A stretch of DNA of 64,000 nt. It comes from a virus. The notes below the pieces were generated by a model. It did not search any database and was not told the DNA's origin. It saw only the letters and a program-made list of their open reading frames with translations. Where the stretch lies: UHGV virus genome UHGV-0370399; one strand, written 5' to 3'. Shown piece after piece: positions 1 to 64,000 of the stretch. The position numbers were made by a program, and so were the translations under genes. Every line of letters starts with the position of its first letter. Within the stretch, counting starts at the first letter, position 1.

Positions 1-207
1 CGTAAAAAAGGCTATAAAGTTACTTCAAAGTTACGTAAAAAAGGCTATAAAGTTACTTCAAAGTTACGTAAAAAAGGCTATAAAGTTACGTAAAAAAGGC
101 TATAAAGTTACGTAAATGCTAGTCACTAAAAAGCATGTTATAGGGGCTATAAAGTTACTTCAAAGTTACGTAAAAAAGGCTATAAAGTTACGTAAATGCT
201 AGTCCCC
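1..207. repeat. Tandem direct repeats, 22-bp unit CGTAAAAAAGGCTATAAAGTTA (about 6 copies, some with an 11-bp CTTCAAAGTTA insertion); array starts at the window edge and may extend upstream
   Basis: Direct reading of bases 1-207; the unit contains the palindrome TTACGTAA at copy junctions. Confidence 0.9.
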
Positions 208-262
208 TTAACAAATTCTTAACAATCCCTTAACATCTTCTTAACAAATTCTTAACAATCCC
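205..262. repeat. CTTAACA heptamer repeats (5 copies; two copies of a 25-bp unit TTAACAAATTCTTAACAATCCC), reverse complement of the TGTTAAG iterons downstream
   Basis: Direct reading; orientation of the motif flips near 265 (CTTAACA before, TTGTTAG after). Confidence 0.8.
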
Positions 263-526
263 TACATAGTTATGCTTGTTAGCAACTTGTTAGTCCCTTG
301 TTAAATCTCTGTTAATACCATGTAAAAGCTTTGTAAGAGTCTTTGACATAGCCTTAAAAGCTCCTGTAAAGCCTTATAAATAGGTGTCTGTATAGTTGGG
401 GTGTAATTACTAGGAAGAGGTTTAAAAGAGCTTACAAGGAGCTATAGAGAGCTTTTAAAAGGGCTATTTAAAGAATCATTAAGAAAGAGAGGGAACGATA
501 AGAAAGAGATAGTGACCATGTTAATA

Positions 527-795
527 GCTTGTTAAAAAGATTAAACACTTGTTAGAAACTTGTTAATTATCTTAACAAGATAACTCTTAAAAATTAACTT
601 GTTAGCTCTTGTTAGTCATCTGTTAAGATTCTGTAAAGCCCATGTATCAACTGTTAAGAAACTGTTAAGCCCTTGTTAGTTCTGTTAAGAATCTGTTAAG
701 ACCTATGAAGAGTTGTTAAGAAGATGTGAGAGCTGTTAAGAGATTGTTAAGGATATTTTAAAATTTTGCAAAGTACTTGTAAGGGAGCTGTTAAG
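527..795. repeat. Dense iteron-like array of about 17 copies of (C/T)TGTTA(A/G) with 3-10 bp spacing; sporadic further copies at 950-1020, 1140-1165 and 1281-1295
   Basis: Direct reading; no ORF of 60 aa or more anywhere in 1-1400. Confidence 0.8.
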
Positions 796-1401
796 GGCTA
801 CCAAGCAGATATACATCTTCTACAGATATTTTTCAGTTCCTTCAAAGACCCTAAAAAATGACTTGATAGTCCTATTTTATAAAAATTTTAAGATTCTGAA
901 TAATTACCTATACAGTCTTTTAAAAATACAGGTAATAACAGGCTTATAAGATACCTTGTTAGTACCGTGTTAGACCTTGTGAGATAAGGTCTGTGAAGAT
1001 ATTCCTGTTAAGTTTGTTAAAACAGTTTATATAGAGGCTTAGTAGTACCTAGTGAACACCTATAGAGAGTGTCATAGCTTACCTAGAAATTAAGAGGTGT
1101 ATAGGAGCTTCTAAGAGGGTGTAGAGGGATGGTTAAGGTGATTGTATAGGTTGTTAAGAAGGCTTGTTAGAAGAGTGTTTAGATGGCTATTTAGAAGGGC
1201 TATACAGAGGGCTATTGAGACCACTAGATAGTTACTAAGATACTATATAGTACTATATAACTATATAGAGAGTAAGATTAAGAAGGTTGTTAAGAAGGAT
1301 AGATATTTTATTCACATATGATGGTGACCCAGAGGTTGGGACAACCGATAAAATTTTATAAAAATTAAAAAGCCCCCAATTAAGGAGGCTCTTAAGATAT
1401 T

Positions 1402-2025
1402 TTAAATCAGTGTTTCCAGAACTGTTTTCAATGATGACTTAGTTGTCTGGTAAAAATGAGTGAACCCATTATTGTTATCGAATATCTGCATCATGATATC
1501 ATCTCCCTTGATTGGGTACACTCGGATATCATAGTGAAACCCATTAAAGACAGCAGAACCATTACAGAACACACTAAAGTCAGCCACTGAGATATACTCT
1601 TCATGTCCTGTGATTTTTATACAAACACCTTTACTCGGTCTCTTAGGGTTGATATCTTCCATCACAGACATACTCTGTCCACCAAGAGATACCATAGTGA
1701 CCACTTTACGGTTCTTCTGTTTAAAGTACATCTTAACTTTCTGCAAAGTGTCTTCATAGAATGGATAAGACCTTTCTACAAAGATTCCTTCAAGTGGCTC
1801 TTTACCATTTTCAACTTCTCGGTTATGCCGTACTGCAAAGATAATTTGTTCGAACCAGTCAAGATTTTCTTCGGAGAGTGCTTCCCGAACATCCTTCCAG
1901 TCAAGTACTAAGTAGTTACCTTCAACTTCTTTTAAGTTATCTTTTTCCATATCTATCACACCATTATCGTAAAACTTGATATTCTGGTACTGCGAATTTA
2001 TTACTATTGTTCTTGATGAGGTCAT
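1402..2025 (-). CDS. hypothetical protein (true start may be an internal Met, since it overlaps the upstream gene by 62 bp)
   Basis: 207-aa ORF in a co-oriented gene array; no motif recognised. Confidence 0.5.
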   Translation of the reverse strand: MTSSRTIVINSQYQNIKFYDNGVIDMEKDNLKEVEGNYLVLDWKDVREALSEENLDWFEQIIFAVRHNREVENGKEPLEGIFVERSYPFYEDTLQKVKMYFKQKNRKVVTMVSLGGQSMSVMEDINPKRPSKGVCIKITGHEEYISVADFSVFCNGSAVFNGFHYDIRVYPIKGDDIMMQIFDNNNGFTHFYQTTKSSLKTVLETLI

Positions 2026-2428
2026 CCTCTGAAACTAAAAATGTAATACCACATAAGTGTCTGTAACGACTATCATACTCGAATATCTTAAACAGATATT
2101 TACCATCATGATAAACCTGTTGCACTTCACCTTCTGCAACAATCTCGCCTGTAATAAAATTTTTTAGTTTATACACATTACCAACTTTAGGTACTGTTTT
2201 CATCTCAGGCTCTTTTAGTGCTACACTTATTTTTGCATCACCGAGTAAATGAGAACTCTCAAAAGCTACGTGTTTCATATAAGCTTCTGAGCATTCCCAG
2301 ATAAAACAATGTACAAGAACCTTAGCAGCATGTCTTGAACAGTTTAACTTATCACAAATTTCTGTGTACATCTCATCTTTAGTCGAGTTGTCAAGCATTA
2401 CTCTTTGCACTATCTCTTTTACTTTCAT
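1964..2428 (-). CDS. hypothetical protein
   Basis: 154-aa ORF in minus-strand array. Confidence 0.5.
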   Translation of the reverse strand: MKVKEIVQRVMLDNSTKDEMYTEICDKLNCSRHAAKVLVHCFIWECSEAYMKHVAFESSHLLGDAKISVALKEPEMKTVPKVGNVYKLKNFITGEIVAEGEVQQVYHDGKYLFKIFEYDSRYRHLCGITFLVSEDDLIKNNSNKFAVPEYQVLR

Positions 2429-2846
2429 AAGCTCTCCGAATAACCCTATTAAACATCTCTAAAGTCAGCTTTCCAGATTCTAAATGTGGCATAACAAGCT
2501 TTAAAGCTTTTTCAACATCATGCACAACATCTATTATACCTTCTGCATAGGCTTCTACAAGGATATCTTTTACATTTTGTGATTTACCTTTTTGTGGTAT
2601 CACTAGACGCATATCAAACTCATTTGCTTGAGGATGGTTCTTACCACGCCAGAAACCGTCCTTATCAAAGCTTATAAAGTTATCCTCATTAAAATTAATA
2701 CCACAAACCTTAAACTTATCTAAAACTATGCAGTTGAGAGGGTAATCATCACTTGCATCATTCATTCCAAGAAACTTAACAGTAGCTATATACCTCTGTG
2801 TCTTTGAATCTACAATGTCAAGTTCTTTACCTATGTACTCTTTCAT
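2391..2846 (-). CDS. hypothetical protein
   Basis: 151-aa ORF in minus-strand array. Confidence 0.5.
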   Translation of the reverse strand: MKEYIGKELDIVDSKTQRYIATVKFLGMNDASDDYPLNCIVLDKFKVCGINFNEDNFISFDKDGFWRGKNHPQANEFDMRLVIPQKGKSQNVKDILVEAYAEGIIDVVHDVEKALKLVMPHLESGKLTLEMFNRVIRRAYESKRDSAKSNA

Positions 2847-2849
2847 CTC

Positions 2850-3122
2850 TTAAATCCTATCAATTTGAAACTCTTCAGGTAACTCAGCCACCACTTTTAA
2901 ATAGTAAGCATCAGAGATTGTATGCTTTGTCTCATAGCTACCATTCTTAATCCAGTTATAATTTTCTGGTATTCCATCATCATTACAAAAACCTGAGTAC
3001 ATAATTGCTCTGTGGATTATATTTTTATTAGAGTATGCAACATCTACAATATAGTATGTTTTTTCTTTCCAACCACCTTCAGGTTTACAAATACCTGAGA
3101 TACCCTCTAATTCTGGTGTCAT
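2850..3122 (-). CDS. hypothetical protein
   Basis: 90-aa ORF tightly packed with neighbours. Confidence 0.5.
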   Translation of the reverse strand: MTPELEGISGICKPEGGWKEKTYYIVDVAYSNKNIIHRAIMYSGFCNDDGIPENYNWIKNGSYETKHTISDAYYLKVVAELPEEFQIDRI

Positions 3123-3175
3123 TTCGCTACCTTCTAAGTTTCTACAAAGGGGCTATCAAGTAACCCCTCAAGTTA

Positions 3176-3400
3176 CTACTCAGACTTTTCAGTCTTCTTA
3201 TCGGATTTCTTACTAGTCTTCTTCTCAGCTTTCTGTTCAGGCTCCTTCTCAGAAGTTGCCTTAATAACCATATCAAGAAGCTCTGATAAGTCACTCTTCA
3301 GCAAAGTAACAGGCTGCTCGTTGTAGAAGTTTTTGTCAAGATAAACTTTGAACTCTTCTATAGAAGGAAATCCAAAAATTGGTACAGGTGTCTTAATCAT
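3176..3400 (-). CDS. hypothetical protein with Lys/Glu-rich C-terminus
   Basis: 74-aa ORF; C-terminal KKTSKKSDKKTEKSE tail. Confidence 0.45.
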   Translation of the reverse strand: MIKTPVPIFGFPSIEEFKVYLDKNFYNEQPVTLLKSDLSELLDMVIKATSEKEPEQKAEKKTSKKSDKKTEKSE

Positions 3401-3476
3401 TACTTAGTCTCTCCATAGGCATCTTTTAAGATTGCCTTGTTAATCATTTCAGCGATTGCAAAACGAACACATACAG

Positions 3477-4010
3477 CTATAATTGTAGGTTGCATTCTTT
3501 ACTTACCTCTTCAAGTTTAACTTCAGAGTCCTTAAGTCGTTTCTTATGAACTCTGAACCTCATTAGTGAGATGATGATACCAGCTAAAGGAACAACATAC
3601 AAGTACCAGACATCATGCAACTTTGCAGTAATCTGTGTAATGGTCAAGTCTTGAGCTATGTAGCTGATTGCTGATACAGCTAGTAATGTTGCTAAGAAGA
3701 ACACTAGTATCATAACAATATTTAGACAACCTCTGGCATGATATTCATGCTTAATGCACTTATTCTTCTCTTCAACAACCCTGTTGTAGTCATTTGTAAA
3801 GTCTCTGTAGAAAGCTTTCAAGTATTCTTGAGTGTAGCCTTCAAAGCAACCTGTACCGTACCAATAGTCACCACCAAAGTGTGCTATGATACCGGTATCC
3901 CCATTTGGTTTGGTTACTCTAAGAGAAGTATGATGACCAGTCTTCTGGTAATCTATTTTGTATCTTTCTTCGTAAATCATTTCCCAAACCCTCTCAATCG
4001 TTTGTTCCAC
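3477..4010 (-). CDS. membrane protein (soluble N-terminal domain, two C-terminal hydrophobic helices)
   Basis: 177-aa ORF; hydrophobic stretches LNIVMILVFFLATLLAVSAISYI and YLYVVPLAGIIISL. Confidence 0.5.
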   Translation of the reverse strand: MEQTIERVWEMIYEERYKIDYQKTGHHTSLRVTKPNGDTGIIAHFGGDYWYGTGCFEGYTQEYLKAFYRDFTNDYNRVVEEKNKCIKHEYHARGCLNIVMILVFFLATLLAVSAISYIAQDLTITQITAKLHDVWYLYVVPLAGIIISLMRFRVHKKRLKDSEVKLEEVSKECNLQL

Positions 4011-4195
4011 TCAAGGTCAACAAGCCTTTGCAGGACTTTCCCTCTAGGTGTTACACCTTTTAAATCTGCATCGTAGCAACGGTAAAAGTCACCTTCAGCG
4101 TGTTTACCATAGCATTTTCTGATATTCTGGCTCCTACGATACTGCTCTAACAGGGACAGTTTGTAGTAGTCTTCAACTGTAGTTAGTTTTTTCAT
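3977..4195 (-). CDS. hypothetical protein
   Basis: 72-aa ORF in array. Confidence 0.4.
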   Translation of the reverse strand: MKKLTTVEDYYKLSLLEQYRRSQNIRKCYGKHAEGDFYRCYDADLKGVTPRGKVLQRLVDLEWNKRLRGFGK

Positions 4196-4278
4196 TCTTT
4201 TACCATGTCTCTTATCTAGAAACTAAAAAGGGAACTACCTCTCGATAGCTCCCATCATAATCAGTGTTGTATACTCGG

Positions 4279-4860
4279 TCAAGAGTATTTTTTAGGCAGC
4301 AATGCACTGCGCTTGTTACTCTCTTCACTCAATAGTGCAATGAAATCATCACTTTTACCTTTCCACGGGCTGAATGAAGGGATATGTTCGCGGATAGCCT
4401 CAATCACTGTTTTAAGTGCTGTGTTCTTCATCCACCAATCAGAATCTGCTGATGCTACCACGTAGTATCCACCGTCATCAGTTAAAATTGGCTCTGAAAT
4501 ACATGGTGAAATCAAAGTGGTGATGATTGAACCGTTGTTCATGTAGTATGTGCGCTTCATAACCTTTTCAAGAAGCTTGTGAAGGTCACCAAACAGTGTT
4601 ACAAGTTCTTTGTGGTCGATGTCTTTTTCGAGGCTTGCTCGATACTTCAATAGTGCAGCATCAACCTCTCTGTCATTGAATTTGAAGTACTGGACTTCAT
4701 CAACAAGGCAAACACTGATATTGTTCACATTCATAGTCAACTTACAAACTTTTGCAGGAGAGTTGATGCTTGGTTGAAAAAGTGCAATACACCCTTCAAT
4801 ATTTCCAAAATGTTGTACCAGTGTTACTTGTGGAGTAATATTCTGTTGCTCTTCGGACAT
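4279..4860 (-). CDS. hypothetical protein
   Basis: 193-aa ORF; stop/start coupled with next gene. Confidence 0.5.
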   Translation of the reverse strand: MSEEQQNITPQVTLVQHFGNIEGCIALFQPSINSPAKVCKLTMNVNNISVCLVDEVQYFKFNDREVDAALLKYRASLEKDIDHKELVTLFGDLHKLLEKVMKRTYYMNNGSIITTLISPCISEPILTDDGGYYVVASADSDWWMKNTALKTVIEAIREHIPSFSPWKGKSDDFIALLSEESNKRSALLPKKYS

Positions 4861-5204
4861 TACAGTTTCCTCATTAAATACTTTTTAAGTTGTGTGTTAG
4901 GTTTCTCAAAAACTTCTATAGAAGATATCTTGACATATTCACCACGCATACCTGTATGTTTGAATATATAGTACTCTAACATCCCTATGTACTTTGCTGG
5001 TAAGTCATGCTTGACATATACCGTCACAGAATCTTCAAACTCAACAACCTTTGTACCATCTTTGTAGTTAAACTCTTTAGGATGGTTGTAGTTGTCTATA
5101 TCGTACATTAAGAAGAGTCTTTTACGTTGTAAGTCAAGCTTATTTGTTAAAGACTCTTTGATATCTAAGAAGTTTTTGTACACTGTGACATGGAGCTTAC
5201 TCAT
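4860..5204 (-). CDS. hypothetical protein
   Basis: 114-aa ORF. Confidence 0.5.
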   Translation of the reverse strand: MSKLHVTVYKNFLDIKESLTNKLDLQRKRLFLMYDIDNYNHPKEFNYKDGTKVVEFEDSVTVYVKHDLPAKYIGMLEYYIFKHTGMRGEYVKISSIEVFEKPNTQLKKYLMRKL

Positions 5205-5490
5205 CGTTAAACTCTCTGACGAAGAAATAGTTGACTTTGTTATTACCTACCATAAGGTCAAAGCAGGTATTCTCAAAAGGTTTGTTGTAGGCATCATATG
5301 AAGTGTACGTATCAGCTACTTGCTTAGTAGTGAGCTTTTTACTTGATGGATTTAAGAGGCCACCATACAGTTTCTTGATAGCCTCTTCTACAACAGACCA
5401 GATAATTTCGTCAGTAATTTCTTCGTACAGGTCAAGTTCACGCTCTAGTGAGAAGTCACAAATAGGGAAAACAACCTGTACTTTACTCAT
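5197..5490 (-). CDS. hypothetical protein
   Basis: 97-aa ORF. Confidence 0.5.
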   Translation of the reverse strand: MSKVQVVFPICDFSLERELDLYEEITDEIIWSVVEEAIKKLYGGLLNPSSKKLTTKQVADTYTSYDAYNKPFENTCFDLMVGNNKVNYFFVREFNDE

Positions 5491-5879
5491 TAACGAATCA
5501 CCTGTGAGACTTGAATTGCTTCAGTTACTGACAAGTCACCTACTTTCTCTTCTTTGATAAAAGTGAAGGTGAGTTCAACAGGCTCTTGCTCTTCTTGCTC
5601 AACTGGAATGCCATTAAGCTCATCGCGGATTGATTGAGTTGTCCAGTCTTCTCCACCATCTGGATAATGGATGGCGTAACGAGGAAACTCCATATCATAC
5701 CAGCCAAATACAGGACAACCATCTTCATCATCTCGCATTCTGCGAAGGGTGCTACCTGAGCCTGTAAAGCGAAGACTAATATTCCCATTACACTCAAAAA
5801 TCACTGCGTCGGCAAGTCCAGCATCTTCTCGACCATCATGTCCAAAAGTGTCAACTTTTACTTGAATCTCTTTATTCAT
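5490..5879 (-). CDS. hypothetical protein
   Basis: 129-aa ORF. Confidence 0.5.
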   Translation of the reverse strand: MNKEIQVKVDTFGHDGREDAGLADAVIFECNGNISLRFTGSGSTLRRMRDDEDGCPVFGWYDMEFPRYAIHYPDGGEDWTTQSIRDELNGIPVEQEEQEPVELTFTFIKEEKVGDLSVTEAIQVSQVIR

Positions 5880-6270
5880 AAAAACCTCTCTCTGCTTGTT
5901 CGATTTTTGCTCTTAAAACTTCACAACGTTCTATGTGATATCTGGCCTCATGCTCATGTGTTGCCAAAGTCCTTTCAAGAACTGTTTTATAGTAACTCGC
6001 AAGCTGCTCTCTTGTCAAGGGGTGTTCTGAAATAATATCAAGGCCACTTTCCCCTAGAGTATTAAACTGCCCGTGTTCATTTACATGGTAAGTCTCAAAC
6101 TTGAACAGGCCGTTGTTAGCAGATTCAATAGGTGAGAGTTCAGCCAACTCAACAGTGAACATTGTGTGTACCCTATCACCAATTGTAACAATGTTACTCC
6201 CAATGATTCTCACCATTGAGCCATTGCGAGTGTACTTAAAAGTCCCAACATCATCAGCCCAAAGTTTCAT
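5872..6270 (-). CDS. hypothetical protein
   Basis: 132-aa ORF. Confidence 0.5.
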   Translation of the reverse strand: MKLWADDVGTFKYTRNGSMVRIIGSNIVTIGDRVHTMFTVELAELSPIESANNGLFKFETYHVNEHGQFNTLGESGLDIISEHPLTREQLASYYKTVLERTLATHEHEARYHIERCEVLRAKIEQAERGFYE

Positions 6271-6283
6271 AGTTTTCTCCTTA

Positions 6284-6311
6284 GAAAATAAAAAAGGCTC
6301 CCGAAGGAGCC
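6284..6311 (-). terminator. Rho-independent terminator (GGCTCC-CGAA-GGAGCC hairpin followed by a U-run on the minus strand)
   Basis: Hairpin plus A-run on plus strand (AAAATAAAAAAGGCTCCCGAAGGAGCC) immediately downstream of the minus-strand endolysin gene. Confidence 0.65.
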
Positions 6312-6321
6312 TATGAAGATA

Positions 6322-6786
6322 TTACTTTGGATATACACTGTCAAGATAAATGTCAGCTTCCATTCTACGTCTGTTTTTCAGGCCGTTTGAGGTGACCTTC
6401 TTGCCTTTGACTGTAACCTTGTTCCACCATTGCATAGCTTCTGCACAACCGACCTTATTACCATCGTTGTGGCGCTTGATAAATGTAGAGTCCTGCATAG
6501 CTGTGATGCCAATGTTGTATGTTTCACTTACAAGTGCATCAAACTCGTTCTGAGAAGTTGGAACCTTGATGGCTTTGTTCACTGCTGCAACGAATTTTTC
6601 AACATCTGCAAGAAGATACTGTTCAGCTTGTTCAGCGGTAATCTTCATACCCATCTTAACAGGCTTCCCACCAATACGGATTGTCCCATACCCAATTGTG
6701 GGGATTCCAGCAGAATCTTCGTAAGCCTCCAGCTTAAGACCTTCAAAGAACTTAATAGCTTCTAAACCTTTCTGTGAGAGTTGCAT
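6322..6786 (-). CDS. endolysin, phage lysozyme (glycoside hydrolase family 24, lambda R / T4 e type)
   Basis: N-terminal motif GLKLEAYEDSAGIPTIGYGT typical of GH24 muramidases; 154 aa. Confidence 0.85.
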   Translation of the reverse strand: MQLSQKGLEAIKFFEGLKLEAYEDSAGIPTIGYGTIRIGGKPVKMGMKITAEQAEQYLLADVEKFVAAVNKAIKVPTSQNEFDALVSETYNIGITAMQDSTFIKRHNDGNKVGCAEAMQWWNKVTVKGKKVTSNGLKNRRRMEADIYLDSVYPK

Positions 6787-7919
6787 TATGCCCCTCCTAC
6801 TGGGTTAACTGTAACTGTTGCTGCATTAGACGTTACAGAGCCACCTGCACCAGTAACTACACAGGTGTAGCTTCCTGCATCAGCAGCGGTTGCACCTTCT
6901 TTGGTGTAAGTTGCACCAGTTGCATCGAGGATGTCTTCCTCACCTTTCTTCCACTGGTAACCTGTTGCACCTGTTGCCACAACATTCAGCGTTAAGGTCT
7001 CACCTTCAGTGATTTCTTGATTGGTTGGCTGTTGAGTGATTACCGGAAGTGCATTCACAGTTACTACAGCAGCATTAGATTCCACTGCACCACCTGCACC
7101 TGTTACAACGCAAGTGTATGAACCAGCATCTGCTGGCAGCGCACCGGACTTGCTATAGGTAGCATCTGTAGCTGAAGTGATGTCAGAGCCATCTTTCTTC
7201 CACTGATAACCTGTTGCACCTGTTGCAGCCACTACCAAGTTGATGTCTCCACCCTCATTGATAGTCTGACCAGAAGGTTGCTGTGTAATCACAGGCAGTG
7301 CGTTGACAGTAACTGTTGCCGCATCTGAGGTAACACTTGTCCCAGCCTCTCCAGACACAACACAAGTATAGGAACCAGCATCAGAAGGTACTACAGACTG
7401 TTTTGTGTAGGTTGCAGATGTGGCACTAGTGATATCCTCACCACCCTTTTTCCATTGATATCCAGTGGCATTAGTTGCAATAACACTTAGGGTAAGTGTG
7501 CCACCTTCATTTACTGTTTGGTTGGTTGGTTGCTGAGTGATTGATGGTGGCTTGATAGCATCCTTCAGCTTAGCATTCAGCATTGAGAATGGTTTAACTC
7601 TTGCCAGCCATTCACAATAAACTGTATCAACGTCTTTACCATTGATAATTGCATATTGTAAGTCCATGAAGAAGTCAGAAGTTCTCATTTGAGCACCAAC
7701 GCTGTAAAGCAACTCATCACTAAATGGGACTTTGTAGTCTGGTTTGTAGTCAAACTTCTCAACTTCTGCAATATCAGCTTCAGGCCAATATGAACTATAA
7801 GTAAGTGGTAAAATAGCCTCTTGATATGTTCTAAAATCATATCTCTTACCAGCCTTTACATTTGCAACGAAGCCCTTCACAAACTCTTTGAAGTCTGGGT
7901 AAGTCTTTGCTTTAATCAT
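6786..7919 (-). CDS. Ig-like domain protein: N-terminal about 120-aa domain plus three tandem Ig-like repeats of about 85 aa
   Basis: Three repeats each carrying QQP(T/S)xQT(V/I)NEGG...ATGYQWKK...DAGSYTCVV(S/T)G...VTVN (I-set-like G-x-Y-x-C signature); N-domain is paralogous to the adjacent 123-aa protein. Confidence 0.7.
   Translation of the reverse strand: MIKAKTYPDFKEFVKGFVANVKAGKRYDFRTYQEAILPLTYSSYWPEADIAEVEKFDYKPDYKVPFSDELLYSVGAQMRTSDFFMDLQYAIINGKDVDTVYCEWLARVKPFSMLNAKLKDAIKPPSITQQPTNQTVNEGGTLTLSVIATNATGYQWKKGGEDITSATSATYTKQSVVPSDAGSYTCVVSGEAGTSVTSDAATVTVNALPVITQQPSGQTINEGGDINLVVAATGATGYQWKKDGSDITSATDATYSKSGALPADAGSYTCVVTGAGGAVESNAAVVTVNALPVITQQPTNQEITEGETLTLNVVATGATGYQWKKGEEDILDATGATYTKEGATAADAGSYTCVVTGAGGSVTSNAATVTVNPVGGA
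6789..7541 (-). repeat. Three tandem about 255-bp coding repeats (Ig-like domains) inside the 6786-7919 gene
   Basis: Repeated DNA blocks around 6930-7060, 7190-7320 and 7441-7550 read directly. Confidence 0.75.
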
Positions 7920-8287
7920 TTCTTTTTAGCCTCTAAATGTGCGTTTAGTCTAAAATAACCTTTGTGATGCGGAGATACATCACCAACAACAATACCTTTA
8001 GCCTTATAACCTTTACCAATTACATACTGGATATCCATAAGGAATCTTCCAAGTCCAACGATATGGAACATTGGATATAATAGATTCTCAGAGTCTGGAA
8101 TATTGATTTCAGGTTTGTAGGTGCGTTGTTCGCTTGTTGGTGTAATATCTTCTTCAGGCCATTTACTGAGTCTCCATGTCAAAGGTGTTGGGATAACATC
8201 ATTAAGGTTGTACCTTTCACCATTTTGCACGGAATTGATATAGGATTGTAGGAAGCAATAAAAGTCTTTTGCACTCTTAGCTTTCAT
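7916..8287 (-). CDS. hypothetical protein, paralog of the N-terminal domain of the Ig-like protein
   Basis: Shared pattern M-x-KAK...DF...G-x-RY...WPE-DI...YKP...LLY...F-MD-QY-I..G between the two proteins. Confidence 0.55.
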   Translation of the reverse strand: MKAKSAKDFYCFLQSYINSVQNGERYNLNDVIPTPLTWRLSKWPEEDITPTSEQRTYKPEINIPDSENLLYPMFHIVGLGRFLMDIQYVIGKGYKAKGIVVGDVSPHHKGYFRLNAHLEAKKK

Positions 8288-8310
8288 TAAATATCCTTAT
8301 AAATAGTTAA

Positions 8311-8326
8311 AGGGGCATCAGCCCCT
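8311..8326 (-). terminator. Possible hairpin terminator (AGGGGC-ATCA-GCCCCT) between minus-strand genes
   Basis: Perfect 6-bp stem; weak U-run, so low confidence. Confidence 0.3.
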
Positions 8327-8334
8327 ATTCACAC

Positions 8335-8925
8335 TTAAGCTTTGGTCTTAAGTAGGTTCTTAAGTTTTTTAAGATTCATACTCTCATCAAACTTAAAACC
8401 AAATCCATTGACATAATCAATGAACTCGGATTTCTTACTGAGTGACAATGCGTAACTCATATCAAAGTTCTTACTTGTTTCTGCGTCTGGACTAGAGTTC
8501 ACATCAAATGAAATTTCTGTAGGCTCTTGCTTACTTTTTCTCATATTATCAACCAACAAACATGTATAGTTTGCTGGATAGAAGTTTACACTACCATCAA
8601 CGTAGCTGTACTTATTATTATGGATAAGGTTTGAAAATACCTTAAGGAATGTTTCTGAGTCGTGGCAAACAAGTTTGAATTGGCTGCTCTCTCCAAGCGC
8701 AACTAATGAGTACGGACTTTCACTATCAAAGTCATAATTTGGATTCGATGCCGTTACTGTTACACGCATCAAGTTATTAGCAATAGTCTTCTGTTTAAAA
8801 GAATTTTGAACATAGTGAAGACCTCTATCACACTGATTGACTAGCTCTTTAAGTAGGTCATTTGCATATGGCGAATTAATTGATACAGAGCCATCACTAT
8901 TGTAATTAAAACTTACTGTTAACAT
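8335..8925 (-). CDS. hypothetical protein
   Basis: 196-aa ORF. Confidence 0.5.
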   Translation of the reverse strand: MLTVSFNYNSDGSVSINSPYANDLLKELVNQCDRGLHYVQNSFKQKTIANNLMRVTVTASNPNYDFDSESPYSLVALGESSQFKLVCHDSETFLKVFSNLIHNNKYSYVDGSVNFYPANYTCLLVDNMRKSKQEPTEISFDVNSSPDAETSKNFDMSYALSLSKKSEFIDYVNGFGFKFDESMNLKKLKNLLKTKA

Positions 8926-9152
8926 TTTTCAGTTCTCCTGCGATTTATAATTTTGCTGCAATAGAGAAACGAAGTAAACTCACTGGAAGAAACCACTAAG
9001 TGTTGTTCACTAGATTGAGCCATTGCCCTGAAATACATTCCAGTCAAAGCATCATAGTGACTATTCTTTCCAATTGAGGTTATATAGCCATGACTCTTTG
9101 CAGTTTGATATAAATCTATAATATCTGCGATTTCTAATTGGGAACTACACAT
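8919..9152 (-). CDS. hypothetical protein
   Basis: 77-aa ORF. Confidence 0.35.
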   Translation of the reverse strand: MCSSQLEIADIIDLYQTAKSHGYITSIGKNSHYDALTGMYFRAMAQSSEQHLVVSSSEFTSFLYCSKIINRRRTEKC

Positions 9153-9316
9153 AGATAATCCTCTTGTCTTCTGTAATTTTGAAAGAACAGGTACAGACCA
9201 ATTTCAGAGGATGAATAGTAGATTAATTCTACCCTTTTTGATTCCTTACAGTGATTGGTATTCTTACCTTTCTTCGGTTTATTTGATTTTCTCATTAAGT
9301 CTCCTTTGTAGAACAA
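9134..9316 (-). CDS. hypothetical small basic protein
   Basis: 60-aa ORF, first gene of the minus-strand block. Confidence 0.3.
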   Translation of the reverse strand: MFYKGDLMRKSNKPKKGKNTNHCKESKRVELIYYSSSEIGLYLFFQNYRRQEDYLCVVPN

Positions 9317-9340
9317 GGCAGACCTACAGCTTTAAGTAAG

Positions 9341-9369
9341 ATGGTACAGTAATCCATACAACAAGTCAA
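9341..9369 (-). promoter_or_regulatory. Candidate sigma70-like promoter for the minus-strand block (-35 TTGACT, 17-bp spacer, -10 TACCAT on minus strand)
   Basis: Plus-strand AGTCAA at 9364-9369 and ATGGTA at 9341-9346 with 17-bp spacing. Confidence 0.35.
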
Positions 9370-9394
9370 GAACTATTGCAAGTTAAAAAAGTTG

Positions 9395-15075: not shown

Positions 15076-16677
15076 ATGGACTTAAATGCTGTTAAGCAGA
15101 AGCGAGTGGAAGATGTTAGGAAAGTCCTAGCTGGAGAGTTGGGGCTTTCTGATGAAGTAAAAGAAATTATTAAATCATTCGGTAAAGACCCCTCTAAATT
15201 CCTTCCAACTCAAATTCTGACTTTATTAAGATACACACCAGACCAAGTTCGCCTTATCTTTAAATTGATGACTGATAAGAACTATGTAGCCCCTCAGCCG
15301 GGTTCTCAAGAGGTCTTTTTAAATACTAATGCTGACTTGGTTCTCTATGGTGGTGCTGCTGGTGCTGGTAAGACTGCCGCATTGTTAATGGACTCTTTAA
15401 GATTTATTGAAGACCCTAACTATAATGCTGTATATTTCCGTCGAAATACAACACAGTTACAAGGTGGTTTATGGCCTGCTGCAAAGAAACTATTTGGTAA
15501 GTTTGGTGGGATTCCTCACGAGCAGAAAATGACTATCACATTCCCTTCTGGGGCAACTATCAAGTTTACCTACCTAGAACTTGAAAAGCACGCTGAAGGT
15601 CATCAGGGTATTGAATACTCAGCTATTTACTTTGACGAAGGTACACACTTCTCTGCTTCACAGATTTCATACCTACAAACCCGTCTACGTTCTGGTGCTG
15701 AAGGCGATTCATACATGAAGATTTCCATGAACCCAGACAGAGACCACTTTATTTACGATTGGGTAGAGCCATTCTTAGATGAAGAAGGCTACCCAGACCC
15801 TGAAAAATGTGGTCGTATTCGTTGGTATGTAATGAACGATGGCGTGATGGTTTCTGATTGGGAGAGAGACAAGATTCTTGAAATGTTCCCCCTTGAGATT
15901 CCTCAAACATACACCTTTATTTCTGGTACGATTGATGATAACCCAATCCTTGACTTCTTAGAGCCTAAGTACCGTGGTAAGCTGGAAAACAACACTCCTT
16001 TAAACGTTGCAAGACTTCGTTTCGGTAACTGGAAGGCTCGTGCAGAAGGTTCAAACTATTGGCAAAGACAATGGTGTGAAATTGTTGATTCACTCCCAGA
16101 AGATGTATTTGATGTTAGAGCATGGGACTTAGCAGCAACTTTACCATCTGAGATTAACCCTAATCCAGACTGGACAGCAGGTGTTAAGATGGGTAAATCT
16201 AAAAAAGACGGTTGCTATTATATCATTGATGTAGTAAGATTTAGAGATAGACCCTCTGGAGTCGAAACACAAATTAATTTGACTGCTGAAAGTGACGGTA
16301 AGCGAACTGGTATTTTTATCCCTCAAGACCCAGGCGCTGCTGGTAAATCCTACGCAACATCCCTCATCAGGAAACTTGCCGAGAAAGGTTATCGAGCAAG
16401 AGCCAAACCAACAAATAAAGATAAAGTTACCCGCTTTGCGGGATTTTCTGCTGCTTCTGAAGCTGGACTTGTAAAAGTCTTGAGAGGTAGTTGGAATGAA
16501 GCTTACTTTCAAGAGCTTGAAGGCTTTTGTGGTGATGGCAAAACTAAAGATGACCAAGTGGATGCTACCAGTGATGCTTTCAACAGTCTTAACGAAGTTA
16601 AATTATTCAAGCCACCATCAATGGGCGCTCACACAGACTTAGTGAGGGGAAACCCATATGAGGGGCTTAGACGTTGA
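15076..16677 (+). CDS. terminase large subunit (ATPase plus nuclease)
   Basis: Walker A LVLYGGAAGAGKT, Walker B-like IYFDEGTHF, C-terminal acidic nuclease-type residues; ATG at 15076 preceded by GGAGG (ORF track used an upstream TTG at 15061). Confidence 0.85.
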   Translation: MDLNAVKQKRVEDVRKVLAGELGLSDEVKEIIKSFGKDPSKFLPTQILTLLRYTPDQVRLIFKLMTDKNYVAPQPGSQEVFLNTNADLVLYGGAAGAGKTAALLMDSLRFIEDPNYNAVYFRRNTTQLQGGLWPAAKKLFGKFGGIPHEQKMTITFPSGATIKFTYLELEKHAEGHQGIEYSAIYFDEGTHFSASQISYLQTRLRSGAEGDSYMKISMNPDRDHFIYDWVEPFLDEEGYPDPEKCGRIRWYVMNDGVMVSDWERDKILEMFPLEIPQTYTFISGTIDDNPILDFLEPKYRGKLENNTPLNVARLRFGNWKARAEGSNYWQRQWCEIVDSLPEDVFDVRAWDLAATLPSEINPNPDWTAGVKMGKSKKDGCYYIIDVVRFRDRPSGVETQINLTAESDGKRTGIFIPQDPGAAGKSYATSLIRKLAEKGYRARAKPTNKDKVTRFAGFSAASEAGLVKVLRGSWNEAYFQELEGFCGDGKTKDDQVDATSDAFNSLNEVKLFKPPSMGAHTDLVRGNPYEGLRR

Positions 16678-16693
16678 TAGCTAGGTGAGAAGA

Positions 16694-18160
16694 ATGGCAG
16701 ATATTACAGAAACACAAGAAAGCTTACCACCATTTAGGATGGGTGAAGTAGGTTCTTTGGGTCTGAAGGTTAAGAATGGAAGAATCTATGAAGAACCTCG
16801 TCAGGCACTAAGGTTCCCTGAAAGTATTAAAACTTTCCAATTAATGATGCGTGACCCCGCTGTAGCAGCATCTGTAAATATTATTAAGATGTTTGTCAGA
16901 AAAGTCAACTGGAGATTCGTACCTCCAAAGGGAAAAGAGCAAGACCCTAAAATGCTTGAAAGAGCAGACTTCTTTAATTCTTTAATGGATGACATGGAGC
17001 ATGATTGGGCAGATTTTATTAACTCTGTAATGTCATTCTGCACTTATGGGTTCTGTGTTAATGAAAAGGTTTATAAGAAGCGTCAGGGTAAGAAAGGAAA
17101 GTACCAGTCTAAATTTGATGATGGTCTAATTGGATGGGCTAAATTACCAATCAGAAACCAATCAACACTTGATAAGTGGTATTTTGACGAAGACTTTAGA
17201 AAAGTTACTGGTGTTAGACAGAATCTGAGAAATGTTTCACATATTGCTGGAGCAATTAATCTTGGAGAAAGACCACTAACAAGAAAACTCCCACGAGCTA
17301 AATTCATGCTGTTTAAGTATGACGATGAATATGGAAACCCAGAAGGTCGTTCACCATTACTTAATGCCTATGTGCCGTGGAAGTATAAAGTTCAGATTGA
17401 AGAGTACGAAGCAGTCGGTGTTTCAAGAGACTTGGTAGGTATGCCAAAAATTGGTTTACCACCAGATTATCTGGATGAAAATGCAGAACCTGAAAAGAAA
17501 GCTTTCGTACAATACTGCAAAACTGTTGTTAACGATATGATTGCTAATGATAGAGCAGGTTTAATCTGGCCTAGATATATCGACCCAGATACTAAAGAGG
17601 ATATTTTTGAGTTCTCATTAGTTTCTAGACAGGGTGCTAAAGCATACGATACAGGTTCTATTATTGACAGATATTCCAAGCAGATTATGATGGCATTTAT
17701 GTCAGATGTTCTTGCTATGGGTCAGTCAAAATATGGTTCATTCTCTCTTGCAGATTCTAAGACAAGCTTACTAGCAATGTCAGTAGATATTCTGCTGAAG
17801 CAAATTAAGAACGTAATTAACCGTGATTTAGTTGCACAGACTTATGCTCTTAATATGTGGGACGATGAAGAACATGTGCAAATCACATATGATGATATCG
17901 AAACCCCAGACCTTGAAGTAATTGGTTCTTATATCCAGAAGACTGTTGCAGTAGGTGCTTTGGAAGTTGACAAAGAGCTATCTAACAAGCTTAGAGAGCA
18001 TATTGGTCTTCCTCCTGCTGATGAGTCTCAGCCAGTATCTGAAAAGCTTTCTCCAAATAGCCAAAGCCGTTCAGGAGATGGTTATAAGACCGCTGGAGAA
18101 GGTACTGCAAAGACACCTTCAGCGAAAGACCCAAGCACAGCAAATAAGGCAAATAAATAA
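16694..18160 (+). CDS. portal protein
   Basis: About 490-aa protein immediately after large terminase; start taken as ATG 16694 after AGGTGAG (ORF track began at GTG 16685). Confidence 0.7.
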   Translation: MADITETQESLPPFRMGEVGSLGLKVKNGRIYEEPRQALRFPESIKTFQLMMRDPAVAASVNIIKMFVRKVNWRFVPPKGKEQDPKMLERADFFNSLMDDMEHDWADFINSVMSFCTYGFCVNEKVYKKRQGKKGKYQSKFDDGLIGWAKLPIRNQSTLDKWYFDEDFRKVTGVRQNLRNVSHIAGAINLGERPLTRKLPRAKFMLFKYDDEYGNPEGRSPLLNAYVPWKYKVQIEEYEAVGVSRDLVGMPKIGLPPDYLDENAEPEKKAFVQYCKTVVNDMIANDRAGLIWPRYIDPDTKEDIFEFSLVSRQGAKAYDTGSIIDRYSKQIMMAFMSDVLAMGQSKYGSFSLADSKTSLLAMSVDILLKQIKNVINRDLVAQTYALNMWDDEEHVQITYDDIETPDLEVIGSYIQKTVAVGALEVDKELSNKLREHIGLPPADESQPVSEKLSPNSQSRSGDGYKTAGEGTAKTPSAKDPSTANKANK

Positions 18161-18660
18161 TGGCTGAAGTTATCTCTATTTCAAATGCTACACGAGTGCA
18201 TTCGTATAGAGGTGTTCTTATTATCACTGACAAATTATCTGTAGAGGCTGGCTCAAGGGTCAGCCTTTCAGGTTATGTAAGTGATGGTGGAACCTCTGAC
18301 GTTTTCACTATTTGCAGGTTACTTGATGCACCAATGAGTGGAAAACCGTTTATTTTAGGAAATTGTAGTGAAATTGTTAAAATTCCATTTGACAGTTCAT
18401 GCCTTTTGGGTGTAAAGTTATATAACTGCGAGAATAAACGTATCAATGTTAATAGCATTGAAGCCGCTTTCATTACCCTCGACACTGCATTTCAATCTCC
18501 AATGACAGTTAATAAAGAAACAAACAGACTTGAATACATTTTTTCACAAAATGATTACAAAGTACTTGTCAAAGGCAAAGTATATGATATGATTGTAAAT
18601 GTGGTAGATGAATCTGGTAACCATTCAACAGTCCTTAAACAAAAAGTAAGGTTTAATTAA
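18160..18660 (+). CDS. hypothetical protein (head module)
   Basis: 166-aa ORF, start overlaps portal stop (TAATG). Confidence 0.5.
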   Translation: MAEVISISNATRVHSYRGVLIITDKLSVEAGSRVSLSGYVSDGGTSDVFTICRLLDAPMSGKPFILGNCSEIVKIPFDSSCLLGVKLYNCENKRINVNSIEAAFITLDTAFQSPMTVNKETNRLEYIFSQNDYKVLVKGKVYDMIVNVVDESGNHSTVLKQKVRFN

Positions 18661-18992
18661 TGGGAACATTAACTATTGATGGTAAGAATAAAATCCTCGC
18701 CACGCTAACCCCAACGACTATTATTTTACACAATGTAGACCCAACGGCAGACCCTACAGCAAATAAGGTTACTCAGCCAGTGGCTATTTATTTTTCTGAA
18801 CCGGATAATGGCTTAATTGCCTCAGAAGATACAGTTAATATTACTGTTCCAGCTTCTGCAACGGTCTCACACTATAGCTTGTGGGATGCTAACGATAAAT
18901 GCGTGGCAACTGGTGCTCTTAGCAAACCTCAATTCTTCGCTGAAGAAGGTATCTATGTTATCTCTTCAGTCTCTGTAGATTTAAACAAATAG
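18660..18992 (+). CDS. hypothetical protein (head module)
   Basis: 110-aa ORF, overlapping stop/start. Confidence 0.5.
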   Translation: MGTLTIDGKNKILATLTPTTIILHNVDPTADPTANKVTQPVAIYFSEPDNGLIASEDTVNITVPASATVSHYSLWDANDKCVATGALSKPQFFAEEGIYVISSVSVDLNK

Positions 18993-19003
18993 GGTGAGTA
19001 AAA

Positions 19004-20350
19004 ATGAGTTCGAATATCTTCAGACTTGCTGATAGATTATTCAACCAACCTTTACTAGCCACTGAATCATTAGCTCACTCAGCAGCAACTTATGTGAATA
19101 ACAGATTGCTGGGTGATGTCCAAGCAGCAGTAAACTTTGATAAACCCAAAGGTGAAGCAAGAAGTCTTTTAAAAGTGAAAGATGACATTGCTATTATCCC
19201 TATTATGGGTGGTTTAACCCATCGTATGACATTCATTGATGCAATGTGTACAGGTGGATTAAGCTCTTATGAAGGTTTGCGTAGAGGCTTTGACGAAGCT
19301 TTAGCAGATGAGTCAATCAAGACTATTGTTCTGCACATCGATTCTGGTGGTGGTGAAGCTTCAGGTTGCTTTGAATTAGCACGTCACATTATGGCTTCAA
19401 GAGGCCAAAAGAAAATTATTGCTTATGTAGATGAGTTCGCTTGTTCCGCTGCATACGCTCTTGCATCTTCTGCTGAAGAAATTATTGCATCACCAGATGC
19501 AGATGTTGGTTCTATCGGTGTAATCATGGTTCATCAGGAATTAACTAAGGCATTTGAAAAGAATGGCGTAACAATTAACGTCATCAAAGCTGGTGAGTTT
19601 AAAGGTATGGGTTCACCATTCCAAGCACTCTCAGAAGAAAGCAAAGAAAGACTTCAAAAGAGAATTAATGATACCTACGCAACCTTTACAGGTTTTGTAG
19701 CTGAATCTCGTAATCTCTCTGAAGAAGCTGTAAAGAATACTGAGGCGAATGTTTATTCTGCTCAGGAAGCTCTTGAACTTGGTTTAATTAACTCAATCAT
19801 GTCTCAAGATGATTTCTTAAATTACTTACAAGGTTCTGAAGAGGCTCCTGTAAGTTTAAACGTTAACAATTCAGGTGAAGAAATGACTGAACAAGAAAAG
19901 CAAGAACTAGAAGCTTTGCGTCTTCAGGTTGCTCAAATGAAAGCTAAAGAACAGGAAGCTGCTTTGTCAGATTTGACTAATAAGATTTCTGCTTCTGCTG
20001 AAGCTTTTGGATTTGATGCAAAAGAAGCTGCAACGACTATTTTAGGTGCTGGTCTTGATAACCCTCTGAGTGTTCTGTTTATGAATGCTATGGAAGGTGC
20101 TAACCAGAAACTTAATGAAACTATCGCGTCCCATGCTTCTGCAATGGAAGAAAAAGAATCAGAAATTACCAAGCTGAAAGAAACTGCTGGTGCTGTTCTT
20201 GAACATTCTAATGCTATGGAAGAAATGGGTAATGACGGCGAAGCTGATTTGGTTGAAGAAGAAAAAGAACCAGCTAAGAATGCTTCCGAAGACACCGCTG
20301 AACAACGCAAACTGGCTCTCCAGAATGCTCTAAAATCTCTTATCAAATAA
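19004..20350 (+). CDS. prohead protease (S49/ClpP-like serine peptidase) with C-terminal coiled-coil scaffold-like region
   Basis: N-terminal region resembles SppA/ClpP fold (IPIMGGL...IVLHIDSGGGEASG...YVDEFACSAAY); C-terminal 150 aa acidic and Ala/Glu-rich. Confidence 0.7.
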   Translation: MSSNIFRLADRLFNQPLLATESLAHSAATYVNNRLLGDVQAAVNFDKPKGEARSLLKVKDDIAIIPIMGGLTHRMTFIDAMCTGGLSSYEGLRRGFDEALADESIKTIVLHIDSGGGEASGCFELARHIMASRGQKKIIAYVDEFACSAAYALASSAEEIIASPDADVGSIGVIMVHQELTKAFEKNGVTINVIKAGEFKGMGSPFQALSEESKERLQKRINDTYATFTGFVAESRNLSEEAVKNTEANVYSAQEALELGLINSIMSQDDFLNYLQGSEEAPVSLNVNNSGEEMTEQEKQELEALRLQVAQMKAKEQEAALSDLTNKISASAEAFGFDAKEAATTILGAGLDNPLSVLFMNAMEGANQKLNETIASHASAMEEKESEITKLKETAGAVLEHSNAMEEMGNDGEADLVEEEKEPAKNASEDTAEQRKLALQNALKSLIK

Positions 20351-20361
20351 GGAACACAATA

Positions 20362-20739
20362 ATGGCATATCAAGGTTTTACTAAGTTAGGTAACAGAGAA
20401 CCTCTGAATGATATCATTCTTTGGGAACAGATTACCCCAACAGGCCACTCTCGTAAAGAGTACACTCCACAGGCATCTACAGAGTATCGTGTAGGTGAAG
20501 TTCTGAAAGCAGATGGTACTAAGGTACAAGCTGGAGAAGAAGCCCAAGCAGACTCTGTATGTATCGTTAATTTCTACGCAGACCTGCAACTGTCTTATCA
20601 TGGTCAGTTGAAAGTAGTAGGTATCCACCGTGATGCAGAACTGAAAGACCTGCTAACTCTTGAATCAAGAGTTGATGCTACTAAAGTCAAGAAAGCTCTG
20701 GCTGCTAAAGGTATTGATTTCGTACCAACTGGCCTGTAA
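20362..20739 (+). CDS. hypothetical protein between protease and capsid gene (possible decoration or scaffold protein)
   Basis: 125-aa ORF; position only. Confidence 0.5.
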   Translation: MAYQGFTKLGNREPLNDIILWEQITPTGHSRKEYTPQASTEYRVGEVLKADGTKVQAGEEAQADSVCIVNFYADLQLSYHGQLKVVGIHRDAELKDLLTLESRVDATKVKKALAAKGIDFVPTGL

Positions 20740-20772
20740 TAACAATAATAAGACATTCTGGAGAATTTTACA

Positions 20773-21879
20773 ATGTTGACTAATTCTGAAAAAAGCAGAT
20801 TTTTCCTTGCTGACCTGACTGGTGAAGTCCAGTCTATCCCAAATACTTATGGGTATATTTCCAACTTAGGTCTGTTCCGTTCAGCACCAATCACCCAAAC
20901 TACTTTCCTTATGGACTTGACTGATTGGGATGTTAGCTTGCTTGATGCGGTAGACCGTGATAGCCGTAAAGCAGAGACTAGCGCACCTGAGCGTGTTCGT
21001 CAAATCAGCTTCCCAATGATGTACTTCAAAGAAGTTGAAAGCATCACTCCTGATGAAATTCAGGGTGTACGTCAGCCAGGCACTGCAAACGAACTGACTA
21101 CTGAAGCTGTAGTACGTGCTAAGAAGCTGATGAAGATTCGTACCAAGTTCGATATTACTCGTGAGTTCCTGTTTATGCAAGCTCTGAAGGGTAAAGTTGT
21201 TGATGCTCGTGGTACTCTGTACGCTGACCTGTACAAGCAGTTCGACGTTGAGAAGAAGACTATTTACTTCGACCTTGACAATCCTAATGCTGATATCGAC
21301 GCTTCTATTGAAGAACTGCGTATGCACATGGAAGATGAAGCTAAGACTGGCACTGTAATCAACGGTGAAGAGATTCACGTAGTTGTTGACCGTGTATTCT
21401 TCAGCAAACTGGTTAAGCATCCTAAGATTCGTGACGCTTATCTTGCACAGCAGACTCCACTGGCTTGGCAACAGATTACTGGTTCTCTGAGAACTGGTGG
21501 TGCTGACGGCGTTCAGGCTCATATGAATACTTTCTACTACGGTGGTGTTAAGTTTGTCCAGTACAACGGTAAGTTCAAAGACAAGCGTGGTAAGGTTCAC
21601 ACTCTGGTTAGCATTGACAGCGTAGCAGACACTGTTGGTGTTGGTCATGCTTTCCCTAACGTAGCTATGCTGGGTGAAGCTAACAACATCTTCGAAGTTG
21701 CATATGGTCCATGTCCTAAGATGGGTTACGCAAATACACTTGGTCAGGAACTGTACGTATTCGAATACGAAAAAGACCGTGACGAAGGTATTGACTTCGA
21801 AGCTCACTCTTACATGCTGCCATACTGTACTCGTCCTCAGTTGCTGGTAGATGTTCGCGCTGACGCTAAAGGCGAATGA
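20773..21879 (+). CDS. major capsid protein (by position and size)
   Basis: 368-aa ORF following protease/scaffold; strong RBS; no motif checkable by eye. Confidence 0.6.
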   Translation: MLTNSEKSRFFLADLTGEVQSIPNTYGYISNLGLFRSAPITQTTFLMDLTDWDVSLLDAVDRDSRKAETSAPERVRQISFPMMYFKEVESITPDEIQGVRQPGTANELTTEAVVRAKKLMKIRTKFDITREFLFMQALKGKVVDARGTLYADLYKQFDVEKKTIYFDLDNPNADIDASIEELRMHMEDEAKTGTVINGEEIHVVVDRVFFSKLVKHPKIRDAYLAQQTPLAWQQITGSLRTGGADGVQAHMNTFYYGGVKFVQYNGKFKDKRGKVHTLVSIDSVADTVGVGHAFPNVAMLGEANNIFEVAYGPCPKMGYANTLGQELYVFEYEKDRDEGIDFEAHSYMLPYCTRPQLLVDVRADAKGE

Positions 21880-21900
21880 TATTCTTAAGGAGGGTTATGA

Positions 21901-22350
21901 ATGTGTTATACAGGCGACCCAGCCAATAACCCTCTTGATAGAGTAAGAATCCTCTGCACAGACACCAATAATGATGAAATTCTTATTGAACAGTCTGTGC
22001 TAGAGTGGTTCTATCTAGAATCTGGAAAGGATGAAAAGAAAGCAGCCATCAAAGCTCTTAAATATTTACTCTTTCAAGTAGCCAAGATGGGAGATGAGAA
22101 GGTTGGTGGTGTTTATTTACGTAATTCTTCCAGATTCAAATCTCTGAAAGCTGTTTATGACGACCTTGTTAAAAGCTCTGTTTCAGGACTACCCTATGCA
22201 GGTGGTATTAATCAGTGTGATATTGACATGCGTCGTCAGAATCCTTGCTCTGTCAAGAAATACACAGAATATGGTGATGCTGCCAGATACGAAGGCAGAG
22301 ATTACTGCAACCGTGTTAATGGCGTATTTATTATCGAGCGAGATGAATAA
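21901..22350 (+). CDS. hypothetical protein (head-tail joining region)
   Basis: 149-aa ORF. Confidence 0.5.
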   Translation: MCYTGDPANNPLDRVRILCTDTNNDEILIEQSVLEWFYLESGKDEKKAAIKALKYLLFQVAKMGDEKVGGVYLRNSSRFKSLKAVYDDLVKSSVSGLPYAGGINQCDIDMRRQNPCSVKKYTEYGDAARYEGRDYCNRVNGVFIIERDE

Positions 22351-22832
22351 TGGTTAAAAGGGTTATTCACCCCGCGAGAGCAAAATTAGTCGGGGCTATG
22401 AAGAACTTGCAAACGGCTAATGCTCAAGTTGGGTATTTTCAAGAACAAGGTCAACATAGCTCTGGTTTTTCTTATCCTGCTTTAATGTATTTACAAGAAG
22501 TTATTGGGGTTCCTTCAGCTTCTGGTAAAGTATATCGTAGGTTGTTTGAAATCACTATGATGCTAAACAAACAGACCTTGTTAGAGCAGACTAAGAAGAA
22601 TCTATATAAGCAACTTAGCAGTCTCAACACAGACCCTTCAAATACCTTAGAAGCATTTGCAAAGAATGCTCAAAAGGCAATTAAAAGAGGTTTTGGTAAT
22701 TCTGCTATCCTCCCTCCTAACGCACCTTCCACAGTCAAGAAAAAAGGCTTTAACGCACCTCTTGTTGAGACAGGTGACTTAAGAGATAACCTTGCTTATA
22801 AAATTTCTACTAAGAAGGGTATTAAAAAATGA
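22350..22832 (+). CDS. hypothetical protein (head-tail joining region)
   Basis: 160-aa ORF. Confidence 0.5.
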   Translation: MVKRVIHPARAKLVGAMKNLQTANAQVGYFQEQGQHSSGFSYPALMYLQEVIGVPSASGKVYRRLFEITMMLNKQTLLEQTKKNLYKQLSSLNTDPSNTLEAFAKNAQKAIKRGFGNSAILPPNAPSTVKKKGFNAPLVETGDLRDNLAYKISTKKGIKK

Positions 22833-23230
22833 GACTCTTAAACAGACACAGCTTTGTAGTAAAGCGTAAAGTCTCTGAAGATGGTTATTATAATGCTGAT
22901 GGTGATTGGGTAGCTTCACAAGATATTGTAGAGGTTAACTGTAAAGGTAATATTCAGCCATATATCAAAGGTTCTGTAAAGAATGGTACACAGATTGCTT
23001 TACCGGAAGGTATTAGGCTTACCGATACAAGAATCCTGTATACCACATATAAACTTAGAACTTCAGATGATGTAGAGTGGAATGAGTCTGATATTGTTAT
23101 GATTGATGGTCATGAGTATGAAGTATTTATGACTATGGATTGGTCACAGCAATTAGCCCATACGTCCCATTATGAATATATCATTATTAGAAGGGATAAA
23201 ATGAATGCAGTTAGAAACAGCAGAACTTGA
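22829..23230 (+). CDS. hypothetical protein (head-tail joining region)
   Basis: 133-aa ORF. Confidence 0.5.
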   Translation: MRLLNRHSFVVKRKVSEDGYYNADGDWVASQDIVEVNCKGNIQPYIKGSVKNGTQIALPEGIRLTDTRILYTTYKLRTSDDVEWNESDIVMIDGHEYEVFMTMDWSQQLAHTSHYEYIIIRRDKMNAVRNSRT

Positions 23231-23804
23231 AAAAGGTCTAGTTAGAACCTTAGTGGATGTTATTGGTCACAGACTAGCTCGTGATAAAAATAATAGACCA
23301 AATGTAATTAGAGCTTACCCTTCTGATAACTCAAATGACAAAGGTTTAAAACCTGACCAGCCATTTATTACCGTATATTGTCAAGATGCTGCAACACCTT
23401 ATGGTTGGGTTCTTGATAAGTTTGTTGAGGATGATGTAGTTTGCTACAGAATTGCTTTTCAGATTCCAGTATTAATTACGGTGAATGGTAAAGGTGCTCA
23501 CAGTATTATGCTTGAGCTTAAACAACGATTAGAGATGAGTTCAGTCAGGGATTTAATTCTTGAAGAGACAGGAGCTACAGTACTAGACACTGGAGCCATC
23601 CCAAATGACTACACTTATCTCAATACAGATTTCGAAAATTCTGCGCCTCTTGTTGTAACTCTTGTAAAAAATTCAGTCCTGAAAGATGAACGTGGAAGTA
23701 TTATTGAGCGTGTCATTGTTGATGGTGAGTTGGTTTATGAAGAAGGACAAGAGCCACCAGAATATACTATCCATCTAGATGTAGACTCCAAAGGGGTAAA
23801 ATAA
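23205..23804 (+). CDS. hypothetical protein (tail completion region)
   Basis: 199-aa ORF. Confidence 0.5.
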   Translation: MQLETAELEKGLVRTLVDVIGHRLARDKNNRPNVIRAYPSDNSNDKGLKPDQPFITVYCQDAATPYGWVLDKFVEDDVVCYRIAFQIPVLITVNGKGAHSIMLELKQRLEMSSVRDLILEETGATVLDTGAIPNDYTYLNTDFENSAPLVVTLVKNSVLKDERGSIIERVIVDGELVYEEGQEPPEYTIHLDVDSKGVK

Positions 23805-25157
23805 ATGTGGAATCCAATTGTTAATGTAGATATTACATTGAACACCGCAGGAACTACAAGAGAAGGTTTTGGTTTGCCACTATTCTTAGCTTCAACAGAT
23901 AACTTTGAAGAAAGAGTCCGTGGTTACACTTCCTTAACTGAAGTTGCTGAAGATTTCGATGAAAACTCTGCTGCATATAAGGCTGCTAAACAACTTTGGA
24001 GTCAGACTCCTAAAGTAACTCAGCTTTATATTGGTAGACGTGCTATGCAGTACACTGTATCAATTCCTAATGCCGTTGCTGAAAGTACAGACTACTCAAT
24101 TACTGTAGCTGCTGGCGGTGGAATTTCTCAACCATATCAGTATACAGCGCAAGCTGAAGACACTGCTGAAAACGTGTTGCAACAGTTTAAAACACAGATT
24201 GAAGCTGACCCAACAATCAAAGATAAGGTTTCTGTGAACGTAACTGGTAGCAATGGCTCTGCCACAATGATTATTACCAAAGCTGGTGATAATGACTTTG
24301 TGAAAGTAACAACTACAGCACAGACTGTGTATATTGCAAGTACAACTGCCGATACAGCATCAACTGCTCTGGCAGCTATCGAAGCTTACTCTACTGACTG
24401 GTATTTCATTGCAGCAGAAGACAGAACTCAACAGTTTGTCTTAGCAATGGCTTCTGAGATTCAGGCTCGCAAGAAAATCTTCTTTACAGCTAACTCCGAT
24501 GTAACAGCCCTGCAAGGTACAGAATTAGCCAGTGCAAATGATGTTCCAGCACAGCTTGCTAAGAGTATGTACACTCGTACAGTTTGCTTGTGGCATCACG
24601 CAGCAGCAGAAGACTACCCAGAGATGGCATACATTGCTTATGGTGCTCCATATGATGCAGGTTCAATTGCTTGGGGTAATGCTCAGCTAACTGGTGTAGC
24701 AGCTTCTCTACAACCATCTAATCAGAGACCTCTGACAAGTATTCAGAAGTCTGCTTTAGATGTACGTCACTGTAACTTTATTGACCTTGATGGTGGTGTT
24801 CCAGTGGTTCGTAGAGGGATTACTTCTGGTGGGGAATGGATTGATATCGTCCGTGGCGTTGACTGGTTAGAATCAGACCTGAAAACTTCTCTGAGAGACT
24901 TGCTAATTAACCAGAAGGGTGGTAAGATTACTTATGATGATACTGGTATTACCCGTATTCGTCAAGTCATTGAAACCTCTCTACAAAGAGCAGTCAACAG
25001 AAACTTCCTGTCATCTTACACAGTTAATGTTCCTAAAGCCTCTCAAGTTGCTTTGGCAGACAAGAAAGCTCGTATCCTGAAAGATGTTACCTTCGCAGGT
25101 ATCTTAGCAGGGGCTATCTTGGATGTTGACTTGAAAGGTACAGTGGCTTACGAATAA
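23805..25157 (+). CDS. putative tail sheath protein
   Basis: 450-aa ORF immediately upstream of a 148-aa tube-sized gene, chaperone pair and tape measure; assignment by gene order only. Confidence 0.5.
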   Translation: MWNPIVNVDITLNTAGTTREGFGLPLFLASTDNFEERVRGYTSLTEVAEDFDENSAAYKAAKQLWSQTPKVTQLYIGRRAMQYTVSIPNAVAESTDYSITVAAGGGISQPYQYTAQAEDTAENVLQQFKTQIEADPTIKDKVSVNVTGSNGSATMIITKAGDNDFVKVTTTAQTVYIASTTADTASTALAAIEAYSTDWYFIAAEDRTQQFVLAMASEIQARKKIFFTANSDVTALQGTELASANDVPAQLAKSMYTRTVCLWHHAAAEDYPEMAYIAYGAPYDAGSIAWGNAQLTGVAASLQPSNQRPLTSIQKSALDVRHCNFIDLDGGVPVVRRGITSGGEWIDIVRGVDWLESDLKTSLRDLLINQKGGKITYDDTGITRIRQVIETSLQRAVNRNFLSSYTVNVPKASQVALADKKARILKDVTFAGILAGAILDVDLKGTVAYE

Positions 25158-25172
25158 TAGAGGTAAATTGGA

Positions 25173-25619
25173 ATGGCTATGTATCAGCAATATTCCCCTA
25201 AAGACGTTGTATGTAGCTGGAATGGTATTGCCATTGAAGGCTTTGCCCCAGATTCATTCTTGCGTCTACAGAGAACATCACCGCTTGTGACACCAGTTGT
25301 TGGTGCAGGTGGTCAAGTTGCTCTGACAAGAAATGCAGACAAGACAGGTACTATTGAGATTGAGTTAATGCAGACTTCTCTCTCTAACCAGATGCTTTCT
25401 GCAATTCAAGCTAAACAAGACAATATGGAACTTGAAGAAGATATCTCTTCTAACTTCGTAATCTACGACCCATCAGGCTCTGTTCTGGCAACTGGTATTA
25501 ATGCTTGGTTGCAGGAATTACCACAGATTGAACTTGGTCGTGACCAGAACTCTAAAACTTGGATTTTTGGTTGTGAGAAGCTAGACTACACTTCTACAAT
25601 TCCAGCGTCAAGTGTTTAA
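25173..25619 (+). CDS. putative tail tube protein
   Basis: 148-aa ORF between sheath-sized gene and chaperones; followed by a strong terminator. Confidence 0.5.
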   Translation: MAMYQQYSPKDVVCSWNGIAIEGFAPDSFLRLQRTSPLVTPVVGAGGQVALTRNADKTGTIEIELMQTSLSNQMLSAIQAKQDNMELEEDISSNFVIYDPSGSVLATGINAWLQELPQIELGRDQNSKTWIFGCEKLDYTSTIPASSV

Positions 25620-25632
25620 TAAATCCTATAAG

Positions 25633-25663
25633 GGGGAGACTTTAAAAGGTCTTCCCCTTTTTT
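25633..25663 (+). terminator. Rho-independent terminator (GGGGAGAC-TTTAAAAG-GTCTTCCCC then TTTTTT)
   Basis: Hairpin and T-run read directly after the tube gene. Confidence 0.7.
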
Positions 25664-25692
25664 GTTTCTTTTAAAAGTATTAAGGAATCACA

Positions 25693-26091
25693 ATGAAAAC
25701 AGAATCTAGAGTAATTAATGGTAAGAAAGTAAATATCGTTCTGCTTGGGGCAAGAGATGGTATTAAGATGTCTATGAAGTTGGGTAAAATTGTTGTTCCA
25801 ACTTTTGCACAGATGCTGTCAAGTCTGACTGACAAGGGTAAGAAAGAAGCTCCAATGGTTCCATTTAAAGAACTTGTTGAAGCTTGTTTTGACAGAATTG
25901 AAGAAATTAACCTTGAAGAAATGGCTACCCTGTTATTTCAAGGAGCAACTGTTGATGACTTCCCACTTAATATTGATACATACTTCCAAGCAAACTATGG
26001 TGAATTTATTGATTACTTAGCATTTGCGCTGGAGGCAAACTTCGGAAGTTTTTTCGAAGCAAGCATTTTCAAAAGCCTAACTTCTCAGTAA
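25693..26091 (+). CDS. tail assembly chaperone (upstream frame)
   Basis: 132-aa ORF directly upstream of tape measure; contains slippery heptamer T_TTT_TTC at 26049-26055. Confidence 0.5.
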   Translation: MKTESRVINGKKVNIVLLGARDGIKMSMKLGKIVVPTFAQMLSSLTDKGKKEAPMVPFKELVEACFDRIEEINLEEMATLLFQGATVDDFPLNIDTYFQANYGEFIDYLAFALEANFGSFFEASIFKSLTSQ

Positions 26092-26093
26092 AC

Positions 26094-26332
26094 ATGGGTA
26101 ACACTCTACAGACACCACTGACTGATGCTGCTGTAGAGGCAACCTATGAAGAAGCAGACGAGATGAAATTTGTGCTTGCTATTTATGGTATGGAAGGGTG
26201 TAAAGAAACACTTGACCAACTCTTTGCTATGACATTCTCTGATTTATTATCATTGAGACAATTTCTTGAAATTCAGAGGTCGTATAAAGAGGAAATTGCT
26301 TACAACGAACTTAGAAGAGCAGGAAAAATGTA

Positions 26333-26333
<1 letters not shown>
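26094..26333 (+). CDS. tail assembly chaperone -1 frame extension (likely expressed as a frameshift fusion)
   Basis: 79-aa ORF in the -1 frame relative to the upstream gene; the -1 frame is open from the slippery site onward. Confidence 0.45.
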
Positions 26334-34349
<8,016 letters not shown>

Positions 34350-34351
34350 TA

Positions 34352-35539
34352 ATGGCGGTAGGTGAAATTCAAATTAGTGCCTTGCCTCAAGCAGCCTTAC
34401 CAATTGACCTTAGTGATATCTTCCATCTTAAGCAGGGTATTGAGGATAAGAGATGTACTCTTGAGCAATTACTTGCTCCACACTCAAGCCTAAGAAATAA
34501 CCCTCATGGTGTTACTAAAACACAAATTGGTTTAGATAACGTTATCAATGCTCTTCAGTTAGTTGCTGCAAATAACTTATCAGACGTTACTAATGTAGCT
34601 CAGGCAAGAGCAAATCTACAGATTATGTCTTCAGAAGAGGTTAATAATCTTGTTCAACAGCATATTCAGGACAAGAGCAACCCACATAATACAACTAAGG
34701 TACAGGTAGGATTGAGTAATGTTCAGAACTGGACAACATCTAACCTTTATAACGAAGATGCAGATAAGTATGCTACAGCAAGAGCAGTAAATAACTTGTA
34801 CAAGGCTGTTCAGGCTTCCTATCCAGTAGGTACTATCCATCTTTCCATGAACTCTGCAAACCCTTCTACATATTTAATTTGTGGAGGAACTTGGGAGTTA
34901 GTTTCAAAAGGTAGAGCATTGGTTGGTTATGACTCTGATACAAGACCAACAGGCTCTGTATTTGGTGCTTCAACTGTCACTTTGTCAGTTAATAACATGC
35001 CACAACACTCACACTCTGTGTCTCTTAGTGGTGGTGGTCACACCCATAATGCAACGGTGTCAATTTCAGCTTTTGATTATGGAACTAAGACTACCAACTC
35101 TTTTGACTATGGAACAAAGACCACTAACACGACTGGTAACCACAACCATGTGGGCAGTGGGTCAACAAATGCGGCTGGTGCTCACAACCATAGATTGACC
35201 TATGAAGCAGGTGGTGGTTTATCGGAAAGACCTGCAATGGTTTGGTCTACAAGGAATGACCAATCATGGTACTCAGCAGATGCTGTCTGTGAAGTCGCTG
35301 GTTCACACACTCACTCTTTCAGTGTTACCACTAACACGACTGGTAACCACAGCCACACGGTTGGTATTGGTGCTCACAGCCACACGGTTGGTATTGGTTC
35401 ACATACACACAATGGTACTGTAACAGTTTCTTCTTCTGAGCATACGCATAGCGGGAACACTAACAGTATTGGTGGTGGACAAGCTTTTAACATTGAGCAG
35501 CCATCCTTCGTACTGTATGTATGGCAGAGAACAGCTTAA
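34352..35539 (+). CDS. tail fiber protein with His-x-His repeat C-terminal domain
   Basis: C-terminal half rich in HxH motifs (HSHSVSLSGGGHTHNATVS, GNHNHVG, AHNHRL, SHTHSFS, GNHSHTVGIGAHSHTVGIGSHTHNG, EHTHSG); C-terminus ...FVLYVWQRTA shared with the next gene. Confidence 0.7.
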   Translation: MAVGEIQISALPQAALPIDLSDIFHLKQGIEDKRCTLEQLLAPHSSLRNNPHGVTKTQIGLDNVINALQLVAANNLSDVTNVAQARANLQIMSSEEVNNLVQQHIQDKSNPHNTTKVQVGLSNVQNWTTSNLYNEDADKYATARAVNNLYKAVQASYPVGTIHLSMNSANPSTYLICGGTWELVSKGRALVGYDSDTRPTGSVFGASTVTLSVNNMPQHSHSVSLSGGGHTHNATVSISAFDYGTKTTNSFDYGTKTTNTTGNHNHVGSGSTNAAGAHNHRLTYEAGGGLSERPAMVWSTRNDQSWYSADAVCEVAGSHTHSFSVTTNTTGNHSHTVGIGAHSHTVGIGSHTHNGTVTVSSSEHTHSGNTNSIGGGQAFNIEQPSFVLYVWQRTA

Positions 35540-35585
35540 TTTCTTTACAGGGGCTTGATAGCCCCTTTTAAGAGGAAAATTTATA

Positions 35586-37973
35586 ATGGCAGATTACAAG
35601 TTGAGTGAATTAAACTCAATCAATACAATCCGTTCAGATGACCTTCTTCATGTCAGAGTTAAAAAGAGACCTGAAATGCTGGGTGATGAAGACCGTCGAA
35701 TGACCTATCAAGACTTCTTAGCATCTTTTAAACTTGAAAGGTTTGTTCAGATTGCTGGTAGCACTATGACGGGTGACTTAGGAATTGTTAAGTTACTTTA
35801 TGGTGGTAAGGTAGTATTTAACCCAACAGGCTCTTCTGAGATTACTATTGGGGATGTTTTAAAGACTTTTAAAATCAACGCAAACGGCCTTAGATTAACT
35901 ATTGCAGATGCTTCAAGGTCGGCAACTGTTTATCATACTCTGAATAAGCCAAGCCCTAATGAGCTTGGGATGAGAACTAATGAAGAGAATGATGCAAGAT
36001 ATGCAAGGTTGGCTGTAAATAACACCTTTAGAGGCACTCAAGCTATTCTCTCTGACAATGAAGCTCTTATTGCTAAGAATATTACACAAGGGATGCCACT
36101 CTATATTCGTGGTCAAGATGCAGATGGTACTAACAGGTGGTATCTAGGTAATGATAACAAGGGTACAGACAATCTTGTTTTAAAAAACGTTAAATCTGGT
36201 GCATATGTAGCTATTTTAGCTAACCTAATCTCCGTGAACAAATCAATCCAAATCACTGGGCAAGTTCAACCTTCTGATTGGACTAACTTAGATGCTAGGT
36301 ATTTTACTCAGACAGCAGCTAATCAGAGGTTTGCACAGTTAGCTGGTAATAATACCTTTAGAGGCGTGAATACATTTAATCAAATCCTATCAATTAAGAC
36401 GAATAGTGCAGCCTTAAGGTTAAAAAACACTGTAGCTAATGGTGCACTGTACATTAAAGCCGAAGCTAATGATGGCTCTGGTAAGTGGTATGTAGGTAAT
36501 GGTGATAATACACCTGCTGTATTAATCCACAACTATACGTATGGTTCTAATCTTAGACTCGACAATGGTTATGTTGAGGTTAATAAGCAACTTAAAGTCG
36601 TTGGTCAAGTTCAACCTTCTGATTGGACTAACATTGACTCTAGATATATTCCGGCAGGAACTTTGAGTAATCTTGCCAAGCTGAGTGATGCAAACACTTT
36701 CAGGTCTACACAGGTTATCAATCTGAATGGCTCATTGTTACAGCTAAAGAACACTACACAAGACAGAGAGCTTTACTTTGCTGGCCATAATGCTGATGGT
36801 GTTAGAAGGTGGTACATCGGTAATGGGGAACCATCCAACCCAACAAGATTTACTATCCGCAACGACAGAACTGCAACTACGCTTTATATGCAAGACGATT
36901 TCTTGTTGGATAAAACTGTCAGAATTACTGGTCAAGTTCAACCTTCAGATTTCTCTAACTTAGATGCTAGATATTTCTTAAAAACAAAACTGTTAAACCA
37001 ATCTTTAATGACAAGGACAGCTAATAGACTGGATGACCCATCATCATTCAACAAAGATTGTTCAGGGTTTGTAAGAAACAACGCTATTGAGCAGGGTCTG
37101 AAAGATTTAGCCATCCATGTAGCACATTCTGCTGGTATTGCTCATGCCAGAGGTATTGCTTTTACATATGGGTCTAAAGGTCTTGATGTCTTCACATACG
37201 CTTATGGGTCAGATGGAGCATATGTTGGAGAGGCACAGTTGTATTCAACGGCATTTAAACCAACCCCTTCAGGTATTGGTGCATATACTAAAGCTGAAAC
37301 TGACCAGAAGATTGCACAGGCAGTAAGTGACTCTACAGACCTTAATAAAATCTATCCAGTAGGTATTGTGACATGGTTTAACAGCAATGTTGACCCTAAT
37401 ACAGCACTTCCTGGTCTAACTTGGACGTACCTGAACAATGGTGTTGGTAGAACTATCAGAATTGCAGCAGCAAACGGTTCAGATGTTGCTACAACTGGTG
37501 GTTCAGATTCTGTAACGTTATCTGTTGGCAACTTACCATCACACACCCATAGTTTCTCTGCTACCACTTCATCTTTTGATTATGGTACGAAGAACACTAA
37601 TAGCACTGGTGGTCATACTCACTCTGTAAGTGGCACAACAAGTGCTGCTGGTAAACACGCTCACCACTTAGGTCTGCTATTGGTTAATGGTGGTGATGCT
37701 CAGTACGGTTATACAACTGTTAGCAATAACAAGACGAGAACTCTTGACTGGCTTGACAGAACTGATAACAAGTTCCCTAACACTAACACAACTGGTAACC
37801 ATACACACACATGGTCTGGTACTACAAGTAACACTGGTGCTCACACCCACTCTGTAGGTATTGGTGCTCACACCCATACAGTTAGGGGTAACACTGGTGG
37901 TACAGGTTCTGGTTCAGCATTTAGTGTCACTAACCAGTTCTACAAGTTGATGGCTTGGGTGAGAACTGCTTAA
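35586..37973 (+). CDS. long tail fiber protein with internal tandem repeats and His-x-His C-terminal domain
   Basis: 795 aa; motif GQVQPSD(W/F)(T/S)N(L/I)D(A/S)RY(F/I) x3 plus NTFRG x3; C-terminal HxH repeats; ends ...[10 protein letters not shown]. Confidence 0.75.
35990..36980 (+). repeat. Three tandem about 330-bp coding repeats within the long tail fiber gene
   Basis: Near-identical DNA segments GG(G/T)CAAGTTCAACCTTC(T/A)GAT at about 36258, 36603 and 36929. Confidence 0.7.
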
Positions 37974-37980
37974 TTCCTTG

Positions 37981-38009
37981 TTGACTGATTGTTAAGATGG
38001 TGTTAATAT
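37981..38009 (+). promoter_or_regulatory. Candidate sigma70-like promoter (TTGACT, 17 bp, TAATAT) overlapping an inverted repeat
   Basis: TTGACTGATTGTTAAGATGGTGTTAATAT; inverted repeat AAGATGGTG (37991-37999) / CACCATCTT (38027-38035). Confidence 0.5.
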
Positions 38010-38052
38010 TCTTTATGGGTATTCTCACCATCTTGGCTGATGAGGTGATTAA

Positions 38053-38250
38053 ATGCCTACAATCCTAGCAATTCTTCTAAAAAATCTAGGTAGCTTCTTC
38101 TGGAAACTCATTTTATCCCTTCTAAGTGAATACATGATTGAGAAAGTGTTCTTTAGGCTTGCAAGATACCTTGCGAGTAAAACAGACACACCTATTGATG
38201 ATGAGTTCGTAGATAACTTAGAAAAAGCTTTTAAGGGGGAGAATAAATGA
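38053..38250 (+). CDS. small hydrophobic protein, holin candidate
   Basis: 65 aa with hydrophobic N-terminal segment and charged C-terminus. Confidence 0.4.
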   Translation: MPTILAILLKNLGSFFWKLILSLLSEYMIEKVFFRLARYLASKTDTPIDDEFVDNLEKAFKGENK

Positions 38251-38618
38251 AGTGGCTAGAGGAAGCTTTTAAAAATAATATTGGTGCAATTGTAGTTGGT
38301 ATTTTTAGTGTTATTGGGATGTTTACCACGATGCAAGTTTCAAGTGGTAAACAAGAAGTGTCTGTCACAACAAAGTTACAGCAGCTAGATAATTATTCCA
38401 AAAGTAACTATTCAGCTATTCGTGATTTACAGTCTGACATGAGACTGATTCAGCTAGGGATGGAGAACCAGAAAGTTCAGTTAGAGAATGTTAAGGGTGA
38501 AAACGCAAAACTTACCAAAACTCTTGATAAATTCTCTGACAGTGTGAATAATCTGGCTCAATCAGTATCAGCCCTCCAAGCTATTACTGAAAAGAACACA
38601 AAGAATACTGAAAAATAA
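38247..38618 (+). CDS. N-terminal transmembrane plus coiled-coil protein, i-spanin (Rz-like) candidate
   Basis: 123 aa; N-terminal TM (IGAIVVGIFSVIGMFTT) then heptad-rich region. Confidence 0.4.
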   Translation: MKWLEEAFKNNIGAIVVGIFSVIGMFTTMQVSSGKQEVSVTTKLQQLDNYSKSNYSAIRDLQSDMRLIQLGMENQKVQLENVKGENAKLTKTLDKFSDSVNNLAQSVSALQAITEKNTKNTEK

Positions 38619-38625
38619 AGTTTAA

Positions 38626-38651
38626 GGCTCCTTTTTACGGGAGCCTTTTTT
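38626..38651. terminator. Bidirectional rho-independent terminator between convergent gene blocks
   Basis: GGCTCC-TTTTTAC-GGGAGCC hairpin flanked by an A-run upstream and a T-run downstream. Confidence 0.7.
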
Positions 38652-38655
38652 GTTT

Positions 38656-39555
38656 TTACTTGCCTACTGACAGAGGTGCTTCAATCTTTCCTGCATGTTG
38701 GTAGTTGTTAATGCCACCAATAAAATCACTTGCAGTAAGATGTTTCAGGTCACTTAAAGTATTAAGTGGTAGACCAATCTCAAAAGTTGGTGCATGGAAC
38801 TCTTCATTGTTCAGTAGTTCATAAACCTGTTTCATGTGGTTCTGATAAATCTGAGTATCTCCAAAGACACCTATCAAGTACCGTGGAGTGTATCCAGTCA
38901 TCTTACAAAGAACTTCCAGAATAAAACCATAAGATGCAATATTAAACGGGAGTCCTAAAAAGGTGTCTACTGAACGCTGATACCATTGTAAGTCAACTTC
39001 ACCCTCGTTAGTGATATAAATCTGAAACAGAACATGACAAGGTGCTAAAGCCATTGAGTTTGCTGCAATATCTGCTGCATTCCAAGCATTAACAAGCATG
39101 TAACGGTCTGTGATATCACCCTTCATCTTCGTTACTAAGGTCTCTAGTTGGTCTACAACACAGCCATTATGACCTTCAAAGTTTCTCCACTGAACCCCAT
39201 AGATTCTTCCACCTGCATCCTCTAACCAATCTTGTTCAGAAGAATAATTAGAGCTTAACCAGCGTTTAAAATCATCTGACCAGATAGTCCAGCGTTCTCC
39301 GTCATTTTCACCCCAAGTACGGTAACGAAGTTCACCAAGCTTATTCTCGCCATTCAGGAACCATAAAGCTTCCCCAATAACTTGCCGTGTAAACACCTGT
39401 TTAGATGTTAAGAGCGGGAAACCAGTTCGCATATCAAAACGAAACTGAGGTGGAGCAAATGCAGATATAACATCTCCAGTTCGTGTAGTACGCAGTTCAC
39501 CAACGGATAAAACATGGTTCAGGATATTTTTGTAACTTGTATCTGCTTGTGACAT
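38656..39555 (-). CDS. thyA: thymidylate synthase
   Basis: Conserved ThyA motifs LAPCHVLFQ (catalytic Cys) and DTFLGLPFNIASY; 299 aa. Confidence 0.9.
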   Translation of the reverse strand: MSQADTSYKNILNHVLSVGELRTTRTGDVISAFAPPQFRFDMRTGFPLLTSKQVFTRQVIGEALWFLNGENKLGELRYRTWGENDGERWTIWSDDFKRWLSSNYSSEQDWLEDAGGRIYGVQWRNFEGHNGCVVDQLETLVTKMKGDITDRYMLVNAWNAADIAANSMALAPCHVLFQIYITNEGEVDLQWYQRSVDTFLGLPFNIASYGFILEVLCKMTGYTPRYLIGVFGDTQIYQNHMKQVYELLNNEEFHAPTFEIGLPLNTLSDLKHLTASDFIGGINNYQHAGKIEAPLSVGK

Positions 39556-39556
39556 A

Positions 39557-40102
39557 TCAAAAGTGTCCTTTCACTTGTGGAACATAAATTTCAAAAGTTG
39601 CTTTACCATCCTCTGATGGTTTTGACTGTACCTTTGTAAATACACGGTTATCATACAGCTTCTCAAAGAAGTTTTCAAAAGGTAAATGCACAGTGGCCTC
39701 TTCAGTAACTTTATGGAAAACTGTATGGAAAACTACACCAGCATACGGTAAAGCATTGACAAGGACACCTGCACCACCAATTACAAAGACATCTTCATCA
39801 ATAGAGCTATCAAGATAGTTCAAAAATGCTCCAAATGACTCTTTACTGGCTTTAGCATACATTACATCATCTTTGCCAAAGTCTATACCTAAGTATGGTA
39901 CAGAATTTGTTAAGATGAGGTTTGCACGTTCTGGTAGAGGTTTACTACCCAGAGTCTTAAAAGTCTCATTACCCATGACTACTAAGTTATTTTTAGTGAG
40001 TCTCTTAAACTCTTGCATGTCCTGTTTATGTCGAGGCCACGGCATACCAGTTGGAGTACCAAACTCCCCATTTTCACCACTTGCAAAGATTAATTTAATC
40101 AT
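39557..40102 (-). CDS. folA: dihydrofolate reductase
   Basis: DHFR signature (MPWPRHKQDMQEFKRLT...VVMGNETFKTLG); 181 aa; adjacent to thyA. Confidence 0.85.
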   Translation of the reverse strand: MIKLIFASGENGEFGTPTGMPWPRHKQDMQEFKRLTKNNLVVMGNETFKTLGSKPLPERANLILTNSVPYLGIDFGKDDVMYAKASKESFGAFLNYLDSSIDEDVFVIGGAGVLVNALPYAGVVFHTVFHKVTEEATVHLPFENFFEKLYDNRVFTKVQSKPSEDGKATFEIYVPQVKGHF

Positions 40103-40359
40103 TTTGTAAATCCTTTCTTAATGAACCAGTTGATAACATTCTTCACAGCTTTATTGCTATGGTAGATTAAGTGTGGTGTAGGTTGGTATGAACCATAAGC
40201 CCAGAAAGCAATGATTTCATTACATCCTGTACACCTTGTACTCTCTTCAGCAATATGACCGTTGACTATTTCACTTACCTCGCCTTGTAAGTCTGTACAC
40301 CCACAATGTGGACATCGGATAGGTGTTCCATCAGACTCATAGCAGTGTTCAATTTTCAT
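40099..40359 (-). CDS. zinc-ribbon protein
   Basis: 86 aa with CPHCGC and CTGC cysteine pairs. Confidence 0.5.
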   Translation of the reverse strand: MKIEHCYESDGTPIRCPHCGCTDLQGEVSEIVNGHIAEESTRCTGCNEIIAFWAYGSYQPTPHLIYHSNKAVKNVINWFIKKGFTK

Positions 40360-40875
40360 CTATTTAACCTCAAAAACTGGCTCAAGAACCAATATAAAGT
40401 CTACACAGTCATCTTCTTCATCCAGAATACCATCAAAGTTCTTAGGAACGAAGTCGAAGAGGCTCATCACAAAGCAGTCAGAAGTGACCTTGATAGTTCC
40501 TCCCATGTTCTCTACAGTTAACACTGTACGACTTTCTTTTACCTCCCTCAGAAGATTACCCACAAAGTCATCTAAGAAGTACTTCATCAGTGACTTAAAA
40601 CCTTTAGGATAATCTGTACCAGAGTATGTTTCAATCTGAGGCACAAGCTTAACATTTATACTAGTCTTTGTTAAGAACGTGTTAGAGAACATACTATCAG
40701 GTAACTTACAAACACTCTTTCCAGTACCTTCATGTTCAATCTCAACAAAACCAGCTTCGTCGCCACATGTAACTATTTTAAAAGATGCTTCATTCTCATA
40801 CTGTGAAGCCATAAACTTTTTAAGCATCTCTTTAAGGAAATCTGCATGAGCATCTTGTAAGTAGATATCAATCAT
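40360..40875 (-). CDS. hypothetical protein
   Basis: 171-aa ORF. Confidence 0.5.
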   Translation of the reverse strand: MIDIYLQDAHADFLKEMLKKFMASQYENEASFKIVTCGDEAGFVEIEHEGTGKSVCKLPDSMFSNTFLTKTSINVKLVPQIETYSGTDYPKGFKSLMKYFLDDFVGNLLREVKESRTVLTVENMGGTIKVTSDCFVMSLFDFVPKNFDGILDEEDDCVDFILVLEPVFEVK

Positions 40876-40888
40876 AGTTAATCACCTA

Positions 40889-41248
40889 TTATGGGAACAA
40901 ACACTTAATGTCATCGTTTTTGAAAACGAAACTTGTGTAGTTATGACCATCAACATCCAACCAAACAGCCTGAACATCTACACCATCAAGATTCTGGTAA
41001 AGCTCTTTGATGAAGTGGTCTTTCACAATCTGGCTACTAGTGGTTTCCAGCTTGATGTTTGAGATTGCTGAACCTACAGCCATATAGCCCATGACACGTT
41101 TCTTCTCAGTATGCTTAATCTTACCATCTTTGTAAGCCATAATGAGATTGGAAAGAATCTTTACACCATAATACTTTTCAAGGTGAGTAGGTACACCATA
41201 AAAGCCTAATGCGAAGTTTTCAGAGTGGATAATGTTTTCACGTTTCAT
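40889..41248 (-). CDS. hypothetical protein
   Basis: 119-aa ORF. Confidence 0.5.
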   Translation of the reverse strand: MKRENIIHSENFALGFYGVPTHLEKYYGVKILSNLIMAYKDGKIKHTEKKRVMGYMAVGSAISNIKLETTSSQIVKDHFIKELYQNLDGVDVQAVWLDVDGHNYTSFVFKNDDIKCLFP

Positions 41249-41249
41249 A

Positions 41250-41579
41250 TTAGTCTGCCAACCTTAAATTGAAATTAACACCAAATTTTTCACATACTTC
41301 CAACATATACTCAAGGGAAACATTACCAGTGAGGTGGATTATGTTGGATACACGAGCCTGAGAGATACCACAAATTTTAGCAACTTGCTCTTGAGAAAGA
41401 CCTCTGGATTTAATCTCTCTCTTAAAACGATGTGCAACGAAGTCTCTCATTTCGTCTACATCCATTGGACAAATATAACTCTCCATTTCAGCCTCTCTAT
41501 CAGCCTCCCAATCATCTTGTGGGGCATAAGGGTCAAAAACCTCATTCATCTTTCTTCTTCCGTTTGCGTGAAGTGTCAA
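41250..41579 (-). CDS. helix-turn-helix DNA-binding protein (possible transcription regulator)
   Basis: C-terminal HTH-like segment LSQEQVAKICGISQARVSNI; acidic N-terminus. Confidence 0.5.
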   Translation of the reverse strand: MTLHANGRRKMNEVFDPYAPQDDWEADREAEMESYICPMDVDEMRDFVAHRFKREIKSRGLSQEQVAKICGISQARVSNIIHLTGNVSLEYMLEVCEKFGVNFNLRLAD

Positions 41580-41754
41580 TCAATGAATCTATGTTTGTAG
41601 CCCTAACCTTTTCACGTTCATCATTAAGATAATCATCAAGAGCCTTTTCAATCTGTGAATCATCTTGACAGATAACTGTAAAGACTGTAAATCCGTCTGT
41701 ATCGTCAATTATCTTACCATAACCGCTTCTGGGATGTAACTTTTTAAGAGCCAT
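41542..41754 (-). CDS. hypothetical protein
   Basis: 70-aa ORF. Confidence 0.4.
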   Translation of the reverse strand: MALKKLHPRSGYGKIIDDTDGFTVFTVICQDDSQIEKALDDYLNDEREKVRATNIDSLIDTSRKRKKKDE

Positions 41755-41755
41755 A

Positions 41756-42139
41756 TCAAATACCTGTGCAGCTTCTGTTTTCTAAGAAATACTCCACACC
41801 ATACATAGCTTTTTGCATCAAATCTTCTTTAAACTGGATACGGTGGTTGAGCATCGCCTGTACATCAATATCGTCATGGTGTTTCTCTTTAATGTTTGCA
41901 GATTGCAGGAAATACTCTGCAAGAACACGATACTGGTAGTCAGTCACCTTATCAGTCATCTCTGTCAAAGACTCTTCAGAGATGGGTTTCAGTAGCTCAC
42001 CATTAGCTAGAGCAACACCTTTTACAATCTGGCAAGTATCTTCTGGAACACCTGACAAGTCCACATTTGGGAGTTCTGTTGCATTGACTGGTAAATTCAT
42101 TGCCATAACCATTGCAGCAGCTAATAAAATCTTTTTCAT
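41756..42139 (-). CDS. secreted or periplasmic protein (signal peptide)
   Basis: N-terminal MKKILLAAAMVMAMNLPVNA signal-peptide-like sequence. Confidence 0.5.
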   Translation of the reverse strand: MKKILLAAAMVMAMNLPVNATELPNVDLSGVPEDTCQIVKGVALANGELLKPISEESLTEMTDKVTDYQYRVLAEYFLQSANIKEKHHDDIDVQAMLNHRIQFKEDLMQKAMYGVEYFLENRSCTGI

Positions 42140-42185
42140 AATGACCTCAAAGTTATATTAAATTTTGTATTACATTGAGTATAAA

Positions 42186-42214
42186 AATAAGCTATAACAC
42201 CTGACTTGTCAACA
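42186..42214 (-). promoter_or_regulatory. Candidate minus-strand sigma70-like promoter inside an 11-bp perfect inverted repeat (AATAAGCTATA / TATAGCTTATT)
   Basis: Minus-strand TTGACA (plus 42209-42214), 17-bp spacer, TATTTT; inverted repeat arms at 42187-42197 and 42220-42230. Confidence 0.4.
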
Positions 42215-42239
42215 GATTTTATAGCTTATTTGGCAGATT

Positions 42240-42475
42240 TTTTATAAGGCTACTGCCATCCTTCCATACCAAACCTCACCTGACCTCGCCTAACCCTACC
42301 TTACCCCACCATACAGCACCTTATTAAAACACCCTGTTTAAAGACCTTTTAAAAAGGTAAGTCTCATTTTAATGTAGCTGAGACTAACTACCCATACCGA
42401 ACCTCACCGCACCATACTACACCTGACACCACCTTACACCACCGCACCATACCTGACCGAGCTACACATCACTTA
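42240..42475. repeat. A/C-rich low-complexity segment with two related copies (CATACC(A/G)AACCTCACC...); G/T-rich on the minus strand
   Basis: Direct reading; no ORF; copies near 42255-42320 and 42395-42470. Confidence 0.6.
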
Positions 42476-42559
42476 AAAACCCTTTTCAAAGACTCTTAAG
42501 TGATGCTGGTGAGTACCCGTTGGTTTATGCTGCTCAGCATACTCACCAAATTTTCTATG

Positions 42560-42748
42560 TCAACAACTTTCTAATAAAGTTTTATGAAGATTTTGCTTAA
42601 CAACCCGCCTCACATGCCTGTGCTCTTTCTTAATAAAGAGTGACCTCTTCTTGATAGAGCGCCTATTCTTGTAAGTATTACTAGGATACTTATCATGAAC
42701 CGGACAACAGCTACCCGGATTGGTAAACTTGATAATCTCTCTTTTCAC
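42560..42748 (-). CDS. hypothetical small basic protein
   Basis: 62-aa ORF. Confidence 0.35.
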   Translation of the reverse strand: MKREIIKFTNPGSCCPVHDKYPSNTYKNRRSIKKRSLFIKKEHRHVRRVVKQNLHKTLLESC

Positions 42749-43848
42749 TATTCATAATCCCTAATAACTAACCCGACAGGGAACTGTAAAGAACCCTTAC
42801 GAGTCATCTTCTGAAACTGAACCGTTAAAGGCTTCCCGATAAACTCTTCAGGATGTTCAGCAAGATACTGTTTCTTCTCGTGTGTAGTCTTCCATGAGAC
42901 ATCTACAAAGACGTTAGGAAGCGTCTCTACAACGAACTTACCATGACCACGTTTATCGGTCTTGACACCAGTAACTTTAAACTCTTCAGTGTGCATCTTC
43001 TTGTGCTTAATCAAGAAGTATGAACGGTGACTACACTCGTAGAAAGATTCTTCAGAGATTGAACGGTACATTGCACCTTCAAACTTAGCTTCAACCCACT
43101 TATCATGGGCTTCATCAAACTCTTCCCAAGAATTTACACGGATAGTCTGTACAGGAACAACTCTACAGGTATCCCCAAGCTCAACAATTGGTGAATTATC
43201 AATAACTTCACGACGCTCAGGCCAAGTTTTTGAATTGTCGCAGATATCATACCAGTAGAATTTAAGAAGGTGACGGTCTGGATTGTCAGCATTCTTAATC
43301 ATAGATACAATATCTTCTAAGTCCCAACCATGAGCATAAATCTCTCCATCAAAGTCTTCCACTTGCGGATGTAATTTAAGCAACAAAAGCAAATCTGGGA
43401 TTAGTTCTGTTGGAACGTTGTAAACAGTATTCTCACGAGAATAGGCTGTGAAACTAACTGAATCAGCATCTCTTGAAATCCTACAACGTACACCATCAAG
43501 TTTTGGTTGAGCATCAGCAGGGAACTTCAGATACTTTGCATGGCTAACCTTTGCAGCATCATGAGCAAGCTGTACACCTACCTTCTCAGTATTCTGTGCA
43601 GATTCTTTTGTATAAGCATAACCTTTACGGTCAACTTGCTTTTTATACTTAGCAGCAACTTCAAAGAGAGCTTGCTGTTCAGCGTTACGCTCATTCTTTT
43701 TACCGATGTTCTTAGGCTCTGCTGTATACTCTTCAAACATCATCTTGCCATTCTCTTTACCGTAGGTTGTAATAACTTTGTCACCTACAGCAACACATGA
43801 CCAGACGTTAAAAGAGCCGTCTTTATTTTGTTTGTACAGAATTGTCAT
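42748..43848 (-). CDS. ATP-dependent DNA ligase
   Basis: Adenylation motif I PKLDGVRC (KxDGxR); size (366 aa) like T7-type ligases. Confidence 0.8.
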   Translation of the reverse strand: MTILYKQNKDGSFNVWSCVAVGDKVITTYGKENGKMMFEEYTAEPKNIGKKNERNAEQQALFEVAAKYKKQVDRKGYAYTKESAQNTEKVGVQLAHDAAKVSHAKYLKFPADAQPKLDGVRCRISRDADSVSFTAYSRENTVYNVPTELIPDLLLLLKLHPQVEDFDGEIYAHGWDLEDIVSMIKNADNPDRHLLKFYWYDICDNSKTWPERREVIDNSPIVELGDTCRVVPVQTIRVNSWEEFDEAHDKWVEAKFEGAMYRSISEESFYECSHRSYFLIKHKKMHTEEFKVTGVKTDKRGHGKFVVETLPNVFVDVSWKTTHEKKQYLAEHPEEFIGKPLTVQFQKMTRKGSLQFPVGLVIRDYE

Positions 43849-44051
43849 TTTCTCTTACCACCAATCTCTACGTCGATAACTTGAACATCGCCAGCAACAT
43901 CAAACTTATGTATGATGCTTTCCACAGTATAAGTCCAACCATCAATGCGAACCATCTCACCTTCTCGTGGAACTATTGGATTACGTTGAGCTACAGTTGT
44001 AGTGGAGTGAACAACATCATAACGATAGATATAGTTTACTAGGACTTCCAT
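43845..44051 (-). CDS. hypothetical protein (start trimmed to internal Met with RBS to resolve overlap with the upstream gene)
   Basis: ORF track gives 43845-44150; Met at 44051 has a GAGG RBS and avoids an 89-bp overlap. Confidence 0.4.
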   Translation of the reverse strand: MEVLVNYIYRYDVVHSTTTVAQRNPIVPREGEMVRIDGWTYTVESIIHKFDVAGDVQVIDVEIGGKRK

Positions 44052-44061
44052 CGTGAAAACC

Positions 44062-44322
44062 TCACTCAATAACCGTAGTATGTGATTGTCCATTTTTGCC
44101 ATAGCTGTAAGATGTTGTTGTTTGAGAGTTTGGACATCTGACAACAACAATATCTCTGCTTATAGCATCACCATGTAACTTGTATACTCTGCAATCTTGC
44201 ATCTCTGGTGGGAGGCTATAAGAAGCATTTTTATCTTCATAAGAAGGGTTGCAGCCAGATAGAAAAATAACACCAAGCGCAATTACCACTTTCCACATAA
44301 CACTACTCCTATTACTGTTCAC
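44062..44322 (-). CDS. lipoprotein (signal peptide with lipobox LSGC)
   Basis: N-terminus MWKVVIALGVIFLSGC. Confidence 0.5.
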   Translation of the reverse strand: MNSNRSSVMWKVVIALGVIFLSGCNPSYEDKNASYSLPPEMQDCRVYKLHGDAISRDIVVVRCPNSQTTTSYSYGKNGQSHTTVIE

Positions 44323-44554
44323 GATGTTCTACTTCTCTGTACGTTCGTCGATAGTATATAATAAGCTGTGCTAACTCGTTGCTTTTAACATCTGAACGTA
44401 GCAGTTGCCAATCAAAACCTTTACCGACTCTTCCATATAAACTAAACAGTTTTACTTTGCGTTTCATTTTGGTATACCAATACTCAGAAGTCAATATTAA
44501 TACGTTCGCCCTTAAGGACTCCAGTACGGTCTCTTGCAATCTTGCCGTCAACAA
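44312..44554 (-). CDS. hypothetical protein
   Basis: 80-aa ORF. Confidence 0.4.
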   Translation of the reverse strand: MLTARLQETVLESLRANVLILTSEYWYTKMKRKVKLFSLYGRVGKGFDWQLLRSDVKSNELAQLIIYYRRTYREVEHREQ

Positions 44555-44711
44555 TAAGGATATGTGCAGCCCTTAAAGAGTCACTATTAAAAGCTTTTAC
44601 GAACTTACTAGGCATCACTACAATGGGCATCTCCTGAATCAACTCTGGAGTATAGCAATTGTCGTGAAGTTGCTGAATAACGTCTGCAAGTGTCATTTTT
44701 GATGTCTCCAA
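44484..44711 (-). CDS. hypothetical protein
   Basis: 75-aa ORF. Confidence 0.4.
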   Translation of the reverse strand: METSKMTLADVIQQLHDNCYTPELIQEMPIVVMPSKFVKAFNSDSLRAAHILIVDGKIARDRTGVLKGERINIDF

Positions 44712-44902
44712 TACTCAATGTCAATAAGTTCTTGTGCAATGCTTTTAAGGTTACCTTTCAAGAAAACCTTCTCAGAACCTGAAAGAGATGAATTGTCAAT
44801 TAACCTGTTCATTCTCTCAAACAACTTCTGCTTACGATTTTTGATAGTCTCCTTTGAAGCACCTTTCATCATTGCTGCATGGGTTCTTCCACGATGGCTC
44901 AT
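44693..44902 (-). CDS. hypothetical protein
   Basis: 69-aa ORF. Confidence 0.4.
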   Translation of the reverse strand: MSHRGRTHAAMMKGASKETIKNRKQKLFERMNRLIDNSSLSGSEKVFLKGNLKSIAQELIDIEYWRHQK

Positions 44903-44953
44903 AATCCCTCCTATACAAGATGTAGTATAAGGTACTCTTCCCTGAGCACCTTG

Positions 44954-45478
44954 TCAACTTAGTTTTGCAAACTCTCCGTGGAGTTTAATAGCAGCTTCAC
45001 AGTAAGCTTTATGGGCTTCTTCTGGTGTGTCAAACATACCAAGATGATAGTTTTTACCTTGTAAACGTATCATTGCTCGAAACCTTTTACTTATCTTCTG
45101 TACACCTTTTGGCAACCCAGATGGGGACTTTCTTGACCGATTGCAAGAGTTTTGTGAAGCTGTACAAACCCTTAAATTCAAGTACCTATTGTCCCAACCG
45201 TCCCCATTCTTATGGTCAACCTGTAAGTTTTTATCAGGCAGGTATCCATCCACATATAGTATTGCTAGACGGTTAGCTTGGTAGCCTTTACCATCAAGCA
45301 ATAACTGAACAGACTTGTGACCATCTGTGTTTATCCTATAATTTCCTGCCTTTTTACCTCCAAAACGAGAGTTGAAGTTCTTATTGCCTCGTGATACCGG
45401 CTCTCTAAACTTCCAAGTAAAGACCCCTGTTTCGGGGTCGTAGTCCAATAGCTCCTTAAGACGAATTTCTGTAATCAT
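44954..45478 (-). CDS. HNH homing endonuclease with AP2-like DNA-binding domain
   Basis: Motifs LLDYDPETGVFTW, RLAILYVDGYLP, VDHKNGDGWDNRYLNLRVC, and AP2-like GKNYHLGMFDTPEEAHKAY; paralog of the 55081-55581 gene; start taken at internal Met 45478. Confidence 0.7.
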   Translation of the reverse strand: MITEIRLKELLDYDPETGVFTWKFREPVSRGNKNFNSRFGGKKAGNYRINTDGHKSVQLLLDGKGYQANRLAILYVDGYLPDKNLQVDHKNGDGWDNRYLNLRVCTASQNSCNRSRKSPSGLPKGVQKISKRFRAMIRLQGKNYHLGMFDTPEEAHKAYCEAAIKLHGEFAKLS

Positions 45479-45488
45479 TTCAACACCA

Positions 45489-48188
45489 TCAATGTACTTC
45501 CAACCAGCTCTTACCAACCTTACCTGTGCCAGTTACAAGCGTCTCACTCTTCAAACCTAAATTCTTAGATGCCTGACCATACATCCAGTCAGTTATGGCT
45601 TTCACTTCTTGAGTCATACTTTCTGGACATTCCCAACTGTTTTCATCGTGGTATGCCAGCAAAAGCCTAGCACCAATTGCTGGTTTTCGTCCATTTAATT
45701 TTGTCAACCCTTCTTCACATGCTCTTCTACAAGCAAGGTTAATTGCCTCATTTTGAATCTGAGCCTCCGAACCCATGAGCAAATAATTCAATAACTTATG
45801 TGGAGATTTACACCACAACCAAGCTCCAGCAACCTTTACAAAACCCCCTTTAGAGATTGCAGCAGTCTTACCAAACACCTCTTCAAGTGCCTTTTTAGTT
45901 GCTTTGTAGTCAGCTTCCAAGTCATCTAACAGCTTCTTAATTTTAGGCAAACGGATAAAGTAAGTCTGTTTAGTCAGCGCACCTTCCTGAGTAGTTGCAG
46001 CCTTAATCGTCTTAGCAAACTTCTCATCACCTGCACCGAACAGCAGTGCATAGATACCATTCTTAGCTTTCTTACGGCCTTTGCTAATCTCATGAAGAAG
46101 ATTCTCATCCTGAGTAGCTCGACAAGTCAAGATATCCTGCTCATCATTCAAGCTAAAGTAAATACTGTTCAATGTATGTGCATCAGTCCCTGAATAGACA
46201 ACGTACAGGTCATTCTCAGAGTCATAGCGAAGGTACTTATCAATCTCTGGGTTGAGGTACTCATCAAAATGTTTGCAGTAATAGCGTCCATCTTCTTGAC
46301 GAATGAACTCAATTTCTTCTTTACCTTGCGTTACCGCTTTGGTGAAGTCTTTATCACCCATAAAGTTACAAAGAAGAACTAGCTGGGCTGAGTTCATATC
46401 TACAGAGACAACGTTAGTACCTTCCTCACAAATCCATACTGCCCTCATTGGTTCTCCATAGACAGCAGCACCAGACGGTACGTTTACAATACCATACTGT
46501 GTCATACGTCCAGTTGAAGTACCAAACACCATTGCACCAGCACTAAGGCGACCATCAGGACGAATCTGGTTAAGCCAACCTTTTTCATCATCCTTTGAGT
46601 TCTCAATAGTTCTGCGTCGGTGCATCAAAGTATAGTACTTAGCAATCTTCTGTCCAAGCTCACCTTCAATCGTATCATAAGATGATTCAGTAAGTTTTGG
46701 TGAAGTACGGATTAAGCAAGGTTCAAGCAAATCTGTGTATTTCTTCACAGACCAGTTATGCTCGATGTACTGTACACCTTCATGTTCAACATAACTCAAA
46801 CCACACCGCTCAACCATTTCCTGCCACTTAGGATGCTTTGTAATCATCTTTTTATTGTCTTTGAAACGACAAACTTTGACAGGGCGACCATCTGAGTCTT
46901 TCTTGTAATTCCAGTCATCTGGAACCCAACCAACTGATTTCAAGTAGTCTTTAACAACTGCTACCTGAGTCATACGAGAAACTTCAAACTCAATTGGTGT
47001 ATATGGCGCATCAATCAAACCTGTGTAGCGACTTGACTCAAGTTCAAAGTGGTTAACAACGTGGCTGTTATAGTACTTCACAGTTTTGACTGTTTTTACT
47101 GGTTTCCAGTCTTTGCATTTCTTACCAATCTTTGCGTTCAACTCATTGCAAATTGCACGAGCATCCTTCATTGCTACAAAACCCTCCTTGTACTCTTCAC
47201 CAGTTACAGAGTTGGTTGGTGTATAGCAATTTCTCTTTTCAATGTTAAAAATCTTTGTAGTTGGCTTACCAAATGGTTTGATTTCATAAGTCTGCATCTC
47301 ACCATTACGCACCTGCTGACGATACTTCGTCTTAGGGTACTTGGTAATTCTTTTCAGTCCATCTGCATGACCAAATGCTTCAACATACTCATTCCAAGCT
47401 TTTGCAAACTCTTCTCCAGTGACTTTACCTTTGGTCTTAATAGTTGGAGGTAGATGCGGTTCAACTTCTGAAGCAAGCTCATTAGTCAACTTGTCAAGTT
47501 CCTTTACATGGAACTCCATAAGCTCTTTATCAGCTTTCCAGCCATTGATAGCTTGTTGACTCATCCAGAAAGATGTTTCTTTAGCTCGCATGTAGGTTTC
47601 ATAAGTGTCTATGCCACACTTCTTAAGCTTGAGATATTCATTATCAAGTGCCCGTTTAGTTTTGGCGTTAATACGGATATCTTCTACAACACGAGTGAAG
47701 ATTTCTGCATTCCACACACCCCAATGTTCAATCTCTGGTTTACGAACACCAACACGAGCACCCCATGCAGCCAAACCATGAGCACCTTTATAGCCCTTTG
47801 GAGTTGGTCTATCCATCCACTGAACACGAGACTGGATAAGAGAATCCTGAAAGAAATTACTCCACGGTTTACACTTTGGATTATCAAAGTTCCATAAATC
47901 AGGTGCAATGTGATTGAAAACCCACCAGTCATAACCGAGACCATTATGGATGCAAAGACGTTTTGCCTTTAACGCAAACTCAATGCCTTCACGTAAGCCA
48001 CCCTTAATGTACTTGGTATACTTGTGACCGAGGATAGGCTCATCTGTAAAGACCCATACAGGCGGCTCTTCATCGTCAGATTTATAGTCTGCGAAAGCCA
48101 TTACGTGCACTTTAGTGAACTCAAGGAGTAAACCATCAGTTTCTGTATCACCAACTAAATGTAAGTTTTTAAAATCTACGTTTTCCAT
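45489..48188 (-). CDS. DNA polymerase, family A, with 3'-5' exonuclease domain
   Basis: Exo motif LVGDTETDGL near N-terminus; about 900 aa; start taken at ATG 48188 after GAGGGAG RBS (ORF track began at 48218). Confidence 0.9.
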   Translation of the reverse strand: MENVDFKNLHLVGDTETDGLLLEFTKVHVMAFADYKSDDEEPPVWVFTDEPILGHKYTKYIKGGLREGIEFALKAKRLCIHNGLGYDWWVFNHIAPDLWNFDNPKCKPWSNFFQDSLIQSRVQWMDRPTPKGYKGAHGLAAWGARVGVRKPEIEHWGVWNAEIFTRVVEDIRINAKTKRALDNEYLKLKKCGIDTYETYMRAKETSFWMSQQAINGWKADKELMEFHVKELDKLTNELASEVEPHLPPTIKTKGKVTGEEFAKAWNEYVEAFGHADGLKRITKYPKTKYRQQVRNGEMQTYEIKPFGKPTTKIFNIEKRNCYTPTNSVTGEEYKEGFVAMKDARAICNELNAKIGKKCKDWKPVKTVKTVKYYNSHVVNHFELESSRYTGLIDAPYTPIEFEVSRMTQVAVVKDYLKSVGWVPDDWNYKKDSDGRPVKVCRFKDNKKMITKHPKWQEMVERCGLSYVEHEGVQYIEHNWSVKKYTDLLEPCLIRTSPKLTESSYDTIEGELGQKIAKYYTLMHRRRTIENSKDDEKGWLNQIRPDGRLSAGAMVFGTSTGRMTQYGIVNVPSGAAVYGEPMRAVWICEEGTNVVSVDMNSAQLVLLCNFMGDKDFTKAVTQGKEEIEFIRQEDGRYYCKHFDEYLNPEIDKYLRYDSENDLYVVYSGTDAHTLNSIYFSLNDEQDILTCRATQDENLLHEISKGRKKAKNGIYALLFGAGDEKFAKTIKAATTQEGALTKQTYFIRLPKIKKLLDDLEADYKATKKALEEVFGKTAAISKGGFVKVAGAWLWCKSPHKLLNYLLMGSEAQIQNEAINLACRRACEEGLTKLNGRKPAIGARLLLAYHDENSWECPESMTQEVKAITDWMYGQASKNLGLKSETLVTGTGKVGKSWLEVH

Positions 48189-48248
48189 TTTTACTCCCTC
48201 TAAAATCATTAACCTCATACATTACTGCAAAAAATTATAAAAAGCAAG

Positions 48249-48278
48249 TTGACAATGCACTTGACAAGGTGTTAATCT
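48249..48278 (+). promoter_or_regulatory. Candidate sigma70-like promoter; tandem TTGACA module nearly identical to the one at 9388-9420
   Basis: AGTTGACAATGCACTTGACAAGGTGT matches AGTTGACAAAGTACTTGACAAGGTGT at 24 of 26 positions. Confidence 0.4.
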
Positions 48279-48445
48279 TTGCGAAGTGGGTTTTTACTTA
48301 AAAGGTTACTTAACAGTTTAACTATACAGATACTTTAAAACTCTTAAAAGATTATTTAATAGCTTTTAAAAAGCTTTAAAGTATAACGTATAGAATACGT
48401 TAAGATAAAAGATTAAAACTTAATAGTTACTTAAAAGAGGCTTAC

Positions 48446-48868
48446 ATGCAGAAAATGTTTGTTCACCCAGACATAGCTGACTTTGTTAGAGCTTTGCAGA
48501 AGTTGGAAGAACTTGACATTGCTGCTCAACGGGAATATGCTCACCATCACAGGAGAATGGTTGATATACAACATGAAATAGAGTTGTCTGAAAACTATGA
48601 AGATGACTTAAAATGCTCTGTATTTGAGCATATGAAAGATGTTGCTACAGCTAGACGTAAAGCTAAAGACACAGTTGCTTTACTAGATTCTCTTAAAAAG
48701 AGGTTGCAAAGTGGTACAGACTTGTGTAATCTAGCGTCACTGATTAACGATGTTGAAACTTCTTGGGATAGGCACTATTATCCACGTTCTGAAAAGACAC
48801 TTGACTTTTCTTCATCAGAAAACTTAAAATGTTCTAGAAAGAAACTTAACCAACTGAGAGAGAAATAA
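48446..48868 (+). CDS. hypothetical protein
   Basis: 140-aa ORF, first gene of plus-strand block. Confidence 0.5.
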   Translation: MQKMFVHPDIADFVRALQKLEELDIAAQREYAHHHRRMVDIQHEIELSENYEDDLKCSVFEHMKDVATARRKAKDTVALLDSLKKRLQSGTDLCNLASLINDVETSWDRHYYPRSEKTLDFSSSENLKCSRKKLNQLREK

Positions 48869-48869
48869 T

Positions 48870-49670
48870 ATGAATATCAATGTAGAAAAGATGCTTGAAG
48901 AAAAAGGTATTAACGAAGCATTTTTAATCAATGCCGTAGAAAGCATGGCTATGATTCTTCGTGGGAACAACTACACAGAACAGTTTATGCCTGCAAGCTA
49001 CAACTTGCCTGAAGACAAGTCTGATAACGGTGCTTTTGCAGAACAGGTCAACATGATGCTTTGTGACAAAAAACTTGCTTTAGCATCTATTGTTGTAGGT
49101 GTCGATGCTCTTGCAGAGTTCATTTTTTATGAGATGCAGAAAAATGACTATATTGCCATGACCTCTGAAGAAAAAGACTCACTACTGCTCTTAGATAATA
49201 ATGAGCTAATTGACCTGTTAATTTCGTCAACGAGTGCTGTTATGGCTGCGCTTGAGAAGCGCATGGAAGAGAAACTTTCACGATATGAAAAACTTGATTG
49301 GGGCGTAGAAGAATTAAACCCACGAATCAAAGAGATTATACAGCAAACTAAAGAGTCTTTGGAAGAAGCTGTTGAAAATGACTCTGTAGCTGATATAGAA
49401 CCACTTCAGGTGAAAGTTACACTGATGATTCCAGCTATCTCCACGATGATGAAAATCGTTGCACTAATCCAACTTTCACAGATGATGGGTGTGAGTATTG
49501 AGTTAATTGAGGAGATGACTGGTGGCGTTAGTATGCAAGCAATCAATGATGTTTTGGTGAACATTGGTGCTTCAATCATTGAAGAGAAACTACGCATTAA
49601 CTTCGGTGATGATTTTGTGAAGCAAATCTCAGCTATGGCTGAAAAAGAGTCTGCTGAGCAACTGCACTAA
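48870..49670 (+). CDS. hypothetical acidic protein
   Basis: 266-aa ORF. Confidence 0.5.
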   Translation: MNINVEKMLEEKGINEAFLINAVESMAMILRGNNYTEQFMPASYNLPEDKSDNGAFAEQVNMMLCDKKLALASIVVGVDALAEFIFYEMQKNDYIAMTSEEKDSLLLLDNNELIDLLISSTSAVMAALEKRMEEKLSRYEKLDWGVEELNPRIKEIIQQTKESLEEAVENDSVADIEPLQVKVTLMIPAISTMMKIVALIQLSQMMGVSIELIEEMTGGVSMQAINDVLVNIGASIIEEKLRINFGDDFVKQISAMAEKESAEQLH

Positions 49671-49687
49671 GTCTTTATAAATCTTAC

Positions 49688-49712
49688 AAGCCTCCTTAGT
49701 TGGGGGCTTTTT
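49688..49712 (+). terminator. Possible rho-independent terminator (GCCTCC...GGGGGC then TTTTT)
   Basis: Imperfect hairpin plus T-run. Confidence 0.45.
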
Positions 49713-49731
49713 AGTAATTAAGGGAGATAAA

Positions 49732-50475
49732 ATGAGTAATATTATCGCATTTACTGGAAAGGCACGTTCTGGAAAAGACACCTCATGTTCTATTGTGAAG
49801 AACATCTTAGAGGATGAGTATGGCTACAATGTTGCTGTAATGGCCTTTGCAGACAACCTTAAACTATCTGCATCAAAGATATTTGACTTGACTTGGAATG
49901 ACCTGTACGGTGAAACTAAAGAGACTCCACAGGTTTTTGACTTATCATACTCTGAACTGATGTTTAAAGTTACGGAAGCTATGGAGTTCACCTTCAGAGA
50001 TGAACGTTACCATATGGACTTCAAGCTTATGTCAGAGTTAACCGGACGATTAATCATGGAGCTTAAGAAGGTTGCTAAACCGACTCTATTGACACGTCTG
50101 GGGTTTAGTAAAAAGTATAAATTCTCATCAAGACAAATTCAACAGATTTGGGGTACTGAAGTTGTCCGTAAAGTAATGGGCGACAAGTTCTGGTCTAAAG
50201 ACCTTGAAAAAAGAATGGTTAGATTCCATGAAATGTGCTCACTTAGAAATCAATATGGTTTTGTCTTAATCAGTGATTTAAGATTTGACTCTGAAGCTGA
50301 ATGGCTGAGTAGATTTGCACACCAAACTATTGAAGTAAAAAGAGACAATGTGGACAAAGTTTCATCACATGTTTCAGAAAATGGGATTTCTACAAAATAT
50401 GAGCGTGACATTATTCATAATAATGGTACTCTTGCAGACCTTGAGAACAAGCTAAGAGCCATCATTAAAGTTTAA
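49732..50475 (+). CDS. deoxynucleoside monophosphate kinase-like P-loop kinase
   Basis: N-terminal P-loop IIAFTGKARSGKDT, similar in pattern to T4 gp1-type dNMP kinases. Confidence 0.5.
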   Translation: MSNIIAFTGKARSGKDTSCSIVKNILEDEYGYNVAVMAFADNLKLSASKIFDLTWNDLYGETKETPQVFDLSYSELMFKVTEAMEFTFRDERYHMDFKLMSELTGRLIMELKKVAKPTLLTRLGFSKKYKFSSRQIQQIWGTEVVRKVMGDKFWSKDLEKRMVRFHEMCSLRNQYGFVLISDLRFDSEAEWLSRFAHQTIEVKRDNVDKVSSHVSENGISTKYERDIIHNNGTLADLENKLRAIIKV

Positions 50476-50483
50476 AAGAGAGA

Positions 50484-50684
50484 ATGAAGATGAGAGTAAA
50501 AGACAATTTTAAAGTTATTGACCACCGTTTAGTGGAACTCTCATCTCTTTCCAATGAGGTAATGATTGAACGTCTTAAGAGAGTTGAATCACGAAGGAAA
50601 GAGATTGCAGATGAAATTCATGAACTGGACAAGATTGAAAATGGATTGAAGGCAGAACTACAACGAAGAGGTGCTAATGTCTAA
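50484..50684 (+). CDS. hypothetical coiled-coil protein
   Basis: 66-aa ORF. Confidence 0.45.
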   Translation: MKMRVKDNFKVIDHRLVELSSLSNEVMIERLKRVESRRKEIADEIHELDKIENGLKAELQRRGANV

Positions 50685-52662
50685 AGGTCGTAAATTGAAA
50701 GAGGCTGGTCAGTTTGTTGGTCATTGCGCATGTCCACGTTGTGGTTCATCAGATGCTGGTTCAATCTATCATCATGACGATGATTCTTATTCAATGACTT
50801 GCTTTAGTTGTAACAAAGGTTTCCCAGAGTGGGATTTTGATAAAGGACAAATCGTGAGCACTTATTCTACTGGTTCAGACAATAAAAACCGTACTTTCCG
50901 TGGAATGGATTTAGACGATGTGAAAGAAAACCTTGAAGCAATGGACTTAAAGGATAGGAAGATTCCTGCAAAAGTCCTTGAACGCTTAGGTATCAAGGTT
51001 GACATTGACAGTGACGGTGAAATTGATGCGCACTTCTATCCAACTTACAAACGTAATGAAGATGGTAAGCTAGAACATGTTGGCTACCGTGTTCGTCACC
51101 GTTACCCAGAAGACCATCCAAAAGAGCACCTACGTGGTAAGTTAAAAGACTTTTCTGGTGGTGTTGGAGACATTAAAGGTGAACTAGCAATGTTCGGTTC
51201 ATGGATTGCTCCAGAAGGTGGTAACCGTCTATTCATCTGGGAAGGTGAGATGGAATGTGCGACAGCAATCTATATGACTTCTCTTGCGATTAAGGACAAG
51301 TCTCGTCGTAAGAATTACTGTCACGTATCTGTTCCATCAGGTGCAAACATTAAGTCTATCAAAGACAACTATCAGTACATCACATCATTTGATGAGATTT
51401 ACTTGTGCTTTGATAACGATGAAGCAGGTGCTAAAGCTACCAAAGAGGCTGCTGGTATCCTACCTATTGAGAAGGTTCGCTTATTCCAGTATCCAGAAGG
51501 TGTAAAAGACCTTAACGAGTGGTGGACAAAGTTCTATAAAGAGAAAGATACAGTTCTGGAAGGATTTAAGCAGCGTATCTACAATGCACCTCGTTACTGT
51601 CCTGCTGGTATCAAGAACTTTGCAGACGGTTTTGAGGCAATGAAGAATCGTGGTCAGATTCCATTGATTCCTTTCCCAGAATCTTTCGGGGATTTGAACA
51701 GGCTGACTTATGGTGGTTACGGTTTAGGTGAGATTACAACTCTGGCAGCACCATCTTCAGTGGGTAAATCTGCATACACTCGTGAAATGATTTATACTGC
51801 TTGGAAGGAAACCGATTACAATATTGGTGTAATTCCAGTTGAAGATACCTATGAAGAGTTGATGGAGATGCTCTGTGCAATTCACCTGAGCAAGCAGATT
51901 TCTGAGATTCCTTATGACGAACGTGATTGGGATGAATTGAAGGAAGCACACGCAGAACTATCTAAAGGTCGTCGTATCCACATCGTAGACCATCAAGGGG
52001 CAATTGACCAAGATAACTTGCTGGAGTTTGTTGACTATCTTGTTAATAGTTTAGACTGTAAGATTATTATTCTTGACCCTATTACATTGGCCCTGTCACG
52101 TTCAGATACGGATGAAGAGGAAGTTTTATCTGAGCTATTGCGTCGTTGCAAACGCTACCAGTACGCACAGGTGAACGTCTGTCACGTTCGTAAGAGTGCA
52201 GGTGGTCAGAAGGCTAACTCCGAAGGTGGAGATATCTCTGAAGAGGATATTAAAGGTTCTGGTGCGTATTTCCAGATTTCTATGAACAACATTCTGTTAA
52301 TGCGTAACAAGGTTGACCCAGACCCTGTTAAGAAAAACTTGACAAAAATCAAGTTAACTAAGTGTCGTCGTCATGGTAAGTCAACAGGTATTGCTGGTCA
52401 TACTTGGTACAATCCAGATACAGGACGTCTTATCAAAGCTTCTGGATGTGGTGTTGATATTGATGGTGCAGCAGAAAATATTCGCCAGCAGTTTGGTATT
52501 GGTGAAGCTGAAGACCATTACGATGACTCTTTGCCACATTATGAGGACGAAGTGTTTGACCGTGAGACTGGTGAAGTCTATACTGAAGAGCAGCGTCAAA
52601 GCTCAACGATTCCACCTGTATTAAGTGAGGATGCAGATGACTGCCCGTTCGAAACTGAGTGA
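50677..52662 (+). CDS. DNA primase-helicase (T7 gp4-like fusion: zinc finger, TOPRIM primase, DnaB-family helicase)
   Basis: Zinc ribbon CPRCGSSDAG...CFSCNKG, TOPRIM acidic motif CFDNDEAG, Walker A LAAPSSVGKSAYT, Walker B IIILDP. Confidence 0.85.
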   Translation: MSKGRKLKEAGQFVGHCACPRCGSSDAGSIYHHDDDSYSMTCFSCNKGFPEWDFDKGQIVSTYSTGSDNKNRTFRGMDLDDVKENLEAMDLKDRKIPAKVLERLGIKVDIDSDGEIDAHFYPTYKRNEDGKLEHVGYRVRHRYPEDHPKEHLRGKLKDFSGGVGDIKGELAMFGSWIAPEGGNRLFIWEGEMECATAIYMTSLAIKDKSRRKNYCHVSVPSGANIKSIKDNYQYITSFDEIYLCFDNDEAGAKATKEAAGILPIEKVRLFQYPEGVKDLNEWWTKFYKEKDTVLEGFKQRIYNAPRYCPAGIKNFADGFEAMKNRGQIPLIPFPESFGDLNRLTYGGYGLGEITTLAAPSSVGKSAYTREMIYTAWKETDYNIGVIPVEDTYEELMEMLCAIHLSKQISEIPYDERDWDELKEAHAELSKGRRIHIVDHQGAIDQDNLLEFVDYLVNSLDCKIIILDPITLALSRSDTDEEEVLSELLRRCKRYQYAQVNVCHVRKSAGGQKANSEGGDISEEDIKGSGAYFQISMNNILLMRNKVDPDPVKKNLTKIKLTKCRRHGKSTGIAGHTWYNPDTGRLIKASGCGVDIDGAAENIRQQFGIGEAEDHYDDSLPHYEDEVFDRETGEVYTEEQRQSSTIPPVLSEDADDCPFETE

Positions 52663-52918
52663 TAGCTATAAAAGAGAGGGGTTCACACCCTTCTTTGAAG
52701 AAAAAAGTTTAAATAAATTTCATGAAGAGTGTTTGACAAAGATTGATAGGTTCTATAGAATGCTCCACATGAAATGCGATGGAGAAGTTGAAATAGAACA
52801 ACAGTTCCATCAAAGTATGATTACAGTCATCATTACACTGCCTCAGCATAATATTGGTTGGCTGTTTATAATGAAAGAAAATGTGTTTGAATATCAAGTA
52901 TATCGGAGAATATCATGA
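52625..52918 (+). CDS. hypothetical protein
   Basis: 97-aa ORF overlapping the helicase 3' end. Confidence 0.35.
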   Translation: MRMQMTARSKLSDSYKREGFTPFFEEKSLNKFHEECLTKIDRFYRMLHMKCDGEVEIEQQFHQSMITVIITLPQHNIGWLFIMKENVFEYQVYRRIS

Positions 52919-53071
52919 AACACTCTAAAGCATTTGAAAAAGTTTTTGGGGATTCCTTAAAAGCCACTGCTGGAAAACCAGCAAAATACTATGAAGAAAA
53001 ACGTGTAAGAACTGGAAAAACTGCACGTAAAGCAGCTTCTAAAGATAAGCACAACTTCCAGTAATTAGTAT

Positions 53072-53100
53072 TTGACAATAGAGTATCAACAAATTAGAAT
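53072..53100 (+). promoter_or_regulatory. Candidate sigma70-like promoter (TTGACA, 17 bp, TAGAAT) upstream of the SSB-like gene
   Basis: TTTGACAATAGAGTATCAACAAATTAGAAT read directly. Confidence 0.5.
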
Positions 53101-53136
53101 TGGTACTCTTCATAAATTGAGATAGAGGTTTAAATA

Positions 53137-53994
53137 ATGTCTAAAGTTGTTAAAATGAAAGCTCCGGTAGAGAAGTACAACGGTACTGAACGTCAAACTC
53201 TGCGTTACCTGCTGAAAGATGTCTGGTTTTATTACCTGAACACTTCACCACGTCCGGGTAAAGGTAAATCTATTGACAAGAAATTCCCAGGAAAAGATTG
53301 TAACTACAGCGTATCAATTCTGGCAGAAGACGGTAACAAACTCTTTAAAGAGTTTACTAAGTCTAAGAAGAACCCAGAAGGTTGGGATAAAGTTACTACT
53401 GAAGCAGTTGATGCAGATGACTTCGAAGAGAAGTTTGGTTGCAAACCACCTTTTGAAGCAGACACTTACTACATCTTGAAAGTAAGTCGTGCAGCAGCTT
53501 ATAAAGATGGTGCTGTATGGACAGCTAAACAGTCATTCCCTGTTATGCTTATTGAAGAAGTAAATGGTAAGCGTGTAGCTGTTAAACAGCCGATGAAGAA
53601 AATTAAAGCTCAAGCATCTGATAAACACGAAGATGACAAGAACTATGATGTAATTCATCCAGATATTGCAGTTGGTAACGGTTCTTTTGGTAGTGTGATT
53701 CTTTCTACTCACTTCTACACTTTTGAGAACAATGTTCTGACAAAACCTATTCAGGAACAGTTTATCATTGATACTCTTGTACCTTACACTGGTGGTAACG
53801 GTGCTAATGGTGAACCTGAACTGGATGAAGATGAACTGGCTATGCTTGGTCTTGATGGTGTTGAAGATAACGGTGAAATCACTGAAGAAGACGCAACAGA
53901 CCATAAATCTTCGAATGATTCTGATGATGGTGATGATGAAGACTTGCCAGACCCAGATGACGAAGAAGATGAAGACTTCGATACAGAAGACTAA
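53137..53994 (+). CDS. putative single-stranded DNA-binding protein (acidic C-terminal tail)
   Basis: 285 aa; C-terminal 50 aa very acidic ending ...EDEDFDTED, like T7 gp2.5/T4 gp32-type SSB tails. Confidence 0.45.
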   Translation: MSKVVKMKAPVEKYNGTERQTLRYLLKDVWFYYLNTSPRPGKGKSIDKKFPGKDCNYSVSILAEDGNKLFKEFTKSKKNPEGWDKVTTEAVDADDFEEKFGCKPPFEADTYYILKVSRAAAYKDGAVWTAKQSFPVMLIEEVNGKRVAVKQPMKKIKAQASDKHEDDKNYDVIHPDIAVGNGSFGSVILSTHFYTFENNVLTKPIQEQFIIDTLVPYTGGNGANGEPELDEDELAMLGLDGVEDNGEITEEDATDHKSSNDSDDGDDEDLPDPDDEEDEDFDTED

Positions 53995-54012
53995 TCTCTA
54001 AAAGTTACTTTA

Positions 54013-54040
54013 AAGCCCTGTACTTAGTATGGGGCTTTTT
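54013..54040 (+). terminator. Rho-independent terminator (AGCCC...GGGGCT then TTTTT)
   Basis: Hairpin plus T-run after the SSB-like gene. Confidence 0.5.
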
Positions 54041-54056
54041 CATATGGAGAGCCATA

Positions 54057-55103
54057 ATGGAGAAGTACACATTAACAAAACTTCCCGATTCAGTTACACA
54101 TGTTTTTATTGACTCTGACAGTATTGCCTATAAAGGCGCTTGTGTAGTTGAGAAAGCAAAATATAAATATGTCAATAAACTCACAGCAGAAGAATCTGAA
54201 TCATTTGATAATGCAAAAGATGCTGCAAGATGGTTAGCAGACCAGAGAATCCTTGTGGAAGAGCTTGGCCTGACATTTGATGAAGATGAATGGGAAAGAC
54301 AGACTTGGAAAGAAGCTAAGAGTGAAAAAGAAGCTATCATGGCTACTCAACAGGTGCTTCAGGAATGGCTTAAGATTGTTGGTAAAGAGAGAACTTGGGT
54401 AGGTTATTTAACAGAGAAAGGTGTGCATAAACATAAAGACATTAAAGGTCTTGAGCACCAATATCAAGGTAACCGCAAAGATGCTGTCACACCAACACAC
54501 TTAGTTGCTTGTCGTGAGTATCTTCTGTCAAGACCAGAGTTTAAATTGATTCTTGATGGATTTGAAGCTGACTCTATCGTTATCGCTAAAGCTGAAAAGA
54601 TGGGAAAAAAGGCTGCCTTAATGAGTATTGATAAAGACCTTCGCCAAGCTGAAGGTACTTACTGCATTGATATGACCTATGAAAAATCACCTTTAATTTT
54701 CATTGCTGATAACAACGTTGGTGAAATTTGGGATTGTCCAATAAAATCGACACCAAAAGCTAAGAAGACAGTTGGTGTAGGTTTTAAATTTCTTTGTTAT
54801 CAAGCTGTGGCTGGTGATAATGCGGATAATTACTTTGGTTTAAAGGGTGTTGGCAAAGCTGCTGTGATGAAGGCTCTTGAAGGGAAAACAACTTACAAAG
54901 AGTGTCTTGATGCAATTTACGAGCTATATGCTAAGAAAGACTCCTACACTTATGTATCATGGGATGGTCAAACAATTACCAGAACACCTTTAGAATTAAT
55001 GCAGCAACACTTTTTCTTAGCTTATCAGGAAAGAAATAAAAAAGACGATTTTACTTTTGATAAGTATGGGTGGACACCAAATGTTAACTCAACAAACTCT
55101 TAA
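54057..55103 (+). CDS. 5'-3' exonuclease / flap endonuclease (FEN / RNase H-like)
   Basis: Helix-3-turn-helix motif FGLKGVGKAAVMKAL and acidic clusters (FIDSDS, SIDKD); 348 aa. Confidence 0.6.
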   Translation: MEKYTLTKLPDSVTHVFIDSDSIAYKGACVVEKAKYKYVNKLTAEESESFDNAKDAARWLADQRILVEELGLTFDEDEWERQTWKEAKSEKEAIMATQQVLQEWLKIVGKERTWVGYLTEKGVHKHKDIKGLEHQYQGNRKDAVTPTHLVACREYLLSRPEFKLILDGFEADSIVIAKAEKMGKKAALMSIDKDLRQAEGTYCIDMTYEKSPLIFIADNNVGEIWDCPIKSTPKAKKTVGVGFKFLCYQAVAGDNADNYFGLKGVGKAAVMKALEGKTTYKECLDAIYELYAKKDSYTYVSWDGQTITRTPLELMQQHFFLAYQERNKKDDFTFDKYGWTPNVNSTNS

Positions 55104-55581
55104 AGAATACCTGCACTATGACCCCGAAACAGGGGTCTTTACTTGGTTAGTTGGTAGAAGAGGTAAGGCCAAAGCTGGCTCAGTAGCAGGTCTTAAACAC
55201 CATAGTGGTTATATCTATATAAAACTCTTCGGAAAAAGATATGCAGCACACAGACTGGCAGTCTTGTATATGAAAGGCTACCTCCCAAAATTTGTTGACC
55301 ACAAGAATGGTATCAGGCACGACAACTGGTTCGACAATTTGAGAGAGTGTAGCAGGTCAGACAACAACTGCAATGCAGTCAAAAGAAAAGATAATAAGTC
55401 TGGTGTGAAGGGTGTATATTACCACAAGCAAAGAGGTAGATGGGCTGCACAAGTCAAGCATAATAAAGTATGCTACCATCTAGGTTTATTTGACTCTATC
55501 ACTGAGGCTGAATCAGTTGTCAAAAAGAAAAGAGAAGAACTACATAAAGAGTTTTCAAATCACGGAGAAGCTTATGAATGA
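55081..55581 (+). CDS. HNH homing endonuclease with AP2-like domain
   Basis: Motifs LHYDPETGVFTW, RLAVLYMKGYLP, VDHKNGIRHDNWFDNLREC, GVYYHKQRGRWAAQV; start taken at Met 55081. Confidence 0.7.
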   Translation: MLTQQTLKEYLHYDPETGVFTWLVGRRGKAKAGSVAGLKHHSGYIYIKLFGKRYAAHRLAVLYMKGYLPKFVDHKNGIRHDNWFDNLRECSRSDNNCNAVKRKDNKSGVKGVYYHKQRGRWAAQVKHNKVCYHLGLFDSITEAESVVKKKREELHKEFSNHGEAYE

Positions 55582-56075
55582 AGATTAAAGGATTTGGCAA
55601 TTGCCCTACCTATGGTCATTGGGTGTCTTTATGTGGGGAAGTTGACCCCACTAAACATTTTGGCTTTGTCTATTTAGTGCACTGTAAGAAGACTGGACAA
55701 TATTATATCGGAAAGAAACAGCTTAACAGTGTGACCAAAAGAAAAGTTGCTGGGAAGACTCGGAAGAAGGTAGTCACTAAGGAAAGTGATTGGATGACTT
55801 ACGAAACCTCTTCTGAGTATATTAAAAAAGATATTGAGAGCTTTGGAAAAGAATTTTTTGACTTTTACATTATCCAAACCTACTACACAAAAGGTGGCCT
55901 AGTCTATGGTGAAGCAAACCTTCAACATAAATTCGATGTAATGACAAAAAGGATTGACTCTAAGCTCAGACTCTTCTACAATGCCAATATTGCAGCAATT
56001 AAGTTTATTACTAAAGAAACTTATGAAGATGCTGAAAAAAGAATCCATAAGGTAATGAAAGCAAATTGTGCTTGA
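55578..56075 (+). CDS. GIY-YIG-like nuclease (possible second homing endonuclease)
   Basis: N-terminal FGFVYLVHCKKTGQYYIGKK fits the GIY-(10-11)-YIG spacing pattern. Confidence 0.4.
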   Translation: MKIKGFGNCPTYGHWVSLCGEVDPTKHFGFVYLVHCKKTGQYYIGKKQLNSVTKRKVAGKTRKKVVTKESDWMTYETSSEYIKKDIESFGKEFFDFYIIQTYYTKGGLVYGEANLQHKFDVMTKRIDSKLRLFYNANIAAIKFITKETYEDAEKRIHKVMKANCA

Positions 56076-56081
56076 TAACTA

Positions 56082-56327
56082 TTGAGAGAGAATAAAATGT
56101 TTAACAAAAGCAAAGCTGTGAGTCATGTAGCAAAAGTTGACAGTAAGATTGAAGAACTTGAGCGCATTCTTGCAAATGCTAGAGAGTCAATAATTAAAGA
56201 AGTTGAAGCTGTTGAATCACAAATGCAGCATCTAATACTTAAACGCCAAGAGCTACGTGAGCATCTGGAATATATTGAAACACGAGAGCTAAAGGTTAAC
56301 AGATTTTTAAGGAGTCCAAATGTTTAA
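56082..56327 (+). CDS. hypothetical coiled-coil protein
   Basis: 81-aa ORF. Confidence 0.45.
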   Translation: MRENKMFNKSKAVSHVAKVDSKIEELERILANARESIIKEVEAVESQMQHLILKRQELREHLEYIETRELKVNRFLRSPNV

Positions 56328-57075
56328 CTCAAGAGAAGCAGTAAAAAACTGGAATCTTCGTTGTGGAAACACTCAAAAGCAACCTTACAGTGATGAGTAT
56401 TGGGAATCTTTAAAATCCCAGTCTCTGTGTATGCTGGAAGAAGCAAAAGAGCTTGTAAAAGCAATTGAAGAGAAAGACCCCATTGAGACACTGGATGCTC
56501 AGGCAGATTTGCAATATGTTCTTGACGGTTTGATTTACCTGTCACAACATGACCATAACGGTGCTATGAAAGCTGTTTGCCGTAATAATGACCTGAAGTA
56601 CACAGATGACTATGAAGAAGCTTTAAAACGTCTTGCAGATATTGAGAAGCGTACTGGTCAAGAGTGTATTATCAGAATGTCAGTAGTTGATGGTAAAGAG
56701 TGGTATGCCATTGTTCGTGCAGCAGATGGGAAGATTATGAAGCAATCGAATCTCCCTAAAGTACAGCTTGGTGAATACATTGTAGAACTTGAAAGCCAAG
56801 AACTTTTTGTGGTAGTATCTGAGACATGCGTTATCTGCAAAGGTATTGTAGATAGTTTAAAGGATTTAGGTGTAGATGGTTTTGTAGAAGTTAATCCAAT
56901 TACCTCTAAAGCAGATAAAGACTTCTGTAAAGAGAATGGACTATGGATTGCAGACATTATCTACTATGATGGTGAGCAGTTCCATGTAACCTCATACCCG
57001 AAACTGAATTATGATGCTAATAACCTGAAGTGCTGGTTAAAAGGGGTTGGTTATAATGGATTCACAGAACATTAA
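56320..57075 (+). CDS. hypothetical protein with MazG-like nucleotide pyrophosphohydrolase N-terminal region
   Basis: Pattern EEAKELVKAIEEKDPIETLDAQADLQYVLDGL resembles all-alpha NTP pyrophosphatase (MazG/HisE) helices. Confidence 0.35.
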   Translation: MFNSREAVKNWNLRCGNTQKQPYSDEYWESLKSQSLCMLEEAKELVKAIEEKDPIETLDAQADLQYVLDGLIYLSQHDHNGAMKAVCRNNDLKYTDDYEEALKRLADIEKRTGQECIIRMSVVDGKEWYAIVRAADGKIMKQSNLPKVQLGEYIVELESQELFVVVSETCVICKGIVDSLKDLGVDGFVEVNPITSKADKDFCKENGLWIADIIYYDGEQFHVTSYPKLNYDANNLKCWLKGVGYNGFTEH

Positions 57076-57379
57076 TAAAGAGGGTGTGGCTCAGAAGAGC
57101 CACTTCTCAAACTACAATATTTCTATGACGGTGTTTATGAATGACCCGTTACTAGAAAAATATGGTGAGACTCCAGATACACTTCTGGACAATGAACAAG
57201 TTTTAAAAGCAGTCCTGTACAAATACGGGATTGATATTGAGAAAGAATATTCCTTTGAAATCTGCCAACACAGGAATACTTTCGGTAAAGTTGTGATGGC
57301 TCCACTCTTTATGGGTGTAGAAAGGACTGACTATGGTTGGTTGTATCTAAAAAGAAACTTGGAGAAATACCGTGTCTAA
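57047..57379 (+). CDS. hypothetical protein
   Basis: 110-aa ORF. Confidence 0.4.
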   Translation: MVIMDSQNINKEGVAQKSHFSNYNISMTVFMNDPLLEKYGETPDTLLDNEQVLKAVLYKYGIDIEKEYSFEICQHRNTFGKVVMAPLFMGVERTDYGWLYLKRNLEKYRV

Positions 57380-57710
57380 AGCAAAAAAGCTATCTTATGA
57401 TGATATTGTCTCAGGTGCTAAGTTAGGCGTTGACAGCCTCGGACAAGATGTTAAGCACGGGGACACAGTTATGTACTGTGATGACCGAAGAGGTAGAAGT
57501 GCAATCTTGTTTGGAAGAATTGTTTGCAAGATGCGAGGCAATTACGTTGTTGCAGACATGGATGTGAACGTTACACAAAAACTTGAAACACTTATGGATG
57601 ATAATACATCATCATGGTTCTCCCTGAATTGTATGCACACTTCTTCAGTCACAAAAGTAAGTGATAAGTTTTACGATATGTGGCAGAATGAGCAAATTTT
57701 CAAGATTTAA
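57372..57710 (+). CDS. hypothetical protein
   Basis: 112-aa ORF followed by terminator. Confidence 0.45.
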   Translation: MSKAKKLSYDDIVSGAKLGVDSLGQDVKHGDTVMYCDDRRGRSAILFGRIVCKMRGNYVVADMDVNVTQKLETLMDDNTSSWFSLNCMHTSSVTKVSDKFYDMWQNEQIFKI

Positions 57711-57714
57711 ACTA

Positions 57715-57738
57715 GGGAGCCTCTTCGGAGGCTCTTTT
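57715..57738 (+). terminator. Rho-independent terminator (GGGAGCCTC-TTCG-GAGGCTC then TTTT)
   Basis: Perfect hairpin with TTCG tetraloop and T-run. Confidence 0.75.
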
Positions 57739-57756
57739 CATCTGTAGGATTCAAAA

Positions 57757-59991
57757 ATGATTAAGACAATTAAAAAATCAAACGGTACAGTAGTAAGCTT
57801 TGACCCAGAAAGACTGAATAAGTGGGCATCATGGGCAGATAAACGTGGAATTATCTGGTCAGAAGTCACTATGGAAGCTATGAAACGTGTCTATGAGGGT
57901 TGCACTACAAAAGAGATGCACCAAGCCATGATTGATGTTTGTGTTGATAAACAAACTCAAGAGTACTCAGATATGGCTGGACGGCTACTTCTAGGAATTA
58001 TCTACAAAGAAGCCTTTGGAGGCTTTACTAAGGTTCCTACGCTGGTTACCTTCGTTAAAAATATGGAGAGAGCAGGACTTTGGGAGAAGATGGACTATTC
58101 CCAGGAAGAGCTTGAATACCTGCAAGGGTACATTGTGCACTCAAAAGATATCTCTTATGGTTATGCAGTCCTGAAACAGTTCAGAGACAAGTATGGTATC
58201 CGTGATATTAAAACGGGAAGACTTTTTGAGTCACCACAGTTTATGTTTATGGGTATGGCTATGAAAGCCTTTGAGAAGCAACCAAAGCACCGTAGACTGC
58301 AAGATGTTATCAAGCTGTACACTTACCTATCTGACCTGAAGATTAACGCTCCTACGCCTTATTTAAACGGTTTGAGGGCAACTAAATCAGGTTATGCGTC
58401 ATGCTGCTTGATTAAGGCAAACGATACTGCTGAATCACTTGGTATTGCTGCAAAGGTTGCTTATGATATGACTACAAAGCAAGCTGGTATCGGTATGCTG
58501 ATGGAGACTCGCACTATTGGTGATGGTATCCGTCAAAACACTATCGAACACATGGGTAAACTGCCTTATTACAAGCTTGTACGTTCATCTGTAGAGGCAA
58601 ACAAACAGAAGAGTCGTGGTGGTTCAGCTAATAACTTCTACACTGCTCTAGACCCGCAGATTGAAGATTTACTGCGTTTGAAGCACCCTACAACGGTTCC
58701 TTCTAAACGTATTAATGAGATGGACTACTCATTCGGCACAAACGATTATTTCTGGCAGTGTGTTCAGTATGATACAGATTGGTTGCTATTCTCTTACAAA
58801 GATGCACCAAAACTCTATGACATGTTCTACACAGCATCTGCTGATGAGTTTGCTATGGCAGTTGGTCACGCAGTACATTCAGGAGTTAAGCACAGACGAG
58901 TCAAGGCTCGTGAAATTGCTAAGCTGTTTATTCAACAGCGTTATGCTACAGGTCGTGTGTATCCATTCTTCACTAACAACGCAAACACACATACACCATT
59001 TAAAGAACCATTGAAGATGTCAAATCTTTGTATGGAAATTGTATTGCCAGTGTATGGTTTTGAGAAAGAGACAGACCTTTACAGAGACGATGCTGTGAAA
59101 GAGGATGGTGAGGTGGCTCTTTGCTTCCTAGCTAGTTTGGTTGCAGGGAGAATTTCAGAAGATGAATACGCTGACGTTGCTTATTATGCTCTTGCAATGG
59201 TTGACTCCGTTATTGACCTTATGGATTATCCGTATCCGTCGATGCGTAACCATGTTCAGAAGCGTCGTTCTGTTGGGATTGGCCTTACAAATGTGGCTCA
59301 TTACCTTGCGAAGAACTACGTGAACTACTCTTCACGAGCAGGTAAAACGAAACTCCATGAACTGGCAGAGATGCACTCTTACTACTTACACGAAGCTTCT
59401 TTAAGACTTGCTAAAGAACGTGGTGTACCTGAGTATATGCAGTTCACTAAGTACCCTGAAGGTTGGGTTCCTCCAAAGACAGCCAACAAGAAGATTGATG
59501 AGAAGCATGATGCAAAACTAAGATATGATTGGGATGACTTAGCACAACGTATCAAAGAAAATGGTGGAATCCGAAACTCTGTATTAGAAGCTTACATGCC
59601 TAATGAGAGTTCTTCACTAGCAACTAATACGACAAACGGCTTGTACCCAATTCGTGACTTTATTTTAACTAAAAAGTCTGCAACTGGTAACGTGCTGTTT
59701 ATTGTTCCAGATTATGAAGAGTTGAAGTATGTATATGAAATTGCTTGGGGTATTGACACCTTTGACCTGATTGATTGTTATGCAATTGTTCAAAAGTTCA
59801 CTGGTCAAGCTATCTCTTCAGATTTCTATGTTGACTACGCAAAAGCTAAGAAGGTATCATTGGCTCAAGCTTTGAAGTACATGATTTATGCCAACTCGGT
59901 AGGTATGAAAACCATGTACTACCTTAACAGTCGCATTGGTGTAGGTAAATCTGCACTGCAAGATGCTTATTGCGAGGGTTGTGGTGTTTAG
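57757..59991 (+). CDS. nrdA: ribonucleoside-diphosphate reductase alpha subunit (class I)
   Basis: N-terminal ATP-cone, active-site region SNLCMEI, C-terminal Cys pair (CEGCG); 744 aa. Confidence 0.9.
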   Translation: MIKTIKKSNGTVVSFDPERLNKWASWADKRGIIWSEVTMEAMKRVYEGCTTKEMHQAMIDVCVDKQTQEYSDMAGRLLLGIIYKEAFGGFTKVPTLVTFVKNMERAGLWEKMDYSQEELEYLQGYIVHSKDISYGYAVLKQFRDKYGIRDIKTGRLFESPQFMFMGMAMKAFEKQPKHRRLQDVIKLYTYLSDLKINAPTPYLNGLRATKSGYASCCLIKANDTAESLGIAAKVAYDMTTKQAGIGMLMETRTIGDGIRQNTIEHMGKLPYYKLVRSSVEANKQKSRGGSANNFYTALDPQIEDLLRLKHPTTVPSKRINEMDYSFGTNDYFWQCVQYDTDWLLFSYKDAPKLYDMFYTASADEFAMAVGHAVHSGVKHRRVKAREIAKLFIQQRYATGRVYPFFTNNANTHTPFKEPLKMSNLCMEIVLPVYGFEKETDLYRDDAVKEDGEVALCFLASLVAGRISEDEYADVAYYALAMVDSVIDLMDYPYPSMRNHVQKRRSVGIGLTNVAHYLAKNYVNYSSRAGKTKLHELAEMHSYYLHEASLRLAKERGVPEYMQFTKYPEGWVPPKTANKKIDEKHDAKLRYDWDDLAQRIKENGGIRNSVLEAYMPNESSSLATNTTNGLYPIRDFILTKKSATGNVLFIVPDYEELKYVYEIAWGIDTFDLIDCYAIVQKFTGQAISSDFYVDYAKAKKVSLAQALKYMIYANSVGMKTMYYLNSRIGVGKSALQDAYCEGCGV

Positions 59992-60004
59992 TTTTAACAA
60001 TTAT

Positions 60005-60024
60005 GAGGGTCGTAAAAGACCCTC
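60005..60024 (+). other. Stable hairpin (GAGGGTC-GTAAAA-GACCCTC) between nrdA and the next gene, followed by an A-run rather than a U-run
   Basis: Perfect 7-bp stem read directly. Confidence 0.5.
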
Positions 60025-60046
60025 TAAAAATAACTTTGGAGAGACC

Positions 60047-60304
60047 ATGAAAGATTTAATAGAAAAACATGAGCGACCTATATACTTGCTCCACAAGCCT
60101 CGGAAAACGATGTACTATGTGAGTAGCACAGACATGATGATAAAACAAAATGATGACTCATGGGTTGCTGGTATCTCTTACATCTCTACAGCAGATGGTA
60201 AAATCTACGCAAGACCTTATGAGATGTTTAACAAAGAAAATTGGGAAGTTTTAGACAGAAAACAAGCCTTAGAAATGATAAAGAAAGGAGAAATCACGCT
60301 ATGA
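60047..60304 (+). CDS. hypothetical protein between nrdA and nrdB
   Basis: ORF track gives 59963-60304; ATG 60047 has a GGAGAG RBS and lies after the hairpin. Confidence 0.4.
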   Translation: MKDLIEKHERPIYLLHKPRKTMYYVSSTDMMIKQNDDSWVAGISYISTADGKIYARPYEMFNKENWEVLDRKQALEMIKKGEITL

Positions 60305-61374
60305 TTAACCAGCACCCAATCTTTTTAGGTGGTGAGAGAAAAACTTTTGACTCACTTAATAAACACTACCCAAAAATCTTTGAACTTTATAAACAACAAA
60401 AAGCACAAGACTGGTCAGAAGATGAGTTTCCTTTTGAACAATCACGTCTTGATTTTGAGAGTGTTCCAGCATCAATGTCAGGTGTAATGCTTGAGATTCT
60501 TAAGTGGCAATGGGAAGCAGACACTCAAGTTGCTAAGAGCTTGGCATTTGCCTTTGCACCTTTTATCTCTGATGACATTTATGCAACTGCAATTATGAAG
60601 CAGTCTGAGATTGAAAACCTACATGCTCTTACTTACTCAGAGATTGTAAGACAATGTATTAAAAACCCTGAAACAATCTTAGATGAGATTAACCAGAATG
60701 TTGCTGTGCAAGACCGATTAAAAACTGTGAATCGTGTTCTTGAAGAATTACTGGATGAAGGGATAAACTACCGACTGAGTTATGTCCGTGATTCACTTCT
60801 GGACAAAGACCCTTTACACTTCCATAAAGTGATTTTAAAAGGTCTATTTGCAGTGACTGCACTTGAAGGTATATCTTTTATGGCATCCTTTGCATGTACT
60901 TTTGCACTTGATGCTCAAGATAAATTTCAGGGTATTGCTCAAGCTGTCCAGAAAATTATGCTTGACGAAATCCTTCACACTAAAATTGATATTGAAGTTT
61001 TAAAAGAAACTTTAAGAGATGATGAGTGGCAGAAAGCTTTTCAACAAATTCTTCCAGAGATTAAAGTAATCTTAGATGAAGTAGTTGAAAGTGAAGAGAA
61101 ATGGTCGTATTATATCTTCTCCGAAGGACGTGCTGTAGTTGGCTTAAATACAAAGCTTCTCCATGAGTGGGTTTACTATAATGCTGCCCCACTGTATGAC
61201 ATGTTTGGCATTCCCAGAGATTTTGTAGCTCCTAAAGAACCACCTTTGAAGTACATGATTAAGAAGATGGAAATTGATAAAGAGCAGAATGCTAATCAGG
61301 AGCAACAGAACGGTGCGTACCTGTTGAATACTGTTGTAGATGATTTGAATAGTGGATTTTTAGAGGTTCCTTAA
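60301..61374 (+). CDS. nrdB: ribonucleoside-diphosphate reductase beta subunit (class I)
   Basis: Ferritin-like R2 pattern (e.g. VTALEGISFMASFACTF); ATG 60301 preceded by AGGAG; follows nrdA. Confidence 0.85.
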   Translation: MINQHPIFLGGERKTFDSLNKHYPKIFELYKQQKAQDWSEDEFPFEQSRLDFESVPASMSGVMLEILKWQWEADTQVAKSLAFAFAPFISDDIYATAIMKQSEIENLHALTYSEIVRQCIKNPETILDEINQNVAVQDRLKTVNRVLEELLDEGINYRLSYVRDSLLDKDPLHFHKVILKGLFAVTALEGISFMASFACTFALDAQDKFQGIAQAVQKIMLDEILHTKIDIEVLKETLRDDEWQKAFQQILPEIKVILDEVVESEEKWSYYIFSEGRAVVGLNTKLLHEWVYYNAAPLYDMFGIPRDFVAPKEPPLKYMIKKMEIDKEQNANQEQQNGAYLLNTVVDDLNSGFLEVP

Positions 61375-61616
61375 TGACTTATGTAATTTACTCCAAAACT
61401 GGATGCCCTCAGTGTGAGACTGCAAAGAATTTTGCAAAAGCTCGTGGTATTGACCATGTTGTGAGAATGTTAGGGCAGGACTATGAACTATCAGACCTGA
61501 TGGATATTGCACAGATGCCAGTTCGTCAGATGCCGTTCATCATGAAAACTGATGGACAAAACCTAAAACCTGTTGGGACGCTACAGAATTTTATGGCAGA
61601 GGTGAATAATGCTTAA
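61374..61616 (+). CDS. nrdH: glutaredoxin-like protein (NrdH-type redoxin)
   Basis: CxxC active site (KTGCPQCETAK) in an 80-aa thioredoxin-fold-sized protein between nrdB and nrdD. Confidence 0.7.
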   Translation: MTYVIYSKTGCPQCETAKNFAKARGIDHVVRMLGQDYELSDLMDIAQMPVRQMPFIMKTDGQNLKPVGTLQNFMAEVNNA

Positions 61617-61815
61617 ACGCATTTGGGAAGGTTTGGTTGTCGATGCACCAGCTATTGTGATTGGTATGCTGATTGTTAACCTATTTACTGATTTTGAACA
61701 AGGTTCATTGTTTGGGGCCATGTTACTATGGGTTATCTTTGAAATATTAGAGATACAGCTAGGCATCACTGAAAAACTGAGAAAACTCGTTTCTAAGTTT
61801 TCTAAAAAGATTTAA
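61609..61815 (+). CDS. small membrane protein
   Basis: 68 aa with two hydrophobic segments. Confidence 0.4.
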   Translation: MLKRIWEGLVVDAPAIVIGMLIVNLFTDFEQGSLFGAMLLWVIFEILEIQLGITEKLRKLVSKFSKKI

Positions 61816-61822
61816 AATGAAA

Positions 61823-61846
61823 GGGTCTCTTCGGAGACCTTTTTAG
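61823..61846 (+). terminator. Rho-independent terminator (GGGTCTC-TTCG-GAGACC then TTTTT)
   Basis: Perfect hairpin plus T-run. Confidence 0.75.
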
Positions 61847-61863
61847 CATGTAAAGGGGCAATA

Positions 61864-64000
61864 ATGAACAAAGTACAGATTATTAAAAAGAATGGCTCAC
61901 TTGAAGAACCTAATATCAAAAAAGTTTTAGCAGCAGTCACAAAGTCAGCTAACAGAGTTGGTTATAAAGAGCTTCCACCAGATGTTACTCAAGCTCTTGA
62001 GTCAGCATTTATGAGGATTCTGGTAAAGTCCACTAAGCAGAATAATTTGCTAATTTCGGTAAATGATATTCACAGTATTGTTGAGGGTGCTTTGGCAGAA
62101 GTCAATCACGAGATTTATGAGTCTTACTCAACATATAGAAATTACCGTAAAGAGGTTGCTCAAAATTGGGATGAGCTTTACAAAAAGACTAGAGACACGC
62201 TCTTCTTAGGTGACCGTGAAAACGCTAACTTTGACAGCAGTTTAATTTCTACAAAAGGTTCAATTATTCGTGGTTACCTGACTAAAGAAATCTTTAAGCA
62301 GTACCATTTAACACCAGAGGAACTTGAAGCCATTGAAAAAGGGTTTATCTATATCCACGATTTAAGAGACCTGATTTTTGGCGGCATTAACTGTTGCTTG
62401 TTTGACATTGGTAAAGTACTGAAAGGTGGCTTTGAGATGTCTGGCATCGAATACTGTGAACCGAAGTCTGTGCTGTCAGCCTTACAGGTTATTGGTGATG
62501 TAGTTCTTTCAGCAACTGCACAGCAATTTGGTGGATTTACTTTAGCAGAGATTGATAAGGTGCTTGTACCGTATGCTAAAAAGTCTCTACGCTACCATGC
62601 TGAGAAAGCAGCATCTTACGGTATTCCTAAAGAACATTACCACAATTATGTCATGGAGCAGCTACAGCTTGAATTAACTCAGGGTTTCCAGTCACTCGAA
62701 ATGAAACTGAACACTGTACCTTGTAGCCGTGGTGATTTTGCATTTACAACTTTGACATTTGGATTACTTGACTCAGATATGTCTAATGAAGACAACCGAC
62801 TGCAATACATGATTGCAAACACCATTCTTGATGTTCGCATGAATGGACAAGGTAAGAGTAAGAAGCCTGTTGTATTCCCTAAACTGGTTTATATTCATGA
62901 CCAGAAGAGACACGATGAGAATATCTGTCAAGGCCAACTGTACAGCAAAGCTATTGAGTGTTGCTCTAAAGCGATGTATCCAGATTTCTTAAGTGTATCT
63001 GGTCATGGTGCTGTAGCAGAAGCTTTTGAGCGTTCTGGCAAGGTAATTTCACCGATGGGTTGCAGAGCTTTCTTATCCCCATATCTTAACGAGAATGGAG
63101 AAGAGTTCTACGTTGGTCGTGCTAATATTGGTGCTGTATCTTTGAACTTACCAATGATTTACCAGTATTCTAAAGAGAATGGTTTAGATTTCTGGAAAGA
63201 GCTTGATAAGTACCTAGAAATGATTCGCAGCTTCCATAAGAAACGTTACGAAATGATTGCCAATATGCCAGCAAGTTCTAACCCTCTTGCATTCACACAA
63301 GGTGGTCTGTATAAAGGGACTAAGAAGCCTACTGACAAGGTTGGTTGGGATATTGTGAAGTCCTTCACAGCTTCTTTTGGGGTTACTGCTCTTGATGAGT
63401 TATCTGTTCTTGCTGAAGGTAAACGACTTCATGAAGTTGGAAGTTCCAGTTTTGCATACGATGTTCTGGCATACATTAACATGAAAACTGAAGAGTTTAA
63501 GAATGAAGATGGCTTCCTGTATGCAGTATATGGCACTCCAGCAGAGTCATTGTGTGGAACTCAGCTAAAACAGTTCAGAGATATGTTTGGTGTTATTAAA
63601 GGCGTTTCTGACAAGGAATACTTTACAAACAGTTTCCATATGAATGTTGCAGCAAACATCTCACCATTTGAGAAGCAGGACTTAGAAGAGCCATTCTTCC
63701 ATATCTGTAGAGGTGGCAGAATCCAGTATGTAAGGGTAGCTAACCCAGAAAACTTACCAGCACTTAAAAGTTGTATTACCAGAGGGATGTTGAAGGGTTT
63801 TTATCAGGGGCTTAACTTTGACTTAGCAATCTGTGAACATTGTGGTAACAGACCAAAGGCTGATGTTGAAGAATGTGAGGTTTGTCATTCACATGATATC
63901 TCTGTGATTAACAGGGTGTGCGGATATCTGGGATGGACTAAGATTAAAGGTGAATCCCGAATGAACGATGCAAAAATCGCTGAGATTCGTGATAGAATAT
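61864..64000 (+). CDS. nrdD: anaerobic ribonucleoside-triphosphate reductase (class III), 3' end truncated by the window edge
   Basis: N-terminal ATP-cone (VQIIKKNGSLEEPNIKKV), C-terminal zinc ribbon (CEHCGN...CEVCHSH) and glycyl-radical motif RVCGYLG; ORF open to the window end. Confidence 0.85.
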   Translation, partial: MNKVQIIKKNGSLEEPNIKKVLAAVTKSANRVGYKELPPDVTQALESAFMRILVKSTKQNNLLISVNDIHSIVEGALAEVNHEIYESYSTYRNYRKEVAQNWDELYKKTRDTLFLGDRENANFDSSLISTKGSIIRGYLTKEIFKQYHLTPEELEAIEKGFIYIHDLRDLIFGGINCCLFDIGKVLKGGFEMSGIEYCEPKSVLSALQVIGDVVLSATAQQFGGFTLAEIDKVLVPYAKKSLRYHAEKAASYGIPKEHYHNYVMEQLQLELTQGFQSLEMKLNTVPCSRGDFAFTTLTFGLLDSDMSNEDNRLQYMIANTILDVRMNGQGKSKKPVVFPKLVYIHDQKRHDENICQGQLYSKAIECCSKAMYPDFLSVSGHGAVAEAFERSGKVISPMGCRAFLSPYLNENGEEFYVGRANIGAVSLNLPMIYQYSKENGLDFWKELDKYLEMIRSFHKKRYEMIANMPASSNPLAFTQGGLYKGTKKPTDKVGWDIVKSFTASFGVTALDELSVLAEGKRLHEVGSSSFAYDVLAYINMKTEEFKNEDGFLYAVYGTPAESLCGTQLKQFRDMFGVIKGVSDKEYFTNSFHMNVAANISPFEKQDLEEPFFHICRGGRIQYVRVANPENLPALKSCITRGMLKGFYQGLNFDLAICEHCGNRPKADVEECEVCHSHDISVINRVCGYLGWTKIKGESRMNDAKIAEIRDRI

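Follow-up and report, generated by a model that had tools for sequence, protein, structure and literature searches.

What is the role of a long non-coding region, packed with short repeats, that lies at the very start of a phage sequence? The virus genome UHGV-0370399 raises this question. In the 64,000-nucleotide stretch of it analyzed here (the whole of which we call the window), an initial annotation made from the letters alone had noticed 1.3 kb of tandem repeats and inverted iteron arrays at the left end. It had suggested a replication origin, a packaging or terminal-repeat region, or clustered binding sites for a phage DNA-binding protein. Among these options, the terminal-repeat and packaging reading is now strongly supported by homology to a mapped short DTR (the sequence found at both virion ends in relatives), and the origin reading has gained no positive support. 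Taken together, we think it likely that the region is the genome terminus, and its repeats may serve as a platform for packaging.

In the following sections, we describe the genome and the setting of the region, the layout of the repeats, the terminal repeat and its conservation, and then a possible packaging mechanism, which is weighed against other explanations.

Phage identity and genomic setting

Judged by sequence similarity, the source genome is a Felixounavirus, i.e. a Felix O1-like myovirus. Positions 1-1400 are matched at 80-95% by more than 200 Felixounavirus records, and positions 1400-12000 at 90-96%. The gene for the large terminase subunit (TerL; 15061-16677, plus strand), whose product matches Terminase_6N and Terminase_6C, has at least 95% DNA identity to 214 phage records, and those listed are Felixounavirus. 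The TerL clade of Felix O1 has been assigned to DTR packaging (PMC4837284), and TerL would be expected to make the cuts at the DTR boundaries.

The non-coding region is flanked by two gene arms, both of which are transcribed toward it and end at terminators on either side. On the right, a terminator scan placed an intrinsic terminator on the minus strand at 1368-1393, which closes the minus-strand arm ending at 1402; the same terminator is annotated in phage ASO1A. Neither Pfam nor PHROG assigns a function to the neighboring genes. As the initial annotation had stated, the region is free of ORFs: only two of at least 30 aa (31 and 37 aa) occur in 1-1400, and none is credible in 1-1320. The GC content is 29-35%, compared with about 39% across the window. 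Note that the window start truncates the left tandem array, and that relatives extend the non-coding DNA 250-460 bases further to the left. Two other readings of this DNA were rejected: an Rfam scan of 1-1500 for a non-coding RNA, run at a permissive cutoff, yielded nothing beyond sub-threshold noise, and sigma-70-like sites are not enriched as a promoter cluster would be.

Organization of the repeats

The whole region is composed of units of about 11 bp with a GTTA core. The left flank (1-201, plus strand) is a tandem array built on a AAAGTTAC-GTAAAAAAGGCTAT unit, as defined by TRF and by motif positions. TRF reported a period of 33 over 1-191, a period of 22 over 60-116 (100% match) and a period of 11 over 16-67; AAAGTTAC occurs nine times in the array, which is interrupted by a unique 35-bp segment at 111-145. 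The 22-bp array initially described at 1-207 is thus present, but it is a compound 11/22/33-bp array rather than a pure 22-bp one. The number of units varies from 3 in ASO1A to 15 in VSe11, and is at least 9 in the window phage.

Five exact CTTAACA iterons (TGTTAAG on the minus strand) follow at 207-257, spaced 11 bp apart (207, 218, 229, 240 and 251). The first begins 5 nt inside the left DTR boundary, and relatives carry two to five such copies at DTR positions 7, 18, 29 and onward. The orientation then flips, with a center near 265-270, into six plus-strand TGT[TA]A[AG] iterons at 277-337 with an exact 11-bp spacing (277, 288, 299, 310, 321 and 332). The center of the DTR (338-518) is poor in iterons and conserved, with a mean column conservation of 0.89, and it retains a 10-12-bp periodicity (lag-11 autocorrelation z = 4.0). 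It is followed at 519-795 by a dense array in which 18 iterons are plus-oriented and one (571-577) is inverted; the spacings are 9-11, 20, 33 or 39 bp, and the array stops 7 nt short of the right DTR boundary. In the right flank (816-1320, plus strand), scattered iterons are found at 957, 968, 1006, 1015, 1152, 1165 and 1288, together with further units of about 11-12 bp (GGCTAT..., TATAG...), and the plus strand is G-rich. TGTTAAG-type heptamers number more than 30 in the DTR, where they share one face of the helix, and more than 40 in the region as a whole. This layout bears out most of the initial reading, in which CTTAACA repeats flipped orientation near 265 and were followed by a dense array of about 17 iterons and by scattered copies to about 1300.

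Both the enrichment and the phasing of the iterons are far beyond chance. The exact heptamer TGTTAAG occurs 44 times in the 64-kb window, compared with a mean of 16.8 in shuffled sequences (none of 100 shuffles reached 44), and 18 of the 44 matches lie within the first 1.3 kb. No other part of the stretch contains four or more iteron matches per 150 bp. The spacings follow a period of about 10.7 bp, with a mean remainder of 0.77 compared with 2.40 +/- 0.29 in the null model (0 of 5000 as extreme), and the lag-11 autocorrelation (z = 10.7) exceeds that of all 40 coding control segments. A search for a secondary site found one mini-cluster of three copies at 40649-40685, which lies inside an ORF and probably arose by chance.

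Probable terminal repeat and its boundaries

Comparison with relatives makes it very probable that positions 1-1400 are the concatemer-junction or genome-terminus region, in which the 601-bp segment 202-802 corresponds to the short DTR of the genus, with non-coding flanks at 1-201 and 803-1400. That a DTR lies at the genome ends is essentially already known in the relatives. In particular, a 608-bp DTR was demonstrated in UAB_Phi87 by Bal31 digestion and run-off sequencing, and a 613-bp DTR in Ro111lw by PhageTerm; Kolesnikviruses have also been reported to have short DTRs. In the Felix O1 genome paper, short terminal repeats were merely suspected.

Segment 202-802 is matched by 232 records at a coverage of at least 80%. 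The 581-bp DTR of Pr103Blw, which was mapped by PhageTerm and is annotated at both ends of the record, aligns with it end to end. Exact terminal duplications are present in CRP22 (579 bp), SeKF_63 (613 bp) and NBSal004 (694 bp), with identical boundary sequences, and the annotated DTR feature of UAB_69 lies within 2 nt of the same boundaries. UAB_69, from the same laboratory, was used for the end positions in place of UAB_Phi87, whose examined record is an older, unrearranged version. In all, the placement of the DTR rests on four both-end records, one DTR annotation and three papers.

In the relatives, the left cut falls between ACGTAAATGCTA and GCCCCCTTAACA, and the right cut between TGTTAAGGGCTACC and AAGCAGATATACA. 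The equivalent positions in the window are 201|202 and 802|803. The window sequences at these positions, ACGTAAATGCTA followed by G(T/C)CCCCTTAACA and TGTTAAGGGCTACC followed by AAGCAGATATACA, are identical to those of the four both-end records save for one T/C difference. Just outside each boundary lies a conserved box on the plus strand: ACGTAAATGCTA at 190-201, which is kept in 22 relatives, and AAGCAGATATACA at 803-815, which is found in 28 IMG/VR contigs; both junctions are identical in the four both-end records. The ends of the tandem array and of the dense array coincide with these two boundaries, the array edges lying within about 5-7 nt of the cut sites.

A search of the 64-kb window for a second copy of the repeat found none; the one match, 33 nt at 48281-48313, is terminator-like. 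Since the window carries one repeat copy, we infer the termini of this phage by homology, and it presumably cuts at the same places as its relatives. In the virion, the left flank (1-201) would then sit just inside the right-end copy of the DTR. Assigning 202-802 as the terminal repeat provides the correct linear map for the phage, by which the full virion genome should exceed a collapsed assembly by about 600 bp. It also accounts for the fact that assemblies break or open in this region.

Conservation across genera

The initial annotation had made conservation in relatives a point to be checked, and the repeats are clearly conserved. The same layout is present in 22 relatives from three genera. 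Suspvirus, Mooglevirus and an Erwinia Kolesnikvirus all show the TGTTAAG iteron at 11-bp phasing together with the flip in orientation. Erwinia phage Roscha1 shares the TGTTAAGA consensus, the start motif and the right box, although the surrounding DNA is barely alignable. In this record, the right box AAGCAGATATACA lies about 448 nt from the start. Since the record lacks a second repeat copy, only the conserved box indicates where its right boundary presumably lies; the last iteron is about 27 nt from that presumed boundary.

Conservation is 0.897 in iteron cores and 0.838 in spacers, a modest gap among sequences that share kinship. We also considered inverted CCCTTAACA motifs at both boundaries as determinants of opposite-strand nicks. 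They fit Felixounavirus and fail in Roscha1, so that this idea is speculation.

A heptamer in strict helical register, a flip at the left end and cuts flush with the array edges are thus conserved in four genera. A literature search for the motif itself returned primer noise only, and the fine structure of the repeats appears to be undescribed in searchable papers. The helically phased 7-bp repeats are real and conserved; their role we infer from the considerations below.

A possible packaging mechanism

By analogy with the CCTAAAG arrays of T7, the arrays may be the platform on which the terminase recognizes the concatemer junction, with the iterons as putative protein-binding sites and the terminase as the candidate binder. 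We propose, at somewhat less than even odds, that they work as a landing pad for the packaging initiation complex and that the terminase cuts at the boundary boxes. The complex, of which an oligomeric small terminase would be a component, would assemble on the phased arrays, wrap the DNA and position TerL, which would cut between ACGTAAATGCTA and G on the left and between ACC and AAGCAGATATACA on the right. The single repeat copy of the junction would then be duplicated through fill-in synthesis, as in T7-type packaging. The repeat structure offers a testable handle on how short-DTR phages recognize and duplicate their ends.

As the small terminase subunit, we nominate a 123-aa DUF5681 protein (9545-9916, plus strand; Pfam PF18932, E = 2e-14), a candidate drawn solely from gene neighborhood: in unrelated phage contigs (L048, L049 and L051) the gene for a DUF5681 homologue extends into the start of TerL. 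In the window, by contrast, the DUF5681 gene lies 5 kb upstream of TerL. As a candidate small terminase, it is also a candidate binder of the iterons. Its motif FKKGQSGNPSGRPKGSxN is invariant or nearly so. PHROGs, a PDB sequence search and Foldseek returned nothing, including no significant match to a solved small terminase; two AlphaFold models gave no informative match (the structural model has a modest pLDDT of 70), and all homologues in a large protein database are named 'hypothetical' or 'DUF5681'. No iteron arrays were seen beside the DUF5681-TerL pairs of the unrelated contigs, an uninformative result for a span of only 8 kb. A 66-aa ORF upstream of TerL was rejected as the small terminase; it has no Pfam match, and its PHROG match is to a family of unknown function.

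In a bolder and rather doubtful version of this model, the phased TGTTAAG arrays would be an Ounavirinae-wide recognition code for DUF5681 as an unrecognized family of small terminases, in which contacts of an arm in the groove and a wrapping oligomer set both cuts. The invariant N-terminal GNPxGRPKG arm, which is AT-hook-like, would enter the minor groove at the TTAA of successive iterons 11 bp apart, and the oligomer would wrap about 100-300 bp at each end of the repeat, thereby placing the two cuts about 600 bp from each other. Such a model, if true, would give a function to DUF5681 and explain at the sequence level how short-DTR myoviruses define both boundaries of the repeat. More generally, the nomination offers a missing small terminase for the Felix O1-like phages, a group with wide use in typing, biocontrol and therapy.

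Alternative explanations

Pac sites, with headful packaging and permuted ends, and cos sites also typically lie in non-coding DNA that is rich in repeats. We give this reading almost no weight, however, because the ends of the relatives are exact and non-permuted with identical boundaries, and PhageTerm classes them as DTR phages. Moreover, Bal31 degraded two defined end fragments of UAB_Phi87, and its restriction pattern is unaffected by heating, and therefore there is no cos site. A different objection to a functional platform is that the repeats may be a largely neutral minisatellite, generated by slippage and unequal recombination in terminally duplicated DNA that is not transcribed; the 11-bp units would then lack any sequence-specific function, and only the two boundary boxes would matter. 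The variable copy number (3 to 15 units in the left flank and two to five in the CTTAACA block) is as expected from such a process, as are the DTR lengths of relatives, which range from 567 to 694 bp and differ mostly by whole 11-bp units. Yet neutral slippage normally homogenizes whole units, instead of keeping a core and varying the spacer, and here the cores are better conserved than the spacers; the heptamer, the 11-bp register and the flip also persist in Suspvirus, Mooglevirus and the Erwinia Kolesnikvirus despite diverged surroundings. We regard this explanation as improbable, though it is the most credible of those considered in this section.

If the arrays were, or were also, a replication origin, the phased repeats would be bound by an initiator from the phage or the host, which would melt the AT-rich DNA, and the low GC content and the non-coding, iteron-dense sequence with helically phased repeats would suit this role. 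On the other hand, 7-bp cores in more than 40 copies over 1.3 kb are unlike the typical 17-22-bp iterons of origins, and no gene for an initiator or for replication lies next to them: the polymerase and the primase-helicase are encoded at 45-52 kb. A single DnaA box with one mismatch was found, which is no enrichment. The GC skew is uninformative as a marker of origin or terminus, since it tracks the direction of the genes and its sign also changes at several further sites. Finally, an origin would not require the array edges to match the DTR cut sites within about 5-7 nt, and we hold the origin reading to be quite unlikely. Slightly less likely again is that the arrays bind a phage protein other than the terminase, such as an end-protecting or nucleoid-like protein or the HTH protein encoded at 41250-41579, for regulation, end protection or control of injection. 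Phased iterons do imply cooperative protein binding, and the window does encode an HTH_3 protein, which the initial annotation had put forward as the binder. This protein turned out to be a generic Cro/C1-type HTH without any link to the motif, and the DUF5681 protein is the better candidate. Promoters to be regulated are not enriched (11 found versus 8.1 +/- 2.7 expected), the adjacent gene arms both point inward and terminate, and the sole other iteron-like group is the chance-like mini-cluster within an ORF.

Comparison with known systems

The closest counterpart is the short DTR of other Felixounavirus phages (UAB_Phi87, Pr103Blw, Ro111lw and UAB_69), with which the region shares 85-94% identity, the boundary boxes, the position between convergent gene arms and the iteron architecture. 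It differs in having five left-end CTTAACA copies, by way of a 22-bp duplication, instead of the three of most relatives, in the boundary sequence GTCCCC instead of GCCCCC, and in a longer tandem array in the left flank.

In lambda and SPP1, the R-elements of cosB and the pacL and pacR boxes are short phased sites by the terminase cut, which are thought to wrap the oligomeric small subunit; such sites contain two to four repeats and define cos or headful cuts. The window would resemble them in having multiple short phased putative binding sites near a terminase cut, whereas its repeats number more than 40 and its two cuts would be separated by about 600 bp. Iteron origins, such as the lambda ori and plasmid oriV, share with the region an AT-rich, non-coding sequence in which direct repeats of a motif are helically phased. 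They differ from the region in repeat unit, copy number and extent, and the window lacks an adjacent initiator gene and a cluster of DnaA boxes.

For T7, we re-examined the concatemer junction and found 13 CCTAAAG heptamers, located in both flanks and inside the repeat. We take these arrays to be the SRL and SRR repeats of Dunn and Studier (1983). Their motif is unrelated to TGTTAAG, and they have a spacing of about 13 bp in a single orientation, unlike the 11-bp spacing and orientation flip found here. The T7 terminal repeat is 160 bp, whereas the repeat here is four times longer and holds most of the copies. Early promoters lie beside the T7 array, whereas both neighboring arms here are transcribed inward, and the terminases are not close relatives, the TerL of the window being of the T4-type Terminase_6N/6C. 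The similarity is thus an analogy of layout only: in both short-DTR phages, a 7-bp motif in more than 12 copies extends over the left flank, the repeat and the right flank of a non-coding junction.

Repeat architecture of the terminal region

Region 1-1400 was examined by direct reading of the first 2.4 kb, Tandem Repeats Finder, ORF listing and motif scans. It opens with a compound tandem array (1-201), for which Tandem Repeats Finder reports periods of 11, 22 and 33 bp; the repeated unit is CGTAAAAAAGGCTATAAAGTTA, with or without CTTCAAAGTTA, and the array is broken by a unique 35-bp stretch (111-145) and truncated by the window start. Five exact copies of CTTAACA follow at 207, 218, 229, 240 and 251, spaced by exactly 11 bp, and after a flip in orientation six copies of TGT[TA]A[AG] occupy 277-332 at the same exact spacing. 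Beyond an iteron-poor stretch (338-518) lies a dense array (519-795) of 18 plus-oriented TGTTAAG-type heptamers (iterons) and one inverted copy (571), and scattered copies continue up to 1288.

Every element that the initial annotation described at the window start is therefore present, including the CTTAACA block with its flip, the dense direct array (put there at about 17 iterons) and the scattered copies to about 1300. One description needs adjustment: the "22-bp tandem array" exists and ends at a terminal-repeat boundary, but its periods are compound. The ORF listing contains only two of at least 30 aa within 1-1400.

At 1000-1300, the right flank is purine-rich on the plus strand with a strong G-over-C skew (0.5-0.6), unlike the rest of the region. 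The terminator-like hairpin that ends the minus-strand gene arm (1366-1398) recurs inverted at 48281-48313, 47 kb away, with 91% identity over 33 nt, and is the sole part of 1-1400 that is repeated elsewhere in the window.

Identification of a direct-terminal-repeat equivalent

Sequence comparison identifies the window as a Felixounavirus, a Felix O1-like myovirus: it matches over 200 phage records, with 80-95% identity in 1-1400 and 90-96% in 1400-12000, and its gene for the large terminase subunit (TerL, 15061-16677) shares at least 95% identity with 214 records. In annotated relatives, the homologous region is a gap on which two gene arms converge: to its left lie small plus-strand genes, to its right minus-strand genes, and an intrinsic terminator marks either edge (the right-hand one at 1368-1393, minus strand, in the window). 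Leftward of the point that corresponds to window base 1, relatives have a further 250-460 bp of non-coding sequence.

In relatives, the sequence homologous to this region is the physical genome end. The Pr103Blw record, whose direct terminal repeat (DTR) was obtained with PhageTerm (PMC8303462), annotates a 581-bp "short direct terminal repeat" at both ends, which aligns to window 202-802. Exact duplications at both ends occur in three records from other laboratories, CRP22 (579 bp), SeKF_63 (613 bp) and NBSal004 (694 bp), and all four share identical boundaries, ...ACGTAAATGCTA|GCCCCCTTAACA... and ...TGTTAAGGGCTACC|AAGCAGATATACA...; the DTR feature of UAB_69 is 2 nt off on each side. Experimental evidence exists for UAB_Phi87: Bal31 digestion and run-off sequencing demonstrated its ends and a repeat of 608 bp, and cos ends were excluded (PMC4837284). 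A 613-bp repeat is reported for Ro111lw (PMC6454146) and short DTRs for Erwinia Kolesnikviruses (PMC11984208), and in the original Felix O1 paper short terminal repeats were merely inferred, from genome size.

Both boundaries are found in the window, at 201|202 and 802|803, so that the DTR-equivalent measures 601 bp; it is present in one copy, as expected of a partial or collapsed genome. The first boundary is the end of the "22-bp array" and the second the end of the dense iteron array, and the repeat blocks therefore correspond, on sequence grounds, to the left flank, terminal repeat and right flank of a concatemer junction. Two copies of the cut-proximal sequence AAAGTTACGTAAATGCTAGTC are present at a distance of 80 bp (104-124 and 184-204), and only the second copy precedes iterons and matches the boundary mapped in relatives. 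Its sequence, boundaries, context and type of terminase place the region in the Felixounavirus DTR family, whose remaining defining feature, duplication at both ends of the virion DNA, is predicted for this phage. Among the possibilities raised initially, the terminal-repeat or packaging reading was the right one. Because this identity is already known for the genus and annotated in several GenBank records, its novelty is low.

Conservation and phasing of the iterons

Twenty-two DTR-equivalents were compared, namely that of the window, those of GenBank relatives and those of IMG/VR contigs identified by their right-boundary box. All 22 share one plan, which bears out the conservation on which the initial annotation had made its reading depend: first come two to five copies in minus orientation, from DTR position 7 on (7, 18, 29 and so forth), next four to six in plus orientation at 11-bp intervals, then a central stretch of about 150-190 bp, and finally roughly 10-15 plus-oriented copies, in most cases with one inverted. 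Suspvirus (L036 and L041) and Mooglevirus (L022) are among the 22. Conservation is 0.897 in iteron cores versus 0.838 in spacers (Mann-Whitney p = 5e-9, which overstates independence because the sequences are related). The length of the DTR varies between 567 and 694 bp; of 17 distinct values, 15 leave a remainder of 6-9 on division by 11, so the arrays gain and lose whole units. The left-flank array (window 1-201; 6030-6085 and 5960-6231 in the relatives' records L001 and L002) is a variable-number repeat of AAGT[TA][AG]C units. ASO1A has 3 of them and VSe11 15; the window, whose start cuts the array, has at least 9.

The strongest evidence comes from Erwinia phage Roscha1 (Kolesnikvirus), whose DNA can be aligned to the window over about 130 bases only. 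Its record begins CCACTTTTACATTTCGTTAACAACTTTTTAACA and contains 23 TGT[TA]A[AG]-type matches over both strands with the same consensus as the window, TGTTAAGA, a AAGCAGATATACA box about 448 nt in, and a different 11-bp-phased left-flank repeat, CTTCTAAG, in about 12 copies (L046 1231-1800; L045 1-873). The motif, its register and the boundary box have therefore outlasted the surrounding sequence.

Within the 64-kb window, 18 of the 44 exact TGTTAAG matches fall in the first 1.3 kb, a total of 44 was never reached in the shuffled window, and no 150-bp window outside the terminal region holds at least four iteron matches. The iteron spacings fit the helical period: against 10.7 bp, the mean remainder is 0.77, versus 2.40 +/- 0.29 for random gaps (0/5000). 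The lag-11 autocorrelation of the whole 1.3 kb (z = 10.7) exceeds that of 40/40 coding control segments and extends through the iteron-poor centre and right flank. Elsewhere in the window there is a single mini-cluster of three iteron-like motifs, an inverted one and two direct ones 11 bp apart, at 40649-40685 in ORF 40360-40875 (minus strand); it is probably due to chance.

Alternative explanations

An origin of replication, also proposed initially and conceivable as a second role of the region, finds no positive support: the iterons do not have the size or number expected of an origin, no gene for an initiator lies next to them, there is a single DnaA box with one mismatch, and GC skew merely tracks transcription. 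Copy-number variation is what a neutral minisatellite would show, but core, phase and orientation are kept across genera, which speaks against it. Against a regulator array, for example for the HTH protein at 41250-41579 that had been suggested as the iteron binder, stand the lack of enriched promoters in the region on which it could act and of any connection between that protein and the motif. A headful pac site and a cos site are both contradicted by the exact ends in relatives. A non-coding RNA was also considered and rejected; Rfam gave no match, and both gene arms end at terminators before reaching the region.

Proposed packaging model and a candidate small terminase

In relatives it is established that terminase cuts the region at two fixed sites separated by about 600 bp. 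The phased heptamers would be putative protein-binding sites on one helix face, and their arrays could form a platform for a packaging initiation complex that brings TerL to both boundary boxes. Fill-in synthesis would then duplicate the repeat, present once at the junction, as has been proposed for T7-type phages. In Felixounavirus, CCCTTAACA faces inward at both boundaries, 3 and 5 nt from the cuts, and such a pair would direct nicks to opposite strands; this detail is speculative because Roscha1 has no iteron near its presumed right boundary.

Since no small terminase is annotated in Felixounavirus, a candidate iteron binder was sought. The 66-aa ORF directly upstream of TerL (14854-15054, plus strand) has no Pfam match and, among PHROGs, matches only phrog_4397, of unknown function; it looks helical and could be a packaging accessory protein. 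The 123-aa DUF5681 protein (9545-9916, plus strand) is encoded by the first gene of the rightward block leading to TerL, 5 kb upstream of it. In unrelated metagenomic phage contigs (L048, L049 and L051), DUF5681 genes overlap the TerL start, the classical small-terminase position. The genome of phage STGO-35-1, re-oriented so as to start at TerL, has DUF5681 as the final gene in its list (PMC8954984). The almost invariant N-terminal motif of the family, FKKGQSGNPSGRPKGSxN, within which GNPxGRPKG is invariant, is in our reading similar to an AT-hook and could make contact with the TTAA core. The predicted fold, of modest confidence, is a disordered arm followed by a helical hairpin, and comparison with PDB gave no informative match. 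DUF5681 may be an unrecognised small-terminase family, and as a candidate iteron binder it is a lead, not a finding. Between the DUF5681 and Ro60-like/vWA genes and TerL lies a cluster of 15 tRNA genes (11580-14631, plus strand), within which an HNH endonuclease ORF (150 aa, 13855-14307) is inserted.

In the papers searched, we found no description of a conserved, helically phased iteron code in or around the repeat, nor of DUF5681 as a small-terminase candidate; both are modest, testable additions.

Comparison with T7

Among characterised systems, the one nearest to the region in layout is the T7 concatemer junction, whose sequence we retrieved and re-scanned for heptamers. The heptamer CCTAAAG occurs there 13 times, always in the same orientation and spaced by about 13 bp, in both flanks and within the 160-bp repeat. 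T7 and the window differ in motif, spacing, orientation pattern, repeat length and lineage of the terminase, and the likeness is therefore one of analogy rather than membership.

Follow-up and report, generated by a model that had tools for sequence, protein, structure and literature searches.

What is the function of a phage protein with three tandem immunoglobulin (Ig)-like domains that is encoded directly upstream of an endolysin, and what is the role of the smaller protein, related to its N-terminal domain, whose gene precedes it? This question is raised by a locus in a viral DNA of 64,000 nucleotides (UHGV-0370399; the whole stretch is called the window below). From the location of the gene beside that of the endolysin, an initial annotation suggested an accessory protein that binds the cell wall or a surface. 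The explanation developed here, which we consider very probable as a whole, is that the larger protein is a capsid decoration protein of the Hex-Dec type, that the smaller one is a duplicate of its capsid-binding domain (CapBD) with a role away from the virion that is assigned with low confidence, and that the adjacent endolysin gene reflects gene order.

Layout of the three-gene unit

The DNA of this region is 94-97% identical to that of more than 190 Felix O1-like phages, including S.Kent 1-2-1, LF82P2 and wV8, and judged by its sequence the window is a Felixounavirus. The three open reading frames of the initial annotation were found as described, all on the minus strand. The first encodes the CapBD-only paralog of 123 amino acids (7916-8287, from the ORF call) and the second the protein of 377 amino acids (6786-7919, assigned by PDB sequence search, Pfam and phrog_3995); the third encodes a GH24 (T4-type) endolysin of 154 amino acids (6322-6786; Pfam PF00959, E 1.6e-40; phrog_7). 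The genes overlap, with the paralog stop and the Hex-Dec start sharing ATGA and the Hex-Dec stop and the endolysin start sharing TAATG. Directly 5' of the paralog ATG lies a conserved TAAGGA ribosome-binding site, preceded at 8312-8325 (minus strand) by a conserved GC hairpin (GGGGC-loop-GCCCC, then TTT) that corresponds to terminator t38 in Felix O1. On the other side an intrinsic terminator at 6285-6312 (minus strand; AGGCTCCTTCGGGAGCCT then TTTTTATTTT) ends the three genes, and a terminator is annotated at the matching position of wV8. In that phage the counterparts are gp42, gp41 (labelled 'tail protein') and gp40 (endolysin), and terminators have been annotated at either end of them. As a whole, the locus forms a unit of three genes in a Felix O1-like myophage, located between hairpins and arranged in the order paralog, Hex-Dec, endolysin.

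A scan for sigma-70 promoters gave none between the upstream hairpin and the start of the paralog gene. When the sequence upstream of the paralog was taken as a late-promoter motif, it matched 17 times in the window versus 11.6 expected matches; this is no enrichment, as 5 of 100 shuffled sequences also reached 17. A programmed -1 frameshift that would fuse the paralog to Hex-Dec was considered as well. The run GCT AAA AAG AAA TGA occurs here, and a -1 shift would lead into the reading frame of Hex-Dec, but the slippery run is missing in Mooglevirus, Suspvirus and other loci, and the frameshift was therefore rejected as a conserved feature.

The surroundings had been described as a block of early-looking genes, which is correct for only part of them. 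RT-PCR data on Felix O1 show that the lysin gene ORF35 and most neighbours peak at 25 min, whereas ORF36 and ORF37, the counterparts of the 377-aa gene and the paralog, peak late (60 min), together with tail and baseplate genes.

Identity of the 377-aa protein

A PDB sequence search with the 377-aa protein (predicted mass 39.6 kDa) gave full-length matches, starting at residue 1, to 9NCF_S (E 6.4e-295) and 9C2D_S (E 1.4e-169). The first is Hex-Dec of phage Bas63, which is present as a monomer in hexamer centres and only in the hexamers at the facet edges (PMC12609058); the second is gp20 of phage Sf14, which was found in virions by mass spectrometry (PMC11821841). The protein also matches phrog_3995 with an E-value of 1e-207. 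Its CapBD (residues 1-118; 7566-7919, minus strand) is near-identical to the CapBDs of these two chains. In Sf14 gp20, salt bridges connect Arg79 and Arg107 with Asp221 of the major capsid protein (MCP) (PMC11821841), and the window protein has Arg at these two positions as well. The partner protein is also conserved: the MCP gene of the window, located about 13 kb from the Hex-Dec gene and on the opposite strand (20773-21879, plus strand; 9NCF_A, E 3e-247; 9C2D_A, E 5e-234), encodes a protein that is 98-99% identical to the Bas63 MCP, with Asp at position 221 in the alignment.

In both cryo-EM maps the orthologs occupy the centres of the pentamer-proximal hexamers, and both papers report no density on the remaining hexamers (PMC12609058, PMC11821841). 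Mass spectrometry of Felix O1 virions identified the ortholog gp36 with 44% peptide coverage. The remark of the initial annotation that Ig-like domains of phages usually decorate virion proteins agrees with these orthologs, which were located on the capsid by cryo-EM and in virions by mass spectrometry. All sequence features tested for the family of Hex-Dec and Sf14 gp20 were found in the 377-aa protein, which on this sequence basis is an ortholog of these head decoration proteins. A single monomer would insert its 118-residue CapBD into each of the 60 pentamer-proximal hexamers of the T=9 capsid. The Hex-Dec protein itself is already known, its structure having been solved in near-identical phages. 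In the literature searched, no further paper beyond the cryo-EM work used the name Hex-Dec in the sense of a decoration protein, and Ounavirinae and a Hoc-like decoration protein occurred together only in the Bas63 and Sf14 cryo-EM papers.

The three Ig-like repeats of the initial annotation were recognized by Pfam, where Ig_3 (E 1.6e-32), Ig_2 (2e-24) and I-set (7.8e-24) each matched in three stretches. Pfam and repeat alignment place the domains, all on the minus strand, at residues 127-210 (7290-7541), 211-293 (7041-7289) and 294-375 (6795-7040), and the G-x-Y-x-C signature noted earlier is found in them as GSYTC at residues 182, 266 and 349. Pairwise identities between the repeats are 67-70% at the protein level and 62-66% at the DNA level. 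The statement that the repetition extends to the DNA is only weakly true: a repeat search detected blocks of 37-41 nt at a spacing of 249-252 nt, but Tandem Repeats Finder did not detect the array in the 377-aa gene because the DNA of the copies is only 62-66% identical.

The number of Ig-like domains varies in the family. Among 25 related viral contigs and the window, Hex-Dec is about 210, 294, 377 or 461 amino acids long. These lengths correspond to between one and four tandem Ig-like domains, C-terminal to a CapBD that stays constant, and the window protein has three; the Bas63 cryo-EM paper agrees that the number varies (PMC12609058). Ig-like domain 3 of the window corresponds to Ig4 of the four-domain Bas63 protein (alignment of residues 195-376 with 278-459). 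The CapBD is more constrained than the first Ig-like domain, with dN/dS values of 0.044 and 0.12, respectively. Both structural papers propose Hoc-like roles in adhesion, aggregation and environment sensing (PMC12609058, PMC11821841). If the comparison with T4 Hoc holds, the three acidic Ig-like domains may project outward in a row as a flexible fibre, and these arms could adhere weakly to glycans, to the surface of cells or to other particles. The binding of carbohydrates or surfaces mentioned in the initial annotation would likewise follow from the analogy with Hoc. The arms may be dispensable in the laboratory and useful on some hosts; in the PhageMaP screen, the essentiality score of Bas63 g124 (bas63_0124, the Hex-Dec gene) was higher on E. 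coli S17-1 than on the other three hosts tested.

That the 377-aa protein acts together with the endolysin as a cell-wall or surface-binding accessory is highly improbable. Its gene is indeed directly upstream of the GH24 endolysin gene and translationally coupled to it, and the linkage is kept across the Ounavirinae. However, the N-terminal domain is the solved capsid-binding domain, and since the orthologs were solved on MCP hexamers this domain is to be seen as capsid-binding rather than cell-wall-binding. Moreover, orthologs are part of the virion (Sf14 gp20, Felix O1 gp36), and in Felix O1 the lysin gene ORF35 has its expression maximum in the middle period, ahead of the late maximum of ORF36. 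The order of a CapBD-Ig gene followed by a lysin gene is kept in the Ounavirinae and related phages examined, which indicates shared ancestry of gene order and is not evidence for a shared function.

The designation as tail protein or major tail protein, which most database records carry, has still less probability, and for close relatives the capsid maps 9NCF and 9C2D have disproved it. It can be traced to the label 'tail protein' of phrog_3995, to weaker matches with 'major tail protein' PHROGs and to many GenBank records, and Felix O1 gp36 was named 'major tail protein', but tail PHROG matches other than phrog_3995 are mainly in the Ig-like region, the best stretches beginning at residues 96-144, and the PDB matches of the N-terminal domain are capsid-bound chains only. 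The Bas63 authors call the tail annotation wrong, and the ortholog was located on capsid hexamers in two cryo-EM studies (PMC12609058, PMC11821841). Homology to a tail tube, a sheath or other tail components outside the promiscuous Ig-like domains was looked for and not found. For annotation purposes, the Ig-like protein should be labelled as a Hoc-like capsid hexamer decoration protein instead of a tail protein or lysis accessory. Relatives carry between one and four exchangeable Ig-like modules, whereas the capsid anchor is fixed. Hex-Dec can therefore be regarded as a natural scaffold for display, which makes it useful for phage display and for studies of phage adhesion to mucus and cell surfaces.

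Origin and possible role of the CapBD-only paralog

The claim that the 123-aa gene duplicates the N-terminal domain agrees with the BLASTP result, in which 37% of the aligned positions (35/95; E 1e-16) are identical between its product and residues 2-94 of the 377-aa protein. The paralog belongs to phrog_4463 (E 2e-79), a family that cross-matches with phrog_3995; a Pfam search with the 123-aa protein gave no match. The solved CapBD chains are matched with E-values of 2.5e-11 (9NCF_S) and 1.1e-10, and 24 invariant columns are common to paralogs and Hex-Dec CapBDs. An AlphaFold2 model based on a 27-sequence alignment retrieved only 9ncf_S and 9c2d_S in Foldseek (probability 1.0, TM 0.58-0.62); its pLDDT of 64 is moderate and the model was therefore used only for resemblance to solved folds, a single-sequence prediction being poor (pLDDT 52). 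Over its full length, the paralog is thus homologous to the Hex-Dec CapBD in sequence and fold.

The arginines that anchor Hex-Dec to the capsid are not retained: the Felixounavirus, Mooglevirus and Suspvirus paralogs examined have Gly at position 79 and His or Gln at position 107. The loss of both makes even transient binding of the paralog at hexamer centres uncertain. The residues in place of the two arginines are Gly78 and His/Gln107. A distant paralog (P0098) has Gly at position 79 and Arg at the equivalent of position 107. Among distant CapBD-Ig proteins, Arg79 is not universal either.

Orthologs of the paralog (14.2 kDa) are Felix O1 gp37, VpaE1 ORF40c and bas63_0125. An intact gene is present in 235 of 253 Ounavirinae records (Felixounavirus, Mooglevirus and Suspvirus), and in 25 loci it is located between a gene for a 196-aa protein and Hex-Dec, with the same overlapping junction. 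The same four-gene order was found on an 87-kb metagenomic contig, where the paralog and the CapBD are 44% and 58% identical to those of the window. The length of 122-124 amino acids, the ribosome-binding site and the overlap junction are shared by most recovered homologs and were found in every locus checked. With a dN/dS of about 0.12, from pairs with dS up to about 1.2, the paralog is clearly under purifying selection, although roughly 2.7 times looser than the CapBD (0.044). Net charge and pI of paralog and CapBD showed no consistent trend in the family. When 1.84 billion proteins were searched with a deep profile, only 12 cluster representatives were returned; the family is therefore narrow, and no functional clue came from other contexts.

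In Kolesnikvirus (Erwinia phage Fifi318) and in Yersinia phage P778 there is no CapBD-only gene between the homolog of the 196-aa gene and the CapBD-Ig gene, which indicates that the paralog originated from a partial tandem duplication in a single branch of the subfamily. The duplicated segment was the 5' part that codes for the CapBD, and the duplication took place in the ancestor of Felixounavirus, Mooglevirus and Suspvirus. The gene has since decayed in SP116-like phages by loss of the start codon and an internal deletion of roughly 230 nt, which shows that it is not needed for assembly. Neither the paralog nor the duplication is mentioned in the Bas63 and Sf14 cryo-EM papers (PMC12609058, PMC11821841). 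It is a small but real detail, and the sole undescribed part of the locus.

A capsid-related role is suggested by the fold of the paralog, by its late expression along with Hex-Dec and by the strict translational coupling of the two genes. Nevertheless, the paralog is probably not stably incorporated into the virion. The list of Felix O1 virion proteins, which has a cut-off of 25% coverage, does not contain it, and, by the wording of the VpaE1 paper, ORF40c is not among the 22 virion proteins of that phage; such absence in mass spectrometry is weak negative evidence. With low confidence, we propose that it may act off the mature virion, in head assembly or in the loading of Hex-Dec, and it could transiently occupy MCP hexamer centres or be a partner of the Hex-Dec CapBD. 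A more far-reaching reading, possible but doubtful, is that the paralog is a head-assembly or decoration factor, for example an armless cap, that controls where and when Hex-Dec is loaded. Such a cap might occupy procapsid hexamer centres for a short time, or be present on the 20 three-fold hexamers at an occupancy that is hidden by icosahedral averaging. If this reading is correct, partial gene duplication has created a two-protein decoration system. Whether the paralog is in contact with the capsid bears on how decoration comes to be restricted to 60 of 80 hexamers.

A function unrelated to the capsid, either host-directed or in anti-defence and with the fold merely retained, is another possible but doubtful reading. 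It would agree with the faster evolution of the paralog, the loss of the anchoring residues, the net charge that is not conserved in the family and the dispensability in SP116-like phages. The strict conservation of its position and of the coupling to Hex-Dec, even at 44% identity, argues against such a function, as do the late timing in Felix O1 and the lack of a match to any other Pfam family.

It is rather unlikely that the paralog is a second, armless decoration protein of the mature capsid, which could cap the 20 true three-fold hexamers or compete with Hex-Dec and thereby set the density of Ig arms. The fold and family are those of the CapBD, expression is late and coupled to Hex-Dec, and the three-fold hexamers are left empty by Hex-Dec; a monomer on a three-fold axis would presumably be smeared by icosahedral averaging. 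Against this stand the lack of density on these other hexamers in both cryo-EM papers, the absence from the Felix O1 virion proteome and, by the wording of its paper, from that of VpaE1, and the replacement of Arg79 and Arg107. Finally, a non-functional leftover of the duplication would fit the loss or decay of the gene in about 19 of the 253 records, but is very improbable in view of the dN/dS maintained over such divergent pairs and the conserved length, ribosome-binding site and overlap junction.

Comparison with known decoration proteins

The closest known systems are Bas63 Hex-Dec and Sf14 gp20, which share with the window protein a near-identical CapBD with Arg79 and Arg107 and a series of tandem Ig-like domains. 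Their MCP partner is 98-99% identical to that of the window and retains Asp221. In Bas63 the genes have the same genomic position, with bas63_0125, bas63_0124 and bas63_0123 encoding paralog, Hex-Dec and endolysin. The Bas63 protein differs in having four Ig-like domains instead of three, and the window protein has no equivalent of Bas63 Ig3; Sf14 gp20 also has three Ig-like domains, at lower identity.

[quoted passage not shown] It is also non-essential, with a probable function in environment sensing or adhesion (PMC12609058, PMC11821841). However, the capsid-binding domain of Hoc is C-terminal, so that the domain order of Hex-Dec is reversed and the 377-aa protein does not have the arrangement of the Hoc family. 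The CapBD of Hex-Dec is larger than that of Hoc, topologically distinct and pseudo-two-fold symmetric (PMC12609058). There is no sequence similarity between T4 Hoc and Hex-Dec beyond the Ig-like domains, and the 'Hoc-like' PHROG matches cover residues 121-371. Unlike Hoc, Hex-Dec is bound to a subset of the hexamers only, in a single orientation (PMC11821841).

Phage T5 pb10 (5LXK, 8ZVI) has the same domain order as Hex-Dec, and its Ig-like domain matches Ig-like domain 3 of the window protein (E 3.3e-11), but it carries a single Ig-like domain and no sequence similarity to the CapBD was detected. Distant CapBDs that are 26-38% identical to that of the window occur in the Kolesnikvirus, Yersinia P778 and Pectobacterium phage CapBD-Ig proteins (P0100-P0104). 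Here the CapBD is fused to a single Ig-like or Big_2-like domain, so that the type of display domain differs, and Arg79 is not conserved in all of them. In the two loci examined, those of Fifi318 (P0100 type) and P778, the CapBD-Ig gene is directly upstream of the endolysin gene as in the window, whereas there is no gene for a CapBD-only paralog.

Upstream hairpin and the junction of the two genes

[quoted passage not shown] A canonical promoter does not fit in such a short gap. The Felix O1 orthologs of Hex-Dec and the paralog, ORF36 and ORF37, are transcribed late.

The 3' end of the paralog is an A-rich run (GCT AAA AAG AAA TGA, 7916-7930, minus strand) that is similar to the -1 slippery site of dnaX, and its -1 frame is the frame of Hex-Dec. 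Slippage of the ribosome at this run would fuse the paralog to Hex-Dec. Sequence comparison showed that the run is not conserved in Mooglevirus, Suspvirus and the other loci compared, so it is probably a chance occurrence in the window, and the frameshift was set aside.

Decayed and divergent relatives

Only a degraded trace of the paralog is left in Salmonella phage SP116 (2306-2497 of locus L002): it has lost its start codon and carries frameshifts and an internal deletion of ~230 nt. Hex-Dec of this phage is a protein of 210 aa with one Ig-like domain. An intact paralog is missing in about 19 of the 253 Ounavirinae records. The 87-kb metagenome contig L035 is a far more divergent Ounavirinae-like phage. 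Its four-gene block (2368-4726) has the same order as the window, with a 195-aa gene, a 122-aa paralog, a 298-aa Hex-Dec and the lysin; identity to the window is 44% for the paralog and 58% for CapBD.

Neighboring genes

The endolysin gene (6322-6786, minus strand) is the ortholog of Bas63 g123, which was more dispensable in several defense-system strains in the PhageMaP gene-fitness screen and was tested as a candidate trigger of the Ec67 retron. On the plus strand, the gene for a 471-aa protein (9999-11414) with DUF2828 and DUF7788 and a weak vWA match, annotated in wV8 as 'RNA-binding protein', immediately precedes a cluster of 13 tRNA genes (11580-14628).

Ig-like repeats outside phages

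Among non-phage PDB entries, the top match to the Ig-like repeats of Hex-Dec (6795-7541, minus strand) is GhpA (9FLP; E 1.1e-73, 12 stretches), a 5898-aa grappling-hook protein from the predatory bacterium Aureispira. This similarity points to an Ig-like repeat family that may be common to bacteria and phages.

Follow-up and report, generated by a model that had tools for sequence, protein, structure and literature searches.

In phage lambda, the tail assembly chaperone gpG and its longer form gpGT are related by a -1 frameshift (Levin 1993; Xu, Hendrix & Duda 2004, 2013, 2014), as reviewed in PMC5009743. The lambda site lies between the tail tube and tape measure genes, the downstream open reading frame (ORF), in the -1 frame, stops at the tape measure gene, there is no evident RNA stimulator, and the fusion is a minor product beside a major short one. 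We found the same arrangement in a Felix O1-like phage, where a similar balance of products is expected. The slippery heptamer is G_GGA_AAG in lambda and T_TTT_TTC here, and our phage is a contractile-tailed myovirus, whose chaperone belongs to the Pfam family Phage_TAC_15 and whose frameshift is predicted. The contractile-tailed phage P2 also uses a -1 frameshift on a T-rich heptamer 5' of its tape measure gene, giving gpE and gpE+E', although these proteins are unrelated in sequence to those studied here. The P2 heptamer is TTTTTTG. Its frameshift efficiency is 2- to 3-fold above that of lambda (PMC5009743). In the E. coli dnaX gene and the IS911/IS3 elements, the slippery heptamer is preceded by a Shine-Dalgarno-like element, which was searched for 6-17 nt upstream in PMC4066793; at our locus, a GGAGG lies 13 nt upstream. 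However, dnaX and IS911/IS3 also have a downstream hairpin or pseudoknot, whereas none was found here, and the GGAGG is not present in all of the lineages that we compared.

The frameshift site itself is already known: it has been annotated in closely related phages and reported in publications. The annotated chaperones of the Felix O1-like phages Meda, Moogle, Michonne and Mijalis involve the same gene, heptamer and junction, with no substantive difference from our locus. The GenBank records of Meda and Moogle from the Center for Phage Technology carry a joined "tape measure chaperone frameshift product", and the fusions that we predicted for these two phages match the deposited proteins AXY86324.1 and YP_009145710.1 exactly, indicating that the depositors used the same junction. 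The Michonne protein YP_009177317.1 (212 aa) falls in the same protein cluster, and frameshifting is mentioned in the genome announcements of Moogle and Mijalis (PMC4319497, PMC5543628). Across the chaperone region, Meda DNA is about 98.6% identical to the window, by which we mean the whole stretch of viral DNA analysed (64,000 nucleotides). The fusion predicted from the window differs from that of Meda by a few residues, and its own sequence is absent from the protein collection. The paper on Pseudomonas phage Adele (PMC12846349, Viruses 2025), which covers Vandenendeviridae (Pakpunavirus) and 231 Andersonviridae phages, described an invariant GTTTTT and an uninterrupted -1 frame in the genes for the N-terminal chaperone part (TAC-N). 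Like ours, that study is purely comparative; it places the motif at the 3' end of TAC-N and argues from a -1 frame kept across divergent genera and from raised conservation at the site. Our analysis adds the Vequintavirinae (Av-05, CR3 and phiTE), an analysis of the ORF2 start and Shine-Dalgarno signals, a negative result for RNA structure, and the GGAGG element.

The window is the genome of a Felixounavirus, a Felix O1-like myovirus, with about 99% identity to Escherichia phage ECML-1 and about 200 other Felixounavirus genomes; the genus is placed in the subfamily Ounavirinae of the family Andersonviridae. By PHROG and Pfam assignments, the genes on the + strand run in the order sheath, tube, ORF1, ORF2 and tape measure, and this order is identical in all relatives examined. 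The tail sheath gene (23805-25157, phrog_205) is followed by a gene for a tail tube-type structural protein (25173-25619; phrog_280, Pfam KPP10_Orf10). ORF1 (25693-26091) encodes the 132-aa short form of the tail assembly chaperone (TAC-N, gpG-like) in the zero frame (frame 1). ORF2 as usually annotated (26094-26333, 79 aa) lies in frame 0, which is -1 relative to ORF1, with its ATG 2 nt past the ORF1 stop. The tape measure gene, whose product is the client of the chaperone, occupies 26333-28561 (phrog_4036, E=0; Pfam TMP_3). ORF1 matches Pfam PF21822 (Phage_TAC_15) with 71 bits against a cut-off of 22, phrog_1613 "tail assembly chaperone" at 2.9e-48, and also phrog_3840; its start has a Shine-Dalgarno duplex energy of -6.1 kcal/mol. 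A search of PDB sequences with the fusion protein gave no significant match.

A strong intrinsic terminator separates the tube and chaperone genes, with a hairpin at 25630-25659 (13-bp stem) and a T run extending to 25669, and it is also annotated in the Meda record. Its probable effect is weaker transcription of the chaperone and tape measure genes than of the sheath and tube genes. The window also carries 15 tRNA genes on the + strand at 11580-14631 (Pro, Glu, Met x2, Asn, Tyr, Asp, Lys x2, Ile, Arg, Ser, Leu, Ala and Gly), a cluster typical of Felix O1-like phages. No tRNA-Phe is among the 15 found in the 64-kb window; on the evidence of the window, reading of the slip site would therefore fall to host tRNA-Phe.

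Within ORF1, the heptamer T_TTT_TTC at 26049-26055 is directly observed, as is its phase, with the zero-frame codons AGT (26047-26049), TTT (26050-26052) and TTC (26053-26055). A sequence-only reading of this DNA had placed a slippery heptamer at these positions in the phase required for a -1 slip, and both coordinates and phase are correct. The heptamer lies 36 nt 5' of the ORF1 stop and is the sole X_XXY_YYZ heptamer inside the overlap between ORF1 and the -1 frame. The same reading held that the -1 frame stays open through ORF2, so that a slip would append ORF2 to the chaperone. This was borne out: from 26013 onward, the frame has no stop until 26331-26333, where the stop overlaps the tape measure ATG (26333). 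A slip would thus produce a predicted 213-aa fusion with the junction ...ANFGSFF/RSKHFQKP... (a slash marks the junction), the junction sequence being ...ANFGSFF/RSKHFQKPNFSVNMGN..., and the GluC peptide that spans the predicted junction is ANFGSFFRSKHFQKPNFSVNMGNTLQTPLTDAAVE. The extension (the T or TAC-C part; 26055-26333) comprises 92 codons plus the stop, and the residues encoded from 26094 onward match phrog_4963 "tail assembly chaperone" at 2.8e-55. Immediately 3' of the heptamer, both frames are coding, with EASIFK in the zero frame and RSKHFQKP in the -1 frame.

An in-phase heptamer by itself is neither rare nor beyond chance. In a crude set of 83 window genes, X_XXY_YYZ heptamers occur in phase at 72 of 18,134 codons, or about 0.4% per codon, and the -1 frame stretch between our heptamer and ORF2 spans only 13 codons in the window. 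These figures are what one would cite for a chance co-occurrence of heptamer and open frame that serves no function. Of the 72 heptamers, only that at 26049-26055 reads T_TTT_TTC, and no other leads into a long open -1 frame (92 codons here, 35 in the next best). The last C of the heptamer gives the -1 codon CGA (Arg); a T there would create TGA, a constraint that applies only when the -1 frame is translated across the site.

The comparison with relatives covered 15 loci: Meda, radambza, Felix O1 and CL1 of Felixounavirus, mistaenkt of Suspvirus, Moogle and Sf18 of Mooglevirus, Yersinia phage P778, phiEa21-4, SE5 and Ea_Tu10 of Kolesnikvirus, Pectobacterium phage Arno162, and Av-05, CR3 and phiTE of Vequintavirinae. 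In 14 of them, spanning Ounavirinae, Arno162 and Vequintavirinae, T_TTT_TTC is invariant and in phase, always at the homologous position N[FY]x[SC]FF and in the form G TTT TTT C; the exception is CL1. A lack of slippery sequence at the homologous sites had been named beforehand as an outcome that would count against frameshifting, and the relatives were found to have the heptamer. Every relative examined keeps the -1 frame uninterrupted between the heptamer and a point shortly before the tape measure gene, with an overlap between ORF1 and the -1 frame of 30-102 nt and an extension of 92-94 codons in Ounavirinae and 123-124 in Vequintavirinae. The chaperone proteins share about 43% identity with that of the window in Kolesnikvirus and 26-30% in Vequintavirinae.

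The conservation is directly observed at the nucleotide level as well. In Kolesnikvirus (Erwinia) and Hafnia phages, blastn detected only 26038-26078 of both ORFs (92.7% over 41 nt), an island on the + strand that surrounds the slip site and extends just 3' of it, where both frames are coding. On a codon alignment of five Ounavirinae lineages, the same amino acid was encoded by the same codon at a frequency of 0.92-1.00 over 26038-26073, versus about 0.25-0.65 elsewhere in the two ORFs. Judged from these alignments, the conservation of the slip site across distant relatives is far beyond chance, and the conservation 3' of the site is most simply explained by dual coding. The heptamer and the frame are kept in every lineage examined, synonymous-site conservation spikes at the site, and distant relatives keep 44-63 open codons without a start; by these comparative data, a functionless coincidence is effectively refuted and we give it a negligible probability.

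The exceptional locus belongs to Escherichia phage CL1 (OK040806.1), where T7 replaces T6 at about 857-863, the positions homologous to 26049-26055. The chaperone and the extension consequently form one 213-aa ORF identical to the predicted fusion, with no in-frame short form. This T7 is most likely a homopolymer sequencing error. If it were real, the phage would make the long form only.

Another explanation is that there is no recoding at all, and that ORF2 gives a separate 79-aa protein, with coupled or re-initiated translation starting at its own ATG (TAA AC ATG) and the heptamer simply encoding the conserved Phe-Phe. The ATG 2 nt past the ORF1 stop fits this explanation, as do the two separate genes found in most GenBank records (RefSeq Felix O1 included) and PHROG 4963, a 79-position profile that begins at the ORF2 ATG. 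We evaluated initiation signals as the duplex energy with the 16S rRNA 3' end over the 83 window genes. The ORF2 ATG in the window has no Shine-Dalgarno by this measure; its duplex energy of +0.7 kcal/mol compares with a median of -6.0, and a stronger duplex is found for 80 of the 83 genes. The start codon is not conserved either, being only TTG in P778 and only GTG in Arno162. Furthermore, the -1 extension of Kolesnikvirus has no ATG, GTG or TTG in the first 55 of 94 codons, and that of the Vequintavirinae phages Av-05, CR3 and phiTE contains none of them within its first 44-63 of about 124 codons. In these start-less extensions, the protein sequence 5' of the first possible starts is conserved.

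Because the start codon is missing or not conserved and the frame is open, a -1 shift at the heptamer is the only family-conserved route to the full-length C-terminal part. The codon choice xxT TTT TTC is also invariant amid scrambled synonymous sites, for which the chance is about 0.13 per independent lineage as estimated from window codon usage, and the avoidance of TGA by the last C of the heptamer again makes sense only for a frame that is read through. ORF2 is thus most likely not an independent gene, and we consider translation of ORF2 without any recoding to be very unlikely. In Felixounavirus, Suspvirus and Mooglevirus, the ORF2 ATG adjoins the ORF1 stop, and in Moogle it is accompanied by a Shine-Dalgarno-like GGAAGG (-7.2 kcal/mol), which likewise favours a separate ORF2. 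Because of these two features, some independent or re-initiated translation of ORF2 may occur in these genera at a low level.

The same fusion could also arise by transcriptional slippage, in which RNA polymerase adds one U on the T6 run, so that the chaperone and its extension are read in one frame from a fraction of mRNAs with U7. This route would suit a homopolymer run and lead to an identical product (..SFFR..), and sequence data alone do not separate slippage of the polymerase from that of the ribosome. The CL1 sequence illustrates that one additional T gives the right protein as a single ORF. In addition, a terminator scan flagged a small, weak terminator-like hairpin plus T run at 26029-26045; we rejected this candidate, as its alignment fold shows no covariation and a consensus energy of -1.2 kcal/mol. 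Six bases are, however, short for a productive bacterial case, the known examples having runs of about 8-9 or more (Atkins 2016 review, PMC5009743). Across lineages, the run is kept at T6 followed by C rather than lengthened (CL1 T7 apart), and it is always in the X_XXY_YYZ phase. Transcriptional slippage is therefore a most improbable source of the fusion.

Taken together, these observations indicate that the tail assembly chaperone gene of this Felix O1-like myovirus very probably uses a programmed -1 ribosomal frameshift like that of lambda G/GT. The sequence-only reading had likened the site to the conserved frameshift fusion upstream of tape measure genes in tailed phages, and gene order, conservation, the ORF2 signals and the GenBank relatives all agree with this likeness. 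In the proposed mechanism, most ribosomes would translate 25693-26091 and terminate, giving the 132-aa chaperone. A minority would slip back by one base on U_UUU_UUC with tRNA-Phe in both the P site (UUU) and the A site (UUC); both tRNAs would re-pair with UUU, and decoding would restart at CGA (26055) and run to 26333, yielding the 213-aa fusion (..GSFF/RSKH..). By analogy with lambda gpG and gpGT (PMC5009743), the short form and the N-terminal part shared by both products may coat the tape measure protein, while the C-terminal extension of the long form may recruit the tube protein, and the ratio of short to long form would be set by the slip frequency. That the slip happens, how often it does so, and which roles its two products have are points that we infer.

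The paper of Sharma et al. 2014 (PMC4066793), which gives rules for E. coli, rates U_UU.U_UU.C as frameshift-prone: it lists the motif as shifting at >0.1% without stimulators, assigns it to the high-efficiency class H_HH.U_UU.Y, and mentions its use by some IS elements. The site agrees with these rules in its UUN A-site codon, its all-pyrimidine composition, and the cognate re-pairing of tRNA-Phe from UUC to UUU. For Felix O1-like phages, we found in the literature neither proof of the fusion by mass spectrometry, western blot or reporter, nor proteomic or genetic evidence for a fusion present at a low fixed ratio and required for tail assembly. The PhageMaP preprint on Felixounavirus Bas63 contains nothing on the chaperone gene.

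The frameshift appears to involve no RNA structure. Folding 26049-26140 as a single sequence gave z=0.14 and no downstream hairpin or pseudoknot. For the 45 nt 3' of the heptamer, six lineages yielded z-scores from -0.2 to +1.5, no better than shuffled sequences. RNAalifold predicted zero pairs for seven Ounavirinae sequences, and no dnaX/IS-type hairpin or pseudoknot was found 5-9 nt past the heptamer. In an Rfam scan of 25600-26500 (E<=1), all matches were sub-threshold and fell on the terminator hairpin at 25630-25659, with none at the slip site. In light of this lack of a predicted or conserved stimulatory structure, the slip efficiency may be low. The lambda G/GT frameshift is not known to need an RNA structure either.

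The internal GGAGG is located at 26031-26035 on the + strand, 13 nt 5' of the heptamer, and this Shine-Dalgarno-like element has a duplex energy of -9.3 kcal/mol with the 16S rRNA 3' end. The window shares it with Moogle, Arno162 and Av-05; mistaenkt and P778 have a weaker version, and none lies 5' of the heptamer in Kolesnikvirus, CR3 and phiTE. GGAGG occurs only about once per 3.4 kb in the window. As a stimulator the element is only suggestive, because it overlaps conserved Leu-Glu codons and could be there by chance; it may act as a lineage-specific frameshift stimulator in the style of dnaX and IS911, raising efficiency in some lineages. An unstructured tract of about 20 nt, CGAAGCAAGCATTTTCAAAA, is nearly invariant in Ounavirinae. 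A more elaborate possibility, which we regard as rather unlikely, is a structure-free frameshift tuned by pairing of the GGAGG with 16S rRNA in Felixounavirus, Mooglevirus, Arno162 and Av-05, with the CGAAGCAAGCATTTTCAAAA tract serving as a sequence-specific downstream element. If this reading were true, these phages would offer a natural series of one slippery site with and without a Shine-Dalgarno stimulator.

Some database entries for this region are unusual. In the records of Kolesnikvirus (phiEa21-4 and SE5; locus 1569-1806) and Vequintavirinae (Av-05, CR3 and phiTE), the -1 extension is unannotated or represented by a short fragment only, for example at 1689-1802 in SE5 (38 aa) and 1938-2153 in Av-05. 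These missing or fragmentary calls are mis-annotations of the frameshift product. A Felix O1-like chaperone region of 97-100% identity also occurs in GU169904.1 (Staphylococcus phage SA1), MG065664.1 (Campylobacter phage A132) and WP_252560994.1 (Staphylococcus hyicus), which look like contaminated, chimeric or mislabelled entries.

The value of these results lies mainly in annotation. Most Felix O1-like records, the RefSeq type genome included, list two small genes at this position, and these are almost certainly one gene with two products. These records should instead give a joined CDS (window coordinates 25693..26055,26055..26333). The locus also provides a clean comparative case, in which a slippery site stays unchanged between subfamilies with chaperones of only about 26-30% identity.

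What the first reader, a model, noticed from the sequence alone, without database searches (positions are those of the whole stretch)
34352..37973. Two tail fiber genes sharing a His-x-His repeat domain and conserved C-terminus
Both fibers end in domains dense in HxH motifs (for example GNHSHTVGIGAHSHTVGIGSHTHNG and [16 protein letters not shown]) and share the motifs FDYGTK(T/N)TN and GNH-H plus a C-terminal ...W(V/Q)RTA. HxH repeats coordinate metal ions in the T4 gp37/gp12 fiber tips, so these are probably metal-stabilised receptor-binding tips. The DNA also has a tandem duplication within fiber 1 (35076-35130) and three 330-bp repeats in fiber 2, which are substrates for recombination-driven host-range change.
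Basis: partly seen in the sequence, partly recalled or inferred. Interest (0 to 1): 0.5.

Follow-up and report, generated by a model that had tools for sequence, protein, structure and literature searches.

The report
Felix O1-type short and long tail fibres
These are the short and long tail fibre genes of a Felix O1-like coliphage, both ending in a histidine-rich needle tip like that of phage T4 gp37, and this architecture was already published for the close relative Bas63, so the finding is correct but ordinary.

Summary
Two adjacent + strand genes, 34352-35539 (395 aa) and 35586-37973 (795 aa), each end in a His-x-His (HxH)-rich domain: 9 motifs in the first, 6 in the second. They share 37% identity over about 200 aa, and the quoted motifs and DNA repeats are all present.

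The window is a Felixounavirus genome, 95-97% identical to phage NRG857CP1. The genes are orthologues of the Bas63 short fibre gp26 (74%) and long fibre gp27 (66%). They follow wedge 2, wedge 1 and the long-fibre platform protein.

Both tips match the solved T4 gp37 tip (PDB 2XGF; E 2.6e-26 and 4.2e-20), and the T4 HxH motifs align with HxH here. The histidines are conserved in homologues. The segment between the two HxH arms, the predicted head, is hypervariable and exchanged as a cassette.

- The binding site is the head at the hairpin turn, not the C-terminus.
- The 30-nt duplication is an old structural repeat that T4 gp37 also has.
- The ~330-nt repeats are only about 60% identical in DNA.

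All of this was published for Felix O1 (2010) and Bas63 (2025). The one modest addition is that the long-fibre shaft units assort independently, with breakpoints at conserved junctions.

The parts
31718..33187 (+). Baseplate wedge 2 (Bas63 gp23 orthologue). In Bas63 its D2 domain is the attachment site of the short fibre.
   Evidence: phmmer against PDB matches 9NDY chain H 'Wedge protein 2 (gp023)' at E 0, 489/489 aa. Pfam Baseplate_J. The attachment site is taken from PMC12609058.
33190..34047 (+). Baseplate wedge 1 (Bas63 gp24 orthologue)
   Evidence: 9NDY chain J 'Wedge protein 1 (gp024)', E 5.4e-183. phrog_4017 baseplate protein.
34047..34349 (+). Long-tail-fibre platform protein (Bas63 gp25 orthologue; described as T4 gp9-like), the anchor for TF2
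   Evidence: 9NDY chain S 'LTF platform protein (gp025)', E 5.6e-65, 100/100 aa. Role taken from PMC12609058.
34352..35539 (+). TF1: short tail fibre gene (395 aa), orthologue of Bas63 gp26 and Felix O1 gp76
   Evidence: ORF. phrog_2097 tail fiber, E 1.2e-136. 74% identity to Bas63 gp26 over the full length. 98.5% identity to the KhF2 tail fibre.
34352..34771 (+). TF1 aa 1-140: conserved N-terminal baseplate-binding part and shaft, with two NPHxxTKxQ(I/V)GLxNV repeats
   Evidence: 64-88% column identity to TF1 in 10-aa windows across 70 homologues. aa 1-78 are identical to Bas63 gp26.
34772..34996 (+). TF1 aa 141-215: collar domain (T4 gp10/gp11-type)
34997..35191 (+). TF1 aa 216-280: outgoing arm of the needle, with 4 HxH (aa 219, 230, 264, 278) and two FDYGTKTTN units
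   Evidence: Histidine columns are 70-100% conserved.
35070..35128 (+). 30-nt tandem repeat (2.0 copies, 86% matches) encoding (A/S)FDYGTKTTN twice
   Evidence: Tandem Repeats Finder. T4 gp37 has the equivalent two units. The FDYGTK-like motif count is 0-3 by pattern in homologues, and P0040 shows further degenerate copies in the alignment.
35192..35299 (+). TF1 aa 281-316: predicted head domain (receptor-binding turn of the hairpin), a hypervariable cassette
   Evidence: Column identity 0.22-0.30 and entropy about 3 bits. Head identity is 3-14% in homologues whose N-terminus and collar are 97-100% identical. This head type occurs in only 32 phage records, all Felixounavirus.
35300..35467 (+). 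TF1 aa 317-372: returning arm of the needle, with 5 HxH (aa 319, 333, 342, 351, 364). Includes the 27-nt repeat at 35341-35410.
35468..35536 (+). TF1 aa 373-395: conserved C-terminal strand ending in WQRTA, predicted to return to the collar
   Evidence: It aligns with the T4 gp37 C-terminus ...AFNYIVRLA. 63-82% conserved in the family.
35551..35566 (.). Small G+C-rich hairpin (GGGGCT-TGAT-AGCCCC) followed by TTTT, in the 46-nt spacer between the two fibre genes
   Evidence: Read from the sequence. KhF2 has a terminator annotated at the equivalent place. It falls below the scan's threshold.
35586..37973 (+). TF2: long tail fibre gene (795 aa), orthologue of Bas63 gp27 and Felix O1 gp77
   Evidence: ORF. 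phrog_4277, E 0, full length. 66% identity to Bas63 gp27.
35586..36005 (+). TF2 aa 1-140: conserved N-terminal baseplate-binding part plus a degenerate first shaft unit
   Evidence: Mean 96% identity in 118 homologues. Weak unit-like alignment.
36006..36305 (+). TF2 shaft unit U1 (aa 141-240)
   Evidence: Pfam gp37_trimer (3 stretches, E 1.4e-57). Unit alignment. Identity to homologues is bimodal, about 30-44% or 79-99%.
36306..36650 (+). TF2 shaft unit U2 (aa 241-355)
   Evidence: Its core (36360-36592) is the only strongly diverged block relative to phage NRG857CP1.
36651..36977 (+). TF2 shaft unit U3 (aa 356-464)
36978..37340 (+). TF2 aa 465-585: diverged last shaft domain (U4)
   Evidence: Weak Pfam gp37_C. 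A family profile hits the tail fibre S/S' chain PDB 8JU3, E 6.4e-6. Identity classes of about 35, 72 and 95%.
37341..37535 (+). TF2 aa 586-650: collar domain
   Evidence: It aligns with the TF1 collar. Pfam Gp10_C, E 5e-4, is below the curated cut-off. 98% conserved.
37536..37667 (+). TF2 aa 651-694: outgoing needle arm, with 3 HxH (aa 653, 677, 691, the last as HAHH) and one FDYGTKNTN unit
   Evidence: Histidines are 100% conserved.
37668..37790 (+). TF2 aa 695-735: predicted head domain
   Evidence: It lies between the two HxH arms. Identity classes of 15-20, 85 and 100%. 75-81% identical to gp37 of some T4-like phages.
37791..37970 (+). TF2 aa 736-795: returning needle arm, with 3 HxH (aa 739, 753, 762), and the C-terminal strand ending in WVRTA

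Best explanation
The window is part of a Felix O1-like (Felixounavirus) coliphage genome. The two genes encode its short tail fibre (TF1, 395 aa) and long tail fibre (TF2, 795 aa).

By analogy with Bas63, each is a homotrimer anchored to the baseplate by its N-terminus. TF1 sits on wedge 2. TF2 sits on the 100-aa platform protein encoded just upstream.

Each fibre ends in a tip of the T4 gp37 type. A gp10-like collar comes first. Then comes a needle in which each chain runs outward, forms a small head, and runs back, giving a six-stranded beta barrel. In T4, each HxH motif from the three chains provides six inward-pointing histidines that hold one metal ion (iron) on the axis. By that logic TF1 would have 9 metal sites and TF2 would have 6.

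The head at the hairpin turn is the likely contact with the host lipopolysaccharide. It is the part exchanged between phages, with the conserved HxH blocks as flanks.

The TF2 shaft is built of repeated units of about 100-115 aa. These are also exchanged one at a time, at conserved junctions.

Shown here: gene identity and orthology; homology to the solved gp37 tip; conservation of the histidines; hypervariability of the head; the cassette pattern.

Inferred: trimer state, metal binding, which metal, and which residues contact the receptor.
For: Identity of the phage and genes: megablast finds 238 phage records, the best being Felixounavirus NRG857CP1 at 96.6%. The upstream genes match PDB 9NDY chains of Bas63 gp23, gp24 and gp25 at E 0, 5e-183 and 6e-65. 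The gene order is the same in Bas63. TF1 is 74% identical to gp26 and TF2 is 66% identical to gp27.

Tip homology: 2XGF at E 2.6e-26 (TF1 aa 146-367) and 4.2e-20 (TF2 aa 641-774). In the three-way alignment, HxH columns and the FDYGTK, VGIGAH and R.A columns are invariant.

Histidine conservation.

Head variability and cassette behaviour.

Needle length changes are matched on the two arms. Relative to T4, TF1 has one extra HxH on each arm, and TF2 lacks one unit on each arm.

Published descriptions of the same architecture: PMC12609058 and PMC3185647. LPS as the receptor class for this genus: PMC8594841.
Against: - No trimer model or metal analysis was possible.
- The AlphaFold2 monomer model of TF1 is only moderately confident (mean pLDDT 66, pTM 0.28).
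- Foldseek gave no significant PDB match and did not return 2XGF.
- In the top 118 TF2 homologues the tip is well conserved and the shaft varies most. The tip may therefore not be the only, or the main, host-range determinant of the long fibre.
- No gene recognisable as a chaperone (T4 gp38 type) lies next to the fibre genes, so assembly may differ from T4.
Confidence: 0.9

Rival explanations
1. In the long fibre, host range is set mainly by the variable shaft units (U1-U4), for example through lateral binding of surface glycans. The HxH tip would serve chiefly as a conserved structural end or as a binder of a conserved core-LPS feature.
For: - Among 118 homologues, shaft units fall into discrete classes (about 30% versus 80-100% identity), while the collar and needle stay 92-98% identical.
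- There are 14 allele classes and 20 combinations.
- Breakpoints cluster at unit junctions.
- PMC12609058 also reports unexpected variability of these domains.
- In a Salmonella challenge experiment, long-fibre variants arose at aa 497 and 534, a region that would correspond to U4 here (PMC6669636).
Against: - The head also occurs in discrete classes (15-20, 85, 100%) and is shared with T4-like gp37 proteins, as expected for a binding module.
- The homologue set was chosen by overall score, which favours proteins with the same tip.
- No binding data exist for the shaft.
- In T4 the receptor contact is at the tip (PMC12609058).
Confidence: 0.25
2. TF1 is not a fibre but a baseplate pin or wedge protein of the T4 gp10 type, as some genome records annotate it.
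For: Pfam Gp10_C is its only Pfam hit above the curated cut-off. Citrobacter phage Moogle annotates the homologue as 'baseplate wedge subunit and tail pin'.
Against: The gp10-like part covers only about aa 144-220. The remainder matches the gp37 needle at E 2.6e-26. The 74%-identical Bas63 gp26 was seen by cryo-EM as a 430-angstrom fibre.
Confidence: 0.04
3. The HxH blocks bind no metal. They are kept only as conserved beta-strand scaffolding or as DNA homology patches for recombination.
For: No metal data exist for any Felixounavirus fibre. Breakpoints flanking the TF2 head fall at aa 681-690 and 751-760, inside the HxH blocks.
Against: Both histidines of each motif are conserved together across homologues only 30-50% identical overall. 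They align with the HxH motifs that are described as coordinating iron in T4 gp37 (PMC12609058). A purely DNA-level role would not hold the amino acids fixed at that divergence.
Confidence: 0.05

Closest known systems
Bas63 (Escherichia phage JohannRWettstein) short tail fibre gp26 and long tail fibre gp27; cryo-EM, Sci Adv 2025, PMC12609058
   Same: Same genus and same gene order after wedge 2, wedge 1 and the platform protein. 74% and 66% identity over the full length. Same described architecture: N-terminal baseplate-binding domain, then a collar, HxH needle and head tip. The long fibre carries repeated beta-helix domains.
   Different: TF1 has 9 HxH motifs against 7 in Bas63 gp26, which lacks the two head-proximal motifs on the outgoing arm. 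The heads of both fibres, and shaft units U2 and U4 and part of U1, belong to different allele classes.
T4 gp37 receptor-binding tip (PDB 2XGF)
   Same: Significant sequence homology. Aligned HxH motifs, FDYGTK units, the VGIGAHxHTV block and the C-terminal R.A. A gp10-type collar precedes the needle.
   Different: - Motif number: 7 in T4, 9 in TF1, 6 in TF2.
- The heads are unrelated in sequence.
- T4 gp37 is the distal quarter of a four-protein fibre, whereas each fibre here is a single protein.
- No gene recognisable as a T4 gp38-type chaperone lies next to the fibre genes; gp38 was not compared directly.
- The receptor class for the genus is LPS, not OmpC plus LPS.
Felix O1 gp76 and gp77
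   Same: Prototype of the genus. The 2010 genome paper already noted C-terminal similarity of both proteins to T4 gp37 (PMC3185647).
   Different: Different host (Salmonella). Not compared directly here.
Shigella phage Sf14 gp52 and gp53 (PMC11821841)
   Same: An Ounavirinae phage with two retracted fibres, one carrying a T4 gp10 C-terminus-like domain and a gp37-like tip, each fibre made of a single protein with no chaperone homologue.
   Different: [quoted passage not shown] Not compared by sequence here.
Recombination at conserved 'His box' motifs in the T-even gp37/gp38 adhesin locus (Tetart and colleagues, 1998; recalled from memory, not found in the held library)
   Same: Conserved GxHxH blocks flank variable binding segments and coincide with exchange breakpoints. 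Here the breakpoints are at TF2 aa 681-690 and 751-760.
   Different: In this phage the same cassette logic also extends to whole shaft units, exchanged at GQVQPSD(W/F)xN(L/I)D(A/S)RY junctions.

Membership tests
T4 gp37-type receptor-binding tip (collar, needle, head; PDB 2XGF) | Significant sequence similarity to gp37 residues of the solved tip | tested here: met
   phmmer against PDB: TF1 E 2.6e-26 (aa 146-367); TF2 E 4.2e-20 (aa 641-774). The family profile still hits at 4.2e-18.
T4 gp37-type receptor-binding tip (collar, needle, head; PDB 2XGF) | HxH motifs at the positions of the T4 HxH motifs, which are described as coordinating iron | tested here: met
   In alignment A1, 7 of 7 T4 HxH motifs align with HxH in TF1 and 6 of 7 in TF2 (the seventh is deleted together with its strand). 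They are conserved in homologues.
T4 gp37-type receptor-binding tip (collar, needle, head; PDB 2XGF) | gp10/gp11/gp12-type collar domain preceding the needle | tested here: met
T4 gp37-type receptor-binding tip (collar, needle, head; PDB 2XGF) | Chain doubles back at a small head, giving a six-stranded needle in the trimer | tested here: inconclusive
   Consistent signs: a variable insert between two HxH arms, indels matched on the two arms, and a monomer model with strands at aa 222-272 and 321-369 and a low-confidence stretch at 285-309. Foldseek did not return 2XGF, and no trimer model could be made.
T4 gp37-type receptor-binding tip (collar, needle, head; PDB 2XGF) | Bound metal ions on the threefold axis | not testable with these tools
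   Needs metal analysis or an experimental structure.
Felixounavirus short and long tail fibres (Bas63 gp26 and gp27) | Position directly after wedge 2, wedge 1 and the long-fibre platform genes | tested here: met
   PDB 9NDY matches. Bas63 gene table.
Felixounavirus short and long tail fibres (Bas63 gp26 and gp27) | Full-length sequence similarity to gp26 and gp27 | tested here: met
   74% over 401 columns and 66% over 798 columns. phrog_2097 and phrog_4277.
Pfam PF20744 (gp37_trimer) repeated shaft domain | Score above the curated cut-off, in several copies | tested here: met
   192 bits against a cut-off of 21.7, three stretches. Three units of 100-115 aa share about 39% identity. Two flanking degenerate units would fit the five domains reported for Bas63.

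The most novel reading that the evidence does not exclude
The long fibre may be a combinatorial adhesin. Its shaft units U1-U3(-U4) exist as old, discrete allele classes, only about 30% identical to one another. They are reassorted independently at conserved junctions, and occasionally moved between positions. This would imply diversifying selection on the shaft itself, for example lateral glycan binding or position-specific contacts in the retracted state, in addition to selection on the tip. The Bas63 paper noted the variability but did not describe unit-by-unit assortment.
Probability: 0.2. Interest if true: 0.45.

Novelty: already known. Interest (0 to 1): 0.15.

Why it matters
The finding correctly picks out the host-recognition genes of a Felix O1-like coliphage, but the architecture is already in the literature. 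Its practical value is for phage engineering. The analysis gives exact boundaries of the exchangeable head cassettes and shaft units in this genome, and shows that natural exchange uses the HxH blocks and the unit junctions. These are the obvious splice points for host-range reprogramming. The variation in HxH number across the family (6 to 11 motifs), matched on the two arms when TF1 and TF2 are compared with T4 gp37, is a small addition to what is known about this fold.

Full report
**What is there**

The stated coordinates hold two complete + strand ORFs. TF1 is 34352-35539 (395 aa) and TF2 is 35586-37973 (795 aa). Each has a Shine-Dalgarno-like sequence upstream of its ATG. A 46-nt spacer between them carries a small G+C-rich hairpin.

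TF1 has 24 histidines, 18 of them in nine HxH motifs between aa 219 and 366. TF2 has six HxH motifs between aa 653 and 764. Shuffling each protein gives 1.4 and 0.5 motifs on average. The observed numbers were reached in 1 and 0 of 20000 shuffles.

The two proteins align over about 200 residues at 37% identity, E 9e-23.

Tandem Repeats Finder confirms the 30-nt duplication at 35070-35128 (two copies, 86% matches). It also finds a 27-nt array at 35341-35410. TF2 contains three repeat units at 36006-36305, 36306-36650 and 36651-36977.

**Where the window comes from**

The 3.6-kb region matches 238 phage records. The best is Felixounavirus NRG857CP1 at 96.6%; an 8-kb alignment is 95% identical.

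The three upstream proteins match chains of the solved Bas63 baseplate (PDB 9NDY): wedge 2 gp23, wedge 1 gp24 and the long-fibre platform gp25, at E 0, 5e-183 and 6e-65. Bas63 has the same gene order, followed by gp26 and gp27. TF1 is 74% identical to gp26 and TF2 is 66% identical to gp27 over their full lengths.

The cryo-EM paper on Bas63 (PMC12609058) identifies gp26 as a 430-angstrom short fibre bound to wedge 2. It identifies gp27 as a 630-angstrom long fibre bound to the platform. TF1 and TF2 are therefore the short and long tail fibres of a Felix O1-like coliphage.

**The tip**

phmmer against all PDB sequences returns the T4 gp37 receptor-binding tip (2XGF) as the best match for both proteins. 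TF1 aa 146-367 scores E 2.6e-26 and TF2 aa 641-774 scores E 4.2e-20. TF1 aa 144-220 also matches the C-terminal domain of T4 gp10 (Pfam Gp10_C 1.9e-18). That domain is the collar fold.

In a three-way alignment of the T4 tip with TF1 and TF2, the invariant columns include the histidines of the HxH motifs, SFDYGTK.TN.TG, VGIGAH.HTV, and the C-terminal R.A. All seven T4 HxH motifs align with HxH in TF1, and six of seven do so in TF2.

According to PMC12609058, the T4 needle motifs coordinate iron along the axis, and the chain doubles back at a small head that contacts the receptor.

Relative to T4, TF1 carries one extra HxH on the outgoing arm (SLSGGGHTH) and one on the returning arm (SSEHTHS). 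TF2 lacks one FDYGTK-type unit on the outgoing arm and one GSHxH unit on the returning arm. Needle length thus changes by matched insertions or deletions on both arms, as a hairpin requires. This is inference from the alignment, not a measured structure.

**Conservation test**

In 70 full-length TF1 homologues down to 38% identity, the HxH histidine columns are 70-100% histidine. Nine motifs is the commonest count (50 of 70), with variants of 6, 7, 8, 10 and 11. In 118 TF2 homologues all twelve HxH histidines are 100% conserved.

The stretch between the arms of TF1 (aa 281-316) is the least conserved part of the protein. Column identity there is 0.22-0.30 and entropy is about 3 bits. Homologues whose N-terminus and collar are 97-100% identical to TF1 can have a head that is only 3-14% identical (alignment). 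That is the behaviour expected of a receptor-binding cassette.

The TF1 head type occurs in only 32 phage records, all Felixounaviruses of E. coli, Shigella or Salmonella. The TF2 head type also occurs, at 75-81% identity, in the gp37 of some T4-like phages such as SHBML-50-1 and AV122.

**Structure prediction**

**The repeats and recombination**

The FDYGTK duplication is not recent, because T4 gp37 has the same two units. The FDYGTK-like motif count does vary in the family, from 0 to 3 by pattern.

The three TF2 units are matched by Pfam gp37_trimer (three stretches, E 1.4e-57). They share about 39% amino-acid and 58-61% DNA identity. The longest exact matches between units are 27, 16 and 18 nt, all at the junction motif GQVQPSD(W/F)xN(L/I)D(A/S)RY. 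Two flanking degenerate units would fit the five beta-helix domains reported for Bas63.

The units are poor substrates for intragenic homologous recombination. Comparison with relatives nevertheless shows a clear cassette pattern:
- Against NRG857CP1, the only strongly diverged block is 36360-36592, the core of U2.
- Against KhF2, the cores of U1, U2, U3 and U4 are each about 50% identical and are separated by conserved islands at the junctions.
- Across 118 homologues, each unit is either about 30% or 80-100% identical to the one here, and unit identities are uncorrelated (r from -0.06 to 0.39).
- A two-state segmentation puts most switches at unit borders, and a few inside the HxH blocks flanking the head.
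- Clustering gives 14 allele classes and 20 combinations. One class is found at position U1 in 23 proteins and at U3 in 8.

These counts are not corrected for shared ancestry.

**Comparison with what is known**

- The Felix O1 genome paper (2010) already reported that gp76 and gp77 resemble T4 gp37 at their C-termini.
- The Bas63 paper (2025) describes the collar, HxH needle and head of both fibres. It counts seven and six motifs, and notes that the tips and the long-fibre beta-helix domains are variable.
- The Sf14 paper describes two single-protein fibres with gp10-like and gp37-like parts.
- The receptor of the genus is LPS.

The finding is therefore correct and already known. The differences in this phage are nine rather than seven motifs in the short fibre and particular head and shaft alleles.

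**Verdict**

Novelty: already known. Interest is low (0.15). The one lead worth a specialist's look is the independent assortment of shaft units in the long fibre.

Noticed in passing
window 36006-37340 (TF2 shaft units U1-U4): Shaft units occur as discrete allele classes: 14 classes at 60% identity or more among 119 long fibres. They form 20 different U1/U2/U3 combinations, and unit identities are uncorrelated. One class occupies position U1 in 23 proteins and U3 in 8. Breakpoints cluster at the conserved junction motif.
   Followed up: partly
window 37683-37778 (TF2 head, aa 700-731): This head segment is 75-81% identical to part of the gp37 distal long-fibre protein of some T4-like phages (SHBML-50-1, AV122, BYEP01, sutha). 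This suggests exchange of head cassettes between phage families.
   Followed up: partly
homologue P0016 of TF1 (metagenomic Felixounavirus short fibre): Its head region ([24 protein letters not shown]...) is close to the head of T4 gp37 itself ([25 protein letters not shown]...). This is another sign of cross-family head sharing.
   Followed up: no
window 35120-35148 and 35327-35355: A 29-nt direct repeat, 28 of 29 identical (encoding TTNTTGNH(N/S)H), brackets the TF1 head 207 nt apart. Recombination between the copies would delete the head in frame (family D3).
   Followed up: no
window 38053-38250 and 38247-38618: Two small overlapping ORFs (65 and 123 aa) lie directly after the long-fibre gene. 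They are conserved in the genus (phrog_402 and phrog_4038) and of unknown function. The 123-aa product starts with a hydrophobic stretch. A strong bidirectional terminator follows at 38624-38647, where the late operon meets the convergent thymidylate synthase and dihydrofolate reductase genes.
   Followed up: partly
window 34352-38700: No gene recognisable as a fibre chaperone (of the T4 gp38 type) lies next to the fibre genes, although the tips are gp37-like. gp38 was not compared directly. The Sf14 paper makes a similar remark about Mu-type chaperones.
   Followed up: no
window 35551-35566: A hairpin, GGGGCT-TGAT-AGCCCC, followed by TTTT sits between the short- and long-fibre genes. KhF2 has a terminator annotated at the equivalent place. 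It could modulate read-through into the long-fibre gene.
   Followed up: no
window 34481-34540 and 34661-34720 (TF1 aa 44-63 and 104-123): There are two copies of the motif NPHxxTKxQ(I/V)GLxNV with conserved histidines (96-99%). [quoted passage not shown]
   Followed up: no

Follow-up and report, generated by a model that had tools for sequence, protein, structure and literature searches.

Two tandem VIPR-type guide RNA genes in a Felix-O1-like phage, probably orphaned by the loss of vipr and vap1

A duplicated, A/C-rich intergenic segment in the genome of a Felix-O1-like phage most likely consists of two tandem vrRNA genes of the SUSP1 type (type II), directed against a satellite and orphaned by the loss of vipr and vap1, of which they would be recent and still intact relics. 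VIPR is an RNA-guided DNA silencing system of phages whose loci have vrRNA genes on either side of the gene for a small RAMP protein, Vipr, and of an accessory gene, vap (10.64898/2026.04.26.720920). The vrRNAs are of about 100 nt and are composed of 9–16 YNNGG repeats, in which GGY is conserved and NN hypervariable; after the repeats comes an invariant tail, which in the SUSP1 clade adopts a pseudoknot. Double-stranded DNA is recognized through pairing with the NN dinucleotides, one target base being skipped per repeat, and transcription is repressed (10.64898/2026.04.26.720920). In the corresponding structures, one Vipr protomer is bound per repeat, the GGY is flipped into protein pockets, and the 3′ pseudoknot caps the filament (10.64898/2026.04.26.720927). 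Neither preprint (10.64898/2026.04.26.720920, 10.64898/2026.04.26.720927) is yet peer reviewed, and the whole mechanism rests on them.

The kind of element described here, VIPR vrRNA genes, is already known, and the novelty of the present analysis is modest: it resides in the guide-only state of the locus, in a layout pointing to repeat-mediated deletion, and in the polymorphism found in the phage population. Since the survey reported in the first preprint was seeded from the Vipr protein (10.64898/2026.04.26.720920), guide-only loci lie outside it.

Results

Two phased pentamer arrays lie in an intergenic gap

The window, by which we mean the whole 64-kb stretch of DNA that was analyzed, derives from a Felix-O1-like myovirus: positions 41000–44000 have matches in 260 phage records, nearly all of them from Felixounavirus, with 80–97% identity. 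A preliminary description had noted two related low-complexity segments in this region and had considered the minus strand to be the meaningful one. Both segments are indeed present in a 420-bp gap between minus-strand genes (42140–42559), and the choice of strand is borne out by the pentamers, which are in register there. The term low complexity has to be abandoned: on the minus strand, both blocks are made of in-register NNGGT pentamers, an order that had been missed. When counted over 12 units at 5-nt spacing, GGT is in phase at 9 of the 12 positions in each block and at 4 or fewer elsewhere, on either strand of the 64-kb window, and the blocks are therefore real and far beyond chance. Furthermore, ACC at period 5 ranks second among 64 trinucleotides examined at periods of 4–12, surpassed only by a repeat of 11 nt at the beginning of the window that is unrelated to the blocks. 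The GC skew falls to −0.75 at the blocks, and the skew profile of the window displays no switch at the locus.

The duplication also exceeds what was first described, as every tract has a conserved leader and a conserved tail (Table 1). The module of block B comprises the L2 leader, 16 units, and the T2 tail, and that of block A the L1 leader, 12 units, and the T3 tail. The motif shared by the two blocks, CATACC(A/G)AACCTCACC, corresponds to the 3′ ends of the tracts (...GAGGTT(T/C)GGTATGG) read in reverse complement.

Table 1. Features of the guide gene locus and its boundaries, in window coordinates
Feature	Position	Strand	Description
DNA ligase gene	42748-43848	minus	Small ORF downstream of ligase; flanks the gap
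P1, sigma-70-like promoter TTGACA-16-TATGCT	42536..42563	minus	Just upstream of the first guide module; 10/12 in a consensus scan
Leader L2 (CACTTAAGAGTCTTTGAAAAGGGTTTTTAAGT)	42471..42502	minus	Pre-tract of the SUSP1 vrRNA1/vrRNA4 type; near-identical in relatives and SUSP1
vrRNA-B tract	42394-42470	minus	16 NN+GGY units; canonical GGY 10/15; 77 nt = 5n+2; NN string GA GT TC CA AT GC GG AA GG CA GT AT GC GA TC AT
Tail T2 (GGGTAGTTAGTCTCAGCTACATTAAAATGAGACTTACC)	42356..42393	minus	3′ hairpin plus pseudoknot
T-run + leader L1 (TTTTTAAAAGGTCTTTAAACAGGGTGTTTTAAT)	42323..42355	minus	Forms, with tail T2, the 71-nt inter-tract segment
vrRNA-A tract	42266-42322	minus	12 NN+GGY units; canonical GGY 10/11; 57 nt = 5n+2; NN string AA GC AT GG AA AG TA GA CA GA TT AT
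Tail T3 (GGAAGGATGGCAGTAGCCTTATAAAAAATCTGCC)	42232..42265	minus	Terminal tail type; identical in the last vrRNA of SUSP1 and in 25 relatives
P2, promoter TTGACA-17-TATTTT of the 127-aa gene	42184..42227	minus	Promoter scan; downstream boundary, outside the guide genes
127-aa gene	41756-42139	minus	Other flank of the gap

The arrays were not detected by Tandem Repeats Finder because they are too degenerate, and a search of Rfam 15 in E-value mode returned chance matches only. A coding repeat was rejected: ORFs of 40 aa or more do not extend into the gap, and stops occur in all three frames of the tracts (e.g. GGTAAGGTAGGGTTAGG). A CRISPR array, that is, identical direct repeats of about 25–40 nt separated by unique spacers, does not describe the locus either, which has pentamer tracts with leader and tail in place of a repeat-spacer layout and gives no Rfam match.

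Other features of the window deserve mention in their own right. A basic ORF of 62 aa with a GTG start (42560–42748, minus strand) is located between the ligase gene and P1, and the same stretch is unannotated in SUSP1. Iteron-like tandem repeats are found at 1–258, 600–722, and 1152–1197, with periods of 33/22/11 nt and 31/62 nt and recurring TGTTAAG words; they may represent an origin or have a regulatory role. At 35070–35410, there are two short tandem repeats, each consisting of about two copies, with periods of 27–30 nt.

The module plan is conserved in related phages

The comparison set consisted of 23 IMG/VR loci, fetched via the neighboring 127-aa protein, and two GenBank loci. Arrays are always found on the gene-sense strand in these relatives, with one to five per genome, and they follow one module plan: a conserved AT-rich leader, of which there are two types, precedes the tract, and after the tract comes a likewise conserved tail of about 38 nt (types T1–T3). 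Conservation in relatives had been proposed as a check on the segment, and it is what we observe, leaders, tails, GGY, and phase being fixed across related phages. Indeed, in the 692 units of 65 arrays, conservation reaches 99% for the central G, 89% for the flanking G, and 92% for the T, while both NN positions are near random. The leaders, the tails, and the downstream promoter are nearly invariant, and NN content and unit number vary even where the neighboring protein is 100% identical, with visible slippage of units. The distance from leader to tail is exactly 5n+2 in 84 of the 86 parsed modules, which argues that only indels of whole units are tolerated. Tracts whose register is lost occur at L024 3675–3742, in a vipr-less phage and in the allele family of guide B of the window, and at L012 2400–2472, in a genome bearing vipr; the former may be an example of decay.

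The P1 site is kept in all relatives, mostly with a TATACT −10 box, and AYO145A has an annotated promoter at the equivalent place; the TATGCT box of the window is weaker than the TATACT of the relatives. Both guide genes are presumably transcribed on the minus strand from P1, and what is said here of the processing and of the present-day activity of the vrRNAs in this phage we infer from sequence. A terminator scan called no canonical terminator at the locus. Downstream of the guide genes, the −35 box of P2 is bracketed by a 9-bp inverted repeat (AAGCTATAA / TTATAGCTT) that is invariant in all relatives; this repeat is perhaps an operator, for which the HTH regulator encoded downstream would be a possible ligand.

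The tails were aligned as 16 variants, including both tails of the window and one from a satellite, in an essentially ungapped manner. The resulting model comprises a hairpin (columns 11–15 with 32–36) and a pseudoknot (columns 5–8 with 19–22), in which 99.3% of cells pair and 8 of the 9 pairs display compensatory double changes, compared with 43% of cells or fewer in slid controls; the structure was derived from the same sequences that were used to score it, and the variants represent few independent lineages. T3 fits this model via compensatory changes (GGCAG/CTGCC and AAGG/CCTT). In a thermodynamic fold of the vrRNA-B of the window, the tract is open and the tail hairpin is formed, and the T2 hairpin alone has a predicted energy of −10.4 kcal/mol (z = −2.25).

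Beyond these relatives, scanning IMG/VR with GGTNN ×6 returned, among the matches listed, many unrelated contigs having array clusters with short conserved separators, as well as microsatellites and coding repeats. Since unrelated contigs carry such clusters, the element is part of a widespread class. The unrelated contigs include L061 (2215–3404, at least 12 head-to-tail GGY/NN tracts with a 26-nt separator), L049 (minus strand, 3394–3841, seven tracts with a 13-nt separator), and L070 (minus strand, 11520–12040, at least eight tracts with the separator TTGGCAGGT); very large head-to-tail sets were also seen in L047, L057, and L121. The large sets of these six contigs are probably other types of VIPR array, such as the staggered arrays of the preprint.

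The locus occupies the slot of the VIPR genes of SUSP1

The model phage SUSP1 shares its subfamily with the phage of the window, although the latter is a Felixounavirus and not a Suspvirus. The gene order in SUSP1 is ligase, vrRNA1, a 195-aa gene, a 146-aa gene, vrRNA2–4, the 127-aa gene, and a regulator; the same two genes (orf090 and orf089 of AYO145A) are located between two array clusters in 15 of the 25 relatives. The product of orf090 (195 aa) is 97.9% identical to the SUSP1 protein and keeps 9 of the 10 residues contacting GGY or the skipped base, at the positions named in the structural preprint. The 195-aa protein has no Pfam match and falls in PHROG 4652, of unknown function, and its nature as the RAMP protein Vipr is taken from the two preprints (10.64898/2026.04.26.720920 and 10.64898/2026.04.26.720927). 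Vipr is 98–100% identical across the clade, and in unrelated contigs, homologues that share only 37–40% identity likewise have GGY/NN arrays at their flanks, on the same strand. The 147-kb record of Staphylococcus phage SA1, GU169904.1, moreover includes the Felixounavirus vipr gene in a copy with 99.5% identity (91679–92263), which suggests that this record contains Felix-O1-like sequence.

The locus of the window shares with type II VIPR of the SUSP1 clade the GGY/NN pentamer tracts, whose 16 and 12 units lie within the range of about 9–16, the two types of leader, and the types of invariant folded 3′ tail, T3 being identical and T2 nearly so. Also the same are the position in the genome, with the DNA ligase gene on one side and the 127-aa gene on the other, the class of target in an E. 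coli satellite, the 1-nt skip rule, and the position of the skipped base at the wobble. It differs in that neither an adjacent vipr nor the accessory gene vap1 is present in cis, and in that it has the first and last modules only.

Both guides match genes of an E. coli satellite

The first preprint names a satellite whose baseplate protein resembles YP_009199407.1 of SUSP1 (10.64898/2026.04.26.720920), and when 5,426 complete E. coli genomes were searched with the DNA of the corresponding gene, 474 contained homologues. The satellite is an island of about 11 kb with genes for a Dam methylase, an HNH endonuclease, tape-measure and baseplate proteins, and a serine recombinase, the tape-measure and baseplate genes being related to those of this phage group. 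The skip rules were implemented in code, and all 60 unique guides were compared with seven satellites under each of them, the threshold being an NN match of at least 80% without gaps. With a 1-nt skip, 38 of the 60 guides reach this threshold, whereas none does so with a skip of 0, 2, or 3 nt. The published 1-nt skip code is replicated independently with Felixounavirus guides.

Guide B of the window matches the tape-measure gene (L152 9693–9739) at 27 of 32 NN positions (84%), with 12 consecutive core units at 24/24, and the site scores 26/32 in three other satellites. Guide A matches a small satellite ORF (L149 6626–6660) at 21 of 24 positions (88%), with three mismatches. None of the shuffled guides (500 shuffled by unit and 500 by base) reaches the scores of the window guides, the best being 23 for guide B and 20 for guide A. 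Because both target sites start at codon position 1, in frame, the skipped base is the wobble base. A BLAST search of 5,426 E. coli genomes with a synthetic perfect site retrieved no better site for guide A, only the same site with three mismatches in about 100 genomes. Within the window, no self-target stands above background, the best NN matches being 0.71 and 0.62.

Neither vipr nor vap1 is found in any of the seven satellites. It has been reported that satellites carry vrRNAs without vipr (10.64898/2026.04.26.720920). The satellite of E. coli GN25 (L151 3129–3193, minus strand) encodes its own vrRNA of 13 units, with a T1-like tail whose hairpin is kept by compensatory changes.

vipr and vap1 were probably deleted between repeats made of guide-gene parts

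Searching the 64-kb window, out of a genome of about 86 kb, with Vipr and Vap1 by tblastn gave a best E value of 0.26. We infer that vipr is also absent beyond these 64 kb from an 81.6-kb IMG/VR contig (L005), whose flanks are 100% identical to those of the window and which is not among the vipr-bearing IMG/VR contigs, and from relatives; the complete vipr-less relative LF82P2 has neither vipr nor vap1, and two arrays only. Around 118 of some 260 related GenBank records carry vipr, about half being vipr-less.

Loci bearing vipr are arranged as T2-T1-[vipr vap1]-T2(n)-T3, and vipr-less loci as T2-T3 or T3 only. In the vipr-bearing genomes, a 70–71-nt segment made of the T2 tail and the L1 leader is present on both sides of vipr-vap1, 1.4–1.5 kb apart; these bracketing direct repeats are 94–97% identical, with exact blocks of up to 56 nt. 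It looks as if a single crossover between them would give the layout of the window, with the 71-nt inter-tract segment as the probable deletion junction. Furthermore, guide B and the first upstream vrRNA of the vipr-bearing phage L010 represent one allele (94% NN identity), and the guides of vipr-less phages match those in first or last place in particular vipr-bearing phages, with 79–96% NN identity; guide A has no close allele among the vipr-bearing phages sampled. The locus is mosaic, since L010 shares guide B but is not the closest relative in the flanks. On the trees of both flanking genes, vipr status is interspersed among the 25 genomes, with at least 7–8 changes of state, and loss, or loss followed by regain through recombination, is therefore recurrent.

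Orphan guides in two-module loci look intact

If the orphan guides are relics, decay is expected, and their intactness could equally mean that they are maintained by selection. They might be loaded by the Vipr of a co-infecting relative, giving protection without the cost of the protein, or act as decoys soaking up the Vipr of a competitor. We regard this as unlikely, and the evidence falls on both sides. In orphan loci with two modules, the promoter, leaders, tails, 5n+2 register, and GGY content are indistinguishable from those of vipr-bearing loci, and satellite matches are found for 8 of 14 orphan guides as compared with 30 of 46 guides of vipr-bearing phages. Guide A of the window and the guides of L001, L011, and L015 match satellites even though no close allele of them was sampled in vipr-bearing phages. 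Any copy of Vipr should load any guide in the clade, given its 98–100% identity, and the use of guides in trans has a precedent because satellites carry vrRNAs without vipr. That about half of the related phages are vipr-less also speaks for such a strategy. On the other hand, orphan loci with one module (L003, L009, and L017) have partly degenerate guides without satellite match, which fits a progressive decay, and the orphan guide of L024 has lost its 5-nt register. GGY integrity is 70% in two-module orphan guides and 76% in guides of vipr-bearing phages (p = 0.27), a comparison of low power because the flanks differ by only 4–11%, so that a neutral tract of 60–80 nt would still look intact.

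Discussion

Our preferred reading is that the two guide genes are recent relics of a type II VIPR locus, and the following scheme would account for their features. Transcription from P1 on the minus strand would yield both guide RNAs, each predicted to consist of a GGY/NN pentamer tract (16 or 12 units) that ends in a 3′ tail with hairpin and pseudoknot. As described in the preprints, each pentamer would be bound by one protomer of Vipr, a minimal RAMP protein, with the GGY flipped out, and the NN dinucleotides would be presented to double-stranded DNA, every third target base being skipped, so that transcription is silenced. In an ancestor of the phage, vipr and vap1 would have been lost by one homologous crossover between the tail-plus-leader repeats, leaving the first and last modules. 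During single infection the RNAs would still be made as recent and intact relics; as Vipr is probably lacking, the guides would then be inert. They could work only with the Vipr of a co-infecting relative, for which they are presumably competent because Vipr is nearly identical across the clade.

Two other explanations of the G-rich repeats were weighed. The preliminary description had proposed G-quadruplexes or the binding of a regulatory protein. That the arrays are a G-rich DNA or RNA element folding into such structures, or a DNA site through which a regulator controls the neighboring replication genes, we find very improbable. Two-tetrad G-quadruplexes built from GG runs are chemically possible, and the region has a strong G/C skew and, on that strand, a G4Hunter value unsurpassed in the window; however, this value, reached by the best 25-nt window, is 1.48, and the means are 0.71 and 0.93, where a G-quadruplex is called from a G4Hunter score of at least 1.5 or from at least four G-runs of three or more. 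Runs of GGG number two in block A and none in block B. A quadruplex would moreover leave unexplained the Y that follows GG, the 5n+2 register with its whole-unit indels, the pseudoknotted tail, and the in-frame NN matches under one skip rule. As for binding by a protein, it holds in another form, since in relatives it is the RNA transcript that is bound, by Vipr, and not a regulatory site in the DNA; Vipr itself is absent here.

The arrays also call to mind the targets of TRAP in Bacillus trp leaders, where a ring protein controls attenuation by binding (G/U)AG repeats with uninformative spacers. Reminiscent of the B. subtilis TRAP target are the conserved triplet followed by a 2-nt spacer, the number of repeats (about a dozen; 11–16 here), the binding of single-stranded RNA by one protein subunit per repeat, and the hairpin and T-run that lie downstream. 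We nevertheless deem it extremely unlikely that the arrays are a TRAP-like attenuator or a protein sponge, in which a ring protein would read GGU triplets, termination would take place at the tail hairpin, and NN would carry no information. The NN are informative, as 38 of the 60 guides match satellite genes at a 1-nt skip and none at other skips, and the spacers are here guide sequence. The triplet is GGY and not the (G/U)AG that is found 9–11 times in a TRAP site, and the partner in relatives is a RAMP protein that forms a DNA-binding filament and not a ring (10.64898/2026.04.26.720927). The in-frame satellite matches of the NN under one skip rule also led us to drop a Rho rut site in antisense C-rich RNA, an R-loop replication origin, arrays of primase sites, Chi-like sequences, and DGR-like adenine mutagenesis of an (AAGGT)n template.

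The relic reading places these genes beside other cases of guide genes that persist without effector genes, namely orphan CRISPR arrays, phage mini-arrays, and solitary repeat units. As with orphan CRISPR arrays, the guides could use an effector supplied in trans or interfere with it; they differ from them in having no repeat-spacer organization, the information being spread over dinucleotides in a pentamer scaffold. To our knowledge, there is no acquisition machinery for VIPR-type guides. The layout can also be compared with the PeSL cassettes of T4-like phages, which are variable gene cassettes flanked by repeats. In both, short conserved regulatory repeats flank accessory genes and permit their recurrent loss and gain by homologous recombination, but the repeats are here parts of guide genes, a tail and the next leader.

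VIPR, reported only in 2026, brought a new RNA-guided code for DNA recognition and has been proposed as an ancestor of CRISPR effectors. One may speculate that about half of the Felix-O1-like phages are VIPR "cheaters", which have lost vipr-vap1 by recombination between the repeats but still express, under selection, intact guides against the shared satellite that are loaded by, or titrate, the nearly identical Vipr of co-infecting kin. We doubt it; if true, guide-only genotypes would be maintained as a strategy of a social or competitive kind, and the repeats would have a second role, as homology arms through which the cassette is regained. The present locus indicates that VIPR guide genes are recognizable from raw sequence alone. 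It also indicates that the system is polymorphic in nature, its effector genes being repeatedly lost or gained between repeats made of guide-gene parts, and that the orphan guides left behind escape protein-centered surveys. These observations bear on the cost and spread of VIPR and on the sharing of guides in trans among co-infecting phages and satellites.

Follow-up and report, generated by a model that had tools for sequence, protein, structure and literature searches.

The window, a stretch of 64,000 nucleotides of viral DNA, comes from a Felix O1-like phage (Felixounavirus, Ounavirinae) with up to 100% identity to deposited genomes. The 4.5 kb surrounding the endonuclease gene described here are 98–99% identical to Felixounavirus LF82P1 and LF82P2, with 89–97% identity to dozens of phages of Escherichia, Salmonella and Shigella, and one IMG/VR contig matches the window at 100% over 8.5 kb. 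An uninterrupted gene encoding a family-A DNA polymerase of 909 amino acid residues (pol; 45489–48218, minus strand; PF00476, E 1.2e-15) ends with a TGA codon at 45491–45489, its last histidine codon and stop codon forming the 5′ junction of the endonuclease cassette. A 10-nt spacer (TGGTGTTGAA; 45479–45488, minus strand), which is part of the inserted cassette and missing in empty alleles, separates pol from a predicted free-standing HNH-AP2 homing endonuclease gene coding for 174 residues (44954–45478, minus strand; ATG at 45478, TGA stop at 44956–44954), assigned from its open reading frame, its domains and PHROG 99, and referred to below as the type A allele. A preliminary description of this DNA had reported an open reading frame at exactly 44954–45478, directly downstream of the DNA polymerase gene and on the same strand, and these points were borne out, both genes lying on the minus strand with a 10-nt gap between them. 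Its statement that the endonuclease starts 11 nt after the polymerase stop holds if the start base is itself counted, as the eleventh, the spacer as such being 10 nt long.

Gene callers and some GenBank records place the start of this gene at an upstream TTG codon (45517), which gives a protein of 187 residues overlapping pol; we preferred the ATG at 45478, because the N-termini of 62 homologues align on it. A weak SD-like GGTG lies inside the 10-nt spacer, 5 nt before this ATG. No promoter-like sites were found on the minus strand between 45700 and 45478 (approximately 220 nt upstream of the gene), so that co-transcription of the endonuclease gene with pol is the simplest inference. The description of the gene as free-standing is in agreement with our data, as it is a separate open reading frame outside pol and no Rfam family, intron families included, reached the gathering threshold in the region 42000–58000. 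Base composition was considered as an indication of foreign origin and set aside, since the GC content of the gene (40.8% vs 39.1% for the window, at the 70th percentile) is uninformative.

At its other end, the endonuclease stop codon falls inside the TTGACA of a conserved spacer (44903–44957, minus strand), present in empty and filled alleles, which holds the 3′ junction of the cassette and comprises TTGACA, a 9-bp hairpin (AGGTGCTCA-GGGAAG-AGTACCT), TATACT and the ribosome-binding site of the next gene. This post-pol spacer measures 61 nt in empty alleles, is highly conserved across genera (Felixounavirus and Mooglevirus) and is unique in the window. Its annotation as a sigma-70 promoter, found in the AYO145A record, was rejected: TTGACA and TATACT are 22 nt apart and a promoter scanner makes no call. 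The hairpin is no more stable than shuffled sequences (z −1.25). Next comes a gene coding for 69 residues (PHROG 5180; 44693–44902, minus strand), which only some relatives possess. Variability extends to the small genes after pol in general (44484–44902, minus strand, in the window, and the corresponding regions of relatives): the 69-residue gene is missing in many relatives, and in UAB_Phi87 and ESCO49 an additional 72-residue gene follows the spacer, ahead of the next gene and with no nuclease gene in its vicinity.

The 174-residue protein matches the Pfam HNH_3 family (PF13392) at 47.1 bits, against a cut-off of 24.8 (E 1.8e-12), and PHROG 99, 'HNH endonuclease', with E 2.8e-59. Its HNH_3 nuclease motif (residues 67–111; 45146–45280, minus strand) aligns to the active-site region of I-HmuI, the closest solved structure by sequence (1u3e, E 8.6e-5), the alignment extending across the VDHKxG...NLR...N active-site region. 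Asp88, Asn101, Arg103 and Asn113 are invariant in the 62 homologues and His89 is nearly so (at least 90%). The AP2-like DNA-binding domain (residues ~125–170; 44969–45106, minus strand) was found with Pfam at E 2.3e-6 but only 28.2 bits, below the cut-off of 33.3, and sequence matches in the PDB to plant AP2/ERF chains are weak (E 0.012–0.6, residues 131–173). An AlphaFold model built with the 62 homologues (pLDDT 93.5, pTM 0.84) predicts a C-terminal three-stranded sheet (residues 126–129, 132–139 and 142–149) followed by a long helix (residues 152–170). When this model was compared with known structures using Foldseek, I-HmuI was retrieved (1u3e; E 3e-5, probability 1.00, 23% identity), with a low global TM-score of 0.39 because the C-terminal domains differ, together with the AP2 domain of AtERF1 (1gcc; target TM-score 0.71, rmsd 0.8 Å, 35% identity over 51 columns) and further AP2 domains (7et5 and 7wq5). 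Unlike type A, the paralogue at 55081–55581 and types B to D (see below) score above the Pfam AP2 cut-off; type A lacks the tryptophan usual in the second AP2 strand, which may explain its low score. Given the HNH_3 and PHROG 99 matches, the similarity to I-HmuI, the predicted AP2 fold and the conserved catalytic residues, the HNH-AP2 identity proposed in the preliminary description stands, its AP2 part resting on the modelled fold and not on the Pfam threshold.

To describe the distribution of the gene, we assembled the surroundings of pol homologues from 31 IMG/VR loci, together with several GenBank regions, which gave 34 non-redundant loci, and classified them by what separates the pol stop from the next conserved gene. 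The site is occupied in 19 of the 34 loci. Four carry type A, the window allele (88–100% amino acid identity), and the other fifteen have members of three further HNH-AP2 families, with 40–56% identity to the window protein: type B (six loci, 53–56%), type C, the Felix O1 allele (four loci, 40–43%), and type D/E (five loci, 44–49%). Thirteen loci are endonuclease-free, twelve of them with only the conserved 61-nt spacer and one with the empty spacer followed by the extra 72-residue gene, and the two remaining loci, from Erwinia phages, have a different organisation. The other families occupy the same nucleotide position as type A, with identical junctions across loci. A complete type A gene is present in 28 of approximately 260 GenBank Felixounavirus-like records sharing the flanks, and the uninterrupted empty junction in about 16 of 35 such records that were sampled. 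The comparison of the pol 3′ region in relatives with and without the insert, proposed in the preliminary description, thus revealed a polymorphic site with clean insertions and natural insert-free alleles; the situation considered there, of a gene present at this position in all relatives, is not the one observed, as 13 of the 34 loci are without it.

The two Erwinia loci are phiEa21-4-like contigs from more distant Ounavirinae, in which an HNH-AP2 homologue with 34–35% identity lies directly upstream of pol (L029:3477–3932 and L033:3477–3932) and about 1.35 kb of other genes follow pol. We also considered an apparent deletion scar of the endonuclease gene in Shigella phage vB_SflM_004 (MK295205.1), in which the end of pol and TGGTGTTGAAATGAT run directly into the spacer. 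This candidate was rejected, because twelve collinear type A fragments, most of them 100% identical and adjoining in their coordinates, alternate with Moogle-like sequence along ~3 kb (46.9–50.3 kb of the record; L057:2748–5715), a pattern that points to two phages having been assembled into one chimeric or merged record and not to biology.

Sister-phage comparisons define the limits of the cassette. Empty alleles read TGG CTT/TAT GAR GTW CAC TAA TTAGTR TTGACARGGTGCTCA, and the window allele reads TGG TTG GAA GTA CAT TGA TGGTGTTGAA ATG, followed by the gene and by AAA CTA AGT TGA CAAGGTGCTCA. Moogle (empty) and Michonne (type D/E) share 96.1% identity until 14 nt short of the pol end, after which they are set apart by an insertion of ~503 nt. 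ESCO49 has an empty allele on the same pol 3′ haplotype as the window (96.5% identity over the last 1.7 kb of pol), and its first difference from L005, a type D locus with that same haplotype, is the third base of the last histidine codon (GTACA|C TAA vs GTACA|T TGA). A second, more distant empty allele is that of pEC-M719-6WT.1, with 89% identity to the window pol. Based on the Moogle/Michonne and ESCO49/L005 pairs, the cassette extends from within the last histidine codon of pol (GTACA|T TGA...) to a point immediately ahead of TTGACA.

The four families are not equally divergent along the gene. The last ~70 nt of the endonuclease open reading frame (44954–45023, minus strand) have 87–100% nucleotide identity across all four (93–100% to the window outside the Mooglevirus allele), and the Felix O1 type is identical over its last ~106 nt, or 35 residues, whereas the gene centre is only 25–70% identical between the window and the other families. 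We noticed that a polymorphic Ile/Val/Met codon within these ~70 nt is common to several HNH-AP2 families, and because this polymorphism crosses families the segment behaves as a common flank and not as part of one allele. The conservation pattern suggests a function as a 3′ recombination arm common to the families. This arm corresponds to the AP2 helix, and the variable centre to the nuclease motif and the AP2 strands, which would be, according to the model, the DNA-contacting part. Cassettes have been swapped between near-identical phages: the window, LF82P1 and LF82P2 carry type A, and L005, LF82P3 and LF82P5 carry type D, the breakpoints falling ~14 nt short of the pol end and ~70 nt short of the endonuclease gene end. 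Over five type A alleles, dN/dS is 0.03–0.13, with dS up to 0.8 and mostly synonymous differences, which indicates that type A is under purifying selection; the divergent GE_vB_BS sequence (MG969407, UNVERIFIED) was left out of this calculation and rejected as a type A allele, both its pol and its endonuclease gene being full of frameshifts.

The window contains exactly two full HNH-AP2 genes. The second (55081–55581, plus strand; 166 residues) follows a 5′–3′ exonuclease-like gene, and it had been described as a close paralogue; the gene is there, but it is a distant relative, with 41% identity by BLASTP (E 8e-33) and 45% in the multiple alignment, and HNH-AP2 genes at the post-pol site of other phages are nearer to type A (53–56%). 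The site of the paralogue (54500–56700, plus strand) is itself polymorphic: many relatives, among them LinBro, EC106 and LMP34, span it with ~490 nt less and no HNH gene, and other relatives match the region only from the GIY-YIG gene onward. The two HNH-AP2 sites vary independently, since LMP34 has the type A gene at pol and lacks the paralogue. The GIY-YIG gene (55578–56075, plus strand) codes for a SegE-like endonuclease (PF19835, E 9e-28) and overlaps the paralogue by 4 nt, which constitutes a tandem endonuclease pair; PHROG 447 and many GenBank records name its product 'NAD synthetase', an apparent propagated misannotation. An open reading frame of 151 residues (13852–14304, plus strand) has a C-terminal zinc-type HNH motif of a different HNH family (PF01844, E 7.7e-5, just above threshold). 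Five relatives (L021–L025) have an insert of ~806 nt inside pol, at motif B (...KAKNGIYA | LLFGAGDEK...; L022:6171–6978 in a Salmonella phage Si3 contig, near window position 46045). It carries a 160-residue Endonuclease_7 open reading frame (PF02945, E 9e-20) and has a sub-threshold match to a group I intron (RF00028, 26 bits vs a gathering score of 50, E 2e-4), and the pol genes containing it are annotated as two pieces in GenBank. A different extra segment in pol, of ~270 nt, is present in L034.

The element is of a known kind. HNH-AP2 homing endonucleases have been reported in Felix O1, among others (Magnani, 2004, as cited in PMC5318435 and PMC10448857), and the class was first described partly from this phage, which is reported to have six homing endonuclease gene copies (PMC8300805); 29% of AP2-associated HNH homing endonuclease genes adjoin DNA polymerase genes (PMC10448857). 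The gene at the post-pol position is annotated as 'HNH/homing endonuclease' in XTG1, ekra, Mushroom, Alf5 and others. The counterpart in Felix O1, ORF95 (Felix01p176; NP_944955), lies directly after pol, at the same site, and has the same HNH_3 and AP2 architecture besides the identical 3′ end; it differs from the window gene over the rest of the protein (40–43% amino acid identity) and overlaps the 3′ end of pol by 19 nt, in place of the 10-nt spacer. I-HmuI, the nicking homing endonuclease encoded in the DNA polymerase intron of Bacillus phage SPO1 (PDB 1U3E) and the nearest solved structure in fold as well as in sequence, resembles the window protein in its N-terminal HNH_3-type nuclease, its DH...N...N motif and its association with a phage polymerase gene, but it is intron-encoded and its C-terminal DNA-binding module is other than AP2. 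Comparable in genetic organisation are T4 MobE, SegF and SegG, which spread by intronless homing, and the AP2-associated 'IPA-HNH' genes of ICP1-like phages: like the window gene, these free-standing genes have essential replication genes as neighbours and occur in some relatives but not in others (PMC2790892, PMC10448857). The divergence of the IPA-HNH nuclease domains puts them beyond the reach of the Pfam HNH_3 profile, whereas the window protein is a canonical HNH_3 member. The T4 Seg and Mob enzymes bind DNA through other modules, and their cuts usually fall hundreds of bp away from the insertion site; for the window gene, the junction sequences point to a putative cut site at or very near the insertion point. 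Domain exchange between homing endonuclease genes occurs (PMC2790892, PMC10448857); genes at one site may be homologous or not, and exchange between cognate ones has been described in other phages (PMC10448857).

We hypothesize, with a probability of about 0.78, that the gene is a free-standing HNH-AP2 homing endonuclease gene, inserted between pol and the conserved spacer, that spreads by homing into insert-free alleles. Site polymorphism among relatives supports the mobility that this reading would require of the element, and the low dN/dS of type A is also in its favour. Presumably lacking a separate promoter, the endonuclease gene would be transcribed with pol; its translation would start from the weak GGTG site, or ribosomes would re-initiate once they have terminated on pol. 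During a mixed infection, the protein would bind DNA through the AP2 sheet and nick or cut the insert-free allele near the junction of the pol stop and the spacer (TGG YWK GAR GTW CAC TAA TTAGTR TTGACA); this putative target site is inferred from the junction positions alone. Recombinational repair from endonuclease-carrying genomes would then copy the cassette in, and the carrier allele would be protected, as the insertion splits the target site. Pol and the last ~70 nt would serve as homology arms, which would also allow the four families to replace one another. Enzymes of the I-HmuI type are site-specific nickases of phage polymerase genes (PMC3428280), and for this reason we consider nicking as likely as double-strand cutting for the predicted nuclease, by analogy. 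A literature search for nicking or cleavage data on Felixounavirus HNH-AP2 proteins retrieved annotation-level mentions only.

The distribution could also be the product of ordinary homologous recombination between co-infecting phages, with homology provided by pol and by the conserved 3′ arm and spacer, acting on a gene whose active nuclease leaves this site unbroken and may cut elsewhere in trans or degrade rival genomes in inter-phage competition. Several observations are in line with this. The pol 3′ haplotypes form mosaics whose link to the endonuclease type is loose, the polymorphic codon in the 3′ arm is common to several families, and the neighbouring small genes (g69 and g72) also come and go without any nuclease. 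In an alignment of the last 900 nt of pol, no column separates empty from filled alleles without exception; the strongest association with occupancy (0.92) is located within the last 21 nt, where 'filled-type' TAT GAG codons are also carried by empty alleles such as that of ESCO49. In that lineage only CAC TAA vs CAT TGA tracks occupancy. The mosaic haplotypes and the lack of fixed columns indicate that ordinary recombination clearly contributes as well. As the whole explanation we nevertheless consider it unlikely, since four HNH-AP2 families are found at exactly one nucleotide position, where nothing else is found, the insertions are clean and co-variation begins within ~14 nt of the junction. 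The final ~240 nt of the window pol constitute, moreover, a haplotype of their own, sharply delimited near 45728 when compared with AYO145A and wV8. Among the best 60 GenBank matches, this haplotype, at no less than 96% identity, is associated with 26 occupied sites (type A or D) and one reliable empty site, which fits flanks hitch-hiking with the endonuclease gene.

Two other explanations assign the protein a different fate. It may have been domesticated, as an AP2 DNA-binding regulator or as an accessory nickase in replication or recombination, and no longer be selfish. The strong purifying selection (dN/dS ~0.1), the location in the replication module, with probable co-transcription with pol, and the conversion of AP2 domains into transcription factors elsewhere (PMC5318435) would all suit a domesticated protein. 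A resident function of this kind seems nonetheless very improbable for a gene that is dispensable (~40–45% of relatives have an empty site), interchangeable with proteins only 40–56% identical to it, and still in possession of its catalytic motif. Least credible of all is that the gene is a decaying, inactive remnant. Decay after fixation is a prediction of homing-cycle theory, and the type A AP2 region, without the typical tryptophan, falls below the Pfam cut-off; however, every type A allele that was examined from verified records retains an intact open reading frame, the model is confident over the full length, and this intactness, together with the low dN/dS and the invariant catalytic residues, argues against decay.

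Beyond homing into empty alleles, the post-pol site may be an arena of four mutually displacing HNH-AP2 families, each enzyme cutting rival-occupied as well as empty alleles, a scenario that we regard as speculative and rather unlikely. The near-identity of the last ~70 nt may then be upheld by a role as a common landing arm or, possibly, as a piece of the recognition site, and the locus would represent, in nature, a set of competing homing endonucleases whose nuclease and specificity modules can be exchanged.

For this locus, the present analysis adds the insertion point to the nucleotide and the alternation, at a single site, of four related families with a shared 3′ arm. The natural insert-free alleles of ESCO49 (OM386663), AYO145A (KR014248) and wV8 are candidate substrates. 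Phylogenies based on the 3′ end of pol call for caution, and the locus offers a convenient and well-sampled system for the study of homing, of nicking vs cutting, and of endonuclease turnover in a therapeutically used phage genus.
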